A stretch of DNA of 64,000 bases, from positions 32,001 to 96,000 of the forward strand of contig JAVRCV020000007.1 of NCBI GenBank assembly GCA_034530615.2, written 5' to 3'. This document shows positions 1-64,000 of the stretch, in pieces; the first letter of the stretch is position 1; each line of letters begins with the position of its first letter. The notes under the pieces were generated by a model. It worked only from the letters and a program-made list of their open reading frames with translations. It was not told the origin of the DNA and ran no database searches. The position numbers and the translations under genes were made by a program. Source of the stretch: Aulosira sp. ZfuVER01 (GTDB lineage: Bacteria > Cyanobacteriota > Cyanobacteriia > Cyanobacteriales > Nostocaceae).

Positions 1-956
1 AGAATTACACTCTCAATCCTTTCAAATACCCTCAAGATCCACGTCTGCATACATCCCCAGATGCTACCTTTGTCCGCCGCATCCAAGGTAAGCCATATTT
101 GTTCATCACAAATATGTACAGCAGCTTTCTGCAAATTTATCGTTTTGATGCAGACAACAAAAGTAAAATAGCCATCCCATCGGGAATGTTTGTTGGTACT
201 AATGCTGAAGGTAAACCATCAATCTCTGGTAACTGGCCGCCAAATCAACCAGAAAAAGGCGAATGGATTTGGCGCGATCGCAATGGTAATGGTGCGTTCG
301 ATCAGGGTGAGTACGACAAGAGCGAAGATTATCCCTACTTGGGAGGCTGGTGGGTAGACAGTAAAGGAGATGTCTGGAAAACCTTGCGCACTCAAGATAA
401 AATTGGTATCCGCCACTATCCGCTACAGGGACTAGATACTCATGGTAATCCCATTTATGGGTATAGTTCCATGAAAAAGCAAAAGACGCCGAGTATGTTT
501 ACCGATTTGCGGCGGATTGAGTATTTCCCGGAAACAGATACCATGTATTTGTCAGGCTTTACAGTAGACAACCCGGCGAAAGGTGATGATACTGGCGTTG
601 TCGGATCTGAAATTATCCGGTTTGATAATTGGAGTCGAGAAAATCCTACTCCCCGTTGGCGCATCGTAGTTCCTCACGACATCACAGGGAAGCGCGAAGT
701 CTCTACCGCCGCCATGAGTGTAGCAGGAGACTATGTATTTACCGTCACATTTAAAACAGCAGAAGTACACGTTTACAACGCCGCAACGGGAGTGCAAGTA
801 CAACATTTCAAACCCGGCCCAGAAGTTGCAGGTGAAAGTGGTTGGATTGATATACCTCATGGTATTCGTGCTTTTCGCCGTTCCAATGGTGAGTATTTAG
901 TATTCGTTGAAGAAGATTGGAAAGGAAAAGTAATTATCTATCAACTCAAAAGATAA
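1..956 (+). CDS. 5'-truncated protein, probably beta-propeller/NHL-like, of a type found in cyanobacterial polysaccharide clusters
   Basis: Frame is open from base 3 (NYTLNPFKYPQDPRLH...) into the 99..956 ORF, so the gene starts before the window; Trp/Gly-rich beta-strand pattern and a DRNGNGAFDQGE Ca-loop-like motif. Confidence 0.6.
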   Translation, partial: NYTLNPFKYPQDPRLHTSPDATFVRRIQGKPYLFITNMYSSFLQIYRFDADNKSKIAIPSGMFVGTNAEGKPSISGNWPPNQPEKGEWIWRDRNGNGAFDQGEYDKSEDYPYLGGWWVDSKGDVWKTLRTQDKIGIRHYPLQGLDTHGNPIYGYSSMKKQKTPSMFTDLRRIEYFPETDTMYLSGFTVDNPAKGDDTGVVGSEIIRFDNWSRENPTPRWRIVVPHDITGKREVSTAAMSVAGDYVFTVTFKTAEVHVYNAATGVQVQHFKPGPEVAGESGWIDIPHGIRAFRRSNGEYLVFVEEDWKGKVIIYQLKR

Positions 957-980
957 TCGCAGTTTTCGCCCATTTATTAA

Positions 981-1009
981 AACCCCGACTTCTTAAAGAA
1001 GTAGGGGTT
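981..1009. terminator. Hairpin (Nostoc REP-like AACCCCGACTTCT-TAA-AGAAGTAGGGGTT), probable terminator
   Basis: 13-bp inverted repeat with one mismatch, 25 bp after the stop codon, flanked by A/T runs. Confidence 0.6.
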
Positions 1010-1443
1010 ATTTAAACAGCAAAATTGTACAAAATTACCCAGTATTTGTTTATTTTTAATTACATTTCTACGCCTATGTTTATATTTGGCTTTTGCATGA
1101 CTTTAAAAATATCAATGTAAGTAGAATATAAACATTATTAGCGCAAATTAAAATGAAGTTATTTTTGTATTTTAATGTAAATTCAAGTTTGATGATTGTC
1201 ATTTATTATTGTTATTCATTTTACTAAAACTTTATATTTTTCTTGTAAAGAATCAACCACTTTTACACAAAAAATAAATATTATTGATGACAACTCCTAG
1301 TAATTAAATTATGATTTTATAACAACAAAAACAAATTTTGAGGAGTAAATAATTTCTCATAAATTCAAGAGCATTTTGCCAAGATTAACCAAATATCCGA
1401 ACTGAAATTATGAACTATCAAAGCCTAAATCAAGCGAATAGTT

Positions 1444-2229
1444 ATGAATATAAAAATTTATTTACAGCGGTTACAAAAACTAATTCCCCATACTTGGCTT
1501 GAGCAGATACAATATCTGCACTCTAGCTTACTCTTGCGATGGATCGTGCAGAATAGAAGCCAGCCATTAACATTAAATCACAAATCAGCAATGGTGTTTT
1601 CTCCTCACCAAGATGATGAAACATTTGGTTGTGGCGGGATGATTGCTCTGAAACGAGAACATGGTGTATCTGTAGTAGTAGCTTTTCTCACTGATGGACA
1701 GGGAGCGGGTAGTTCTCAGGCCAATTCTCAAACTAAAATTACTCATATTCGTAAACAAGAAGCAGAAAGTGCATTAGGAATTTTAGGAGTAAATCCATCA
1801 GAAATATATTTTTTGGAAAAACCAGATGGCACTTTACCTCATTTAAATGAGGAAGAAAGACAAGAGACTATTAAACAGTTAGCTGAATTGTTAAAGCATT
1901 ACAAACCAGAGGAAGTATACGTACCTCATCGTAAAGACTGCCATCGAGATCATGAAGCCACTTATCAATTAGTGAAATCTGCGATCGCTCAAGCAGGAAT
2001 TACAGTTGAATTGTTACAATATCCTATTTGGTTGTTCTGGAGAGCGCCATTATTTATTCTGCTGAAATTGCCGGATATAGCCGCAGCTTACTATCTCTCA
2101 ATCGCATCAGTTCAAGACAAAAAAAATAGAGCAATTTCTTCATATTGTTCTCAAATACATAGCCTACCTCGTGGCTTTATGCAGCGATTTTCTGGATCGC
2201 CTGAAATATTTTTTAAATCTGAGCCCTAA
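1444..2229 (+). CDS. PIG-L/LmbE family deacetylase
   Basis: PHQDDETFGCGG, LTDG, RKQEA and HRDH motifs. Confidence 0.9.
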   Translation: MNIKIYLQRLQKLIPHTWLEQIQYLHSSLLLRWIVQNRSQPLTLNHKSAMVFSPHQDDETFGCGGMIALKREHGVSVVVAFLTDGQGAGSSQANSQTKITHIRKQEAESALGILGVNPSEIYFLEKPDGTLPHLNEEERQETIKQLAELLKHYKPEEVYVPHRKDCHRDHEATYQLVKSAIAQAGITVELLQYPIWLFWRAPLFILLKLPDIAAAYYLSIASVQDKKNRAISSYCSQIHSLPRGFMQRFSGSPEIFFKSEP

Positions 2230-2383
2230 TATTTGGGTATCAGCATAGTTTTTGACTAAATACCACCCTCTTCATCTGGGTAGCAAACAGACAAGGCATA
2301 GAAGACTATTTTCTTCTTTGTGCCTTAGTGTCTCTGTGGTTCTAAATAATTTCTAATACTTTTTATCTGTGGAGTAAATTTAA

Positions 2384-3493
2384 ATGCGGATACTACACCT
2401 CACCAATCATGTACAACAAATTGGTAACGGAATTGTAAATGTGGCAGTAGACCTAGCTTGTTTGCAAGCAGACAATGGTCATTATGTTGCCGTAGCCTCA
2501 GCTGGTGGAGAATACGAAGCATTACTTGCACGTCATGACGTTCAACACTTTCACCTCGATCAGTCGAGAACACCAGTAAATGCGATCAAAGCTACTTGGC
2601 GTTATCGAGAGATTATCCAAGAGTTTCAGCCAGATATTGTTCATGCACACATGATGACGGGGGTTATGCTAGCAGGACTTTTGAGAAACGGTAGTGAATA
2701 TAGTTTAGTTTCTACCGTACACAATGAGTTTCAGCGTAGTGCTGTACTAATGGGATTGGCAGATCGAGTCATTGCAGTTAGTAATGCCGTAGCCGATTCA
2801 ATGGTTCGACGTGGTATACCTAAGAGTAAGTTACGGGTGGTATCTAACGGTACATTAAATAGCCCCCGCAATCGTAGCATTAAAGATTACCAACCATTGC
2901 CTTTGTGCCACCCAGCAATTACTACAGTAGCCGGGATGTATACCCGCAAAGGCATTGTTGAATTAATAGAAGCATTTGTCAAAATTGCTACAGACTTTCC
3001 GCAAGCACATTTATATTTAGTCGGAAACGGCCCCGATCGCGCAATGTTTGAGACGATGGTGCAAAATACACCTTTTGCAGACCGGATTCATTTTGAAGGC
3101 TTTCAGGCAGAACCACAACGCTATATGCTCTCAAGTGATATCTTCGTTCTCGCTTCTCACTGCGAATCTTTCGGATTAGTGCTAACAGAAGCGCGGGAAG
3201 CAGGTTGTGCAATTATTGCTAGCGATGTCGATGGGATTCCAGAGACTTTAGATCGGGGACAAGCTGGTTTATTAGTACCACCAAAAGATAGTCAGACGTT
3301 AGCGAATGCTTTAGGACATTTGCTCAACGATCCGCAACAACTACAAAAGTTGAAATATCAAGCCAAACAAAACCTAGAACGGTTCAGCGCCACGCGGGTT
3401 AACGAAGAAACGCTAAGTGTCTATTATGAATTAATCGATAACTACAGTGTGTTTAATGTACTAAGAACGGAAGAACTTGCAGTGAGTAAATAA
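2384..3493 (+). CDS. Glycosyltransferase family 4
   Basis: MRILHL start, DIVHAH, RKG and ESFGLVLTEA...SDVDGIPE GT-B motifs. Confidence 0.93.
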   Translation: MRILHLTNHVQQIGNGIVNVAVDLACLQADNGHYVAVASAGGEYEALLARHDVQHFHLDQSRTPVNAIKATWRYREIIQEFQPDIVHAHMMTGVMLAGLLRNGSEYSLVSTVHNEFQRSAVLMGLADRVIAVSNAVADSMVRRGIPKSKLRVVSNGTLNSPRNRSIKDYQPLPLCHPAITTVAGMYTRKGIVELIEAFVKIATDFPQAHLYLVGNGPDRAMFETMVQNTPFADRIHFEGFQAEPQRYMLSSDIFVLASHCESFGLVLTEAREAGCAIIASDVDGIPETLDRGQAGLLVPPKDSQTLANALGHLLNDPQQLQKLKYQAKQNLERFSATRVNEETLSVYYELIDNYSVFNVLRTEELAVSK

Positions 3494-3537
3494 ATTTCTA
3501 CATTAACATTTGGGAACTCAAACAAAAGTTATCTTCA

Positions 3538-3789
3538 TTACGAGTTATCACCCCGACGGCTAGCAATTTCTTTCTCTATCTCCTCCTGATTTAACAATGG
3601 CCCACCCGCAGTAACAATTTTGTCCCGGAGAGAACGCAAACGCTCACCAAGCTGGCTTTTAGCAGTACGGGTTAACAATTGCAGGTCTACCGTTTTCAGG
3701 TGGAGAAATTCTACAAATTCTAAAACCTGCTGCTGTTTATCTGGCGACAGGAGCCGCCACTTTTCTAATAAATCTTGTTCTGGAATCAT
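3538..3789 (-). CDS. Small DUF2281-like protein (antitoxin-like)
   Basis: LSPDKQQQVLEFVEFL motif. Confidence 0.6.
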   Translation of the reverse strand: MIPEQDLLEKWRLLSPDKQQQVLEFVEFLHLKTVDLQLLTRTAKSQLGERLRSLRDKIVTAGGPLLNQEEIEKEIASRRGDNS

Positions 3790-3857
3790 TGATAATTGAC
3801 CCGATCAACTTCTGGATTCAAAGTATCTAAATCTATTGTCTGCTAATTTTTTATTGC

Positions 3858-6467
3858 TTATAACCAATTACCTACCAGAACAAAAGCAGCCCAAAAATAG
3901 GGATGTTGGTATTCAGGATTTGCCATAATTTTGAGTTGCGCCTGTCGTAATATCTCAGCTTTGCTAAGTTTAGGGTTGTTTAACTGCTGATAAAATTCTT
4001 TCATTAAGTTGGCGGTTGATTCGTCGTTGACTGACCACAGGCTAGCAATAGTACTCTTGGCTCCAGAACGCAAAGCAAACCCAGCTAATCCCAAAGTAGC
4101 GCGATTATCACCCGCTGCTGTTTGACAGGCACTCATCACTAATAGTTCAATTGGTTCTAAGATTCCCAGCCTTCTTTTTTGGAATAATCGATCAAAATCT
4201 AGAAAAGAAATGCGATCGCTCCATGTCAGCAAGAAAGTTTCCTCTGGATTAGAACTAAATTGACCGTGAGTCGCCAGGTGAACTATGGGGAATGGTTGAT
4301 TTTCCAGGGCTTTTTTCAAACTATCGCGAGTAAATTGGGCATTGAGCAAGATTTTTGATGCAACTTTCGTCGTTACTTCTTTAATTTCTCCGCTAACAGC
4401 AGGTAGAGAACTGAAGCCTTGACGTGCTTCTGCAAGTCCAGCTGCTAACACACCTAGTTTTTGACGTTGGAGTCCTTGGGGAAATAACTGTAAGCCTGGA
4501 CTGAGGGCAACACTATATTTTTCTATCAAATAGCGATCGCCATCGTGAAGCGCTGCCATTGGCAAGTTGCGCAAAAAACCGTCTAAGATAAATACTAAAG
4601 TCTTGACATTACTACTTTTAAGTCTCTCTTCCGCAGGTGCAATCAGCCATTTATAAACTTTTTGAGACAGTCGGAAACTCTCTTCGCGGATATAACCACG
4701 GGACATATAAGAATAAAGGTGCTTGAGGGTATTTTCAATTTGTTTTTTTGACAGTTGGGTGCTGTAGTGGTGCAAGGGTTGATTGGGAATAGACAGGATA
4801 ACTTCCAGGCGATCGCTGAGAATAATCGGGTAGATAACAGCAGCTTGCACGTCGATTTTATCGATAGCGACAGGATGGGTATCCACACAAGCATCCTTAA
4901 AATAATTATCTAATTCCGCTAGTTGTAGGTCTTCTATTACTAGACGCGCTTGTTTGAGGTTGCTTTGATCGTCACCTTTTTGTAGCAACAGGCTGACATA
5001 ATCTCGATAGATAGGTTCAATACTTTCTCTAAAATCAAACTGAACATCGGGATTAATGGCGACTAGATCGCTGCGTAGGAATTGTAAGTGATTAAAAGCA
5101 ATCTCATAAGCTGCGATCGCACTCTTAATATCTCCTTGTTGTTTAGCTATTGTGCCCGACTGTGCCGCAGTCCGAGCCACCAAATCAGCCGCATCCATTT
5201 CTTGGGCAATTTTTTGTGCCTGTTTTGTTAGTCTTTCGGCATCTGTTAACTGGCCGTTTTGTTGATAGAGTTTACCTAATTGTTGCAGAGAGTAAGCCTC
5301 GGCTCTGAAATCTTTGATTTCTCTAGCTTGTTCGATAGCTTTTGCTAACAATTGGGCAGTTTGAGCAGCATTAGAATTCTCTTTTGCACGCTCGATTGCC
5401 ATCAAACTTTCTGCAAAATTTATTCTGGCATAAATCGCAGGGCGGCTAGGAGAAAGTGAGTCTATATTAGTTGCAATTGCTGGAATTAAAGCTTTTGCCG
5501 CTTCCCATCTTTGCAGTTTTACTAACAAGCTAAACTGATTTAATTGGGCTACTAATTTAGCTTGTATTTCTGGAGATAAATTAATTGCTTCTTGGTAGTC
5601 TATTAAAGCAACATCATATTTATGTAAATCTTTAGCAACATTACCACGACTGAACAAAACTCCACTCACATCAGCTGGAGAGTTAAATTGTTTACTAATT
5701 GCCAAACTTTTCTCTAGAGTTGTATTTGATTGTCGCAAATCGCCAATAGTTTGCAGCGCTACTCCTAAACTTCTGAATCCTTGAGCTTTCAGCAGGCTAT
5801 CAGGTTGATTTTGCAGTTCTGCAACCAGTGCTTCTAATAGGGTTTTGGCGCGACGATATTGCCCTAAAGTTTGCAAACCCTGTGCCTGATTAATTTGACT
5901 GATGAGTTTGCCTGTTTTATCTCCAGTGCGATCGTAGATTTCTGCTGCTTGCTTCCAGGTATCGATAGCAGTTTCGGTTTGTCCTTGCAGTAGTTGGATT
6001 GTGCCTTGGGTATTTAATGCTTGAGCTAATAGTAAGTTAATCTGCTTATCCGGTTTGTTAAAGCTTTTTAATAAATTCAGACTTTCTGCAATTGTAGTTT
6101 GGGATTGTTGCGTTTTTCCTAAATCTTTATATACCGAAGCTAAATAATTCAATGCTTGAATTTGTCTAACAATTTCTTTTTGCTCTTGATAAGAATTTAA
6201 AGCATTCTCCCATACCTTAGCTGCTTCTGTATATTGACCATTTTGATAGTAATTTTTCCCTTGTTGTAATAAATCTGAAGTATTAGATAATTCTTCTGCT
6301 ATGCGATACGGCTCTGGTAATTTTGATGGAATTGCCACAGCAGTAATACTTTTATTGACTAATAATATAGTCAACATCAAGCTTGTTAAAAACAATATTA
6401 CAAGCCAGATATTTCTTTTTAGAATTAACCAAAAATATCGTAACATTGGTTTTTTATAAACTTTCAA
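3858..6467 (-). CDS. TPR-repeat + CHAT domain protein (caspase-like protease)
   Basis: N-terminal hydrophobic segment, TPR helices, HLATHG and MSACQT catalytic dyad, C-terminal HPYFWAAFVLVGNWL. Confidence 0.93.
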   Translation of the reverse strand: MKVYKKPMLRYFWLILKRNIWLVILFLTSLMLTILLVNKSITAVAIPSKLPEPYRIAEELSNTSDLLQQGKNYYQNGQYTEAAKVWENALNSYQEQKEIVRQIQALNYLASVYKDLGKTQQSQTTIAESLNLLKSFNKPDKQINLLLAQALNTQGTIQLLQGQTETAIDTWKQAAEIYDRTGDKTGKLISQINQAQGLQTLGQYRRAKTLLEALVAELQNQPDSLLKAQGFRSLGVALQTIGDLRQSNTTLEKSLAISKQFNSPADVSGVLFSRGNVAKDLHKYDVALIDYQEAINLSPEIQAKLVAQLNQFSLLVKLQRWEAAKALIPAIATNIDSLSPSRPAIYARINFAESLMAIERAKENSNAAQTAQLLAKAIEQAREIKDFRAEAYSLQQLGKLYQQNGQLTDAERLTKQAQKIAQEMDAADLVARTAAQSGTIAKQQGDIKSAIAAYEIAFNHLQFLRSDLVAINPDVQFDFRESIEPIYRDYVSLLLQKGDDQSNLKQARLVIEDLQLAELDNYFKDACVDTHPVAIDKIDVQAAVIYPIILSDRLEVILSIPNQPLHHYSTQLSKKQIENTLKHLYSYMSRGYIREESFRLSQKVYKWLIAPAEERLKSSNVKTLVFILDGFLRNLPMAALHDGDRYLIEKYSVALSPGLQLFPQGLQRQKLGVLAAGLAEARQGFSSLPAVSGEIKEVTTKVASKILLNAQFTRDSLKKALENQPFPIVHLATHGQFSSNPEETFLLTWSDRISFLDFDRLFQKRRLGILEPIELLVMSACQTAAGDNRATLGLAGFALRSGAKSTIASLWSVNDESTANLMKEFYQQLNNPKLSKAEILRQAQLKIMANPEYQHPYFWAAFVLVGNWL

Positions 6468-6561
6468 TTTGTTATTTTTGTTTCTTTTATGACTGACACA
6501 AGGTACAAATTTATCGTGGTTGTCAATACCTGCACTGTAGGAGTTTAGCGATGCGAACCCC

Positions 6562-9500
6562 CTACGATAGATGTGTTTTTTTATAATTTGATAAACTGTG
6601 ACAATTCGGATATTTATTTATTTCTGGAGGTGCCGATGCTACTAATTCCACTTCTCCTTTTGCATTAATTATCCAATTTGTTGCTGCCACAATTAACTGT
6701 CTTGTTGGCGGCAAAGAATTATTTGCTTGATTGCGACTTTGGGTAGTTGTAAAATCTCGCATATCAGACAACAAAGTTTGACTGCGAATAGTTGCCGTTG
6801 GATCTGCTGGTAATCCACCTCTTCCCGTGATGGTGAATGAATTACCTTCAGTTGCGGCACAACTAGCAATTATGCGATCGCGCGGATCGTTTGGTTTTTC
6901 TGGTAATGCCACCAATTCCGCACTGCGATTCCCCTCTGGATTATTAATCGATACAGTTCCCGCAACGCCGAACTGAGAACTGGCAGTAATATCGCTCCCA
7001 GAGGTAATTTGCTGTTGAGATGCGATACCAAAAAGACCTGTGGCTGTAATATCAACATTGCCACCACGACCGAAGAAAGCGTTGGCTGTGATATCACTAT
7101 TTTCTGCTGGCACGGTGACAATAAAATTCGTGTCTATTTTAATGTTGCCACCATCACCACCTGCACCAGCATTCCCCGCCGTTGTGGAAATGCGACTTCC
7201 CCGGCGTAACAATAAAAAATCTGGTAAATTCAGAGCAATATTACCGCCATTGGTGCTGGCTGTCTCCGCAGAAATTAAAGCTTGATTGTCGAGGGTTAAT
7301 TGGTTTGCTTGAATCTCGATATTGCCACCAATCCCGGCACCTTGGCTATCAACTGCAATAGCTGCACCATCCCTGATTTCTACAAGTTCGGGATCGATGA
7401 AGATATTGCCACCATTTCCAGTAGAACCCGGAGTGGTATTGGAAAATAGGCCTGTGTTTGTACCGGAGAGGAAAACTCTATCCTTGGCTTGAACTACTAT
7501 ATTGCCTGCATCGCCTTTACCTTCAGTCAATGCTTCTAACTCTGCGCCATTGGTGACAGATAAAAAGGGTGTGGTAATTTGCAGTGTTCCGCCTTTTCCT
7601 GTTGCACCCTCTAAGGTGCTGACAAAAGCACCGCTAGGCTTAAAAGGTTGACCAGGATTACCATCGAAAGCAACTGATTCGCTAGCATTGATAAAAATAT
7701 TACCTGCATCACCGGGAGCAATCGTACTAGCACTAATACCCGCACCATTTTTCACCGAAAGTTCGCTAGTCTTGATGTCAATTACATTACCTTGACCTTG
7801 GGAACCTGGTAAAACTTCACTAATAATGCCGCTAGGAATGACTACGGGTTGAGGAAGATTTGGGTTTGAGAATAAAATTGCCCCATCGATGACAATGGAT
7901 TTTGCTGCTTCTATTTCAATTCTGCCTGCATTCCCACGCCCGACAGTCGTGGCTCGAATTTGCCCTCCCTGTTGCAGAGATAGGGAGCCAGTTTTAATTT
8001 TAATAATGCCGCCATTGCCTTGAGCGCTAGGAAAAACAATGCTACTAAAACCACTAAAAGCGCCAATATCAGAGGTTCCAGAAAGGGCGATCGCATCTGT
8101 AGCATTAACTGTAATATTACCAGCGTTGCCTACACCTTCTGTTTGCGAAAATACCTGACCACCATTGGTTGCTACAAAGTTCTTCGTATTAATCTCGACA
8201 TCGCCAGCTTTACCCCCATCTGCGCTTAAGGTTTGACTTCCTAACCTGGAGTTATTTAAAGAAATGGCATCAGCATTAACAATGACGTTACCAGCATCAC
8301 CACCACGAGTCAGATTTGATAATTCTGCTTGGTTTGCTTCTAAGGAATTAGCGTTAATAATTAGCTTCCCGCCTGGGCCTGTTGCACCTGTACGCAAATT
8401 ACTTTGTACATAGTTACTCAAAGAAATTAATGGTGCATTCAGCGTCACATCACCACCTTGACCAGAACCATAAGCAGCACTTTCAATATAAGAATCTCCT
8501 AGAGGTGCTGGTTCTTGAATAATCGCTGATTGACTTTTAAAGGTAATGTTTCCTCCAGTTGAACCATAGGAAAAAATTTGCGATCCAGAAGGCATGAAAA
8601 TATCACCTTTAGCTAACAGTGTGATATTTCCACCAGGATTGGAAAACAAGAAATTAGAGAAATCAATTCCTGAAGCATCAACAAATTTGGGAGTGGTAAT
8701 TTTTCCGCGTGAGTCAATTACAATGTCACCACCGCCAGAAGCACCAGCAAATGTTCCTAGCAGGAATTTAACGGTAATATCACCTGATAAAGCAGTATTG
8801 GGTTGATATTGATTGGTTAAAAAAATCAGCCCTCCTTGATTAATAATTTGATTGATGGTGATATTAGCATTGCTAGGACTGCCATTATTAGGAGGAGAAA
8901 AAACATCTGTATCTCCTGTAATTCCTGCTGGGTTGAAAGCGGTTGTTCCGGCTCTGATATCAACAGTAGGTTTGACACTTCCATTAATCGGAACTTGCGT
9001 TACGCCATCAGCCAGCGTCACTGTTTCATTAATAAAATTAGTCGTATCGGGACTAGTAATAGTTAGATTATCTATTGTGACGCTGCCACCTGCAAAAATA
9101 TGAATGGAGGCTCCTGTATAACTATTAAAACTGACATCTCCACTCGCCCTAATAATTGGGTCATCACTGCTGGCTAAATCTCCGCCATTACCATTTATTT
9201 GTTCCAGGCGAAAGTTACCATTACTAAAAAATTGCGCGTTCCCACCAATAGAATTGGCTGAACGCAACAGCATATTTTCACCAGCAAACAAGCCACTAGC
9301 AGGATGATTTAAAGCAAAGATGTCTATTTTATTGCCTTGGACTAATAGTTGTTTACCAGCAGAGGCGACGAAAGGATTATTGAAGGTATCTCGGATTTTG
9401 ACAGTATCGCTAGCTTGCAAAGTTAAATTATGAGCTGCTTCCAACTGTCCTTGTAAGTCAAGATTTTGACCAACTAAGGTCAAATCTTTCCCTACGGATA

Positions 9501-10068
9501 AGTTACCAGAATTAGCGATGCCACTTTCGGGAGCTAACCAACTATCTAACCCCAGAGGCTGGTTGATAGTTAGTAGAGAAGGCGCTTTTGGGTTTTGGGT
9601 ACTGAATTTTTCACCGTTCTCTAATAACAGGCTGTTGCTGGTGCTGGCGAAAAACGAACCGGAGATATCTAGACGTGCATTTTGACCGAAAATAATCCCA
9701 TTAGGATTTATCAAATAGAGGTTGGCGCTACCTAAAACCCCCAACGTCCCGAAAATCTTAGAGGCTTGATTTCCTGTAACTCGTCCTAAGATATTTTCTA
9801 TTCCAGCAGGATTAGCAAAATAGACTCGTTGCTGATTCCTGACGTTGAAATCTTGGAAACTGTGAAATAGATTACCACCTCGAATCGCCCCACCATCAAT
9901 ACGATTTATCAGATCATCTTGGTGTTGAACATTCGGGGTAACAACCGAGCGTTCAGACCCTAAACTATTGTCAGGGATAATCTGTGCCAATACACCTGTA
10001 GTTAAGCCTAGCGTACAGGCGATCGCTCCACCGCTTGCCAGAATATTGATTAGCTTGTAGTGCACCAT
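6562..10068 (-). CDS. Filamentous haemagglutinin-family (TpsA-like) exoprotein
   Basis: Signal peptide, AQIIPDNSL, NLFHSFQDFNV and NPNGIIFG secretion-domain motifs, G-x-G-G-N-I-x-I beta-helix repeats, FTITGRGGLP C-terminus. Confidence 0.93.
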   Translation of the reverse strand: MVHYKLINILASGGAIACTLGLTTGVLAQIIPDNSLGSERSVVTPNVQHQDDLINRIDGGAIRGGNLFHSFQDFNVRNQQRVYFANPAGIENILGRVTGNQASKIFGTLGVLGSANLYLINPNGIIFGQNARLDISGSFFASTSNSLLLENGEKFSTQNPKAPSLLTINQPLGLDSWLAPESGIANSGNLSVGKDLTLVGQNLDLQGQLEAAHNLTLQASDTVKIRDTFNNPFVASAGKQLLVQGNKIDIFALNHPASGLFAGENMLLRSANSIGGNAQFFSNGNFRLEQINGNGGDLASSDDPIIRASGDVSFNSYTGASIHIFAGGSVTIDNLTITSPDTTNFINETVTLADGVTQVPINGSVKPTVDIRAGTTAFNPAGITGDTDVFSPPNNGSPSNANITINQIINQGGLIFLTNQYQPNTALSGDITVKFLLGTFAGASGGGDIVIDSRGKITTPKFVDASGIDFSNFLFSNPGGNITLLAKGDIFMPSGSQIFSYGSTGGNITFKSQSAIIQEPAPLGDSYIESAAYGSGQGGDVTLNAPLISLSNYVQSNLRTGATGPGGKLIINANSLEANQAELSNLTRGGDAGNVIVNADAISLNNSRLGSQTLSADGGKAGDVEINTKNFVATNGGQVFSQTEGVGNAGNITVNATDAIALSGTSDIGAFSGFSSIVFPSAQGNGGIIKIKTGSLSLQQGGQIRATTVGRGNAGRIEIEAAKSIVIDGAILFSNPNLPQPVVIPSGIISEVLPGSQGQGNVIDIKTSELSVKNGAGISASTIAPGDAGNIFINASESVAFDGNPGQPFKPSGAFVSTLEGATGKGGTLQITTPFLSVTNGAELEALTEGKGDAGNIVVQAKDRVFLSGTNTGLFSNTTPGSTGNGGNIFIDPELVEIRDGAAIAVDSQGAGIGGNIEIQANQLTLDNQALISAETASTNGGNIALNLPDFLLLRRGSRISTTAGNAGAGGDGGNIKIDTNFIVTVPAENSDITANAFFGRGGNVDITATGLFGIASQQQITSGSDITASSQFGVAGTVSINNPEGNRSAELVALPEKPNDPRDRIIASCAATEGNSFTITGRGGLPADPTATIRSQTLLSDMRDFTTTQSRNQANNSLPPTRQLIVAATNWIINAKGEVELVASAPPEINKYPNCHSLSNYKKTHLS

Positions 10069-10098
10069 CTGTTAGTTGCTTCACTGTGGAAAATCGAG

Positions 10099-12441
10099 TT
10101 AAAAAATAAAATCAGCTATATTGACCGCAGTGACTCCTATCAAAGTGATGCTACCACCATTTAAAGAGGTCAGATCTAAAGTTAGATTGCAATTGTTCAG
10201 CGAAGCAAGCTGATCCTTTGCATTAATAACACCATCCCTATTGCTATCCAAAACGCCTTTGGTTAGACCCAGTTGACTGATGTCAATTTTGTCTTGATGT
10301 CGGCAAAAGTCGGTAATTGTGTCGTTACCAAAGTCAGCACTAAAGATGAACCGATCCTTTCCTTCACCACCAGTTAAGCAATCATCACCTCTACCACCTG
10401 TAATTAAATCATCGCCGCAACCGCCACAAATCGTATCATTGCCGTCGAATCCAGATAATGTATCAGCACAATTTCCGCCTTTAATTACATCATCAAACCG
10501 AGTGCCAATAATCGTATCGCTGGCATTGTCACTTCCACGTAAAGTAAAGTCGGGAATTGCCTGAGGAACAATCAAATTTTGAAAAGAAAAATCAAAGTTA
10601 GCTGCTTTTTTCCCAGATGCAAAAGTTACTTCTTTCACATTACTATCAATCGTAATGCTAGAAACTAACCAATTATTTTTATAGCCGCCTAATTCTTGTA
10701 ATCGGGTGTTAATTTTACCATCTTGATTAGAATCTATAATGTTAATGTTGACTCCAGTCGGAACTGTAAAATTAAAAGAATTAAAGGCAGCTTGTAAATC
10801 ACTAAAAGATGAATTTTGAGTTTTGTTATTACTATCAGTTAACGTTACACCTGTATCCGTCACCGAAAGATTCACAAAATTTTTGAGTCCTGGAGAAAAT
10901 TGACCAACTTCAAATGTTAGGTCTTCTGTTTGAATCCCATTATTGAAAGTAAATAAACCGTTAGTATAACGATCGCGGCTATAAACGCCATCTTCAACAA
11001 AAGCCGAAAGCGTGTTGATTACTGCTTGTTCATCTTGAGTATTGGCTAAATTTCCATCAGATCCGAGATTATTCCAAGCTGCTAAATCAGCTAAATATTC
11101 TGGATCGTCACTTTTAACCCACGTCGCTGTAAATCCAGCAATACCTGTATTACCATTAGGTAAGAATTCTGATTGATTAAAGTAGGGATAGCCGAGGCTG
11201 ATAGAGCCAGAATCCGGATCGGGATTAAAGAAAAAAGAGGCGTTTGAATTATTAGGATTATTGAGATTTTCAATCGAATAAACTTTGAATGGCTGTCCGT
11301 TATTTAACGTTCCTTGAAGTTTATAAGTAGAGACATCTAGGCGACTATCAGCTGCAATTGCGCCAGAATTTAGGTTTTCTCCGTTGATAGCAACAACTTC
11401 AGCCTTATTTTGAATATTTAAAAAACCGAAATTTACCCTATCCTGACTTGCATCCTTTTGCACATTATAGTTGAGGAAAAATACTCCGTTAAAAGGAGTT
11501 TCATAATATTCTGGCAGGGCTGAATTTAGATTGCCTGTATTAGGGTCAATTGTTCCTAACCTACCTGTTAAATTAACAGGTGTAATGTAATCGGTACTAA
11601 CTTTAGCATTGACGGTAATAGTTTTCGATGCACCAGGCGCAATTTTGTCAAACAAGACCTCAACTGTTTGCGCGTTGTTATCTGTATCGATGCTCTTACT
11701 ACCATCAAGATTGGCAAAACTGACAAAATCTAAACCAATTGGCAGCTTTTGTCTAAGATCATCAATAATTTTGACGCCTTTTGCATTACTAAAACCATTA
11801 TTGGTGACAGTAATTGTAAAAGTTACTTCATCACCGGGAAGGGCAAAAAACTGATCTGCTTTGCCATCACTGTTATTATCAATCGCTTGTTTAATATTGC
11901 TAAAAGGTTGTTGATTAACTAGGGTAAATTTTGTATCTAAAGCCAGATTCACAACAGGTGCAAGCACACTTGTATAGTCATCTTCATGGGGGTTGTGATT
12001 ATTGACAACTGAATCTGGATCTTTCTGATTGGCGGCAATAATTTCTGCGACATTTTTATAAGCAGAAGCTCTATCTGCTTTCAGAACTGTAGCTGTAATA
12101 GTTAGCGTTGCATCACATCCTGAGGCGATACAACCAACATTCCAAATACCAGTCTTGCTGTCATAATTTCCCACACTAGGTTCAGCACAGACAAAGCTAA
12201 AACCAGAAGGTAGTAAATCTTTGATTTTCACTCCTGTTGCATTGGCTGAACCACTATTCTTCAATGTCAGTGTAAAAGTAGCTTCATCACCTACAAATAG
12301 GGAGGTATCAGATATTGTTTGACTTAGTGATAAATCGGCTAGCAAAGGTTTACACTTGCCTTTATCTCTATCTTTTGATGAGGAATCAAACTTTTTGAAA
12401 CGATGGGATGAATCAGAAAATCTAGAACTTTGATTATTCAT
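10099..12441 (-). CDS. DUF11 repeat + RTX calcium-binding repeat protein
   Basis: Two DUF11-type Ig repeats (ADLSLSQT...FTLTLKNSG..A.GV.I.D.LP), C-terminal GGxGxD nonamers and DFGNDTITDF; start is ATG 12441 or TTG 12468. Confidence 0.8.
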   Translation of the reverse strand: MNNQSSRFSDSSHRFKKFDSSSKDRDKGKCKPLLADLSLSQTISDTSLFVGDEATFTLTLKNSGSANATGVKIKDLLPSGFSFVCAEPSVGNYDSKTGIWNVGCIASGCDATLTITATVLKADRASAYKNVAEIIAANQKDPDSVVNNHNPHEDDYTSVLAPVVNLALDTKFTLVNQQPFSNIKQAIDNNSDGKADQFFALPGDEVTFTITVTNNGFSNAKGVKIIDDLRQKLPIGLDFVSFANLDGSKSIDTDNNAQTVEVLFDKIAPGASKTITVNAKVSTDYITPVNLTGRLGTIDPNTGNLNSALPEYYETPFNGVFFLNYNVQKDASQDRVNFGFLNIQNKAEVVAINGENLNSGAIAADSRLDVSTYKLQGTLNNGQPFKVYSIENLNNPNNSNASFFFNPDPDSGSISLGYPYFNQSEFLPNGNTGIAGFTATWVKSDDPEYLADLAAWNNLGSDGNLANTQDEQAVINTLSAFVEDGVYSRDRYTNGLFTFNNGIQTEDLTFEVGQFSPGLKNFVNLSVTDTGVTLTDSNNKTQNSSFSDLQAAFNSFNFTVPTGVNINIIDSNQDGKINTRLQELGGYKNNWLVSSITIDSNVKEVTFASGKKAANFDFSFQNLIVPQAIPDFTLRGSDNASDTIIGTRFDDVIKGGNCADTLSGFDGNDTICGGCGDDLITGGRGDDCLTGGEGKDRFIFSADFGNDTITDFCRHQDKIDISQLGLTKGVLDSNRDGVINAKDQLASLNNCNLTLDLTSLNGGSITLIGVTAVNIADFIF

Positions 12442-13278
12442 AAGAAAAGTTGAGTTAGTCAGCGTCAATATTTCCCAGCCTAAAGCATGAAAATGTTAAA
12501 ACTTTAAAGGTGATACCCTTCACCCTTGATAAATGAACCTACAGAATCGCGCTTACACAAGCAAAAGCTAGCTACTCTGTGCTTTGTATTACTTAGTTTG
12601 GAAATACCGAATTTTTTGTTATTTCCTGCAAGGTTAAAAGAGTTTGATCGGGAGCAAATTATATTCGCCTATAGTTGGCAAATATCTGCTTACTTGAATG
12701 TTAATAACCTTACTTTTTAAATATGCTCTAAAACTTCTAGTGATACATCAATAGAAATCTTTGACAAGAGAATACATACAAATCCTCAAAATCTTGGACA
12801 TATACATGGCTTTATATGAAGTTTTGCATTCATAATAGGCATCCAAAAGATATTCTTTTTAGTTATTAAAGCACAATGTAATTAAATTATAAAAATCTAA
12901 GTAATATCTTTAAAGAAACTGTCTAGGAAGATGTTCTATAAATAAATTGTTAAGTAGCTAGTCTTTGCAGCACAAGTATGTATACAAAATTATTGTTAGC
13001 TTGAAAATACCTCAGAGGCTTATACTGCAAGGTTAAAGTGTAAAATTAATTTTGCTGAGATACTAAATCTCTTATTTTATTTTGCAGATAGAAAAAATGA
13101 TGTTCTTATTTAAATCTTCATAATTACGAAATCAGTGCTGAGTAATCGACGTTAATATCAACGGAAGCTGACTCAACAATATTGAGATAAGAATAATTAA
13201 CCACCGATACACGCCGATAAATCGAAATGTTTAATAAATATCTATGAGGGTCAAGAGTCAAAATTCCACCAGTTTTTT

Positions 13279-13363
13279 GTGAGCGATCGCTTAGGATGCA
13301 AAAGATTGGGAAGCGTTTTGTCTCCTTGTTAGGTAGGGTATTTATTCACGCAAAGACGTAGAG
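13279..13363 (+). repeat. Direct repeat copy 1 (HIP1-headed, about 85 bp)
   Basis: GTGAGCGATCGCTT...AAAGATTGGGAAGCGTTTTGTCTCC...TCACGCA.AGACG.AGAGA; 25-bp core identical to 14050-14074. Confidence 0.85.
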
Positions 13364-13455
13364 AATTGCCTCAACTTTTGGGCAAGCAACTCATATTTTG
13401 CTCCGATTGGTTGCCTTACAATAGACTCTAAACACTTGAAGTTGCAAAGCAGGCG

Positions 13456-13733
13456 ATGAATAGTACCGACAATTCCCCAATCGATTATAGGTCGTCAGAA
13501 GATGTGGTATCTGTGATAGAACTACAGCGCCAGCTTAATGAGTTACTCAAGCAATTATCGCCGGAGCGATTACAGGTGCTTACTGATTTTGCGGCTTACT
13601 TAGCAAATGCTGAAAGCGAAGCTGCAACCCAAGAAATTTAGCAATTCCTGGCTTACTAGAGCGAATTAAGCAAAATCAAGCAACCTCTAAAACCGATTAC
13701 ACAAACTGGAGAAATCTTCGCTCTGATGTATGA
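13456..13733 (+). pseudogene. Frameshifted antitoxin of a RelE-type pair
   Basis: ORF stops at 13641 (QEI*); restoring one base near 13637 continues as LAIPGLLERIKQNQATSKTDYTNWRNLRSDV* to 13733, overlapping the toxin ATG. Confidence 0.75.
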
Positions 13734-13989
13734 AGTTCTTCTGCATCCTGATGCCTAAAAGGTTTATATTAATGCTGACAAAGCCCTAGCGAAGAAAATT
13801 GCCCGATGTTTGCAGCAGCTAGAGCAAACTCCCCAGTCGCACCCCAACATCAAAGCTCTCAAGGGAGATTATGCAGGGTACTATCGTTACCGAATCGGGG
13901 ACTACAGGGTAATCTATTCGATAAACGATGAACTGATGCAAGTATTTGTTGTGGCGATCGCTCATCGCAGTGAAGCGTATCAGCCGTGA
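13726..13989 (+). pseudogene. relE: RelE/ParE-family toxin with premature stop
   Basis: MYEVLLHPDA*KVYIN...HPNIKALKGDYAGYYRYRIGDYRVIY...VVAIAHRSEAYQP*; TAA at 13756-13758; YRIGDYRVIY is the RelE signature. Confidence 0.85.
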
Positions 13990-14027
13990 AGATGAGTTTG
14001 TAAGAGCTATGCTAACAACTCTAAGAA

Positions 14028-14110
14028 GTGAGCGATCGCTTGAGGCGTGAAAGATTGGGAAGCGTTTTGTCTCCGTTTTAGGGAGAGTAACTCACGCAGA
14101 GACGCAGAGA
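14028..14110 (+). repeat. Direct repeat copy 2 (HIP1-headed), ending in ACGCAGAG octamers
   Basis: Matches 13279-13363. Confidence 0.85.
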
Positions 14111-14123
14111 CGCAGAGAGAAGA

Positions 14124-14348
14124 TTAGGAGAAGGCTAACCGTTGTTTAACCTCTTCCCAACTATAACCATTTGCGGGGTTTTTCTGGTAATTTTCTAAAC
14201 GTCGATCTAGTTCCTTTTGTTGCGCTTGACTTAAGGGAAGTTGCTCTTGCTGTTCTAAAATGCTGTTCCATAAATCTTCAGCAAGTTGGATACGTTCTGC
14301 AACGCTGAGTTCATAAATGTCAACTTTCAAGAGGGGATGGGAACTCAT
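14124..14348 (-). CDS. Putative addiction-module component (TIGR02574-type antitoxin), no adjacent toxin
   Basis: LSVAERIQLAEDLWNSI...ELDRRL...SWEEVKQRL. Confidence 0.85.
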   Translation of the reverse strand: MSSHPLLKVDIYELSVAERIQLAEDLWNSILEQQEQLPLSQAQQKELDRRLENYQKNPANGYSWEEVKQRLAFS

Positions 14349-14514
14349 GATGACAGAGTTAGAGTTTAGCTTTTACTCAATATTACAGCATTGCCGCTTG
14401 AGGTCGTGGGAAGGTGGTTGGCGCTCGCATAACCCTTTAGACAAGCAAATAATCTTTGTCGGTGATAGGTTGTCTTACAATATACACTAAACCTTGAATT
14501 TGCTCTCTTAGGCG

Positions 14515-14631
14515 ATGAATACTACAGATAATTTTCCACTGGAGGATAAACAGTCTGTGGTTTTGGTATCTGTGACAGAATTACAGCGACAGCTTAATGA
14601 CTTACTTCAGTAAGTATCGCTAGAGCGATTA
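14515..14631 (+). pseudogene. Truncated second copy of the 13456 antitoxin
   Basis: MNTTDNFPLEDKQSVVLVSVTELQRQLNDLLQ*VSLERL versus MNSTDNSPIDYRSSEDVVSVIELQRQLNELLKQLSPERL; the upstream region (14440-14514) also resembles 13381-13455. Confidence 0.8.
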
Positions 14632-14659
14632 ATGGTAGCCAAACTTATGGGAAAAGTGT

Positions 14660-16051
14660 ATGTCCAGTGAAAAGAAAAAGCCGGATAGCGAATTTGATAT
14701 TTTCATTGCTAACTCTGTTTATCCAGATGTCGCCCCCATATTTACATATAGTCCAAAGTCACTTGATACGATCAAAGACGACTGTTTTATAGTAATTGAT
14801 ACAAATGCATTGCTTGTCCCTTACAGTATTGGTAAGGAAAGCCTTGAACAAATTCAAATAACTTATGAAAAGCTTGTAGGTGAAAAAAGATTATTGATCC
14901 CAGCCCAAGTTGTAAGAGAGTTTGCCCGAAACAGAGCTAATAAGCTTACTGAACTATTTCAACAATTGAATCGCAAAAGAAATAACTCTCAAGGTTTACA
15001 AAAAGGTAAATATCCTTTACTGGAGTCCCTTCCAGAGTATCAAGAATCAGTACGACTTGAAGGTGAAATAGATAAATTATTGCATCAATATAGGGAATCA
15101 CTTGGCAAGGTGTTAGATCATGTCCGCAATTGGGCTTGGAATGATCCCGTTAGTATTTTATATAGTAAGCTTTTCACTCAAGATGTTGTTTTTGATTACA
15201 ATTTAGAAAAACCCTTTATACAAGATGATTTGAATCGGCGGCAGCTTCATAACTTGCCTCCGGGTTATAAGGATGCTGGAAAACAGGATGAAGGGATAGG
15301 AGATCTTCTCATATGGCATACCATACTTGAAATAGGTAGGACTCATAAAAAAAGTGTAATTTTTGTGTCAGGTGATGAAAAAGCAGACTGGTGGCATAGA
15401 AGTGAAAGCCAAGCTCTCTATCCACGATATGAATTAGTGGATGAGTTTCGTAGAAATTCTGAGGGGCAATCGTTCCATATTATTGCCTTCTCTCGACTTC
15501 TAAATCTTTATGGAGCTAGTGATAAAGTAGTTCAAGAAGTTCGCAAAGAAGAAGTTTTTACACGAGGGGATGAAATTAGATCTGCACAAGCTATCAGAAG
15601 TTCTTTTGACGAACTAATAAGAAAAGAGGTAGTAGCAGTATTAGCCATTCAAAGTTGGTTGAAAACTACTTATGCTATTAATGAGATATATGTAGGGACT
15701 GATCAACTTAGGTTTCTATTAAAAGATAGCCGTGTACCTGCCGATATAGCTTTTGTTGATGATTCACAAAATATTACAGCAGTGGAAGTAATGTTTATGG
15801 ATATTGACAGGGTTCAATCACCAACGCTGCGTATGAGATTAAGAGATAGAAGTCTTTCAGGCTATTACGCAGTCAGTGAAGGCAAGATAAGTACCTATAT
15901 GATTGTAGTTGTAGGAGATAGTGAAGAAACTGTTATTGAAGCAGCAACTAAGTTGGACAGGTCTAGTTCAAGGATTGCAAAAGTATCCTATATATTAGGA
16001 TATCTTGATCAAGATGGTGAGTTTCAAAAGGTATTTAGTGAAACAGACTAA
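14660..16051 (+). CDS. PIN-like (PIN_8/DUF4935-type) domain protein with extra C-terminal domain
   Basis: IVIDTNALL, EFARNR, PPGYKDAGK, GDLLIW and IFVSGDEKADWW motifs. Confidence 0.8.
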   Translation: MSSEKKKPDSEFDIFIANSVYPDVAPIFTYSPKSLDTIKDDCFIVIDTNALLVPYSIGKESLEQIQITYEKLVGEKRLLIPAQVVREFARNRANKLTELFQQLNRKRNNSQGLQKGKYPLLESLPEYQESVRLEGEIDKLLHQYRESLGKVLDHVRNWAWNDPVSILYSKLFTQDVVFDYNLEKPFIQDDLNRRQLHNLPPGYKDAGKQDEGIGDLLIWHTILEIGRTHKKSVIFVSGDEKADWWHRSESQALYPRYELVDEFRRNSEGQSFHIIAFSRLLNLYGASDKVVQEVRKEEVFTRGDEIRSAQAIRSSFDELIRKEVVAVLAIQSWLKTTYAINEIYVGTDQLRFLLKDSRVPADIAFVDDSQNITAVEVMFMDIDRVQSPTLRMRLRDRSLSGYYAVSEGKISTYMIVVVGDSEETVIEAATKLDRSSSRIAKVSYILGYLDQDGEFQKVFSETD

Positions 16052-16080
16052 CTTAAAATATGCTGTAAATAATTTTTTCT

Positions 16081-16500
16081 ATGAACCAATTCAATTATAT
16101 TTTTAAACAAAATTTGAGGAATAAAATCAATAATCAAATTCTGGAGCATCCTTTTACAGATTATTGGGATATTTTTGTTCTTAAACATCAACATCCAATT
16201 AATATTTCTCTCCATATTGTAGGAATATTCTTTTTTTACGGATTGCTCTTTTCTGCTTGTAAGGTACAAAATTTCTGGTTACTCTTGGGCTTGCCATTAA
16301 CTCAGTTAATTGGATTAACTGGACATTTTTTATTTGAGCGTAGCTATATAGATTTACAAGATGCTGTGTTTTCTTGGCGGGCTTCTTACTGTTTAGGTCG
16401 AATGTTACTGAGGGTTGTAATGGGGAAATATCAAGATGACATTCGCCAACGCCAAGAGATATTAAATAATTATCAATCAAGTAAGTATGCAAATATTTAA
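16081..16500 (+). CDS. DUF962/Mpo1-like membrane protein
   Basis: HQHPINISLHIVG and QLIGLTGHFLFE His motifs with hydrophobic helices; overlaps the next gene's start. Confidence 0.75.
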   Translation: MNQFNYIFKQNLRNKINNQILEHPFTDYWDIFVLKHQHPINISLHIVGIFFFYGLLFSACKVQNFWLLLGLPLTQLIGLTGHFLFERSYIDLQDAVFSWRASYCLGRMLLRVVMGKYQDDIRQRQEILNNYQSSKYANI

Positions 16501-17515
16501 TAATTGGAATGTAGTTGCTAAGGGTTGGTATATTGCCTGTTCTAGTAACGACTTACCTAAAAGCAAAGCAAAATCTATAGAAATTTGCGGTCAAAGAATT
16601 GTCATCTTTCGGGGTGAAGATGGACTAGTACGTGCTTTAGATGCTTACTGTCCTCATTTGGGAACAGATTTAGGAATTGGACAGGTTGATGGTAATTGGA
16701 TTCGTTGTGCATTTCATCAATGGGCGTTTGATGAAACAGGATTATGCCAAAATATTCCCTGTCAATCAGAAATTCCGGCTAAAGCGAAAGTACAAGCTTA
16801 TGCAACAGCAGAAAAGTATGGGTTTATCTGGATTTATCCTGATGCGGTAGCGCCTGAAGGGGTGGCTGATTTTGATGAATTAAAGGGTAAAGAAATTATT
16901 GCACAACCTGATACGGCATTTGAAAGAAGTTGTCATCACCATATTTGTATGATGAATGGTATTGATGCCCAACATTTAAAAACAATTCATCGTTTAGATA
17001 TCAAAATGGATTTGTCGCTACATCGCAGCGAATTAGGTACACAAATTGACTTTACAATGCGGGGGCAATTTCCTCAAACAACTTGGCGAGAAAGGTTAGG
17101 GCAAAGATTTTTGGGTTCTACCTATGAGTATTCTATGCGCTATGCTCATGGTTGCATTGGCTTATTAACAATGATGAAAAAAGTGCGGCTTTTCCCACCG
17201 TTGCACATGATTTATGCTTACACTCCAATTGCGCCAGGAAGAACGCGCATTCAACCAATTTATGTATCAGAAAAACGTAAAGGAATTGGAGGATATTTGC
17301 TGAGTAAGTTTTTGCTAATCTGTACTCGGTTGGCTTACTATATGCTCAGAGATGAAGATGGCAAGATTTACGATAATATTCGCTTTAATACAAACTTACT
17401 CCTGAGTATTGATACGCCATTAGCTAAATATATGGAGTATGTAAATCAGTTAGAACCTTCTCGGTGGTCACAAAAGATAGTAAATGCTTTTACATCTGAG
17501 CATAGTGAAGCATAA
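16487..17515 (+). CDS. Rieske non-heme iron oxygenase (alpha subunit)
   Basis: CPHLG...CAFH Rieske ligands; NGIDAQHLKTIH mononuclear Fe motif; C-terminal DEDGKIY. Confidence 0.9.
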   Translation: MQIFNNWNVVAKGWYIACSSNDLPKSKAKSIEICGQRIVIFRGEDGLVRALDAYCPHLGTDLGIGQVDGNWIRCAFHQWAFDETGLCQNIPCQSEIPAKAKVQAYATAEKYGFIWIYPDAVAPEGVADFDELKGKEIIAQPDTAFERSCHHHICMMNGIDAQHLKTIHRLDIKMDLSLHRSELGTQIDFTMRGQFPQTTWRERLGQRFLGSTYEYSMRYAHGCIGLLTMMKKVRLFPPLHMIYAYTPIAPGRTRIQPIYVSEKRKGIGGYLLSKFLLICTRLAYYMLRDEDGKIYDNIRFNTNLLLSIDTPLAKYMEYVNQLEPSRWSQKIVNAFTSEHSEA

Positions 17516-17564
17516 CCCAACATTTAGAATTAGTGTTTATTGGGTTTACTAACGTAAATATACC

Positions 17565-17894
17565 CTAGAAGCGATCGCACTCTATTTCAATCTCTTGAAA
17601 GTCATAATAAATTGAGTCTTCTCTCGCAAAATTATCTTCATCTAAGTAAAGCAAATAATGTTGTTGATATTCGCTAAGAAATCTGTGTACTGCTGGCAAA
17701 ATCTGCTTGATTAGCCAAGGAGAACTTTCATCTGATGGTGGCTGCCAGTACTTTTCTGCATGAAAAACCTGCTCTGCTGAAATTCTTTCACCTTTATCAA
17801 TAATGCCAGGATTTTCCAGTAGCCAATAAGCCCATCGATATCCTGCATCAATATATTTTTTGCAGTCTAAACAAGCAAAATAGCAACAATTCAT
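17565..17894 (-). CDS. Hypothetical protein with N-terminal CxxC
   Basis: 109-aa ORF filling the gap, CLDC motif, plausible composition. Confidence 0.55.
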   Translation of the reverse strand: MNCCYFACLDCKKYIDAGYRWAYWLLENPGIIDKGERISAEQVFHAEKYWQPPSDESSPWLIKQILPAVHRFLSEYQQHYLLYLDEDNFAREDSIYYDFQEIEIECDRF

Positions 17895-17915
17895 AAAGTT
17901 AATAAAATTAAACTT

Positions 17916-17992
17916 TAGGGTGTATTATCACTTTAGTGCAATGCACCATCAAAAATTCAAGGTGCGTTAGCCTTTGGCATAACACACCCTAC
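17916..17992. repeat. Cyanobacterial REP-like palindromic element
   Basis: TAGGGTGTATTAT...ATAACACACCCTA outer arms and AATGCACC/GGTGCGTT inner arms; related half copy at 20814-20844. Confidence 0.7.
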
Positions 17993-18177
17993 TTTTAATG
18001 TCTAAATTCTTCTTCAATAACTACGGTTTGTCGAGTATCATTAAAGTACTAATAAGTAATAAGTATTGTAAATAACCATTCTGAGATCTGTCACATTACT
18101 CCGTAACAACACTAATTTGCTAGATAAAGTGTTAATACAAAACATCTATTAATCAGATTTTAGGTAAATTCCACATA

Positions 18178-18918
18178 ATGAAGAGTTGGCTGGTTCCTGT
18201 TCAAAAGCTGCAACCAAGCGATCGCATGGCCATGTATGCATTGCTAAATAATCACTTTAAAGGTGTAACCTGGGATGTATTCCAGGCGGATCTAAAGCGC
18301 AAAAACTGGGTGTTGTTGTTGAGAGAAGAAATAACTAATACGCTCAAAGGCTTTTCTACCCTGATGTTGTGTCAGACGAATTTTGCTGGAGAGAAGATTA
18401 CTGTAGTTTATTCTGGCGATACGATTGTCGATCCCAGTGCTTGGTCAAGTACAACACTACCGCGAACTTGGATAGCCGCAGTCAATTTTCTGCGCGAGTA
18501 TTATGCGAACGATAAAATGTACTGGCTGCTAATTTGCTCTGGTTTTCGTACCTATCGCTTTCTCCCTACATTTTGGCAAGAGTTTTACCCCCGCCATGAT
18601 GTAGCAACACCTGCGAATGTTGCGAATTTGATGGCAAATCTGGCACAGGAATACTATGGTGATGCTTACCAAGAAGCAACTGGTATCGTCCGCTTTCAAC
18701 ATCCGCAAATTCTGCGGGAAGGTTTAATAGAAATCCCCACAGGAAAACAAACTAATCCCCATATCCAATTTTTCGAGGAAAAAAACCCAGGCTATCAACT
18801 TGGTGATGAATTGGTTTGTTTAACTGAAATTCGGTATGAGAATCTCACCCGCGCTGGACAAAGAATGTGGCAGTCAGAATCGTTGTTAGAATTTGTGCAA
18901 GATTCTGTACCGATCTAA
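18178..18918 (+). CDS. Uncharacterised protein, probable GNAT-like acyltransferase fold
   Basis: LKGFSTL...VVYSGDTIVDPSAW...YWLLICSGFRTYRFLP pattern; C-terminal NPGYQLGDELVCL. Confidence 0.6.
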   Translation: MKSWLVPVQKLQPSDRMAMYALLNNHFKGVTWDVFQADLKRKNWVLLLREEITNTLKGFSTLMLCQTNFAGEKITVVYSGDTIVDPSAWSSTTLPRTWIAAVNFLREYYANDKMYWLLICSGFRTYRFLPTFWQEFYPRHDVATPANVANLMANLAQEYYGDAYQEATGIVRFQHPQILREGLIEIPTGKQTNPHIQFFEEKNPGYQLGDELVCLTEIRYENLTRAGQRMWQSESLLEFVQDSVPI

Positions 18919-18943
18919 AACCTATACGTCCATCAACTTGTGT

Positions 18944-20650
18944 ATGAGATTGAAAAACGACGAGATAGCAATACCTACTACCCTGGAAGCACCACAGCTT
19001 TTCAGTGTCAGTCGCTTGTTTAGTAACCTACGCGGCGATTTAGCGGGAGGACTGACAGCGGCGGTGGTAGCCTTACCTTTAGCATTAGCTTTTGCTGTGG
19101 CTAGTGGTGTGGAACCAAAGGCGGGACTATACACTGCTATTGTGGCAGGAATTGTTGCAGCAATCTTTGGGGGTTCGCCTGTACAGATTACAGGGCCTAC
19201 AGGTGCAATGGCTGTGATTTTGGTGGGAATTGTCGCTAAGTACGGCTTAGAGAAAGTTTGGATTGCTGGGGTAATAGCTGGGATAATCCAGATTGCTTTA
19301 GGGGTTGCTAAACTCGGGCAATTAGTCAAGTTTATTCCTTACCCGGTGACGGCAGGCTTTACTAATGGTATTGCCGTTATTATTTTTTGTGGTCAGTTAA
19401 ATAATTTCTTTGGCTTACAACTACCGCGTCAAGAACATTTTTTGCCGGGACTTTGGCAAAGTTTAACTCATCTAGAAGCGTTAAACTGGGCAGCTGTTGT
19501 ATTAGGAATGCTGGTGATTGCAACCAATATTTTATGGCCCAAGATTAACACTACAATACCAGGTTCTTTAATGGGGCTGGTGTTAGCAACAGCGATCGCA
19601 TCTTATTTACATCTTGATGTCCCCACAATTGGAGCCATTCCCCAAGCTTTACCGATGCTCCAAGGTATTCCCCACTGGAATGATTTTGGCTTGATTCGGG
19701 AACTGATTAATCCAGCTTTGGCTTTAGCAGCACTGGGAAGTATTGAATCGTTACTCTCAGCAGTTGTAGCTGATGGTATGACTGTGAGCGAGAAACACAA
19801 TAGCGATCGCGAATTAATTGGTCAAGGGTTAGCAAATATTATTATTCCATTTTTTGGTGGTATTCCAGCCACAGGTGCGATCGCGCGAACTGCTGTCAAT
19901 GTCCGTTCTGGCGGTAAAACCCGACTGTCTGGGGTAATTCATGGCGTTGCTTTAGCCATTATTGTGTTAACTTTAGCACCCCTAGCAGCGCAGATTCCCT
20001 TAGCAGCACTGGCTGGAATTTTGATGGTGGTTAGTCTGCGGATGATTGAGTGGGAAGCCATTGGCTTACTGCTACGTGCTACCTACTCCGACTTTGCGGT
20101 GATGATTCTCACCTGGTTAGTGACAATATTATTTGACTTGGTTCTCGCTGTTGAAGTGGGATTAATTGCAGCCGGAGCCTTATTTATCAAACGCATGAGC
20201 GATTTAAGCTTGGCGAAAATCCCGGAAACGGAAGTATTTCCCCCTGGTATTCCTCTGGAATTAAGCAAAGAAATTGCGGTGTATCGCGTAGATGGCCCCG
20301 TATTTTTTGGTGCTGCGGAAAGGTTTGTTACCTTTCTACGGGAGCAACCAGAAGTGAAGTATTTAATTCTGCGGTTGCGGTTTGTGCCCAATATGGATAC
20401 GACTGGATTAGTAGCTTTAGAGGATATTTATCACGACTTAGAACGGCATAATTGCCGCTTAATTCTCACAGGTTTACAACCCCAAGTTCAACAATTACTA
20501 GAACGCTCAGGATTGTTAAAAACGATTGGATTATCAAATTGTTTTGAAACAACAACAGATGCTATTTACTCTATAACTCCGCAATCTTCTCAACCTGTAG
20601 CAGCTAATTTTCCATCAAAAGAATTGATGGCATTAAATGATGAAAATTAA
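18944..20650 (+). CDS. SulP/SLC26 anion transporter with STAS domain
   Basis: GDLAGGLTAAVVALPLALAFA, GPTGA, ESLLSA, NSDRELIGQG, and STAS motifs GPVFFGAA and DTTG; ATG at 18944 preferred. Confidence 0.93.
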   Translation: MRLKNDEIAIPTTLEAPQLFSVSRLFSNLRGDLAGGLTAAVVALPLALAFAVASGVEPKAGLYTAIVAGIVAAIFGGSPVQITGPTGAMAVILVGIVAKYGLEKVWIAGVIAGIIQIALGVAKLGQLVKFIPYPVTAGFTNGIAVIIFCGQLNNFFGLQLPRQEHFLPGLWQSLTHLEALNWAAVVLGMLVIATNILWPKINTTIPGSLMGLVLATAIASYLHLDVPTIGAIPQALPMLQGIPHWNDFGLIRELINPALALAALGSIESLLSAVVADGMTVSEKHNSDRELIGQGLANIIIPFFGGIPATGAIARTAVNVRSGGKTRLSGVIHGVALAIIVLTLAPLAAQIPLAALAGILMVVSLRMIEWEAIGLLLRATYSDFAVMILTWLVTILFDLVLAVEVGLIAAGALFIKRMSDLSLAKIPETEVFPPGIPLELSKEIAVYRVDGPVFFGAAERFVTFLREQPEVKYLILRLRFVPNMDTTGLVALEDIYHDLERHNCRLILTGLQPQVQQLLERSGLLKTIGLSNCFETTTDAIYSITPQSSQPVAANFPSKELMALNDEN

Positions 20651-20921
20651 CCGCCGATTAAGGGGGATAAACGCCGATTAACGCAGATAAGTTGCGAAGT
20701 TAAAATGTAGCGGCATGACACAACTAAAGTTTGGCATTAGATTTATTGTTTAGAAAGCGCTAAAGCGCAACTACGAACATTTTCTATTGCATCATTTTAG
20801 TTGTGTCAGTGCAGTAGGGTGTGTTATCGCTTTAGCGTAACCCAGTATCAACAATTCTTTTAAATATAGATATTCCCAATTCAAACACGTTAAATACTTC
20901 TGGTAAAAAAGTATAAATTCT

Positions 20922-21977
20922 ATGCATTGTCCCAGCCCAAATTTAATCTTTAATAATCCGAGAAAATTTGTTGAGGGATGGTATTGGGCATTACCATCAC
21001 AAAAGTTAAAGATTGGCAAGGTGAAAGCTGTAACATTACTGGGTAGAAACCTAGCAATTTATCGGGGAGTCAGTGGCCAGGTGGTAGCGGTGGATGCTTA
21101 TTGTCCGCACATGGGCGCACATTTAGCTGAGGGTAAGGTAGAAGGTGATAGTATTCGCTGCTTTTTCCATAATTGGAAATATGATGAACGCGGAATTTGT
21201 ATAGACGTTCCTTCTCAAGGTAAACCTTTACCTGTATGTATCAAAACTTGGTCAACGGCAGAAAAATACGGCATGATTTGGGTGTGGGTAGGAGAAGAAA
21301 AGCCAAGTTCGCTACCTTTTGTCCCAGAATTAGAACAGGTAGACTGTGATTATGTATTGGGGACTCGGTTTATCAAAAACTGCCATCCCAATGTGTTGTT
21401 GATTAATGCGATTGATGCTCACCACTTTAATACAGTTCACAATCTACCTTTAGAAATTGTATTTGATTCCCAAGACTTCAACTCTCACGCTATTACATTC
21501 AGCAATACTACACGCGGTGGTGATGATTCCTGGTTAATCCGTCTGATTCGTCCCTTATACCGCAATGAAGTTACTTATAGTATGTGCTATTGGTATGGCA
21601 GCACTGGTACTGTCACACTAGGGCCAGATTTTCTGCACTTTTACATCATATTTGCGCTGCGAATGACCGAAGGTGGCAAAACCGAAGGGCAAACAATTTT
21701 AGTGACTCCCAAGCGACATGGATATTTAGGATGGGGTGTCAATCGCGCTTTACTGTGGTTAACGCAGCAGGTTGGTAATTACTTCGCTAAAGGCGATACG
21801 CAAGTATTTCAGACAATTCAGTTTGATTTGAAGACACCCACCAAAGCAGATCAATCGATTCTGCAATTTATCCAGCACGTTAATTGCCAAAAAGCCTTAA
21901 GTTGGGGAACCTGGGAAGTTGTTGATAATCCAGAAAAGAGCGATCGCTCTTCTTCATCTACCTCTGTAATGTTTTAG
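20922..21977 (+). CDS. Rieske non-heme iron oxygenase (alpha subunit)
   Basis: CPHMG...CFFH; NAIDAHHFNTVH; GDTQVF. Confidence 0.9.
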   Translation: MHCPSPNLIFNNPRKFVEGWYWALPSQKLKIGKVKAVTLLGRNLAIYRGVSGQVVAVDAYCPHMGAHLAEGKVEGDSIRCFFHNWKYDERGICIDVPSQGKPLPVCIKTWSTAEKYGMIWVWVGEEKPSSLPFVPELEQVDCDYVLGTRFIKNCHPNVLLINAIDAHHFNTVHNLPLEIVFDSQDFNSHAITFSNTTRGGDDSWLIRLIRPLYRNEVTYSMCYWYGSTGTVTLGPDFLHFYIIFALRMTEGGKTEGQTILVTPKRHGYLGWGVNRALLWLTQQVGNYFAKGDTQVFQTIQFDLKTPTKADQSILQFIQHVNCQKALSWGTWEVVDNPEKSDRSSSSTSVMF

Positions 21978-21978
21978 C

Positions 21979-22887
21979 ATGACTAACATATATAACATTG
22001 CCGGACTCGACCTGCCGCACGCAGCCCCCGATAACCGATTGCGACGTATACTCAAAGCAGCATTGCCAAATCACAGCAATAATTCTCCGCAGCAGCAATC
22101 AGATTATTGGGATGCGAAATTTTTCAACTTGCATCAAGTCCAAATCTTTCAACAAGCAAGTATAGCCGAACAATCTGCCATACTTGGACTTACTAATCGC
22201 AGCCTGTTAGAGGAATCTTATTTTATTGAGAAAGTAGGCATTGGCTATATGGCAAAGATGGTACTGTTAGCAGAAACAGTTGAGGAGCGAATGCTCTATG
22301 CAATGTTTAGCGCTGATGAAGCTACCCACCTCAACCAAATAACCAATTTTTTACCAGAATCAGAACCAACTAACAGCAACGATCCATTTCTGAGTTTACT
22401 AGCCCAAGTTGTTGAAAGTGCAGACAAAACAGTATTGTTATTTGTGCTTCAGGTAGTACTAGAAGGATGGGGTTTAAGCCATTACCGACGCCTAGCCAAA
22501 GAATGCCACAATCCAGTCTTGGCAGAAGTGTTCGCCAGTTTCCTACACGCAGAAGCACGCCATCACGGTACAGGAACCACCTTATTTAACCAAAATCCAG
22601 TTTCAGCTGACAGCCAAGCAACCATCCTTGATGTGTTGGCAAAATTTCTGTTTATGGTGCAAGTGGGGCCGCAAAACGTCTTATCAGCCATTGAACAAAT
22701 CAAAGGACATCTGACGCGATCGCAAAAAATCCAAATCCTCGAACAATTAGACACCCAAACCCATAGTGGAACCAGATTACAAATATTGCGATCGCTCATA
22801 CAACCAACATCAGCAAAAACCATCCTCCAAACCCTAGATGAACAAGGAGCCTTTGCACCCCTCCCCCCTCATCAATGCGTATATTAA
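21979..22887 (+). CDS. Ferritin-like diiron-carboxylate protein
   Basis: E (YFIEK), DEATH, E (VVLEGWG), AEARH give the canonical E/ExxH/E/ExxH four-helix ligand set; starts 1 bp after the Rieske stop. Confidence 0.85.
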   Translation: MTNIYNIAGLDLPHAAPDNRLRRILKAALPNHSNNSPQQQSDYWDAKFFNLHQVQIFQQASIAEQSAILGLTNRSLLEESYFIEKVGIGYMAKMVLLAETVEERMLYAMFSADEATHLNQITNFLPESEPTNSNDPFLSLLAQVVESADKTVLLFVLQVVLEGWGLSHYRRLAKECHNPVLAEVFASFLHAEARHHGTGTTLFNQNPVSADSQATILDVLAKFLFMVQVGPQNVLSAIEQIKGHLTRSQKIQILEQLDTQTHSGTRLQILRSLIQPTSAKTILQTLDEQGAFAPLPPHQCVY

Positions 22888-22913
22888 AAATTCACAGATA
22901 CCTCTAATCAAAC

Positions 22914-23008
22914 CTCTGCGTCACTTTGTCTTGAAAAGTTTCCTACGCCGGGAAACCCGGCTTCGAGGAACTTTTCGCTGCGTAAACCTCCGCGCCACTC
23001 TGCGTTAA
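22914..23008. repeat. Small dispersed repeat hairpin within CTCTGCGT-type repeats
   Basis: GAAAAGTTTCC...GCCGGG-AAA-CCCGGC...GGAACTTTTC nested stem flanked by ctctgcgt units. Confidence 0.6.
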
Positions 23009-23022
23009 AAATAAAATCTTTT

Positions 23023-24201
23023 ATGGAAACTACTACATCCAAACTATCAGATAACCCAACTACCTATCGCAAACTACAAATTAACCACACCCGCAACAAA
23101 CAGCAGGATCATACCGCTTTAATGGATGAAGCAACCGCCAAATTCCACTACAAAGATTGCCAAAACGAATATTGGAACCCCGAAGAATTTTCCCTACTTT
23201 ACGGTACACCTTTATGGGAGCAATCCAGCCAACACCAGCGCATTATCTTAAACCAACTTTACTGGGTAGCATACTACTCACAAATCGTTTCCGCCGAGAT
23301 TGCAACCATCTATTTTAATCAAACTAGTGCAGCCGGACTTTACGCTCAAGAAGACTTTCGCTTAATTTGCGATACCTTAGATTTAGAATCCTCGCAAGAA
23401 CGGGCGCACATTAACGCCTTTCGCACAATTGCCAAACAAGTTGAGCAAGCATTATTTGGGGAACTCATATTCACTTACCCCATGCGCGGCCCCTTTACCG
23501 AAACGATGGTTTATGCCGATACTAACGCCTTAAAAACTTGGTGGAAAAAGATTCAATTACAATACTTTGGCTTGATTTCTGCAAATAATACCTTTTTGGC
23601 TTGTCAATATTTCACAGTCCGAGGAGTGCGGACACTCAATGGCAAATTAGTACAGCACAAACTCAGCAATTATTATCAAAAGCATCCTCATCAAAATACT
23701 ACTCCAATTCCTGCCAAAATCTCTTACTATCACTTTTTGGATGAAAGCTTTCACTTCAATAGTTCGACAATTTTATCTCACGATGTTGTCACTTGCCTTC
23801 CTACACCAACTGCATTTGAACGACTAGTTGCTAATTTAGGATTGCTAGGATGTCAGCGCGATCACTTTCACTTTTCATCGGCAATTAACGGGATTTTTTG
23901 GTACGATCCAGCGCTATATTCTCAGATTTATCGCGTGCTGATATCGCCCATTTTTGCTATGAGCGACAAGGATGCTAAAGAAATGATCCGCCGCTGTTTT
24001 ACAGAAGAGTCAGAAGGGCTGCATCGTAGCTTTTTAACTCATCAAGAAGCAATGGCGTCTTATAAAGTGTATGTGGAAAAACTCGATTACCTTTGGCATA
24101 GGAATCGAGAAATGTCACTCATGGCGTATAATTCAATTCCTCAATATTTGGCGACTCAACAAAAAGCTTTTCAACGTTTTAAACAGCAGGTTCAAGTATA
24201 A
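23023..24201 (+). CDS. AurF/CylC-like dimetal-carboxylate enzyme (possible halogenase)
   Basis: YW.PEEFSLLYGTPLW, YWVAYY...SAEIAT..FNQ, LESSQERAH and YHFLDESFH motifs. Confidence 0.75.
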   Translation: METTTSKLSDNPTTYRKLQINHTRNKQQDHTALMDEATAKFHYKDCQNEYWNPEEFSLLYGTPLWEQSSQHQRIILNQLYWVAYYSQIVSAEIATIYFNQTSAAGLYAQEDFRLICDTLDLESSQERAHINAFRTIAKQVEQALFGELIFTYPMRGPFTETMVYADTNALKTWWKKIQLQYFGLISANNTFLACQYFTVRGVRTLNGKLVQHKLSNYYQKHPHQNTTPIPAKISYYHFLDESFHFNSSTILSHDVVTCLPTPTAFERLVANLGLLGCQRDHFHFSSAINGIFWYDPALYSQIYRVLISPIFAMSDKDAKEMIRRCFTEESEGLHRSFLTHQEAMASYKVYVEKLDYLWHRNREMSLMAYNSIPQYLATQQKAFQRFKQQVQV

Positions 24202-24312
24202 CGATATCCAAGAAAAACTCCTCAAGACGCAATTACACCTCCTGACTTGAAGGAGCAAGGGGAGATGGGGAGGCCTGACAAGTGTAGGTTTTTTACAGCA
24301 ACGCGGAAAATG

Positions 24313-24419
24313 GGACAAGGGGAGCCACTGCGTTGCGCGGGTTTCCAAGGCACTCCGTTGGGCAGCTTCGCCGACTTGAAGGAAGTGCCGTCGCGTTGTA
24401 GCAAGTGGCGTGGACAAGG
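24313..24419. mobile_element. Nested small dispersed repeats (one element inside a related element)
   Basis: Outer GGAGCCACTGCGTTGCGCGGGTTTCC|CGCGTTGTAGCAAGTGGCGT interrupted by AAGGCACTCCGTTGGGCAGCTTCGCCGACTTGAAGGAAGTGCCGT; GGACAAGG on both sides. Confidence 0.7.
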
Positions 24420-24622
24420 AAGAAAAAGCCTTATTCCTATGTTCAAATGAGAGTGCTAACTCACCCTTTTTTGTAAAACCTACACCTGTGAGCATGGGGA
24501 AGCTGGAGGAGAAAAACACTTTCATGCTTGGCAATGAAAAAATTTCATTGGGACTGCCTTATTTTCAAGCTAGCGTCGGATTTTGGTAGCCAACATTGCA
24601 AAAAAACTTAACACACATTTTA

Positions 24623-24672
24623 TGCACACGTGTGCAAAAATAAAATCATCGACTAATGCACACGTGTGCATT
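24623..24672. promoter_or_regulatory. Twin palindromic operators TGCACACGTGTGCA (LacI/HrmR-type)
   Basis: Perfect 14-bp palindrome at 24623-24636 and 18-bp AATGCACACGTGTGCATT at 24655-24672, 34 bp apart, 30 bp upstream of the hrmE ATG. Confidence 0.85.
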
Positions 24673-24702
24673 GACAATCAAACAACCATTTAAAAACCCG
24701 AT

Positions 24703-25596
24703 ATGTCTCGCACACTAAATGCCATAGAGCAAGCTCAAAACCATCCCTTACATTCCCTAGAAGAATGGGAACAAGACTTACTCAATCGCTATCCCGATCC
24801 AGAAAGCATAGTTAAAGAAGGTAAGGCTAGCGCAGAGTACAGAAATTATGAAACTACTACTAGAGATACTGTTAAAGAATTTTATCGATTAAATCATATT
24901 AATCAAACCTATGATTTCGTATTAAAGAAAGAAGAAGATTTTTCTAAGTTTGATAAGAAAGAAATGTCAATTTGGGATGCTTTGGAATTTTTGAATCAAT
25001 TAGTAGATGATTCAGATCCAGATACAGACTTAGACCAATTACAACACTTGTTACAAACATCAGAAGCTATTCGTGCTGATGGTCATCCTGACTGGATGGT
25101 ACTTACCGGCTTTTTCCATGATATGGGGAAAGTACTTTGTCTGTTTGGTGAACCTCAATGGGCGACTGTAGGCGATACCTATCCTGTAGGTTGTGCATTC
25201 TCTGACAAAATTGTTTTCTCGGAATTTTTTCAAGAGAATCCGGATTACAATAACCCAAAATATAACACTAAATATGGTGTTTATCAGTCGAATTGTGGAT
25301 TGAGTAATGTACATATGTCATGGGGACATGATGAGTATTTTTATCGCATCATGAAACCCTATTTACCTGAACCTGCATTGTACATCCTCCGCTATCACTC
25401 ATTTTATCCGCAACATCGAGAAAATGCATACGAACATTTGATGGATGAACGCGATCGCGAAATGTTTAAGTGGGTGAAGTTATTCAATCCCTACGATTTG
25501 TATTCTAAAAATCCTAATCCTCCAGATTGGCAACAACTCAAGCCATTCTATGAAGATTTAGTGGCTAAATATTTACCCCCGACCATCAAATTCTAA
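24703..25596 (+). CDS. hrmE: Inositol oxygenase (MIOX, HD-fold diiron), HrmE-like
   Basis: H..QT.DFV, VDDSDPDTD...HLLQTSE, HDMGK, QWATVGDTYPVGC, SWGHDEY, RYHSFYP and FNPYDLYSK motifs; context upstream of frt genes. Confidence 0.88.
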   Translation: MSRTLNAIEQAQNHPLHSLEEWEQDLLNRYPDPESIVKEGKASAEYRNYETTTRDTVKEFYRLNHINQTYDFVLKKEEDFSKFDKKEMSIWDALEFLNQLVDDSDPDTDLDQLQHLLQTSEAIRADGHPDWMVLTGFFHDMGKVLCLFGEPQWATVGDTYPVGCAFSDKIVFSEFFQENPDYNNPKYNTKYGVYQSNCGLSNVHMSWGHDEYFYRIMKPYLPEPALYILRYHSFYPQHRENAYEHLMDERDREMFKWVKLFNPYDLYSKNPNPPDWQQLKPFYEDLVAKYLPPTIKF

Positions 25597-26527
25597 AGCT
25601 TCAATAGTAACAAAGGTAAGGGTCAGAACACTACACACACATCATATTTAATAGAGCTTGTTGTGCATCATGTTTAAAAGTGATTGAGCAAGCTTAAATC
25701 AGGTGAAGTGTTTCCAAAACTGAACTGCGTCTTGGCAAAGGTAAACTTATAAAACGAGTGTGTAGATGTGCTGGCGCAACAATTAGTCCACAAGTTTTGT
25801 ATTTAGCGCTATTTTATTACGTTAGGTAGAGGAAAATCATAAATTTTTGTAATATTAACCTCTGGAATAGCGATAACAACTTCTGTTAACCAGCATAATT
25901 GGCTCAAGCCGGAAAACAATACGGCAGGCTTTTCAGGCAAATTGCTGTACTTATTATACATGAACATGTCTGTTATTTCTGTTTAATACTTTACGGTTGT
26001 TCAATAATAATGAGCAAACAGCTTACTTGCAAAAATCTAGAATTGTCAATCGAATATTTACCTACCATGCTGTTAACTTTTATGAATGTGTCTGAAAGTG
26101 TGGGGATGAATTTAGTTAAACTGATAAATAAGCTTAAATCTGCTTATATATCAGCGATACCTCTCTAGAAATAGAGAAATAAAATACTCTTATTCCTTGA
26201 GGAAAAGTGTTTTGAGAAAAGAGGTTTATTTTGGCTGGCTTACAAAATAAACGCATAAAACTCGTCTTTATTCACATACTTTCAAATACAGATCACAAAA
26301 AAATGTAAAGATTTGAAGGATTTGAAAGAGTCTAGTTTTGCTTTAAATCCCAAAAAATTTATTTAGTGGAACTCTGAGAAATAACTCAAATCAAGTTAAA
26401 ACACAACAGATTTGAGCAGAGTTTAACTCTCAAAAGTTAGCAGTGCCACTAACTTAGGTCTGAAGTCTTCAGGCCTAGTAGATATTGTGGTGACATTGCA
26501 GATATTTAAATGCGTTTTTGGATATAG

Positions 26528-27541
26528 ATGAATATGAAGAGAATGGCGATCGCAGTTAGCATCTTAGGTTTAATCAGTGGTACTGTTGTTGGTTGCTCAA
26601 ATGGCACTGACAACGACAACGCTGCTACTAACACTGATACCAATACTGCTATCAACACTAGCGCCCACAGTACAGAGAACGGGAAATTACGAACCATTGG
26701 TGTTAGCCTGGGTGACTTAGGTAATCCTTTTTATGTAGCAGTGCAGAAAGGCGCTGAGAGACAAGCCAAGAAAATAGGGAATGGTATCAGAGTTAATTCG
26801 GTTTCCAGTGGCTTTGACCTCAACCAACAAACTAACCAAATCGAAAATTTCACCGCCGCGAATACTGACCTAATTATCCTCAGTGCGGTGGACAAAAAAG
26901 GCGTCAAACCAGCAATCGACCAAGCCAGAAAAGCAGGTAGGGTTGTGGTTGCGGTAGATTCAGCCGTTGATGCAGATGTGGATGCAATGATTAGCTCCAA
27001 CAATACCCAAGCTGGAGAGGTTGCTTGCAAATATATAGGCGATCGCCTTAAAGGTCAAGGTAATGTAGTCATCCTCAACGGTACGCAGATGGACTCCATA
27101 GTCCAGCGCGTTGAAGGCTGTATGACTTCATTGTCCAAATATCCGGGAATCAAAATCCTCTCTAAAGATCAGAATGCAGAAGGGACAAGGGATGGCGGAC
27201 TCAGAGTTATGACAGACTTGCTCACAACCTTTCCCAAGATTGATGCGGTTTTTGCCACTAACGATCAGAGTGGGGTAGGCGCAGATTTAGCCGCCAAGCA
27301 AGCAAGACGCAAAGAATTTTTTATTGTTGGGGTTGACGGTTCGCCAGATGCAACCAAAGCAATGGAAGACAAAGATGGTGTATTTGCGGCAACTGCTGCT
27401 CAAAATCCAGCAGGGATGGCTGAACAAGCGGTTCAAGTTGGTAACGATGTCATCCAAGGCAAAAAACTGAGTAATCCCAACATTCTGGTTCCAGTCAAGT
27501 TAGTCACCCGTGAGAACCTTAGCAGCTATCAAGGCTGGTAG
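26528..27541 (+). CDS. frtA1: Sugar ABC transporter periplasmic binding lipoprotein (FrtA1-like)
   Basis: Lipobox VVGC, RbsB-type NPFY, NDQSG and VGVDGS motifs; locus context. Confidence 0.85.
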   Translation: MNMKRMAIAVSILGLISGTVVGCSNGTDNDNAATNTDTNTAINTSAHSTENGKLRTIGVSLGDLGNPFYVAVQKGAERQAKKIGNGIRVNSVSSGFDLNQQTNQIENFTAANTDLIILSAVDKKGVKPAIDQARKAGRVVVAVDSAVDADVDAMISSNNTQAGEVACKYIGDRLKGQGNVVILNGTQMDSIVQRVEGCMTSLSKYPGIKILSKDQNAEGTRDGGLRVMTDLLTTFPKIDAVFATNDQSGVGADLAAKQARRKEFFIVGVDGSPDATKAMEDKDGVFAATAAQNPAGMAEQAVQVGNDVIQGKKLSNPNILVPVKLVTRENLSSYQGW

Positions 27542-27559
27542 TGAAGAGGTAGGGAGCAG

Positions 27560-27625
27560 AGAAGGGGGACAAGGGGGACAAGGAAGACAAGGGGGAAATA
27601 ACCAATGCCCAATGCCCCATGCCCA
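27560..27625. repeat. Nostoc short tandem repeats (GGGGACAA; CCCAATG/CCCCATG)
   Basis: Tandem heptamer/octamer units between frtA1 and frtA2. Confidence 0.8.
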
Positions 27626-27652
27626 ACTCAAAAACTTTTTTAATGAGGAGAT

Positions 27653-28687
27653 ATGAATGTGAACAAGATTGCGATCGCAGCTAGCATATTAGGCATTCTC
27701 AGTGGTACTGTGATTGGTTGCTCAAATGGCGCTCAAACTGACAATACTGCTACTAACACGGATACTAACACAACCACCAAGACTGCTAGCAATACTAGTG
27801 CCCAGACAAAGACTACCACTGGAGACAAACAATTACGCTCGGTAGCTTTCACCGCTGGGGATTTAAGTAACCCCTTTTTCGTCCTGATGGGTAAGGAAAT
27901 TGAGGCAGAAGCCAAGAAAATCGGCGGCAATGATGTCAAAGTTAGTGTGGTTTCCAGTGCCTATGACCTCAACCAACAAGCCAACCAAATTGAAAACTTT
28001 ACGGCTTCCAATACTGATGTGATTATCCTGAATGCTGCTGATAAAAGTGGCATTAAGCCCGCTGTGGATAAAGCCAAGCAAGCAGGTAGAGTCGTAGTTG
28101 CAGTAGATACAGGTGCAGAGGGAGTAGACGCCACCGTTACCACTAACAATGTGCAAGCGGGAGAAGTTGCTTGTCAATATATTGCTGACCGCCTCAAAGG
28201 CAAAGGCAATATGGTAATCGTCAATGGCCCGGCGGTGGACTCAGTGATTCAACGAGTGAGTGGCTGCGAGAAAGTAATAGCCAAATATCCTGATATCAAA
28301 ATCCTCTCCAAAAACCAGAATGCAGAAGGCAGTCGGGATGGCGGACTGAGAGTGATGACTGACCTACTGACAACCTTCCCTAAGATAGATGCTGTGTTTG
28401 CCATCAACGATCCGAGTGGAGTAGGAGCAGAACTAGCAGCGATCCAAGCACAACGCAAGGATTTCTTTATTGTTGGGGTCGATGGTGCGCCAGAAGCAAT
28501 CAAAGCGATCGCCAATAAAGATGGTATCTATGCGGCGACTGCTACCCAAAATCCACGAGGGATGGCTAGAGAAGCAGTGAAGGTGGGCAACGACATCTTA
28601 CACGGTAAAAAACCGCCTAATTCCACCATTCTGATTCCAGTCAAGCTGATCACAAAAGATAACGTTGCTACAGAAAAAGGCTGGTAA
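27653..28687 (+). CDS. frtA2: Sugar ABC transporter periplasmic binding lipoprotein (FrtA2-like), paralogue of the previous gene
   Basis: Lipobox VIGC; long identical blocks with frtA1 (RDGGLRVMTDLLTTFPKIDAVFA); AGGAG RBS. Confidence 0.85.
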   Translation: MNVNKIAIAASILGILSGTVIGCSNGAQTDNTATNTDTNTTTKTASNTSAQTKTTTGDKQLRSVAFTAGDLSNPFFVLMGKEIEAEAKKIGGNDVKVSVVSSAYDLNQQANQIENFTASNTDVIILNAADKSGIKPAVDKAKQAGRVVVAVDTGAEGVDATVTTNNVQAGEVACQYIADRLKGKGNMVIVNGPAVDSVIQRVSGCEKVIAKYPDIKILSKNQNAEGSRDGGLRVMTDLLTTFPKIDAVFAINDPSGVGAELAAIQAQRKDFFIVGVDGAPEAIKAIANKDGIYAATATQNPRGMAREAVKVGNDILHGKKPPNSTILIPVKLITKDNVATEKGW

Positions 28688-28694
28688 GGAGAAA

Positions 28695-28810
28695 AGGCAA
28701 GGGAGCAGGGAGCAGGGGACAAGGGGGACAAGGGGGATGAGAGAGAAATAACTAAGAACTCTGGACTCTTGACCAATGCCCAATGCCCCATGCCCCATGC
28801 CCCATGCCCA
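28695..28810. repeat. Short tandem repeats (GGGAGCA, GGGGACAA, CCCCATG)
   Basis: Tandem units in the frtA2-frtB spacer. Confidence 0.8.
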
Positions 28811-28846
28811 CTCACAAATTTTAAATTGTGTTTACAGGATGTGTTC

Positions 28847-30400
28847 ATGACAATAAGTACTGAAACTTCTTTTCCTGATACACCAACTGCCACCCCTGTA
28901 TTAGAAATGCAGGGTATTACAAAACGATTTCATGGTGTACCGGCGCTGCAAAATGTCAATCTCACGATTTATCCGGGAGAAGTTCACGCTCTCATGGGCG
29001 AGAATGGAGCAGGTAAAAGTACATTGATGAAAATCCTGGCTGGGGCTTACATTGCCGATGAAGGTGAGATTCGCATCAATGGTCAACCCATAAAAATTAC
29101 TGACCCAGCAACAGCACGACAAGCCGGAATTAATCTCATCTATCAAGAACTGAATGTTGCACCTAATTTAACCGTTACCGAAAATATGTTTATGGGTAGC
29201 GAGTTAAGGCGGGGTCAGTTTTTAGACCGCCAAGGCATGGAACAGGAAGCAAGGCAAGTGCTGCAAAGTCTCGGTGCTAGTTTTGCTACAACTGATATAG
29301 TTGGTACTCTCTCAATTGCCGAACAGCAGCAGGTAGAAATTGCCCGCGCCTTGAAGGATAAAAGCCGCATCCTCGTGATGGATGAGCCAACAGCTGCACT
29401 ATCTGACCGCGAGACTGAGCGTTTGTTTGAGGTAATTCGCAAACTCCGGGATGACGGCATTGCCATTATCTACATCAGCCATCGCATGGAAGAAGTGTAT
29501 GCCTTAGCGAACCGGATTAGCGTACTGCGCGATGGTCAATACGTTGGGAGTCTGACAAGGGATGAAATTTCTGCCCAGCGATTGGTGCAGATGATGGTCG
29601 GTCGTCCCATGCAGGATTTTTACGAACATCAGCGGCGAACAGATTTTGGGCCAGTGGTGCTGGAAGTGAGAAATCTCAGCGATGGCCGCAAGATTGAACC
29701 AGCTAGTTTTGAAATTCATGCAGGCGAAATTCTCGGTCTAGCCGGGTTAGTTGGTGCAGGACGTACTGAACTATCCCGGCTGATTTTTGGTGCTGACCGC
29801 AAAGTCAGTGGTGAAGTAATTCTGGATGGTAAAAGACTAGATATTAATAATCCCAGTGATGCCATTGCTGCCGGCATTGGCTATGTTCCAGAAGACCGCA
29901 AAGACCAAGGTTTGTTTCTGGAGATGAGTTCCCGAAAGAATATTGCCCTCAACAGGCTCAAACAGGATGCAAAGGCTGGGGTTGTGAACTGGGGTTCAGT
30001 AAATAAAATTGCCACAGACGCGGTGGAAAACTTTCATATCCGGCTTGCCAACCTGGAAATTAGAGCCGTGGATCTTTCCGGTGGTAATCAGCAAAAGCTG
30101 CTGCTGGCGCGCTGGCTAGCGATTAAGCCGAAAGTATTGATGCTGGATGAGCCAACACGCGGTGTAGATATCGGTGCCAAAAGCGAAATTTACCGAATTA
30201 TGAGTGAATTGGCAGCACAAGGCATTGCGATTTTGATGGTTTCCAGCGAACTACCAGAGATTGTCGGTATGAGCGATCGCGTTTTGGTGATGCGAGAAGG
30301 GCAGCTAGTAGGCGAACTTGACGGCAGCCTCGGCAAAGAAATTACCCAAGAAAACATTATGCACTATGCCACTGGAGCAGGGGAGGTACTAGGATCATGA
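28847..30400 (+). CDS. frtB: Sugar ABC transporter ATP-binding protein (two ABC domains)
   Basis: [22 protein letters not shown] and LDEPTRGVD; the ORF extension to 28769 is repeat-derived. Confidence 0.92.
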
Positions 30401-31392
30401 GCCAAACTGTCAGACCCACCAAAGATAGACATGGCGCACAACCCGTATCGCGTCAGCGTCAATCAATTAACAATCTCATCCAAGTAGCGGGTATTTTACC
30501 GATTCTGCTACTTATCTGCATCTTATTTGCGTTTTTGACACCTAGTTTCCTCACACCTGGGAATGCCGTCAATATATTACGACAGGCATCTATCAATATT
30601 GTGCTGGCAACAGGAATGACCTTTGTCATCCTGACTGGTGGTATTGACCTTTCAGTTGGATCAATATTGGCTGTTTCTGCGGTAGTAGCACTGCTAGTAT
30701 CCTTGGTTCCAGGTTTGGGTTGGGCGGCGGTCATTGCTGGGTTGCTCACAGGATTAGTTTTGGGCTTACTGAACGGTGCTTTAATCACCTTTTTAGATGT
30801 GCCACCCTTCATTGTGACCCTAGGTTCACTTACCGCCTTGCGGGGTGTTGCCTATTTGGTCGCCAAGGGCACAACAGTTATTAACCGTGACATCAATTTT
30901 GCTTGGGTAGGTAATAGCTATTTGGGCCCCTTTCCTTGGCTGGTAGTCATTGCCCTACTAGCTGTTCTAGCTAGTTGGTTTATCCTCCGACAGACTGTGT
31001 TAGGAGTGCAGATATATGCCGTAGGTGGTAACGAACGGGCAGCACGATTAACGGGTATCAAAGTTAATCGCGTTTTACTATTTGTCTATGGTGTGAGTGG
31101 ATTACTAGCAGGTTTGGCAGGAATCATGAGTGCTAGCCGTTTATATAGTGCTAGTGGTTTGTTGGGTCAAGGTTATGAATTGGATGCGATCGCCGCTGTA
31201 ATTTTAGGTGGTACTAGCTTTACAGGCGGTATTGGTACTATTGGTGGCACCCTGCTAGGTGCATTGATTATTGCGATTCTCAACAATGGTTTGACTTTGT
31301 TGAACCTATCTTACTTCTGGCAACTAGTCGTCAAAGGTCTAGTAATTATTTTAGCGGTCATGATCGATCGCCTCCGCAGACGTACCAGATGA
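30397..31392 (+). CDS. frtC: Sugar ABC transporter permease (RbsC family)
   Basis: [20 protein letters not shown] and [15 protein letters not shown]. Confidence 0.92.
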
Positions 31393-31422
31393 TTGAGAAT
31401 CAAAAGATTTAATGCGATATGC

Positions 31423-31484
31423 AGCTTAATCTTCTGTTACAAGTCCAGCAAATTTTCACGGTACTCTAATCTGAAGATTAAGCT
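31423..31484. terminator. Stem-loop after frtC
   Basis: Perfect 12-bp inverted repeat AGCTTAATCTTC/GAAGATTAAGCT. Confidence 0.5.
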
Positions 31485-31850
31485 CCTAACAAGCAGTATG
31501 AGCTAGTGGCTGACTATTAAAACACTCTATTAAGCTATCGAATCAAAGTTTCAATTAACGCCTCACTCGTTGCCAAAACTGTACTAATTTAAGCAATACA
31601 ACGATCCGACTAGAGCGCATCCCCCTCAAAATATTTTTTTCTTTTCCCTTTATAAATCCAGGGGTTTGAGATTATCTCTCTGTAATGCTGACCTCTCTGC
31701 CATGTGTAGCTGCTTCCCCATAGGGGATGGTAACAGCTAGCCTACACAACGCTCGCCGTAGGATGCCCGACGAAGGGCTGTAGGGCAAACATCCTATGGG
31801 TGAAGGTTAAACCAAAGAAGCAGGTTTTTAAAGTTATCTCGTTTAATACC

Positions 31851-33473
31851 ATGCTAAAAAATTTTTTGTACAGTTTTCCCCTTTTATTTTTGCTATGCCC
31901 AGCAGCCTGGGCATTACCCGCAAACGATAATTTAAAAATTGCTGATGCCGCAGATAATAACACCAACTTGCAGGGACAGGTAAACTCTGTTTCTCAACTT
32001 TCTGATATCCAACCAAACGATTGGGCATTCCAAGCGCTGCAATCGCTAGTAGAACGCTACGGCTGTATTGCAGGTTATCCCAATGGAACCTATCGCGGCA
32101 ATCGTGCCCTAACTCGCTATGAATTTGCGGCGGGTTTAAATGCTTGCTTGAACCGAATTGGTGAGCTAATTACTACCAGTACTAGCGAGTTAGTCAGTAA
32201 GCAAGACTTAGCAACATTGCAAAAGTTGCAGGAGGAGTTTACAGCCGAATTAACAACTCTGCGTGGACGAGTAGATACATTGGAAGCGCGCACAGCCACA
32301 CTTGAACAGCAACAGTTTTCCACTACCACTAAATTAAATGCACAAATTATCACAGCCGTTAGCGATACCTTTGGTAACAGAGTCGGAGGCGATCGCGATG
32401 AATCCAACGTCTTCTTTGCAACTCGCGGTCGTCTCCAATTAGAGAGCAGCTTTACAGGCAAAGATATGTTGCGAGTCCGCCTGGAGTTTGGCAACTTTGC
32501 CAATTCCGATGGCAGTAGCCAGATTGCCACAGCCAGCGGCACAGGAATGACACGCCTGAATTTTGATAGCGACAGCAACAATACACTGTTTGTGCCTCAC
32601 ATTCGTTACTATTTTCCAGTTAGTGATTCCCTCTCCTTCGTCGTCGGCCCGGTAGGTATTGGCTATAACGACATCACAGACAATGTGACTCCTGCGACTA
32701 TTGCCGATGATGGTAACGGGATTCCCTCACTTTTTGGCAAAAACAGTCTGCTCTTCGAGCGAGGTGGGGGCGGTGCAGCCGTTAACTGGAATATCAGCAA
32801 AGATTTGGTTCTGACCTTAGGCTATTTAGCCAATAGTCCCAATAACCCAGCACAGAAAAGTGGCTTATTTGATGGTGGCTACAACGCTCTAGCCCATCTC
32901 GTGTATTACGGCAACCAAGCAGCTATTGGGGTCGCCTACTCTCATGGATATAACCCTGCTGGCACGGTTGATATCACAGGTGGTAGAGGCAGTGCCTTGT
33001 CAATTGCTCCCTTTGGCAACAACATTGCTACTTCCAACGATATCGTCGGTATGCAAGGATACTATCGCTTTTCGCCTAACTTCCAAATCCACGGTTGGGG
33101 TGGATATATGTGGGCAACTGCCGAGAGTTCTGGTTTCAGTAATATTTCTAATGGCAGAGGTGGAACCGATTCTTTGTTCGTTAACAATGGTGACAATGCT
33201 AATGCCTGGTTTGGGGCAGTAGGTCTATCTTTTCCAGATGTTGGGGGTAGGGGCAACCTACCGGGAATTCTTTTTGGTATCCCACCCCACGTTACCAATA
33301 GTGATGTGCGTCAAGAGAACGACAATGCTTACCATATCGAAGCTTTTTATCGCTGGCGGCTCAACGATAACATTTCTATGACACCTGGTTTCTGGGTAAT
33401 TCTCAACCCAGAAAACAATAGCAACAACGATACACAGTATGTCGGTGTATTGCGTACCACTTTCGATTTCTAA
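31851..33473 (+). CDS. oprB: SLH-domain carbohydrate-selective porin (OprB family)
   Basis: SVSQLSDIQPNDWAFQALQSLVERYGC SLH domain, FSTTTKL, terminal RTTFDF; ATG at 31851. Confidence 0.9.
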   Translation: MLKNFLYSFPLLFLLCPAAWALPANDNLKIADAADNNTNLQGQVNSVSQLSDIQPNDWAFQALQSLVERYGCIAGYPNGTYRGNRALTRYEFAAGLNACLNRIGELITTSTSELVSKQDLATLQKLQEEFTAELTTLRGRVDTLEARTATLEQQQFSTTTKLNAQIITAVSDTFGNRVGGDRDESNVFFATRGRLQLESSFTGKDMLRVRLEFGNFANSDGSSQIATASGTGMTRLNFDSDSNNTLFVPHIRYYFPVSDSLSFVVGPVGIGYNDITDNVTPATIADDGNGIPSLFGKNSLLFERGGGGAAVNWNISKDLVLTLGYLANSPNNPAQKSGLFDGGYNALAHLVYYGNQAAIGVAYSHGYNPAGTVDITGGRGSALSIAPFGNNIATSNDIVGMQGYYRFSPNFQIHGWGGYMWATAESSGFSNISNGRGGTDSLFVNNGDNANAWFGAVGLSFPDVGGRGNLPGILFGIPPHVTNSDVRQENDNAYHIEAFYRWRLNDNISMTPGFWVILNPENNSNNDTQYVGVLRTTFDF

Positions 33474-33562
33474 ATCTATTGAGTCAATTAATCGAGATGC
33501 TAGTGTCTACGCGAATCAACCTATTTAGCAAATACTCTCACTATGTCTACGACATATAAACT

Positions 33563-34966
33563 ATGACATCTACTACTCGTCCTCGTCGGCAAGCAAACAC
33601 CTATTATGTCATCTTGATTGCGGGTGCTGCTGCCCTTGGTGGCTTTTTATTTGGGTTTGACACAGCTGTAATTAACGGTGCAGTTGTAGCTTTATCCAAA
33701 GCTTTTAACACTAGCAGTTGGGTGACTGGTTTTGCGGTCTCCCTCGCATTGCTGGGGTCTGCGGTTGGAGCCTTCTTTGCCGGACAGATTGCAGACCGTT
33801 ATGGTCGTGTTAAAGCAATGGTTGTAGCTTCGGCGTTGTTTACTATTAGTGCTATTGGTTCTGGGATTGCCTTTACTATTTGGGATTTTATCTTTTGGCG
33901 TTTATTAGGCGGAATTGCAGTTGGCGCTGCTAGTGTCATTGCACCAGCTTACATTGCAGAATGTTCTCCCTCGCACTTACGGGGAAGGTTAGGTTCTCTC
34001 CAGCAATTAGCGATTGTGGTGGGAATTTTTATTGCCCTACTGAGTGACTACTTTATTGCTGTGTCAGCAGGTTCAGCAGAGTCGCCGTTTTTGTTTGGTG
34101 TTGCAGCTTGGCGTTGGATGTTTTGGTCAGCAGTCCCGCCAGCAGTATTCTACGGGATGGCTGCTTTAACAATTCCCGAATCTCCTCGTTACTTAGTTGC
34201 CCAAAATCGGGAGTCAGAAGCGGCTAATGTTCTGAGCAAGATTTTGGGAGGTAATGTACAAGAAAAAATTGACGAAATTCGCCAAACAGTCATGCGAGAA
34301 CGCCGTCCCAACTTGTCTGACCTTTTAAGCAGAAGTGGGGGACTCCTACCAATTGTTTGGGTGGGAATAGGCTTATCTGTATTCCAGCAATTGGTTGGTA
34401 TTAATGTCATCTTCTACTACAGCAGTGTTTTGTGGCGAGCAGTTGGGTTCTCAGAAAAAAATTCGCTAACAATCACAGTTATTACAGGAGCCGTCAACAT
34501 TATTACTACCCTAGTTGCGATCGCCTTCGTAGATAAATTTGGTCGCAAACCCCTACTCATCTTAGGGTCAATCGGCATGACTGTGACCTTGGGAACGATG
34601 GCTTATATTTTTGGTCACGCTGCAACCGATGCTGCTGGTAATCCTACATTGACTGGTTCAGCAGGTACTATAGCTCTGTTCGCAGCTAACCTCTATGTAT
34701 TTTGCTTTGGGTTCTCCTGGGGTCCAGTGGTTTGGGTACTGTTGGGAGAAATGTTTAATAACAAGATTCGTGGGGCTGCGCTTTCTGTCGCTGCGGCCAT
34801 GCAGTGGATAGCGAATTTCGTTGTTTCCACGACATTTCCACCTATATTGCAATATTTCGGACTCGGTGCTGCCTATGGGGTGTATACAACTGCTGCGGCG
34901 ATCTCGCTCTTTTTCGTTTGGTTCTTTATTAGAGAAACCAAAGGAATGGAGTTAGAAGAAATGTAA
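33563..34966 (+). CDS. glcP: MFS sugar porter (glucose permease)
   Basis: GGFLFGFDTAVING, DRYGR, PESPR, QQLVGINVIFYY and ETKG motifs. Confidence 0.92.
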   Translation: MTSTTRPRRQANTYYVILIAGAAALGGFLFGFDTAVINGAVVALSKAFNTSSWVTGFAVSLALLGSAVGAFFAGQIADRYGRVKAMVVASALFTISAIGSGIAFTIWDFIFWRLLGGIAVGAASVIAPAYIAECSPSHLRGRLGSLQQLAIVVGIFIALLSDYFIAVSAGSAESPFLFGVAAWRWMFWSAVPPAVFYGMAALTIPESPRYLVAQNRESEAANVLSKILGGNVQEKIDEIRQTVMRERRPNLSDLLSRSGGLLPIVWVGIGLSVFQQLVGINVIFYYSSVLWRAVGFSEKNSLTITVITGAVNIITTLVAIAFVDKFGRKPLLILGSIGMTVTLGTMAYIFGHAATDAAGNPTLTGSAGTIALFAANLYVFCFGFSWGPVVWVLLGEMFNNKIRGAALSVAAAMQWIANFVVSTTFPPILQYFGLGAAYGVYTTAAAISLFFVWFFIRETKGMELEEM

Positions 34967-35000
34967 TTGACCTTAAGAGGTAAATTGCAAAAATTTTCAG

Positions 35001-35062
35001 GCAGATGCAGATTGAAATTCCCGACTTTATCTTAGAGGAAATTACCTGCATCTGCTTTTCTT
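35001..35062 (+). terminator. Hairpin after glcP
   Basis: GCAGATGCAG...CTGCATCTGC followed by TTTTCTTT; long loop. Confidence 0.5.
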
Positions 35063-35132
35063 TCAGCTACAGTAATCCGATTTGATTCCTGAAATTATAA
35101 TTTCCCTATTTCAGCAAAATCATGTGTAAAAA

Positions 35133-36221
35133 ATGTCTACATCAGAAAATATTTCATCCCCAAACCCATCGGGAAATGGCAATCAAGAATTAAGCCTAGT
35201 TAAAGAAAGTTTTGGTGAAGTTGACAATCAAAAAGTTTATCTGTTTACATTTACCAATAAAAAGAGCGATCGCTTAAAAATTACCAACTATGGGGGCATC
35301 GTTACCGCATGGATTTCGACTGATAAAAATGGCAATAAATCGAGCATAGTTATAGGTTATAACAATCTAGATAATTACTTAGCAGAACCACCATATTTTG
35401 GAGCTTTAATTGGTCGCTTTGCTAATCGAATTGCTAAAGGTAAATTCCAACTACAAGGACAAACTTACTCTTTACCTACAAATAATGGCGAAAATCATCT
35501 GCATGGCGGTAACAAAGGCTTTGATAAAGTAGTGTGGGATGCAGAAATCATCAATGGCGACCCACCGACATTATTATTAAGTTATCTCAGTCAAGATGGT
35601 GAAGAGGGTTATCCTGGAAATTTACAAGTCACAGTTCGTTATAAATTTACAGATGATAATGAACTAGAAATTGAATATAATGCCGAGACAGACAAAGCTA
35701 CCCCGATTAATTTAACCAATCATTCTTATTTCAACTTAACAAGTGATGTCAGTAATTCAATTTTAAATCATACGCTGATGATTGAGGCGGATAACTACAC
35801 ACCTGTTGATAGTAATCTTATTCCTACAGGTGAAATCAAATCAGTAATAGGTACTCCTTTTGATTTTAAAACGCCTGAGAAGATTGGCACAAGAATTAAA
35901 GAGGCTGGTGGATACGATCATAATTATGTATTAAATCAAAAAGATAATTATGACAGACCAATAGTAATATTAACTGACGATATAAGTGGCAGAAAGCTGG
36001 AAGTATTTACAGACCAGCCAGGGATGCAGTTTTATTCGGGTAATATGCTGAATGGCGCATTTAAAACAGATGAAGGAAAAGCAATTGAACAACATGCAGC
36101 ACTATGTTTAGAAACGCAGCATTTTCCCAATTCTCCCAATGAGCCACGATTCCCATCTGCAATCATCAATCCTGGAGAGAAATATCATACAATAACCAAA
36201 TATAAACTTTCGCTTCAGTAA
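35133..36221 (+). CDS. galM: Aldose 1-epimerase (mutarotase)
   Basis: GRFANRI, NHLHGG, GYPG, NLTNHSYFNL, GYDHNY and CLETQHFP. Confidence 0.93.
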   Translation: MSTSENISSPNPSGNGNQELSLVKESFGEVDNQKVYLFTFTNKKSDRLKITNYGGIVTAWISTDKNGNKSSIVIGYNNLDNYLAEPPYFGALIGRFANRIAKGKFQLQGQTYSLPTNNGENHLHGGNKGFDKVVWDAEIINGDPPTLLLSYLSQDGEEGYPGNLQVTVRYKFTDDNELEIEYNAETDKATPINLTNHSYFNLTSDVSNSILNHTLMIEADNYTPVDSNLIPTGEIKSVIGTPFDFKTPEKIGTRIKEAGGYDHNYVLNQKDNYDRPIVILTDDISGRKLEVFTDQPGMQFYSGNMLNGAFKTDEGKAIEQHAALCLETQHFPNSPNEPRFPSAIINPGEKYHTITKYKLSLQ

Positions 36222-36259
36222 ATTAGTAATCAGAATAAAAAATAAAACCGCTCAACAAA

Positions 36260-37282
36260 TTAAACCCAGAATGTTACCTTAACTGATTGATTCGGCAATA
36301 ATCTTGGATCTTCTCCACGAGAAATTGCGGCGTGAATTGACTCGACAAATATATGAATAGTATCCGCAGGTGTATTAGAAAATTGATTTCCGTATTTTGC
36401 GATCGCTTCACCCTGAATACCTAAAATTTCAATGTCCTGTCTGATAATATGTTGAGCAGTCCAGCGCACAAACGGACGTGCTAGCTTATTCCAGATGCCG
36501 TAGTTGTAGGTAACATCTGTGTAAACCAAAGTAGAATTCTCGGTTTCTGGGATAGATTGACTGGTAATGAACAAATGGCGATTGCGTCCCATTTGATATT
36601 CCACAGAGGTAATATTGGGCATATAAAAGCGATCCCTATGTTTAATTTCAGCACCTTGACGATTGAGAAACCGACTATACCATCCCAAATTACTAGTTTC
36701 GTTGCGATACTCCACCACAACAGCACCATTTTCTCGTTCTACAGTCATCTCTAACTTTTGTTGGCGGGAGTTACGGAACACACCAGGATGCACAAAAGCT
36801 GTGTGGGGAATATCAATAAAATTCTCTGCACAATTGGTAACGTTATTCGCAAAACGGTTAATTACCCGCACCGTCTCCCAGCCTGGTTTTCCATAATAAG
36901 GCATAGAAAAGGGTGCAAACTCTTCACTTGGCGTGTCAGCTAACCGCACATATATATAACCATCTTGTTCTTTGATAGCGTAACGCTTTGCTTGACGCTG
37001 CTGGGAAGGTTTGAAATCATCTCCCTCAGCCGGAACAGCAATTACTTTACCATCGCCATCGTATACCCAACCATGATAAGGACATTGCAAAGCACCCTTA
37101 CAGACTTTACCAGGTGACAGACGGCTATTGCGATGCAAACAGCGATCGCGCAACGCCACAGCTTGTCCATCTTCACCACGAAATATTGCTAACCACTCTC
37201 CTAAAACAGTTCTTGCTAGTAGAGTGTTAGGTCTCAGTTGTTCACTGAGTGCGACAATATACCAAAAATCTGCAAATTGCAT
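36260..37282 (-). CDS. Rieske non-heme iron oxygenase (VanA-like architecture)
   Basis: CLHRN...CPYHGW; ENFIDIPHTAFVH; RQDIEIL. Confidence 0.9.
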   Translation of the reverse strand: MQFADFWYIVALSEQLRPNTLLARTVLGEWLAIFRGEDGQAVALRDRCLHRNSRLSPGKVCKGALQCPYHGWVYDGDGKVIAVPAEGDDFKPSQQRQAKRYAIKEQDGYIYVRLADTPSEEFAPFSMPYYGKPGWETVRVINRFANNVTNCAENFIDIPHTAFVHPGVFRNSRQQKLEMTVERENGAVVVEYRNETSNLGWYSRFLNRQGAEIKHRDRFYMPNITSVEYQMGRNRHLFITSQSIPETENSTLVYTDVTYNYGIWNKLARPFVRWTAQHIIRQDIEILGIQGEAIAKYGNQFSNTPADTIHIFVESIHAAISRGEDPRLLPNQSVKVTFWV

Positions 37283-37453
37283 GGTGGGTAGTGGCGGAAG
37301 AGAGCGATCGTATTTAAATTATGACGACCTCTCAAGCATAATTGTTAGGTTGCAAATGTTTTTGAGTATTCTTGAAGCATGAAAAAAACTAACACACATT
37401 AAAATGCTTGTTCATTAGAGAATAACAACATTTAATCGCAACATTAACCAAAT

Positions 37454-37744
37454 TTATCGTTCCAATCTGCGAATTTCGACATTAGCTGTAAGGTCAAGCT
37501 GACAGGCTAATCGTGCATGGGGATAAGTAGGAGCTAATGTATCAAGCATTTCTCGTTCATCGGGTTGGGGGGGAGGAATTTCACCAATAACCTCAACTAA
37601 GCAAGTTCCACAAATACCAGTCCGACAACCAAACAATACAGGTGAATTCTGAATAGTAAGTTGTTCAGATAAATTTTGATGAGGTTGTAAACTTATTGGT
37701 AGATAATCAGTTTCGGGAAAAGATATATTACAAAATTCAGACAT
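37454..37744 (-). CDS. 2Fe-2S ferredoxin
   Basis: FGCRTGICGTC...RLACQ; start MSEFCNISF at 37744. Confidence 0.88.
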   Translation of the reverse strand: MSEFCNISFPETDYLPISLQPHQNLSEQLTIQNSPVLFGCRTGICGTCLVEVIGEIPPPQPDEREMLDTLAPTYPHARLACQLDLTANVEIRRLER

Positions 37745-38042
37745 ATATAAACAATCAGTACGCAGTTTATGATGGCTACTTCTCATTTATTTTAAATATA
37801 AAAAATGCATGGTCAATCTAGCAGATGCGATCGCAATCCTTGACTTATCAAACCCAGAATAAAGTCTTTTGATTTGGTATAAATTTTTGAAAAGCGATCG
37901 CCTGACTGTCACATACCCTGCCTCAAAATAATAGCAAGAATTCAAGTTAAAATCTGCACAGCATTAATCATTAATACTCTACAAATTCAGCTTTAGCGCT
38001 CCCTGCTCTCCTATTTTTTCACTTACACGCTTGATTCTTTAA

Positions 38043-38237
38043 TCAAACATCAACATTTATCTGTTCTATCTGTCTAGCAGCTTTCTCCCAACGCTTTGCG
38101 GAAGTTTCATCCTGCCAATGAGTTCTCATATTTTCTGCTTTTTTGTGACATATTCGCTCTAACATTTCTAAGATTGCGGATAATGTCAATTTGTCAATTA
38201 ATTCTTCTAAAATTTCCATATATTCTTTGTGCATCAT
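38043..38237 (-). CDS. Small helical hypothetical protein
   Basis: MMHKEYMEILEELIDKLTLSAILEMLERICHKKAEN...WEKAARQI; amphipathic helices. Confidence 0.6.
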   Translation of the reverse strand: MMHKEYMEILEELIDKLTLSAILEMLERICHKKAENMRTHWQDETSAKRWEKAARQIEQINVDV

Positions 38238-38653
38238 ATTTCTATCCTTAAGTTTCGTTGATAGATTCTGCCAAATGTGATGTAAATAAATGGCTGGTAG
38301 ATTCTCCAATAATTGATTAAGATTTGTTGCCCATACTTACCAATATTCTATACTTCTTATACATACAGTTTAGCCTATTTTGAATACTCAAATTTGAAAA
38401 TTTATTTTTAATAGATGGAAAAGCAAAAATACCACTTCCAACTATTAGAATATCTCAATCTACTTATCTTGACAAAAAGATAAGAATTCAGCACCCAAGA
38501 GTCAGCAGCCAGAATTTAAAGCTAATCTAGAAGATAGTAAATTGATTCATCAAATATTTCTCCTCATTCTTGAACCCTGCTGCCTTCTTAAAAGGCTTGC
38601 AGGCTGTGGGTGCTTAATAAATATTGACACAGGTATTACTTGGACAATGTCTT

Positions 38654-39769
38654 TCAGGCAATTGCTAAGTAATTTTTCACAATTTCCAAGATGTGCTCGG
38701 CTGCTTTACCATCGCCAAAAGGATTAATTGCGTTTGCCATAGTTTCATAGGCTACTGGGTTACTTAGCAACTCAGCCGCAGCCGCAACAATATTTTCACT
38801 TTGAGTTCCTACAAGTTTAGCTGTACCCGCAGCCACGGCTTCTGGCCTTTCTGTAGTTTCTCTAAGAACTAGTACAGGCTTACCAAGGCTGGGTGCTTCT
38901 TCTTGCAATCCACCAGAGTCAGTTAGTAAAAAGTGCGATCGCCCAATTGCACCTACCAATTCAGCATAATCTAAAGGTTCTGTCAAAAAAACGCGGGGAT
39001 GATCTCCCAAAAGTGCTTGCAATGGTTCTCTTACCGTAGGATTGCGGTGTAATGGTAGTAGCAAAGCTGTATCAGGAAACTTATCTAATATCTGTAAAAA
39101 CCCTTCGGCAATTCCTTGCAGTGGTTCTCCCCAATTCTCCCGCCGATGCACTGTTGCCAGCAGCGTGCGGTATGATGACCAGTCTAAACCTGGTATATTG
39201 CAAGCTGGTTGAGTCGCAGCTACATTTAACAGCGCATCAATTACAGTGTTACCCGTTAAATGAATTTCACCCAAAACGCCAGAATGCTGTAAGTTTTCTA
39301 CCGCCAGAGGAGTTGGTGCAAAGTGCAATTGAGTAAGTTGCGAAATCAGCCGTCGGTTAGCTTCTTCAGGATAAGGATTAAATAAATCATCAGTTCTTAA
39401 TCCAGCTTCCACATGACCTACAGGAATTTTTTGATAAAACGCCGCTAAAGCTGCGGCAAAAGCTGTAGTAGTATCTCCCTGGACTATGACTAAATCTGGT
39501 TTACTCTGATTAAATAAAGCTTCTAAACCTCGTAGACTGCGACAGGTAATGTCACTCAAAGATTGCTGAGGTTGCATAATCTCCAAGTTACCATCTGCTT
39601 TCAGGTTGAACAGCTGCATTACTTGCTCAACCATTTCCCGATGCTGTCCAGTCAGAATTACTTGCGACTCAAAATCTGGGGACCTTTGAAAGACTTGAAT
39701 TACCGGAGCTAGTTTAATCGCCTCCGGACGAGTACCTAAGATTATATAAACTCGTTTTTGATTAGTCAT
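38654..39769 (-). CDS. wecB: UDP-N-acetylglucosamine 2-epimerase
   Basis: GTRPEAIKLAP, QGDTTT, HVEAGLR, HRRENWG, TDSGGLQEEAP and NPFGDG. Confidence 0.96.
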   Translation of the reverse strand: MTNQKRVYIILGTRPEAIKLAPVIQVFQRSPDFESQVILTGQHREMVEQVMQLFNLKADGNLEIMQPQQSLSDITCRSLRGLEALFNQSKPDLVIVQGDTTTAFAAALAAFYQKIPVGHVEAGLRTDDLFNPYPEEANRRLISQLTQLHFAPTPLAVENLQHSGVLGEIHLTGNTVIDALLNVAATQPACNIPGLDWSSYRTLLATVHRRENWGEPLQGIAEGFLQILDKFPDTALLLPLHRNPTVREPLQALLGDHPRVFLTEPLDYAELVGAIGRSHFLLTDSGGLQEEAPSLGKPVLVLRETTERPEAVAAGTAKLVGTQSENIVAAAAELLSNPVAYETMANAINPFGDGKAAEHILEIVKNYLAIA

Positions 39770-39962
39770 TAGTCATTGGTCATGGGTCATTGGTCAATAG
39801 TCAATAGTGATGAAGAATTTCTCATCCGTCAATCCCTAAAATTTGGAGATGAAGGGTATTAAGAGAGAGAAAGCAGGGGGACAGGGGGAGCAGGAGAGGA
39901 TGAGGAAGATGAGGGGGAGCAGAACTAATGACCATTGCCCCATGCCCAATGCCCAATGACCA
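39760..39962. repeat. Short tandem repeats (ATTRGTC, GGGGA-rich, CCCAATG)
   Basis: Heptamer arrays upstream of wecB. Confidence 0.75.
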
Positions 39963-39976
39963 AATTTATAAACATG

Positions 39977-39997
39977 AAAAAACCCGGCTTAACCGGG
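39977..39997 (-). terminator. Rho-independent terminator of the 40026 gene
   Basis: Minus strand CCCGG-TTAAG-CCGGG-TTTTTT. Confidence 0.7.
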
Positions 39998-40025
39998 CAG
40001 ATGTACTGTTTGTCGAATTCAGCAA

Positions 40026-40400
40026 TTACATTTTGAGATCGCAAGTTAATGGGCAAGCAGCGTAGACAGTAGTCTGCATTTCTTCTGCTTCACCATGTAG
40101 CCAACTCAACCATTTGATTTGTTTTGGATGTACTCCCTTAGCAGTTAGTACTCCAGCAGCAAATAAAACTGCCAAAACATTAAACATAATCAAACCGCCT
40201 GCTACAAGCAAAACAGCACTAACAGGCATCACAGATTGCAGAACAATCGACAACAGACACCCGACCGTAGCCATCAAAACAACTAACGGAAATCCGACAA
40301 CCAACAAACAAACTGCCAATGTGAAAGTCCAGATCAAAAAACTCTTGATCATTAACAAGGAGTAGGTCTTTCCGAGATTAGAGCTTTCAGCCGAAACCAT
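40026..40400 (-). CDS. Hypothetical membrane protein
   Basis: Long hydrophobic stretch, C-terminal ACPLTC; ATG at 40400 preceded by GGAGG; followed by a terminator. Confidence 0.7.
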   Translation of the reverse strand: MVSAESSNLGKTYSLLMIKSFLIWTFTLAVCLLVVGFPLVVLMATVGCLLSIVLQSVMPVSAVLLVAGGLIMFNVLAVLFAAGVLTAKGVHPKQIKWLSWLHGEAEEMQTTVYAACPLTCDLKM

Positions 40401-41118
40401 GACTTTTCCTCCCAAAATACACAGCAAAAATTTAACTTCAGATATCTCGCTTTCACGAGTAAACTGAACTATTTAATTAGAAGTTAAGTATATAAAAACC
40501 TACTCCTAAGATGAGCATTTATTTACTAAAGTTTACAGTTAATTTTTTATAATTATGAATGTAAACTCCAGTTCACATATAGGTAAAAAGCTGGGGATCA
40601 GCATCTATCTGGAGGTATATAAGCTAAAATTTGTCTGCTTGACAGATATGTTGTAGACGCCTTACTTCGACTTTGCTTAACATTTCTTATAATAATAGAC
40701 TTTTGTTCTCATAATTCTGAGATGGGGCTGAATAAAATATCTGCTACTGTTTTTGCTGTTAATTGCTAACAAGTTTTGTCTGTGCCTAGATGAAATTTCT
40801 CATCTAAACACGGAAAAGTATTTACTATTAAAGCAAATGTTACTTTAAATACTTATTTAAAACAGAATATTTACTGATACTCACAAAGGTAGTGAGTATG
40901 TTAAACAGGATTATATTGAGCTTTAAAAAAACATTGAAATAATAGGTGAAAACAAGCTAGTAAAAAAAAATACTAAAAGTATTCATGAACATAAACTGAC
41001 TGTTGCTTTCACGTACTGAGCCAACAGACGCCGACTGCTATACCTTTAAGCCTCTTTAAGGCATCCACAAGTGACTTGTTTCTAATTTAATTTTTTGTTC
41101 GCCTCATTGTAAACATTT

Positions 41119-42441
41119 ATGACAGACTTACAGCGTCCACCAAGTTCCAACTCCGCTGCTACACGTCCTGCACCACCGCCACCACCAGCACCACCATTAC
41201 CACCGCCAGCGCCACCACCACCAACGTTAAGTACACAACGTCAGGCTACACAAACGCTTGATATGTCAAACTATCCTGGGGTTCCCCCAGCACCACCATC
41301 TACTTCTACACCTGTTGCGGCTCATCGTCCTGGTACTCCACCGCCAATTCCTAATGTTGCAGCTAACCAAAGCAACAGTTCGGGACTAAAATTAGAACAC
41401 CTGATTCAGGAAGCTTACGATAAAGGCTTTTCTGACGTTCACCTTGGTGTAGGTGAAATACCCCGCTTTCGCAACCGTGGCGAAATTGAGATAACGAATT
41501 ATCCACAAACAGACAAAGAAACTTTTGTGAGTTGGATGCGGGAGGTATTAACAGAAGGGGAAATTCAACGCTTTGAAGAACATTTAGAATTTGACGGTGC
41601 AACCCAGTACGACTTTGCTCGCGTGCGGATCAATATCTTCGACTCTTTAAGGGGCTATGCAATGGTACTGCGGTTAATTCCGCTAAAAATCTTAACAATG
41701 GAGCAATTGCGATTACCCGCTGTTTTTCGGGAGATCTGTCATGTTCATAAGGGTTTAATTTTGGTAACTGGGCCCACTGGTTCTGGTAAATCTACAACGA
41801 TGGCGGCAATGATTGACTACATCAATAAAGAAATGCCGAAGCACATCATTACCATCGAAGACCCAATCGAATTTGTCCACAAAAGCCAAAAATCGTTGAT
41901 TAAACAACGGGAAGTGGGAATGCACACCCGTAAATTTGATAACGCCTTAAAAGCAGCGTTACGGGAAGACCCAGATTTGATTCTAGTGGGTGAAATGCGG
42001 GACAAGGAAACAGTCAACACAGCGTTAAAAGCTGCTCAGACTGGTCACTTGGTAATGGGAACCCTGCACACGAATAGTGCGGTAAAAACCATTGAACGGA
42101 TATTAAATCTCTACTCTGGCGAAGAACAAGATGCTATGCGAGTGGCAATTTCTGAGTCTCTTGTTTCAGTCATTGCCCAAGGTTTGTGTCGCACGACTGA
42201 TGGTAAGCGTGCTGCATTCCACGATATCCTAATTAATACTGAGGCAGTTAAGGAATGGATCAAAGACGGTAAATATGATGAAATTACCGAACTGATGAAG
42301 CAAGCCAGTTTTGATGGGATGGTTACTATGAATCAGTCGTTGTATAACCTCTATCAAGACGGACGCATCACTGAAGAAACAGCCTTGGAAATGTCACCAA
42401 CTCCTAACGAAATGGCACAATTTCTCCGAGGACGAGTTTAA
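41119..42441 (+). CDS. pilT: Type IV pilus retraction ATPase with Pro-rich N-terminus (PilT2-type)
   Basis: SDVHL, GPTGSGKSTT, TIEDPIE, ALREDPD, GEMRD and GTLHTNSA. Confidence 0.93.
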   Translation: MTDLQRPPSSNSAATRPAPPPPPAPPLPPPAPPPPTLSTQRQATQTLDMSNYPGVPPAPPSTSTPVAAHRPGTPPPIPNVAANQSNSSGLKLEHLIQEAYDKGFSDVHLGVGEIPRFRNRGEIEITNYPQTDKETFVSWMREVLTEGEIQRFEEHLEFDGATQYDFARVRINIFDSLRGYAMVLRLIPLKILTMEQLRLPAVFREICHVHKGLILVTGPTGSGKSTTMAAMIDYINKEMPKHIITIEDPIEFVHKSQKSLIKQREVGMHTRKFDNALKAALREDPDLILVGEMRDKETVNTALKAAQTGHLVMGTLHTNSAVKTIERILNLYSGEEQDAMRVAISESLVSVIAQGLCRTTDGKRAAFHDILINTEAVKEWIKDGKYDEITELMKQASFDGMVTMNQSLYNLYQDGRITEETALEMSPTPNEMAQFLRGRV

Positions 42442-42445
42442 CCAA

Positions 42446-42603
42446 CAAAGGCAGAGGGCAGAAGGCAGAAGGCAGAAGGGAGCAGGGGGACAAGGAGGAC
42501 AAGGAGGACAAGGGAGTGTGGGGAGTTTTCTTCCCTATCTCCTCATCTTCCCCCAATACCCAAAGGGAACCCCAATGCCCAATGCCCCATACCCAATGCC
42601 CAT
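42446..42603. repeat. Short tandem repeats (GGCAGAA, GGACAAG, CCCAATG)
   Basis: Tandem arrays between pilT and the KaiB-domain gene. Confidence 0.8.
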
Positions 42604-42635
42604 AAGTGTTAAGTTCCCAATTTCCCTGAACTGAC

Positions 42636-43397
42636 TTGAATACAGGCAAAATATCTCAACCCCAGCTATTTAAAGGTATTGCCCTATTTACACCGGGAGG
42701 AGATTTGATTTACAGCATCGACCCCAGTAAACAGGGTCGATGGCATTTGCATTTGTGTGCCGCTTTACAAGAGATATTAGACTTAGCAGAACCGCCTCAT
42801 TTTTTAGTTCCTTGTTACACTGCGACTGTCGATCATTGGTTAGATCCGCGTACACAACAAGTGCGAACCTTTGCTGAAGCCTATCCAGCAGTTTTGAGGC
42901 ATCAGGCTGTACTGAATGCTATTTTTGGCACAGGGGATTTAGTATGGCAAGCAGCACCCTGGCCGGACGGATTGTGCGATCGCATGGTCTTGGCAACTTA
43001 CCGCTCCTCATTTCCCCAACTTTGGGAAGACCATGACTTAATTGTGCAATTAGATGTTGCCGAACCGGCGTTTAAGTACGATCGCATTCCCAAAAAGGCG
43101 CAAAATTTACCTTTAACAACCCAAGCCTATGTTTTGCGGTTGTTTGTAGCAGGACATAGTGCAGCCACCGAACGCATCCTGCATAATTTACACGAACTAT
43201 TAGAGCGATCGCTTGCACAACCCTATACTTTAAAAGTTATTGATGTTTTAACTAATCCAGAACAAGCAGAAATCGATCAGGTAAGTGCTACCCCCACTCT
43301 CGTGAAAGTCTGGCCGCAACCAATTCGCCGCTTGGTTGGAGATTTGGATCGTGTAGAAAAAATCTTACAAATGTTAGGCACTCAAGAAAAGTTTTAA
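42636..43397 (+). CDS. KaiB-domain protein (extra N-terminal domain + C-terminal KaiB/SasA-like domain)
   Basis: YVLRLFVAG...YTLKVIDV...ATPTLVKVWPQPIRRLVGDL; TTG start. Confidence 0.8.
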   Translation: MNTGKISQPQLFKGIALFTPGGDLIYSIDPSKQGRWHLHLCAALQEILDLAEPPHFLVPCYTATVDHWLDPRTQQVRTFAEAYPAVLRHQAVLNAIFGTGDLVWQAAPWPDGLCDRMVLATYRSSFPQLWEDHDLIVQLDVAEPAFKYDRIPKKAQNLPLTTQAYVLRLFVAGHSAATERILHNLHELLERSLAQPYTLKVIDVLTNPEQAEIDQVSATPTLVKVWPQPIRRLVGDLDRVEKILQMLGTQEKF

Positions 43398-43647
43398 AGT
43401 GTAAAAATTTAGGATGACAATCGCTCTAAATTACAAAAGTCAATAACAGATATATTAGTGTCTTTCGTGTGACTATGCCTTTCAATATAGTCACATATAA
43501 GTATGCTTTACACTCTCATTTCAGCAATTAGATAGTTGGAAAGAGACTTACAAGAATGTTTTAATCTTATTCAAGGATTTGCAATTAAATCTCAACATCT
43601 TCTCAATATAACGCCAGTAATTTTTAGTTCAGGAGTAATTCCAAACT

Positions 43648-43920
43648 ATGGAAAATACACTAGTTGATAAAACCTTCCGTGACAGCGAAGGAAAAATTGT
43701 TATAGCTCAGATGCCAAACCCACCACTTATTGTTTGGATAGTGACTAGTTTACTAGCTCTGATTTTTACAGGTGGCAAAATAAATACAGTGTTAGACGTA
43801 CTAGCAAATGGTTCTTTGTTTACTTGGGCGTGGTTGGAATTATTTGAAGGTGTTAATTATTTTCGCAGAGCGCTAGGTCTTGTCGTATTAATTGGTATTG
43901 TTGCATTAAAAATTCAGTAG
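43648..43920 (+). CDS. Small membrane protein
   Basis: AGGAG RBS, FRDSEGKIVIAQMPNPP and GVNYFRR, hydrophobic helices. Confidence 0.7.
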   Translation: MENTLVDKTFRDSEGKIVIAQMPNPPLIVWIVTSLLALIFTGGKINTVLDVLANGSLFTWAWLELFEGVNYFRRALGLVVLIGIVALKIQ

Positions 43921-43945
43921 TCATAACAGACTAGGTAACAGCATT

Positions 43946-46849
43946 TTAGATTTTGGATTTTGCATGGGAAATGGCTTGTGGCGGATACTGCTGCAACACC
44001 TGACGCAAATATTCGCCAGTGTAAGACCTGGAATTATTTGCCACTTCTTCTGGTGTTCCCGCCGCAATCACCTCTCCTCCTTTGTCGCCACCATCTGGGC
44101 CTAAATCTATCACCCAATCAGCACAACGAATTACATCTAAATTATGTTCAATTACTAAAATTGAATTGCCCTTATCCACTAAACGTTGTACTACATCTAG
44201 CAGCTTGTGAACATCATAAAAAGATAATCCTGTTGTTGGTTCATCTATTAAATAAAGTGTCTTACCTGTAGCGCGGCGAGATAATTCTGTTGCTAATTTT
44301 ACGCGCTGTGCTTCACCACCAGATAAGGTAGTTGCAGGTTGACCAAGTTGAATATAACCCAACCCAACATCAAGTAAAGTTTGTAAGCGATTGACAGCTT
44401 TGGGAATGTTTTGGAAAAAGTCTAAACTTTCTTCCACTGTCATGTTGAGAACGTCAGAAATACTCTTATCTTTGTATTTCACTTGCAAAGTTTCGCGATT
44501 ATATCTCGCACCTTTACAAATTTCACATTGCACGTAAACGTCGGGTAAAAAGTTCATTTCAATGACATTTACACCTTGTCCGCTACAGGCTTCGCAACGT
44601 CCACCTTTAACGTTAAAAGAGAATTGTCCAGGTTTATAACCTCTAGCTTTAGCTTCTACTGTTTGGGAAAATACATCCCGAATAACATCAAAAACACCTG
44701 TGTAAGTTGCAGGGTTAGAACGTGGTGTTCTTCCAATGGGAGATTGATCGATAACTATCGCTTTATCAACAGCATTTAAACCTTTAATTTCCTGCAACTC
44801 TTTTGGTAAAGGAACTCTTTTAGTTAAATGGTGTTGCAATGCTGGATAGAGTAATTCGTTAATTAAGGTAGATTTCCCAGAACCAGAAACACCAGTGACG
44901 GCGACAAGTTTACCTAAGGGAATTTCTACATCGATATTTTTGAGATTGTTGCGATAAGCATTATGAATTACTAAACTTCGTCCATTCCCTTCTCGGCGTT
45001 CTGCTGATGTGGTAATTACTCTTCTTCCTGATAAGTAAGCACCTGTTAAAGAGTCTTCTGCTGTTAGCAATGCCTGCAAATCGCCTTGGGCGACAATATT
45101 TCCGCCATGAATTCCCGCACCAGGGCCAATATCAACAATGTGGTTTGCTGCACGAATAGTTTCTTCATCATGCTCAACCACAATTAATGTATTACCTAAA
45201 TCACGTAATTTAGTTAAAGTTTTGAGTAATCTGCCATTATCTCGTTGATGCAAACCAATACTTGGTTCATCTAAAACGTAAAGAACTCCTGTTAAACCCG
45301 AACCAATTTGTGTGGCGAGGCGAATGCGTTGGGCTTCGCCACCAGAAAGAGTCATTGCAGGACGGTCAAGGGTGAGGTAATCTAAACCTACATCTAACAA
45401 AAATTGCAATCTAGCTTTAATTTCTCTCAGGACTAAATCAGCTATCTGAAATTGGCGATCGCTCAATTTCAACTCATCGATTTTCTGGCGAGAATCCCGA
45501 ATTGAAACACCAGTTAAATCTAAAATTTGGTACTGCCCTAATCTCACAGCCAAGGCTTCTGGTTTTAATCTTTTACCACTACAAACTTCGCAGGGCTGAT
45601 CGATTAAATAATCTTCTAATTTTTGCTTAATTAGCTCCGAACCGCCTTCATATTGCCTTTGGAGTATGGGAATTACACCTTTAAAACTCTGCTTTTTCTC
45701 GGCTGCTGTAGTGGTTTTCTCTCCATGCAATATAATCTGCTGCTGTTCTGCTGTTAATTTACCCCACTGCACTTGTAACTCAAACCCGTAAGCTTGCCCC
45801 AAACTATAGAGCAATTCTAGATAGTAAGAATTATCTTTTTCTGACCAAGGTGCAATTGCTGCATAAACTGGTGCTTCACTATCAGGTATTATTAAATCTG
45901 GGGAAAATCGCTTTAAACTTCCTAGTCCATGACAGTTAGAGCAAGCACCATAAGGAGAATTAAAGGAGAATAATCGCGGTGATAATTCTTCCATTACTGC
46001 CCCATGTTCTGGGCAAGCAAAGTTTTCTGAAAATACTAATTCTTCTTCACTATCATTTGTCGTTTGTTCTTTGTCATGACTAATAACTATAGTGGCAATT
46101 CCATCTGATAGTTTGAGACAAGTAGATAGGGAATCTACCAAACGTTCCTGAATACCATCTTTTTTGATTAAGCGGTCAATTACTACTTCAATGGTGTGAT
46201 TGAAATTTTTATCTAACTCAATTGAATCAGATAGTTCTCTAACCTCGCCATCAACGCGCACCCGCACAAAACCTTGGGAAGCTAGACTTGATAATAGTTT
46301 GCGGTGTGTGCCTTTTTTACCTCGAACTACGGGGGCGAGGATTTGGAAGCGGGTGCGATCGCTTAATTCCATAATCCGATCTACCATCTCATCAATGGTT
46401 TGCGGTGAAATACAGCGATCGCATATCGGACAATGGGGTTCACCCGCCCTACCAAATAACAGTCGTAGATAATCGTAAATTTCTGTTACAGTGCCGACAG
46501 TAGAACGGGGGTTATGAGAAGTAGACTTTTGATCGATGGAAATTGCTGGACTTAAGCCTTCAATCGCTTCTACATCTGGCTTATCCAACTGTCCCAAGAA
46601 TTGCCGTGCATAGGCGCTGAGGGATTCCACATAGCGGCGTTGTCCTTCAGCAAAAATGGTATCAAATGCCAAAGACGATTTACCCGAACCGGAAACGCCA
46701 GTAAAAACAATCAGGCGATCGCGTGGTAATTCTAAATCAATATTTTTCAGATTATGCTGCCTAGCACCCCGAATACGAATCGTATTCTGGTTGTTGCTGG
46801 AGTGCGGAAGATGTCCATTTAAGGATACGGCTAGCTTTTGATCTGACAT
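43946..46849 (-). CDS. uvrA: Excinuclease ABC subunit A
   Basis: [10 protein letters not shown], two GxSGSGKS Walker A motifs, zinc fingers, LSGGEAQR twice. Confidence 0.98.
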
Positions 46850-46919
46850 ATCGGCAAGCTGATTGTGAGGGCAGGCATGAAACAGTCCTTAATAATACTA
46901 TCTTGACCGCGCTTATAGT

Positions 46920-46933
46920 AGAACGTCCGTACT
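46920..46933 (-). promoter_or_regulatory. LexA (SOS) box-like site upstream of uvrA
   Basis: Minus strand AGTACGGACGTTCT, close to the cyanobacterial RGTACNNNDGTWCB consensus (one mismatch), about 70 bp upstream of the ATG. Confidence 0.7.
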
Positions 46934-46971
46934 GTTTTATTTTGGTAGTGATTTTACGACCTTGGGGGAAT

Positions 46972-49900
46972 TTATTTGAATTTTGAATTTTGAATTTTGA
47001 ATTCGGAGCGAAGCGACGTGACTTCTTGCTCGATCGCTATTGCTAATTCATCTGGATCGACAGGTTTACTAATGTGCTTTTGGAAACCTGATGCGAGAAT
47101 TTTTTGATTGTTAGCCTCTCCTGCAAATGCTGTCAGCGCGATCGCGGGTAGTCTGTCACCGCTTGATGCTTCCAATTCTCTCACTTGACGAATGAGTGTA
47201 TAACCGTCGATGTCTGGCATGGCGATATCACTAATTAATAAATCTGGTTGAATTTTGGCGATCGCATCCAGTGCTTCACCAGCTGAAGCAACGGCTGTGA
47301 CTTCAACGCCATATTGCTCCAAGATAAAGGTGATTAAATCCAGGCTATCAACATCATCATCCACAGCTACTATCCGCAAACCTTGAAGATGTGGGGAATC
47401 ATTCGGCAACTCTTTATCCTCATTTTGGGGAGAGACAACCTTCATCGTAGGTAGCGTGACTGTAAATGTTGCACCTAAACCATCTCCGGGACTGGCAACT
47501 TGCACAGAACCATCGTGGAGTTCGACAATATGACGGACAATTGCTAACCCTAACCCTAAACCACCAAATTTTCTGGTTGTTACATCGTCTGCTTGGCGAA
47601 AGCGTTCAAATACGTATGGCAGAAAGCCAAGGCTAATTCCTTTGCCTGTATCAGTGACTTGGATGTGGGCATCAGAGCCAAATTGTTGCAGTTGGATTTC
47701 TACTCTACCGCCTGCTGGGGTAAATTTGACAGCATTGGTCAGTAGATTCCCTATAACCTGCTGTAAGCGATTGGGATCGCCTTTTACTTTGCCTACAGTG
47801 GGGTCAAGCTGGGTGTGAATTTGAATCGATTTAGCTTCAGCTGCTAACCGCACAGTTTCCAGTGCTGCTTCAATAGTTGCAACCAGGTCAACTATACAAA
47901 TATTTAGGCTGAGTTTGCCACGAAGAATGCGGGAAACATCCAACAAATCGTCAATTAATTGTGTTTGCAATTTGGCATTGCGCTCGATAATTTCTAATGC
48001 TTGAGTTGTTTTTTCCGCAGTCAATTGACTATTGAGCAGAAGTGTTGACCAACCTAAAATCGGATTGAGTGGAGAGCGCAGTTCATGGGAGACAATTGCC
48101 AGAAAATCATCTTTCATACGGCTGGCTTTTTCTAACTCTATTCGGGCGGCGCGTTCCCGTTCTAAAGCCTGGGCACGTTCTTCAATCGCCAATTTTTGAT
48201 CGTGAATATCTGTGCAGGAGCCAAACCAGTTGATGATTTGACCTTGTTGATTTCGCAATGGAAATGCTCGTCCTAAATGCCAGCGGTATTCGCCATCAGC
48301 ACGCAGAAAACGGTACTCAATATCATAAGTTTTGCCAGTACGCAGACAATTTTGCCATATTTCAATTGTGCGTTGCACATCATCGGGATGGACAATGTTT
48401 TGCCATCCTTCACCTTGTGTTTCTTCTAAACTTTTTCCAGTGTATTCATACCAGCGTTGATTGAAATATTCATGATAGCCATCTGGTTGGGTAATCCAAA
48501 ATATTTGCGGCATTGTATCCGCTAACGTGCGAAACATTAATTCTCTTTGACGAATTGCGGCTTCGGCTTGCTTGCGATCGGTAATCTCAAACAGCATTCC
48601 CAACATCCGCACAGGCTGGCCTTGCTGATTGTACTGAAAGCGTCCAAAAGCTGACACCCAATGTAGGCTACCATCTGCCCAGATTACTCGGTATTCGTCT
48701 TCGTAATTTTGCTGCTTGGCCATCGCCGTTTGAACCTTTTTCTCAACGCGAGGCAGATCCTCAGGATGAACGCCGTTAACCCAATCCTGATAAGTTCTTT
48801 GTGGGTTTTCAGGCTCAAATCCAAAAATCATTTCATGGTAAGGAGTCCACACAACCCGATTAGTCTGGAGATCCCAATCCCACGATCCCATGCTGGCAGC
48901 ATCAAGTGCTAAAGTTAGACGTTCTTGGTTTTCCCGCAGTGCATTTTCTATCTGTTTACGTTCTGTTACATCCAAAAATGCCCCAATTACGCCGCGTACA
49001 GCACCATGTTCATCCCGCAAGGGCACAGCTTTGCCGTAGATCGATCGCACATCTTGGTCGCTAAAGACAAATTCACATTCCACTTCAACAGGTTCCCCAG
49101 TGCTACCTGCTAGTTGCATTGGTAATTCTTGCGGTGGAATATCTTGACCATTTTTTTGAATTTTAAATTTAAATGGATACTGTCCATCAGCAGGAGTAGC
49201 TGTTAACACTGATCCCGGTTTTAGCCGCATCAATTCATAAGCAGCTCGGTTTACGGTCATCTGATGGCAGTACGGATCGTGAGCAATCCAAACAGCAGCG
49301 GGAACCGTTTCCATGAAAGTTTCTAGTTCTTGGGCGCGTGCTTTAGCGATCGCTTCACTTTGTTGGAGAGCGAATTCTACTTGCTTATGATCGCTAATAT
49401 CAACATTGATTCCCACCATGCGTAAAGGTTTGCCCGCATCATCATAAAATACTTTTGCTCTGGCGTGCATCCAATGAATACTGCCATCTGGCCAAACCAC
49501 TCGCCAATCGGTGAACAATTCCCCTGTTGTTAGTGAAGCCATTACGTCTGCTTCTGCCTTCGCTAAATCATCGGGATGAACCCATCTCGCCCACTCTTCA
49601 TAACTTCCGCCAAACTCACCAGGCTTTAGACCATAGAGAGCTTCTAACTCTTTAGACCAAATATTAATATTAGTTTGAATATTCCACTCAAAGCTGCCAA
49701 TTTTTGCTGCCGCTTGTGCTAAATCTAACCTTTCTTGCTTTTGACGCAGCGTATCTTGGATTTGCTTTTTATTAGTAATATCAGTACAAACACCTACCCA
49801 CTCCCGAATGCTACCGGATTCTGTGACAACTGGTACACCACGCGCAGCAAAATCACGATAAATTCCATCTGCACCAAGTATCCGATATTCAGTCTCATAG

Positions 49901-50859
49901 ATGCTTCTTTGCTGAACGGCTTGCATCCAAGTTTGGGCAGTTCGTTGCCGATCTTCAGGGTGCAATGCGGCTAACCAACCCCAACCTCTCACTTCTTCTG
50001 GACTTTGCCCTGTGTAAGCTCTCCAGTCTGGCATATCAACTATCTGTCCATCAGGAGCAGTTGTCCAAACCATTTGGGAGGTGGCGACTACCAAAGAACG
50101 ATACCGTTCCTCGCTTTCTCTCAGGGCTGCTTCCGTCTGTTTGCGTTCAGTAATATCAGTGAGCATAGCGATCGCACTCGAAAATTCACCTTGGTTATCC
50201 AAGATGGGACTGGTGGAGACAATTGCCCAGATATCTGCTCCATCTTTGCGGCGTAAACGCAAGTCAAACTGCTGGTTGATCTCTTGAATGCTCTGCCTAT
50301 GTTGCTTAAATAATTGCTCTACTTCAATTTGAGCTTGACTTTCCATAAAGTCAAAAATTGAGCGGCCAATTATCTCTTCTATACTGTAGCCAAGCATTTG
50401 GGCTAAACGCTGATTGACATATTCCGTCTGTCCCTGGCTGTCAAATATCCAGATACCCTCATTGGCTGTTTCTAGTAAACGACGATAGCTTACCTGTAGT
50501 TTTGCTAGTTTTGCCTCCGATACTTGTTTGGAATTACGTAGTTCTGCATTTAACGAACTAATTAATAGTGCTATCGAGCTAAATATCACTAGCTCTAGAG
50601 CATCCGAGCCATTCCTCAGTGTAAAAACGTATATAGGTTGTGTAAAAAAATAATTATTAGCTAAGATTGATAAGAATGTAGCCACCAAGCCTGCGGGGAA
50701 TCCACTGTACCAACTACTAAAGACTACAGCAGCAAAAAAAAGTGAAGAAATGTTTATTTGTAGCAAACGTTCCAGCAATAGACCTACTAGGAGTGCCAGT
50801 AGGACTGACAACATAGAAATACCGTAGCGTTGCATCTGTGAACGCTGGACTCTTAACAT
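46972..50859 (-). CDS. Hybrid sensor histidine kinase: DUF4118-like TM region, multiple PAS/PAC, HisKA, HATPase, receiver
   Basis: HPED/HPDD PAS repeats, SHELRSPL, NLLTNAVKFT, DTGKGI, GGLGLGL, VDDD and SDIAMP. Confidence 0.93.
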   Translation of the reverse strand: MLRVQRSQMQRYGISMLSVLLALLVGLLLERLLQINISSLFFAAVVFSSWYSGFPAGLVATFLSILANNYFFTQPIYVFTLRNGSDALELVIFSSIALLISSLNAELRNSKQVSEAKLAKLQVSYRRLLETANEGIWIFDSQGQTEYVNQRLAQMLGYSIEEIIGRSIFDFMESQAQIEVEQLFKQHRQSIQEINQQFDLRLRRKDGADIWAIVSTSPILDNQGEFSSAIAMLTDITERKQTEAALRESEERYRSLVVATSQMVWTTAPDGQIVDMPDWRAYTGQSPEEVRGWGWLAALHPEDRQRTAQTWMQAVQQRSIYETEYRILGADGIYRDFAARGVPVVTESGSIREWVGVCTDITNKKQIQDTLRQKQERLDLAQAAAKIGSFEWNIQTNINIWSKELEALYGLKPGEFGGSYEEWARWVHPDDLAKAEADVMASLTTGELFTDWRVVWPDGSIHWMHARAKVFYDDAGKPLRMVGINVDISDHKQVEFALQQSEAIAKARAQELETFMETVPAAVWIAHDPYCHQMTVNRAAYELMRLKPGSVLTATPADGQYPFKFKIQKNGQDIPPQELPMQLAGSTGEPVEVECEFVFSDQDVRSIYGKAVPLRDEHGAVRGVIGAFLDVTERKQIENALRENQERLTLALDAASMGSWDWDLQTNRVVWTPYHEMIFGFEPENPQRTYQDWVNGVHPEDLPRVEKKVQTAMAKQQNYEDEYRVIWADGSLHWVSAFGRFQYNQQGQPVRMLGMLFEITDRKQAEAAIRQRELMFRTLADTMPQIFWITQPDGYHEYFNQRWYEYTGKSLEETQGEGWQNIVHPDDVQRTIEIWQNCLRTGKTYDIEYRFLRADGEYRWHLGRAFPLRNQQGQIINWFGSCTDIHDQKLAIEERAQALERERAARIELEKASRMKDDFLAIVSHELRSPLNPILGWSTLLLNSQLTAEKTTQALEIIERNAKLQTQLIDDLLDVSRILRGKLSLNICIVDLVATIEAALETVRLAAEAKSIQIHTQLDPTVGKVKGDPNRLQQVIGNLLTNAVKFTPAGGRVEIQLQQFGSDAHIQVTDTGKGISLGFLPYVFERFRQADDVTTRKFGGLGLGLAIVRHIVELHDGSVQVASPGDGLGATFTVTLPTMKVVSPQNEDKELPNDSPHLQGLRIVAVDDDVDSLDLITFILEQYGVEVTAVASAGEALDAIAKIQPDLLISDIAMPDIDGYTLIRQVRELEASSGDRLPAIALTAFAGEANNQKILASGFQKHISKPVDPDELAIAIEQEVTSLRSEFKIQNSKFK

Positions 50860-51042
50860 ACCGCTTTTAGATGAGATAGACTCCTATTTTACCGTGAGCA
50901 ACTTGCCTGAGTAATATAGCTTTGGTTGGGGTATGAACAACTGAAGTCAACTACTGATATGTAGTGCGATCGCTTTCTAATTTCCACAAGTGTAACGATA
51001 CTATAGACTTAAACTTGATTGCGCTAACGAGGCAGTCTCACC

Positions 51043-51792
51043 ATGCTAGCCAATGCCGCCACCTGTGATATTACCTGGGAAAAATTACCAGATGATTATG
51101 TTTTAGACGATGAGCCAGTGGATAACATTAATCAGCCTCCCCTTGCTGCTGCTCTCACCGAAAGCTTGGAACTGGCTCTGAGATTGCCAGCCAACGCTTT
51201 AACCATCACTAACTATGACATCTGTGCCACTTTAAACCGTCAGTTCGTCATTAAAGCCCCAGATTGGGGATATGTGCCATCTATTCGAGTACCACGAGCC
51301 GAAGTGAAGCGCAGTTATACCCCACGCCTACAAGGGGATATACCAGTAATTGTGATGGAGTTTATCTCGGATACCGAAGGTGGAGAGTATTCGAGTAAAC
51401 CAACCTATCCGCCTGGTAAATGGTTTTATTATGAGCAAGTTTTACAAATACCAAACTATGCCATTTTTGAACCAGATGAGGGAATTTTAGAAGTTTATCA
51501 GCGAGATAACTCAGGACGTTACCAACTGCAATCACCAGATGCAAATCACCGTTACTGGATTGCAGAAATGAACTTGTTTTTAGGTGTCTGGCAAGGAATT
51601 CGAGAAAATCGCACAGGTTATTGGCTGCGTTGGTGGGATGAACAAGGCGAATTATTACTATGGGGAGGAGAGTTAGCGGCTAAAGAAAGACAACAAGCTG
51701 AACAGGAACGCCAACGTGCTGAACAGGAACGTCAGCGTGCCGAAAGGTTGGCAGAGCAGTTAAGAGCTTTGGGAATCGAACCAGAAACTTAA
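51043..51792 (+). CDS. Uma2 family endonuclease-like protein
   Basis: KAPDW, VMEFIS, K...YEQVLQIPNYAIFEP, and ERQRAE coiled-coil tail. Confidence 0.85.
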   Translation: MLANAATCDITWEKLPDDYVLDDEPVDNINQPPLAAALTESLELALRLPANALTITNYDICATLNRQFVIKAPDWGYVPSIRVPRAEVKRSYTPRLQGDIPVIVMEFISDTEGGEYSSKPTYPPGKWFYYEQVLQIPNYAIFEPDEGILEVYQRDNSGRYQLQSPDANHRYWIAEMNLFLGVWQGIRENRTGYWLRWWDEQGELLLWGGELAAKERQQAEQERQRAEQERQRAERLAEQLRALGIEPET

Positions 51793-51973
51793 GCTTGATG
51801 TAATGCGATCGCTAGCTTAATTTGTTATTTGAACAAAGAAGCGATCGCACAAGTAAAATCAGCCAATATTCGTTGAGAATTGGTCAAGAGTCAAGGGTCA
51901 GTATGCAAGGTCATTAATTTCTCCTTGTCCCCTTTGTCCCCCTTCCCTTGCCTTCCTACCCTAATCTCCAGCC

Positions 51974-53473
51974 CTACACCACTACCTTTTCTAAGATCAA
52001 CTTAGCACGCCTCACCTGCTCAGGGATGGGAACAGGGTAATCTCCAGTAAAGCAGGCGGAACAGAAATTATTAGTATCTTCTCCTGTAGCTTCTAACATT
52101 CCCTCCCAACTTAGATAAGCGAGGGTGTCTACTTCCAACTGCTTGGCAATTTCTTCCACTGACTTGGTAGCAGCAATTAGCTGATCTTGGGTATCGGTAT
52201 CAATGCCATAAAAGCAAGGATGAGTAACTGGTGGAGAGGAAATTCGCATATGTACTTCCACTGCACCCGCCTCACGCAAGGTTTTGACTAGTTTCCGGCT
52301 GGTAGTTCCCCGTACAATCGAATCATCTACAATGATCACTCGCTTGCCTGCTAGTACATCTTTCAGGGGGTTGAGTTTCATGCGGATACCTGATTCGCGC
52401 ATCATTTGGGTGGGCTGAATAAAAGTACGCCCAACGTAGCGATTTTTAATCAGTCCTTCACCATAAGAGATACCGGAAGCTTGAGAAAATCCAATGGCGG
52501 CGGGTATACCAGAATCAGGAACACCAAAGACAATATCAGCATCAACCGCAGATTCAGCCGCTAGTTGCCGTCCTAAACGCATCCGGTAACTGTACAAACT
52601 CTCATCATGCATGAGGCTATCAGGACGGGCGAAGTAAATCATCTCGAAGATACACAACTTCTTCTGCGGCTGTTGATGCCAGCGAACGGAAGTTAGACCC
52701 TCTTCGTCAATCCACACCAATTCTCCCGGTTCTACGTCCCGCACGTAATCTGCACCAATGATGTCTAAGCCGCAGGTTTCAGAAGCTAGAACATAACGGT
52801 CTGGATCGCCAGCCAAACTACCAATTACTAATGGACGAATACCATTCGGATCGCGCACACCCATAATGCCAACAGGAGTCCCTATTACTAAACTAAAGGC
52901 TCCTTGGCAGCGATTAAATGCTCGAATGCAACCATCTAGCCAATTTGCACCGGCATTCACTTCTTCTGCGATCGCAAAGGCAATCATTTCTGAGTCTGTC
53001 GTTGTGACTAAGTTGCATTTACTCTTGAGCAACTCTTCACGCAACTGTACTGTATTGACTAAATTGCCATTATGTGCTAAAGCTAATGAACCTAAGCGGC
53101 TTTCAACTACAGCAGGCTGGGCATTAACTTTGCGGCTGGAACCTGTAGTTGAGTAACGAGTATGCCCAATGGCAAGGCTACCTGGTAACTCGGTCAATGT
53201 CGATTCATGAAAGACTTGAGACACCAAGCCCATATCTTTGTGTAGGTGTACTTTTGTACCCTCAAAGGTAGCAATACCAGCTGATTCTTGACCCCGGTGT
53301 TGGAGTGCATACAATCCAAAGTAGGTTAGTTTAGCAACATCTTCTCCGGGCGCATAAACGCCAAAAACACCACAAGCTTCTTCTGGCTTGTCGGGACGAT
53401 TTTCATGACTATTGATTAGGTTGTTTGACTTTTGCGGGTGGTCATCCGGGGTGACGGAATCGTGGGGAATCAT
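51974..53473 (-). CDS. purF: Amidophosphoribosyltransferase
   Basis: EACGVFG, LQHRGQESAG, GHTRYSTTG and VDDSIVRGTT. Confidence 0.97.
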   Translation of the reverse strand: MIPHDSVTPDDHPQKSNNLINSHENRPDKPEEACGVFGVYAPGEDVAKLTYFGLYALQHRGQESAGIATFEGTKVHLHKDMGLVSQVFHESTLTELPGSLAIGHTRYSTTGSSRKVNAQPAVVESRLGSLALAHNGNLVNTVQLREELLKSKCNLVTTTDSEMIAFAIAEEVNAGANWLDGCIRAFNRCQGAFSLVIGTPVGIMGVRDPNGIRPLVIGSLAGDPDRYVLASETCGLDIIGADYVRDVEPGELVWIDEEGLTSVRWHQQPQKKLCIFEMIYFARPDSLMHDESLYSYRMRLGRQLAAESAVDADIVFGVPDSGIPAAIGFSQASGISYGEGLIKNRYVGRTFIQPTQMMRESGIRMKLNPLKDVLAGKRVIIVDDSIVRGTTSRKLVKTLREAGAVEVHMRISSPPVTHPCFYGIDTDTQDQLIAATKSVEEIAKQLEVDTLAYLSWEGMLEATGEDTNNFCSACFTGDYPVPIPEQVRRAKLILEKVVV

Positions 53474-53727
53474 GCTGGCTTTGCTCCTGGTGGTGGTGTC
53501 AAGTCACTGGGATTAGGCGATATCAAATTTGGATTGCTCCTACTGATTAAGATTTCTGGAGAATAATTACAGATTGTAAAGACATAGAACGTTTTTACAA
53601 CCTAAAATCCAAAATTGATATGAGTGGATAGTTACAGTTTTCTTAATAAAACTTTAACCGTCCATTAAAACAGTACCGTAATTATGCTAATTGACGTTAG
53701 CGATTCGCATAGGGGGGATTTTACGAA

Positions 53728-56091
53728 TTAACTGGGGGTAGTAATGTGGATTGCTAAACGTCTAGCGATCGCGTGGGAATAGCGATCCATCATATCGTTG
53801 ATACTAGCGTTTATTAAGATTTGGTTATCAGAGGTTAAGACCCCCAAACCAATCTCTGAATTAGCCACTATACCTAGTTTTTGCCATTTTTGACTGAGAT
53901 GTTCCTGTAAGTAGGATTCCCATATTTCTTGTTTATCCGATCGCACAGACACTAAAATTTGTCCACCACCTTCGCCAAACAGCACTGTATCTAAGCGTGT
54001 TGCTGGTTTTTCCAATGTAATTTGGGCACCAAGATTACCCGCAATGCAAGATTCTGCTACAGCAATAGCTAATCCACCCTCAGCACAATCATGGGCTGAA
54101 CGTATCCAGCCTGAACGAATCCCCTCACGACAAACTTGCTGTACGCGACGTTCCCAGTCAAAATCGACTTTTGGTGGTCTGCCAGCAACAGTACTGTGAA
54201 TTGTCGCCAAATATTCGGATGCGCCCAAACTTCCGTCAGATGTGGGCAGTAAACCCAAAAGATAAATAACATCACCAGCAGCTTGCCAACCTTGACCACA
54301 AATTTTGCTGATATCTGGAATTAATCCCACCATACCGACCACAGGAGTAGGATAGATGGGTTGGGGATTACCTTGAGAATCAAGGGTTTCATTATAAAGA
54401 GAAACATTGCCACCAGTTACAGGCGTAGCTAATTCCTGACAACCTTCTGCCAAACCGCGGCAAGCTTCTGCTAATTGCCAGTAACCAATTGGTTTTTCGG
54501 GACTGCCAAAATTTAAGTTATCTGTCACCGCCAGAGGTTCAGCACCCACACAACTGAGATTGCGTGCTGCTTCTGCCACCACTGCCTTAGCTCCCTCATA
54601 AGGGTCAAGATAGACATAGCGAGGATTGCAATCTACCGTCGCCGCCACTGCCGATTTTAGATTTTGGACTTTGGATTTTAGATTTTGAATTTCTTCCAGT
54701 GGGCGTAAGCGCACTACAGCCGCATCAGCACCACCAGGAAACATGACAGTATTATTTTGCACCTGATGATCGTACTGGCGATATACCCAGCTTTTAGAAG
54801 CAATGGTGGGGGTATCAAGCAAAGTTAACAGAATATCGTTCCAACTTTGCAAACTGCCTTGAATTTCAATACCATCAGTAGTGCAGGCAGGTAAAGAATC
54901 AGCCGTCCATTCCCAAGCTTGGCGAGCATATTCTGGAGGTTCCGCCAACAATTCCCGATGATATAGGGGGGTGTTTTCTGCCAAAGCATCCGCCGGAATT
55001 TCTGCTGCTATTCCACCCTCAAACAGAATCCGCACAATGGGTTCGGAAATTACTGTACCAGCGACAACAGCTTGGAGTCCCCAACGGTGAAAAATATCGA
55101 TTAACTCCTGTTCCCGTCCCTTGTGGGCAACAAACAGCATTCGTTCTTGAGATTCCGAAAGCAGGTATTCATAGGGAACCATGCCCAATTCCCGCACCGG
55201 AATTTTATCTAAATCTAGTTCAATGCCAACACCGCCTTTAGCTGCCATCTCCGATGTCGAACAGGTGATACCGGCAGCACCCATATCTTGGGCGGCGACA
55301 ACTGCGCCTGTTTTAAATGCTTCCAGACACGCTTCAATTAACGATTTTTCTAAAAAAGGATCGCCAACTTGCACAGCGGGACGGTCATCTATAGATTCAT
55401 CACTTAATTCTGCACTAGCAAAACTTGCGCCTCCCATACCATCGCGTCCCGTGGTAGAACCAACATACAACACGGGATTTCCTATCCCCGATGCGCCAGA
55501 TTTAACGATTTCTGGGGTTTCCATCAATCCCAAAGCCATGACATTCACTAAGGGATTTCCAGAATAGGCGGGGTCAAAGTAAACTTCACCACCTACGGTA
55601 GGTACACCAACGCAATTACCATAGTGACTAATACCAGCTACAACGCCTTGGAACAGCCTTTGGGTTTTGGCATCTTCTAGAGAACCAAAACGCAGGGAAT
55701 TTAATAAGGCTATGGGACGCGCACCCATTGTAAAGATATCTCTCAGGATACCTCCTACTCCTGTTGCGGCACCTTGGAAAGGTTCAACTGCTGAGGGGTG
55801 GTTATGGGATTCAATCTTAAAGGCTAGTTGCAGCCCATCGCCTAAATCTACAACACCAGCATTTTCACCAGGCCCAACCAAAATGCGAGGACCTGTCGTG
55901 GGAAACTGTTTGAGTAAAGGGCGAGAATTTTTATAACAACAATGCTCTGACCACATCACCCCAAACATTCCTAGTTCAGCTTTGTTGGGATGTCGCCCTA
56001 ACCGTCGGACAATTTCTTCATATTCTTCTGGCTTCAAACCTTCAGCGGCGATTTCTTTAGGTGAAAAGGGAGAAGAGGATTTGGCGGTCAT
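53728..56091 (-). CDS. purL: Phosphoribosylformylglycinamidine synthase subunit PurL
   Basis: [32 protein letters not shown] and GGNVSLYN. Confidence 0.97.
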
Positions 56092-56237
56092 GGAAATAAT
56101 GCACCAAAAGGACAGAGCATTATTCTATCGGTTTCTTACCTATTCGGGTTACTGTCCAGTAGCATCAATAATACTGACGCAATACTGGCACAAGCCCCAA
56201 TGCTACATTGATAGCATCTCCAAACCCAGACCATACT

Positions 56238-56435
56238 ATGAATACCATTACAATTAAAATTCCGGATGAGCATTTGCTCAAGTTGCAGCAAAAAGCTAGT
56301 CTTCTTGGTATATCAATAGAAGAATTAGTGTTAATGGGTGTTGAAGAATTGCTCAATCAGCCAGAAACATCGTTTCAAGATGCGATGGACTACGTACTCA
56401 AGAAAAATGCTGAACTTTACAAGCGGCTAGCATAA
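56238..56435 (+). CDS. Antitoxin-like small DNA-binding protein of the doc pair
   Basis: MNTITIKIPDE...KNAELYKRLA; stop overlaps the doc ATG (TAATG). Confidence 0.75.
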   Translation: MNTITIKIPDEHLLKLQQKASLLGISIEELVLMGVEELLNQPETSFQDAMDYVLKKNAELYKRLA

Positions 56436-56840
56436 TGCGCTATCTGACTTTAATAGAGGTGTTAGAACTATAATAATCGCATCATTAAGCAGTCAGGTGG
56501 CTCTGCGGGTATTTGCAATCTCGGCGGATTAGAGTCAGCTTTAGCTCAACCAACTATGACCTTTGGTGGAGAAGAACTTTATCCAACTATAGTTGAAAAG
56601 GCTTCAGCTCTGAGTTTTTCATTAATGAAAAATCATCCTTTCATAGATGGCAACAAACGCATTGGACATGTCGCAATGGAAGTTTTATTGGTTTTGAATG
56701 GTTTTGAGATTAACGCCACAGTGGATCAACAAGAACGGGTAATTTTGCAAGTAGCAGCTGGTAAGTTAGGACGAGATGAATTTACTGAGTGGCTTCGCAG
56801 TCATATCACTCCTAGCCCAGGTTTTGCTGATTCTGCATAA
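56435..56840 (+). pseudogene. doc: Doc/Fic family toxin, frameshifted
   Basis: MRYLTLIEVLEL then TAA at 56471; removing one base gives NRIIKQSGGSAGICNLGGLESALAQPTMTFGG...HPFIDGNKRIG. Confidence 0.85.
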
Positions 56841-56944
56841 TTACAGTCAAAGCTAGCTATTTTTCTTCAGTTTTTATAGATAGGATATGCACAACTAAAG
56901 TCTGTAAGTATCTCTTTGCAATCTTAAGACCACAGTATCCACCT

Positions 56945-57682
56945 TCATGGCTGCTTCCTGTTAGTTGATTTTAGCAAAACTCTCGCTTGCTTTCTCCGCC
57001 GCAGAAATACCAAGCCAGCACCCGCGATCGCTAATCCAGCTAAAGGCGAAGACTCAGGAACTGTTTCTATCCGCTGAAACTGAACGGGGGTATTAACCAG
57101 CAATTGACCACTGCTACTAAAAATTTGGTCTAATGATTCGATAGTGTTGGCTTCAATTGAGACATTAGATACCACCTTACCGCCAGTACTTGTAGGACAA
57201 CCTATAGGTGCATTATTACCAACATAGCGATTCTGCTCATAGGTCAGATCGAGACTACAAACAGCAGCCGCAAGATTATTCTGGCTAATAATTCTCTCTG
57301 ATACAGGGCGATCGCAAAGTCCTATTAAACTGCTTGAGTTGATAAAGCTACGAATGCCCAAGTTTACAGCACCACTACCTAATCCGAATGAATAAAAGCG
57401 TACTCGGCCAAAACCTGCGCTATTCTGTTCTAAATAAACATTTTGGGTTGTATCTGTTCCCGTAGCACCATCTAGCTGCACCTGACAATTATTCATAGTA
57501 ATGAATGGCACTGAAGGATTGCTGGCTACTTGGGTAACATTATTAAATCTGCCTGTAAACCACTGTACTACTTCTTGAATCTGTGCTGAGAGAGGCTGTA
57601 CTTCAGCAGCACGACTCTGTTGGGGAAAAACAAAGCCAGCCACTAAAAAGGTTAATGTGTAGGCTTTTACTCGATTCATCAT
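56945..57682 (-). CDS. Secreted CpcT/CpeT-like protein with PEP-CTERM-type sorting signal
   Basis: Signal peptide; WFTGRFNN..Q, VYLEQ and RVRFY lyase-like motifs; VPESS-TM-RRRK tail. Confidence 0.65.
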   Translation of the reverse strand: MMNRVKAYTLTFLVAGFVFPQQSRAAEVQPLSAQIQEVVQWFTGRFNNVTQVASNPSVPFITMNNCQVQLDGATGTDTTQNVYLEQNSAGFGRVRFYSFGLGSGAVNLGIRSFINSSSLIGLCDRPVSERIISQNNLAAAVCSLDLTYEQNRYVGNNAPIGCPTSTGGKVVSNVSIEANTIESLDQIFSSSGQLLVNTPVQFQRIETVPESSPLAGLAIAGAGLVFLRRRKQARVLLKSTNRKQP

Positions 57683-58012
57683 CGATTTAGAACTTCATTA
57701 ACATTACTAATGTTTAAATGAAGAAGATATTAAAGGTATCTAAAATCAAAATCTACTGCTCAACGTTAGATGTATCCATCAGCAAACTCTCCTATAATTA
57801 ACTCTAAGTCTGCTTTTGCTCTTGGGCAAATCAAATTTTTTAGTCACTAACTCTGCTAATTTTCAAATCCCATTAGCGGAAAGTTGAGAGAAATTAATGT
57901 GCGATCGCTGTGGAAACACTACCAATCGCACTTAAATTCTATATTTAATTCTACTTTATGAGTATATGCCTCTTAATGCACTCTTTCTCGGTAAAGCAAT
58001 TGTGTTGCTTTA

Positions 58013-58669
58013 TTAACCACCAACTTGTAGATTCTTGAGGATCAAATCGGCTCTGGGTGGAAATCCGTCCCCGTATTCTACTGGGTAATGTGTAATTACA
58101 TAGAAAACTTTGCCTTTTTGTTGACCAATGTAAACATTTCCTACTATGTTTTTGCTTTGACTGAAAACAATCTTTTCTTTTGCCCAAGCATAGGGAACTT
58201 TTTTAGTCCGGTCAACAACCCGCCATTTATTGGATGCAATTAAACCATTCTTACCATTTACAAAGCTTTTTAACTGGTCTAAAGTTTTGATACTATTCAG
58301 GAAGGCAACGTGAACGTAAGCATTTTCATTTTTGTTGCCTCCGAAATTAGCAATAAACCTCACTCCTGTTCCTTCTCCAGAACTACCTCCTTCAGCAAGA
58401 AAGTCCTTTTCAGGAAAGTAAGTAGTAAATAAATTGCTGTATTGGTCATAGAGTCTGAGAGTAACCGGAACTTTTTCCCCTTCCACACTAATAGTGGCAG
58501 TTTTGGTAGCTGGTCTATTGGTTGTTGAGTTATAACTGGTTTGGATGGCTGTAGGTGTAGCTGTAGCACTATTACTTTGAGACAGTTGAGAATGGACTGC
58601 TGGGGCGCAACCCAAGGATGTGGTCAATAGAATTGCCCCAGTCATGAGATTTACAGGATGAAGATGCAT
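58013..58669 (-). CDS. Hypothetical exported protein/lipoprotein
   Basis: Hydrophobic leader with SLGC, Thr/Ser linker, SSGEGTGVRF and YPVEYGDGF..R. Confidence 0.7.
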   Translation of the reverse strand: MHLHPVNLMTGAILLTTSLGCAPAVHSQLSQSNSATATPTAIQTSYNSTTNRPATKTATISVEGEKVPVTLRLYDQYSNLFTTYFPEKDFLAEGGSSGEGTGVRFIANFGGNKNENAYVHVAFLNSIKTLDQLKSFVNGKNGLIASNKWRVVDRTKKVPYAWAKEKIVFSQSKNIVGNVYIGQQKGKVFYVITHYPVEYGDGFPPRADLILKNLQVGG

Positions 58670-58709
58670 GTCACCGAAGACAGATTGGTATTAACAGATA
58701 ATTAGACTT

Positions 58710-58725
58710 TGTAGCTTAAGTTACA
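58710..58725. promoter_or_regulatory. NtcA-type box TGTA-N8-TACA
   Basis: TGTAGCTTAAGTTACA. Confidence 0.5.
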
Positions 58726-58917
58726 GTTCCACCATTTATGATGTAGTTTTTTCTCCTAATAGCAAGAAATTCCTTTGGTAGATACAGTTGGGCTGTGACC
58801 ATCCAGTGATAACAATCACAGATGCTCATGATTAAGATCGTCTCTGTACAAGTGCCAACCTGCCATAATGCCTCATAACTGAACTCTAGCCGAGTCATTA
58901 ATAGGGAACACAATAAT

Positions 58918-58960
58918 TGCCGACAGTCTTTTATCAAGGGCTGTCGGCTTTTTGTTTTTA
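58918..58960 (+). terminator. Rho-independent terminator on + strand with no annotated + gene upstream
   Basis: GCCGACAGTC-TTTTATCAAG-GGCTGTCGGC-TTTTTGTTTTT. Confidence 0.75.
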
Positions 58961-59175
58961 GTCCAGAGTCAATAGACCAATAGCTTTTGACCAATGACCA
59001 ACCATAAAATTTCCCCACACATGGTTGATAACTTGACATGGAGTTGCCAGAGCCACAACCAGTTGTGGGGAGAGTTATGATCAAATTAGAAATGTTATGG
59101 ATTTTGAGTGCTGAAATTTAGCACTCACTACTAGTGAACCAAAAGTCCACTACTCAAACCAGTACACACTTTGTA

Positions 59176-59661
59176 TCAAGACATTGCCTGAATAATGTAA
59201 TCAAAGTATGGTGCTGTCTCAGCAGCGTCTTCTGCACTAAGTAAGTCAAGGGAGGCTTTTTTCAGGGAATTGATAGCTTCTACCATTCCAGGTACGGGAA
59301 CGCCTAGTGAATTGTACATTTCCCGCACACCAATCAAACCAATTTTTTCAATTGGCTCTTTGTCGCCAGCAAGTACGCCATAGGTAATCAGGCGCAAATA
59401 CCAGCCAAAGTCACGAATACAGAGAGCACGCTGACGTTCGCCGTAAGCGTTTCCACCAGGGGAGATGAAGTCAGGGCGCTTCTGCCACAATTGTTTGGTT
59501 GCTTCCTGAACAATCTTTTTTTCGTTCTCAGCTAGGGTGCTAGCAATCCGTGTCCGCTTTGCACCGGTTTGCAAAAAAGCTTGGATGCTTTTTAGTTCAC
59601 CACTGCTGGGATAACGCAGTTCATCGTCGGCTTTGAGAATAACTTGGCTAATTACAGTCAT
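59176..59661 (-). CDS. apcD: Allophycocyanin-B alpha subunit
   Basis: [40 protein letters not shown] and [10 protein letters not shown]. Confidence 0.96.
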
Positions 59662-59759
59662 GATTATGGCAATCACGCGAAATATTATTTGCTAGTTTAA
59701 CGAGTCTGAGGTACACAAGTGAAGGGCTAGAAGTTGGGATGTATTGAAATGACACTTTT

Positions 59760-59896
59760 GGGGAGTGGAGATGAGGGGGATGAGGAGACAAGGGAGTGTG
59801 GGGAGTGTGGGAGTGTGGGGCGAAAGGGGACAAGGGAGAAACAAATTATAACTTTTGACTCTTGACTAATGACCAATGACTAATGACAAATGACTA
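59760..59896. repeat. Short tandem repeats (GGGAGTGTG, TGACYAA)
   Basis: Tandem units between apcD and rlmD. Confidence 0.75.
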
Positions 59897-61296
59897 ATAT
59901 TATTTGGCAACAGGGTGAATTAATTGAAGTTGCGATCGCGGATTTGAGTGATACGGGCGATGGTGTGGGACGTTATAACGATCGCGTAGTTTTTGTACCC
60001 GATACTGTACCAGGCGATCGCGTTGTTGTGCGTTTGGTACACGTGAAACCTAAATACGCCCACGGTAAGCTTCAGCAATTATTGCAACCATCGCCCCATA
60101 GGCAAAGGCCGAGTTGCATTGTGGCTGATAAGTGTGGTGGTTGCCAATGGCAGCATATTAACTATGAGTTCCAGCTACAAGCTAAACGCAATCAAGTTAT
60201 TCAAGCTTTGGAACGGATTGGCGGTTTTATGCAACCACCAGTAGATCCCGTACTCGCGGCGGCGGCGTCTTTGAGCTATCGTAACAAAGCTACATATCCC
60301 CTGAGCAAATCTTCAACAGGGCAAGTACAAATTGGTTACTACCAAAAAGCCAGCCATCAATTAATTAATCTCAATCAATGCCCAGTACAAGATTCTCGAT
60401 TAAATCCAATACTTGCTGAGGTGAAGCAGGATATTCAAAAGCGAGGATGGCAAATTTATGAGGAACGCCGTCACCAAGGGCAAATTCGTCATCTTGGTTT
60501 ACGCATTGGACGGCGTACTGGCGAAATATTGCTGACTTTGGTTGTCAAGGACTGGAACTTACCAGGAGTTGAAACCCAAGCGCAGGAGTGGTTACAACGC
60601 TATCCCCAGTTGGTAGGAGTGTCGTTAAATCGCAATAGCGATCGCACAAATGCGATTTTTGGTAGCGAAACTCGTTGTATTGCTGGTATGCCATACCTGC
60701 GAGAAAAATTTGCAGGATTGGAATTTCAGGTACTTCCGGATACGTTTTTTCAGGTTTATACTGAAACAGCAGAGGCACTTTTAGCAGAGATTCAGTCAGA
60801 ATTGAATCTCCAAGGGTATGAGGTATTGGTGGACGCCTACTGCGGAATTGGGACTTTAACTTTGCCTTTGGCGAAACAAGTACGACTGGCTACTGGGCTA
60901 GAAGTACAAGCCGAAGCAGTAAAACAAGCAATTTTGAATGCCCAACGCAATGGAATTAATAATGTTAGCTTTCAAACTGGGGCTGTAGAAAAATTGCTGC
61001 CACAGATGGAAAATGCACCAGATGTGGTATTACTCGATCCGCCGCGTAAGGGGTGCGATCGCTCTGTTATGGAAACTTTACGGCAAGTGAAACCATCTCG
61101 GATTGTTTACGTCAGCTGTAAAGTAGCCACCCTCGCTCGTGATTTGAAATTGCTTTGCCAAGATGGGCTATATACTCTCAAACGAGTACAACCAGCGGAT
61201 TTTTTCCCCCAAACTGCTCATGTGGAAGCAGCCGCATTTCTTGTTTTATCACACCTAGACGGGGGTTCTGCCACCTTGACAAAAACTCAAATTTGA
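59890..61296 (+). CDS. rlmD: 23S rRNA (uracil-1939-C5)-methyltransferase
   Basis: TRAM domain, CGGCQWQH, FFQV, DAYCGIG, LDPPRKG, YVSC and DFFPQTAHVE. Confidence 0.95.
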   Translation: MTNIIWQQGELIEVAIADLSDTGDGVGRYNDRVVFVPDTVPGDRVVVRLVHVKPKYAHGKLQQLLQPSPHRQRPSCIVADKCGGCQWQHINYEFQLQAKRNQVIQALERIGGFMQPPVDPVLAAAASLSYRNKATYPLSKSSTGQVQIGYYQKASHQLINLNQCPVQDSRLNPILAEVKQDIQKRGWQIYEERRHQGQIRHLGLRIGRRTGEILLTLVVKDWNLPGVETQAQEWLQRYPQLVGVSLNRNSDRTNAIFGSETRCIAGMPYLREKFAGLEFQVLPDTFFQVYTETAEALLAEIQSELNLQGYEVLVDAYCGIGTLTLPLAKQVRLATGLEVQAEAVKQAILNAQRNGINNVSFQTGAVEKLLPQMENAPDVVLLDPPRKGCDRSVMETLRQVKPSRIVYVSCKVATLARDLKLLCQDGLYTLKRVQPADFFPQTAHVEAAAFLVLSHLDGGSATLTKTQI

Positions 61297-61682
61297 AATT
61301 TGTAGTCTAGTGCATAGTAAAAATGCTAAAATTGAATTAAGCTAAAAATAGGTTTGATTTTGTTTAAAAAACTGAAGTTGCATAGGCTCTGAAAATCATG
61401 AATTAGATTGTTTAAAAGGCAACCCGGTCAAGAGACATAACACAAAAATGCTATTTCTAAATCCCAGCATTTTTTAGTTACTCACTACCTTTGGAGTTTA
61501 CTCCTAGCCATTTTAAATATTAAGCAATCTTAAATCATTAGCAGAGTCAATGCTCCCTAGCATTTTCAATATTTAGTTTTAAAGACGCAAGTTTGAAGGC
61601 AACATGACCACCTCAATATTTATCAGGGTGCCTGTAATAGCAAACTGATGTCTAGCTAACTGAAAGCTATGGGGTTTCTCTT

Positions 61683-62144
61683 GTGATTACCATCTCGCTC
61701 CGTCCAGTTGGACGTTATTGGGGCACTATTAGTTTTGCCTCAACTCTTTATCTATGTCCAATCTTAGATTTACTCTTGGCAGAGATTCCACCAACTTTAC
61801 AAGCCGAGCTGCGCCTGGGGCTTCAGGAAGCTTTAGTTAATGCAGCCAAACATGGCAATAATCTCGATCCCAGTAAAACGGTAGTAGTTCGTTTTTCGTT
61901 AATAGACAATCAATATTGGTGGGTCATATCAGACCAAGGTAGCGGCTTTGCTCCCGTATCTGACTCTGACTCTGATTGCGATCCCGATCCCATAGACTAT
62001 CTCCCACCAGATGAAGCAGAAAGCGGTCGAGGTCTTTGCCTGCTCCACCAGATTTTCGATCAGGTAGAGTGGAATCGCAAAGGTACAGAATTAAGACTTT
62101 GCAAACAGCTAGAACATCGACCACGACTAGCTCTGAGACGATGA
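61683..62144 (+). CDS. pmgA: PmgA-like anti-sigma/HATPase_c_2 regulator
   Basis: SFASTLYLCPILDLLL, LQEALVNAAKHGN, DQGSG and ESGRGL; GTG start. Confidence 0.85.
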   Translation: MITISLRPVGRYWGTISFASTLYLCPILDLLLAEIPPTLQAELRLGLQEALVNAAKHGNNLDPSKTVVVRFSLIDNQYWWVISDQGSGFAPVSDSDSDCDPDPIDYLPPDEAESGRGLCLLHQIFDQVEWNRKGTELRLCKQLEHRPRLALRR

Positions 62145-62186
62145 CAAAAGGATTGGGGATCGGGCATTTTCCCTTTCCCCTAAACC

Positions 62187-62480
62187 TTATTCCTTATTTG
62201 CCGATCCCTGATGACCATGACTGGGACAAGGGGGAGCAGAAATAGACTTATCTAACCAACCAGTAGCCTGTTCTAATCTAGCGAGGGCTTCTTGTGGCTG
62301 ATCTTTGAGGAGAAACACAAGAGCAGCGGCGGCTTGTTCACGAGCGCGAAAATTGCGGTTAGACTTGAGGCGATGCCAATCGTCAGGAGTAATACTTAGC
62401 CTTTCCATGAGGGCTTGGGCTAATTCCAAATTGCTAAATTCATTCAGTTGACTGGTTTTAGGCAGCTGGGTTTGAGACAT
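62187..62480 (-). CDS. Cyanobacterial hypothetical protein (DUF6439-like)
   Basis: LAQALMERLSI...WHRLK.NR..RAREQ...PPCPSHG. Confidence 0.7.
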   Translation of the reverse strand: MSQTQLPKTSQLNEFSNLELAQALMERLSITPDDWHRLKSNRNFRAREQAAAALVFLLKDQPQEALARLEQATGWLDKSISAPPCPSHGHQGSANKE

Positions 62481-62582
62481 GACTCTGAGTGCTGAGTGTT
62501 AAGTGCGGAGTTGGTCTATAGTCGGAATTTTAGCTATTGACTATTGGCAGACTCACATTTAATCATAGTTTACTGTTGGAAA

Positions 62583-62951
62583 ATGAAGCCGCCTAAACAA
62601 TCGTCCCAGCATTCTCCCCAAGAAAATCCCGAACCAGAATTTGCACAAGAACTTGAAGAAGTAGAGCGATCGCTTTCATCTTTAAAAGAACGCTACACCC
62701 AAGTAGAAAGCGATCGCGACCAAAAAGCACAATTGCAACAGCGTCGTCAAGACTTACAGCACAATAAAAAACCAACGCCAGAAATCAAAGCAGAGTTAAA
62801 GCAGATTAAACAGCAGTTGGAAGTGCTAGAACTCAACTTAGAAAGCCAGTTATTTTCTTGGCGTAGCTTCAAAAAACCTTTCTGGCAAGCCGTCCGCTTT
62901 GGTGGAATGGGCGTTATCATAGGCTGGATATTAAAGTCCTGTGCTGGGTAA
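62583..62951 (+). CDS. Coiled-coil protein with C-terminal membrane helix
   Basis: ATG at 62583; heptad pattern; FWQAVRFGGMGVIIGW; ends 3 bp before asnS. Confidence 0.7.
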   Translation: MKPPKQSSQHSPQENPEPEFAQELEEVERSLSSLKERYTQVESDRDQKAQLQQRRQDLQHNKKPTPEIKAELKQIKQQLEVLELNLESQLFSWRSFKKPFWQAVRFGGMGVIIGWILKSCAG

Positions 62952-62954
62952 ATT

Positions 62955-64000
62955 ATGGTAAATCGACGGATTGCAGAAATATTGCGAAGTGGTCAACCTG
63001 ATGAGTCCCTCTTGGTTCAAGGCTGGGTGCGGACAAAACGCGAGTCTAAAGGTTTTGCTTTTATTGAAGTCAATGACGGCTCATCACTAGCTAATTTGCA
63101 AATCGTGATTAATCAGGATTTGCCAGATTACGAAGCTATTTTAAAAAGTTTTAATACAGGTGCGGCAGTAGAAGTTACAGGAGTTTTGGTAGCATCTCTT
63201 GGTAAAGGACAGCGGATTGAACTCAAAGCCGAAACCGTGAAAGTTTACGGGGAAGCCGATCCCGAAACATATCCACTGCAAAAGAAACGCCATTCCTTTG
63301 AATTTTTACGCACCATTGGACATTTGCGATCGCGTACTAATTCCTTTGGAGCAGTTTTCCGTGTGCGAAATGCTTGTTCTACCGCAATTCACCAATTTTT
63401 CCAAGAAAGAGGTTTTTTGTGGGTACACACACCCATCATCACTGCAAGCGATTGCGAAGGCGCAGGGGAATTATTTAGCGTCACCAGCTTGGATCTGAAA
63501 AATATTCCCCGCACAGAAAATCAAGGAATAGATTACAGCCAAGACTTTTTTGGGAAACCGACATATTTAACAGTTAGCGGTCAGTTAGAAGCCGAAGTCA
63601 TGGCGATGGCGTTTAGTAACGTCTACACCTTTGGCCCTACCTTCCGCGCGGAAAATTCCAACACTTCGCGCCACCTAGCAGAATTTTGGATGGTCGAGCC
63701 GGAAATGGCTTTTTGCGATCTAGAAGGTGATATGGATTTAGCTGAGGCGTTTCTCAAATACATTTTTCAATATGTGTTGGAAAAATGCCCCGAAGATATG
63801 GAATTTTTTAATCAGCGCATTGATAACTCTGTATTAGCCACAGCCGAAAATATTATTAATAATCAATTTGAGCGCCTAACTTATACAGATGCGATCGCAC
63901 TTTTAGAAAAAGCTGATGTCAAGTTTGATTATCCTGTGAGTTGGGGCTTAGATTTACAATCGGAACACGAACGCTATTTGGCAGAGCAACTGTTCAAAAA
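62955..64000 (+). CDS. asnS: Asparagine--tRNA ligase (3'-truncated by window edge; absent from the ORF track)
   Basis: [13 protein letters not shown]...GWVRTKR...[51 protein letters not shown] and [13 protein letters not shown]. Confidence 0.96.

Follow-up and report, generated by a model that had tools for sequence, protein, structure and literature searches.

Gene clusters containing homologues of the diiron halogenase CylC were surveyed in 2021 (Eusebio et al. 2021, PMC8406957), and the most common type in that survey, as its main text gives it, is a "Rieske-containing" class (n=36) without known product. The locus described here, in Aulosira sp. ZfuVER01, belongs to this class. As far as the survey's main text characterizes the class, both have a single CylC homologue, 2–4 Rieske proteins, a sterol-desaturase-family gene, acyltransferases, no nearby carrier protein, and a host in the Nostocales; here, the GNAT fold is encoded in the locus and the sterol-desaturase-family gene is non-contiguous, on contig C8. 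Calothrix brevissima NIES-22, a strain in Table S4 of the survey, has the same gene order and 90% identity. In contrast to the class, our locus is split over contigs C7 (two blocks), C8, and C83 and carries an inserted SulP gene, and GH3, GNAT, amidohydrolase, and Mpo1 proteins are not mentioned for the class in the main text.

A second description is found in a 2014 ferredoxin review, reportedly by Cassier-Chauvat and Chauvat. The passage on "cluster f" around fed6 (PMC4284462) proposes no function and gives the order hypothetical-Rieske-hypothetical-hypothetical-fed6-Rieske-sterol desaturase-hypothetical, which matches GNAT-RieskeB-ferritin-CylC-Fdx-RieskeC-hydroxylase-hexapeptide; unlike cluster f, the present locus has its ferredoxin and Rieske C genes inverted and 12–14 kb away from the main block. 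The cluster type is already catalogued in cyanobacteria, and this locus is another member. The preliminary description of this DNA had pointed to the orphan class correctly, and our search of the literature, mostly outside subscription journals, found neither a characterized product nor a GH3 link for it.

Two characterized systems are close in single enzymes. OlsH of Singulisphaera acidiphila is a bacterial GH3 protein that uses free fatty acid and ATP to make N-acyl-ornithine without an ACP (PMC12493201). OlsI is its pathway partner, whereas here the GH3 is only distantly related (30.7 bits against a cut-off of 620 for the OlsH profile, NCBIfam NF052613), GNAT-fold and membrane hexapeptide proteins are present, and five soluble iron oxygenases are added. 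The diiron halogenases CylC and NocO (PMC12101540) share the QExxH and HxxDExxH motifs and the six predicted iron ligands of the CylC-like enzyme, which differs in having Gln211 for CylC E283/NocO E252 and no ACP or FAAL partner.

Organization of the locus

The window, i.e. the whole 64,000-nucleotide stretch analyzed, is part of contig C7. ORF calls confirmed the seven plus-strand genes of the preliminary description between 16081 and 24201, with Pfam or fold families as it had stated, and both of its tight couplings hold: a 14-bp overlap at 16487 and a 1-bp gap at 21979 (Table 1). It had missed the ferredoxin and third Rieske genes of the same window. The 662-bp gap between the Rieske A and GNAT-fold genes holds an antisense ORF that interrupts the plus-strand run. 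The SulP ORF was called at 18893–20650; the ATG at 18944 gives 568 aa, matching relatives. Because the CylC-like gene is present in 14 of 14 same-genus genomes (88–92% identity) with the same neighbors, the locus is not a chance assembly. Promoter and terminator scans of the locus gave 17 and 6 hits against shuffled expectations of 22.5 and 8.2, respectively.

Table 1. Features of the window, with strand and main evidence
Feature	Position	Strand	Evidence and remarks
Mpo1-like (DUF962) His-rich membrane protein	16081..16500	+	Pfam PF06127, E 9e-9
Rieske oxygenase A	16487..17515	+	Pfam Rieske; intact ligands; 57/80 related loci
109-aa antisense ORF	17565..17894	-	Outside the conserved cluster; in 1/20 fetched loci; no Pfam match over cut-off
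GNAT-fold protein, predicted acyltransferase	18178..18918	+	Structure model; constant GH3 partner
SulP-STAS anion transporter, accessory insertion	18944..20650	+	Pfam Sulfate_transp and STAS
Rieske oxygenase B	20922..21977	+	Pfam Rieske; intact; 68/80 related loci
Ferritin-like diiron protein	21979..22887	+	Pfam Ferritin_2, E 5e-6; 73/80 related loci
CylC homologue, Rieske/PriA clade	23023..24201	+	Pfam AurF, E 1e-4, below cut-off
Rieske oxygenase C, displaced and inverted cluster member	36260..37282	-	Pfam Rieske and VanA_C; 64/80 related loci
Predicted electron donor, a [2Fe-2S] ferredoxin whose context suggests Fed6 type; displaced and inverted	37463..37750	-	70/80 related loci
68–71 aa hypothetical protein, marker of the inverted block	38046..38252	-	Between CylC-like and ferredoxin genes in several relatives

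The conserved cluster is larger than these seven genes, which form its front half; it has roughly a dozen members and is split here through rearrangement. Genes for a membrane fatty-acid hydroxylase, a hexapeptide-repeat acyltransferase-like protein, and a GH3 protein all lie on contig C8, and an amidohydrolase gene lies on C83. The guess that partners are encoded elsewhere was thus correct, and the genome-wide search it had proposed did yield the GH3. The earlier statement that no scaffold-building gene is present stands for the window and fails for the genome: the GH3, an acyl-adenylate/amide ligase, is a core member, and the system is not ligase-free. No carrier-protein or FAAL Pfam family was detected among the 36 window ORFs scanned, tblastn with a single ACP query found no ACP-like match in 80 related loci or on C7, and one query for adenylation domains found just one across the 80 loci.

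Rieske C is 86% identical to the gene that follows the ferredoxin in one related locus (L032). The apparent inversion may also be a mis-assembly; a repeat-mediated inversion was rejected, as the two junction regions share no inverted repeat longer than 9 bp. That the genes are still intact after scattering over three contigs suggests continued selection.

Conservation and co-occurrence

In cyanobacteria the canonical order is GNAT-RieskeB-ferritin-CylC-(RieskeA)-ferredoxin-RieskeC-hydroxylase-hexapeptide-GH3, and the run CylC-ferredoxin-RieskeC-hydroxylase-hexapeptide-GH3 recurs in loci titled Acidobacteriota, Planctomycetota, and Elusimicrobia, with parts of the gene set also in loci titled Myxococcota and Bdellovibrionota. 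Among 46 full-length loci, all contain the ferredoxin and 29 have a GH3 gene within 10 kb. The cluster genes co-occur in other genomes both across the 80 related loci and in a 121-genome sample of the phylum. In that sample, whose members are kin so that the counts are not independent events, the CylC clade was found in 10 genomes, GH3 in 13, and the GNAT-like protein in 15; GH3 accompanies the CylC clade in 10 of 10 genomes (at most ~7 kb away in six of the nine other than this one), and the GNAT-like protein is present in all 13 GH3-positive genomes. Of 41 relatives, 20 carry a close GH3 (at least 54% identity over the main match), and the CylC clade is found in exactly these 20; the GH3 is in two pieces in one of them (G016), and another (G039) has only GH3 fragments and no CylC. 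Four loci have GNAT and GH3 together without CylC. Recurrent accessory genes are of lipid type (PAP2, alpha/beta hydrolase, SDR), and in genome G123 a fatty-acid desaturase gene lies directly upstream.

SulP, presented earlier as a cluster member, proved to be accessory: it is found in 11 of 19 near-kin loci versus 6 of the 80 wider related loci, one of these a fragment only. It is single copy in this genome and scores below the DauA, sulP, and BicA profile cut-offs. A role in supplying sulfate or chloride for a chlorosulfolipid was rejected, since SulP is not core and no sulfotransferase is among the recurring neighbors.

The iron enzymes

Rieske A and B, described as intact, indeed retain the [2Fe-2S] ligands and the mononuclear-iron His/His/Asp. 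The closest solved relative of Rieske B is KshA (E 7e-25, N-terminal half only), and the best named match of the Rieske proteins is the 4beta-methylsterol monooxygenase SdmA (E 1e-18 to 1e-22, far below cut-off). In the ferritin-like protein a 2-His/4-Glu site (E84, E114, H117, E162, E192, H195) is invariant in 70 of 70 sequences. VIA-align scores for its model (pLDDT 92.2) were tied among ADO (Z 16.1), RNR R2 (16.0), MMO (15.8), and AurF (15.3), with CmlI likewise among the ties, and do not separate these families; Foldseek returned nothing at E≤0.001.

The CylC-like enzyme, the single such match in this genome, keeps eight of the nine CylC active-site residues (E92, Q125, E126, H129, H237, D240, E241, and H244, invariant in 80 of 80 sequences), and the ninth, the second-sphere Glu, is Gln211, again in 80 of 80. 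No solved structure matched it by sequence. In a quick IQ-TREE tree its nearest rows are C. brevissima NIES-22 and Mojavia pulchra, and the Rieske/PriA clade that contains them (23 rows, SH-aLRT 100) is deeply apart from all other sampled CylC homologues, with ~31–36% identity between our protein and the other homologues found. All 23 rows of this clade have Gln, and the 23 other CylC-like rows all have Glu. The NocO variant E252A loses chlorination, and a subset of CylC-type enzymes with Gln at this position has been noted (PMC12101540). As the clade carries Gln where NocO needs Glu, halogenation is unproven, and we regard chlorination by this enzyme as a minority prospect on its sequence. 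Oxidation, the other part of the earlier proposal of a heavily oxidizing, possibly halogenating lipid or acyl pathway, fits the full gene set.

Candidates for acyl activation, transfer, and turnover

The GH3 has three domains over cut-off (PF03321, PF23571, and PF23572). Across 42 sequences, nucleotide-binding motifs I and III show conservation, and motif II is divergent with an invariant Thr-Glu; 10 of 10 solved matches are plant GH3 acyl-amido synthetases. The GNAT-fold protein lacks a Pfam match, and its model (pLDDT 91.9) shows a GNAT fold. All its Foldseek and VIA-align matches are GNAT proteins (best Z 12.6; LasI and RpaI tied within ~1 Z of the best; FeeM 10.7), and this search does not separate acetyl-CoA from acyl-ACP types. 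The C8 hydroxylase matches PF04116 and best, among NCBIfam profiles, OlsE (NF052566; 64.9 bits versus a cut-off of 475); the hexapeptide protein best matches, far below cut-off, the amide-forming terminal domain of Pls/PosA.

The Mpo1-like protein (PF06127 over cut-off) has H36, H45, and H82 invariant in 32 of 32 sequences and is the putative half of an optional amidohydrolase-Mpo1 module. Both proteins occur in the identical 7 of 121 sampled genomes, fused or at most 3 kb apart in all six other genomes with the pair, and the fusion was seen in 5 of the 80 loci and in genomes G066 and G101. The closest solved relatives of the amidohydrolase are de-N-acetylases and N-acyl-D-amino-acid deacylases.

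Proposed pathway and alternatives

The gene set, its co-inheritance, the folds, and the preserved motifs for metals and nucleotides are observations, from which we infer the following steps. In the manner of OlsH, the GH3 would adenylate a free fatty acid with ATP and couple it to an amino acid or amine, and the GNAT-fold and/or membrane hexapeptide-repeat protein would attach a further acyl group. The dedicated ferredoxin would supply electrons to the three Rieske and two diiron enzymes, which together with the membrane fatty-acid hydroxylase would hydroxylate or desaturate the product; the CylC-like enzyme may also chlorinate, with the minority chance given above. Cleavage of the amide and shortening of a 2-hydroxy acyl chain would fall to the optional amidohydrolase-Mpo1 pair, in turnover rather than synthesis. 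The chances for and against this reading, in which a GH3 amidates free fatty acid carrier-free, iron enzymes oxidize the amide, and the amidohydrolase-Mpo1 pair turns it over, appear to us about evenly balanced. Against it, the GH3 is distant from OlsH with a divergent motif II, alpha/beta hydrolases are present in a minority of loci only, and no OlsI-like gene is core. To our knowledge, five soluble oxygenases exceed the number in any known amino-lipid pathway. Further, a 2026 review (PMC12971839) states that no ornithine lipids have yet been identified from cyanobacteria.

A further point against this reading comes from Synechocystis 6803. Its genes sll0263–66 and sll0225, which we take to be the counterparts on the basis of locus tags and gene order, show no induction under phosphate limitation (fold changes 1.29, 0.50, 0.86, and 1.15, and 1.35, respectively), as those of a typical phosphate-sparing amino lipid would, and a phosphate-sparing membrane lipid is unsupported by these data; ssl2559 rose 2.8-fold (p 0.047), which the source paper ascribes to the upstream PhoB-controlled sll1291 cluster. 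An essential lipid was rejected, as fed6, termed essential in 2014, was fully deleted in 2022, and no CylC-like or ferredoxin match was obtained in G031, a complete genome from the genus to which G123 belongs. A sphingolipid was rejected too, with no serine palmitoyltransferase-like gene among the recurring neighbors.

Among the alternatives, a secreted or signaling secondary metabolite, with the CylC-like enzyme performing carrier-free chlorination as the key step and the GH3 being just a tether or final coupling enzyme, is unlikely yet survives best. The invariant CylC residues, among them the halogenase-type QExxH and every one of the six predicted iron ligands, are consistent with it, the proposed halide site would stay open with Gln211, and near kin carry the inserted anion transporter; against this stand the loss of chlorination in NocO E252A, the deep separation of the clade, the 74 of 80 loci without SulP, and the lack of any halogenated product tied to the class. 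It is rather less probable that the oxygenases produce an acid from a hopanoid/sterol-like or aromatic ring compound and that the GH3 conjugates this acid to an amino acid as in plants. The closest solved or named Rieske relatives (KshA, SdmA, and SxtT) act on rings, which also counts against the amide-lipid reading, the hydroxylase family includes sterol desaturases, and jasmonate, auxin, and benzoates are the compounds conjugated by solved relatives of the GH3. However, the SdmA and KshA matches are mostly confined to the generic Rieske domain, the Mpo1, PAP2, desaturase, and acyltransferase neighbors indicate acyl chains, and no terpene or aromatic biosynthesis gene is found in neighbor families of at least 3 of the 80 loci.

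We consider a catabolic or detoxifying set for external amide lipids (deacylase, alpha-oxidation, and several oxygenases) very improbable: the amidohydrolase and Mpo1-like protein are degradative by family and Rieske oxygenases are commonly catabolic, but of the 10 genomes with the cluster 3 lack this pair, whereas the ATP-dependent ligase and GNAT are in 10 of 10. Least probable is N-oxygenation of the free amine of an N-acyl diamino acid to a hydroxylamine, nitro, or N-N product, for which a GH3 product such as N-acyl-ornithine would bear the amine and the Pfam AurF match is weak (21.9 bits, cut-off 29.6), because the D135 and E196 positions of the 3-His/4-carboxylate site of AurF are both Gln here, making an AurF-type N-oxygenase unlikely, and the protein clusters with CylC homologues apart from distant AurF-like rows.

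Significance

This copy adds little beyond the persistence of intact genes despite their scatter. In its boldest form, which we think improbable, the amide-lipid reading would make the cluster a route, carrier-free and shared across phyla, to a chlorinated or polyoxygenated amide lipid not described before: a two-gene GH3 and GNAT core would make the amide, the Gln-type CylC clade would be the first diiron halogenase to act on a free small molecule (or would catalyze a new diiron reaction), and the fused deacylase-Mpo1 would recycle the amide, paralleling eukaryotic ceramidase and alpha-oxidation. For the Rieske-containing class as a whole, a GH3 that probably activates the acyl group accounts for the missing ACP and FAAL, and naming it makes possible an initial assay with no more than fatty acid, ATP, and a panel of amines. 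If real, a CylC-like enzyme free of a carrier protein would be a useful biocatalyst, as the main text of the 2021 survey also states (PMC8406957).

Organization of the cluster in the Aulosira genome

The preliminary description placed seven co-oriented genes in the window, and all were found as plus-strand open reading frames at 16081-24201 with the tight couplings that it claimed: the Mpo1-like and RieskeA genes overlap by 14 bp, and 1 bp separates RieskeB from the ferritin-like gene. The remaining gaps measure 662 bp before the GNAT-like gene (with an antisense open reading frame of 109 aa inside), 271 bp before RieskeB and 135 bp before the CylC-like gene, and the likely start of SulP is 18944, with the GNAT-like gene ending just upstream. 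Family scans likewise recovered the Mpo1-like, two Rieske, SulP-STAS and Ferritin_2 labels, with an AurF match below threshold for the CylC-like protein, and every metal ligand is conserved in all families (21-80 homologues per family). The 246-aa GNAT-like protein (3251 homologues out of 3719 candidates) gave no match in family scans; its label was borne out by a model (pLDDT 91.9) whose structural matches were GNAT proteins only. In the ferritin-like protein a 2-His/4-Glu site is invariant, the fold is tied among ADO, R2, MMO and AurF, and Atlas leads include acyl-ACP desaturase clusters. On the Mpo1 side, a flank held by the amidohydrolase in relatives is occupied by several small toxin-antitoxin-like open reading frames, one apparently broken, and by a PIN_8 nuclease gene (463 aa) ending 29 bp ahead of the Mpo1-like gene. 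Beyond these lie two genes labelled by eye, one for a secreted protein of DUF11/calcium-binding-repeat-like type and one for a protein resembling filamentous haemagglutinin; downstream of the latter is a CHAT-TPR gene (CHAT from family scan).

It had also been suggested that partners are encoded elsewhere in the genome, and these were located as a tight GH3-containing run on contig C8 and an amidohydrolase on contig C83. The ferredoxin and RieskeC genes lie in the window itself, past a myo-inositol-oxygenase and sugar-uptake block. In genome G003 RieskeC already adjoins the sugar block in a different location, and the order in G011 and G013 is CylC, ferredoxin, then RieskeC; a single inversion of ~14 kb could explain the order in Aulosira. 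We take the sugar block to match the hrmE-frt-oprB-glcP block of symbiotic Nostoc, and four genes 2-8 kb upstream of the C8 run are presumably hrmU/I/R/K, so that both halves of the cluster would adjoin parts of the hrm locus. Immediately before the hydroxylase on C8 is a 463-aa PlsC-family acyltransferase, which was not found in any of 80 related loci. A stand-alone RieskeB paralogue (58%) on contig C33 keeps its [2Fe-2S] ligands, but two of its mononuclear-iron ligands are gone (Gln in place of His, Asn in place of Asp); it is possibly a non-catalytic Rieske protein.

Features of the cluster and its surroundings (L051, L052 and L071 are fetched loci with their own coordinates)
Feature	Position	Strand	Source
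Ferredoxin	window 37463-37750	-	search of the Aulosira genome
RieskeC	window 36260-37282	-	search of the Aulosira genome
Hydroxylase, hexapeptide protein, GH3 (tight run)	C8:68343-71303		search of the Aulosira genome
Amidohydrolase	C83:48424-50121		search of the Aulosira genome
Myo-inositol oxygenase, two sugar-binding proteins, ABC ATPase, permease, OprB porin, sugar transporter, aldose epimerase	window 24703-36221		
SDR, uronate-isomerase-like, LacI regulator, gluconokinase-like	L051:446-6113 (C8)		
PlsC-family acyltransferase	L051:6795-8186 (C8)		
RieskeB paralogue	L052:8505-9617 (C33)		
Toxin-antitoxin-like open reading frames, PIN_8 gene region	window 13400-16051		
DUF11/calcium-binding-repeat-like protein	window 10099-12468		
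Filamentous-haemagglutinin-like protein	window 6562-10068		
PAP2-like-GH3 fusion (Elusimicrobia)	L071:14054-16396		

Membership of a published class

The Rieske-containing class of CylC-homologue clusters mentioned in the preliminary description was traced to Eusebio et al. 2021 (PMC8406957), the available portion of which defines 36 such clusters, with one CylC homologue, 2-4 Rieske proteins and mostly a sterol desaturase, without a carrier and without a known product. In a quick tree of 52 rows, picked by hand and grouped according to how closely they resemble the window protein and independently of the Glu/Gln residue counted below, the CylC-like protein fell within a 23-row clade (SH-aLRT 100), its neighbour (90%) coming from Calothrix brevissima NIES-22, the strain of Table S4 in that paper. 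"Cluster f" around the ferredoxin gene fed6, as described in the accessible part of PMC4284462, is the same cassette. Literature searches found no product for the class, and the 2021 supplement may already show GH3; a term search of the available text of a 2026 cyanobacterial survey (10.64898/2026.09.06.749771) returned no mention of Rieske or GH3.

The cluster run continues beyond the CylC-like gene in 19 near-kin loci and in 80 of 261 wider loci, 14 of the loci carrying non-cyanobacterial titles. Within 10 kb of that gene, counts per 80 loci (many of which end at contig ends; counts for the 46 full-length loci in brackets) were ferritin-like 73 (46), ferredoxin 70 (46), RieskeB 68 (45), RieskeC 64 (42), RieskeA 57 (39), fatty-acid hydroxylase 56 (39), GNAT 54 (39), hexapeptide-repeat protein 50 (35), GH3 41 (29), Mpo1 31 (24), amidohydrolase 22 (17) and SulP 6 (5). 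The fetched stretch of L044 (genome G009) has no ferritin-like open reading frame or GNAT-like gene beside the CylC-like gene, and in L039 (G016) RieskeB and GH3 are each in two pieces, possibly through decay or assembly error. In an Elusimicrobia locus, GH3 is fused behind a membrane domain identified by eye as PAP2-like.

Genome G123 has the order desaturase-GNAT-Rieske-ferritin-CylC-large signalling protein-PriA, the last being what we take to be PriA, and from this order and locus tags we mapped the presumed Synechocystis 6803 counterparts. In the available data of PMC11126600, these presumed counterparts have transcript counts in replete growth and were not induced by phosphate limitation, which counts against the amide-lipid reading set out below. 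In other reports, sll0266 drops on iron deprivation (PMC3516471), PMC4284462 and PMC8887894 contradict each other on the essentiality of fed6, and a 2026 preprint (10.64898/2026.04.08.717189) has it as non-essential and of low abundance.

Co-inheritance of the cluster genes

The co-occurrence in other genomes on which the preliminary description made its cluster depend was present both among relatives and across the phylum. The CylC clade (at least 67% identity) occurs in 20 of 41 relatives, and exactly these 20 also carry a close GH3, albeit in two pieces in G016. G039 has GH3 fragments only, and weaker GH3 matches occur in 8 further genomes. In an even phylum sample of 121 genomes, the CylC clade (E<=1e-60) was found in 10, GH3 (E<=1e-40) in 13 including all 10, and the GNAT-like gene (E<=1e-10) in 15 including all 13, whereas the amidohydrolase and the Mpo1-like gene share an identical 7, all within the 10. 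The sampled genomes are kin, not independent events, and therefore we give no p-value. Amidohydrolase and Mpo1 are fused in 7 loci; in three Acidobacteriota loci, separate PAP2_3 genes flank the fusion.

Four loci carry GNAT and GH3 together without CylC, alongside other tailoring genes (B12 radical SAM, desaturase, another GNAT). These loci (L140-L143, from G050, G132, G103 and G066) make up an orphan-cluster sister family, in which the accompanying genes are an RnfD-like/UnbV fusion, another gene of GNAT type, a desaturase or twin genes for B12 radical SAM proteins. Because of these loci and the co-inheritance counts, GNAT and GH3 are the constant core, the oxygenases are the tailoring set of the CylC-clade family, amidohydrolase and Mpo1 are an optional module, and SulP is a local addition.

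Predicted chemistry

The available part of PMC12101540 lists nine conserved residues, of which the sole variable one, Glu at CylC 283/NocO 252, is Gln in a small subset; the E252A variant of NocO retained iron and lost chlorination. The window CylC-like protein has 8 of the nine, with Gln211 at the variable position, which was identified by aligning homologues and from the distance to the Asp that follows. Gln occupies this position in 80/80 clade members and Glu in 23/23 other CylC-like rows. Gln211 could keep the hydrogen bond and an open halide site, or mark another reaction; the enzyme seems unlikely to chlorinate.

The earlier claim that no scaffold-building gene is present is right for the window, but the GH3 on C8 belongs to the cluster. 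Searches of the 80 related loci with one query each gave no ACP-like match and a single adenylation domain. This GH3 has all three Pfam domains and motifs I and III, with a divergent motif II, and its profile search of solved structures found plant GH3 only. OlsH, a bacterial GH3, uses ATP and Mg to convert free fatty acid into N-acyl-ornithine (PMC12493201, available in part). OlsH-type chemistry needs no ACP or FAAL, in keeping with their absence; the cluster GH3 falls outside OlsH membership in a family scan. As a point against, ornithine lipids are unreported for cyanobacteria in the accessible text of PMC12971839. For the hexapeptide protein, 2-3 membrane segments are predicted and the best match is the Pls/PosA terminal domain, and the nearest relatives of the amidohydrolase are de-N-acetylases and N-acyl-D-amino-acid deacylases. 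Mpo1 alpha-oxidises 2-hydroxy fatty acids, according to its Pfam description. Because of the GH3, OlsH, amidohydrolase, Mpo1 and diiron evidence, we favour, at about even chances, a cluster that makes an amide and oxidises it repeatedly, with turnover as an option: GH3 would form an amide from free fatty acid and ATP with no carrier, the iron enzymes would oxidise it several times, and amidohydrolase and Mpo1 may turn it over.

Overall, the locus, intact although fragmented, is a genuine member of an orphan class already known, to which the present analysis adds the negative phosphate result, the exact co-occurrence of amidohydrolase and Mpo1, and the reunited gene set of the Aulosira genome.
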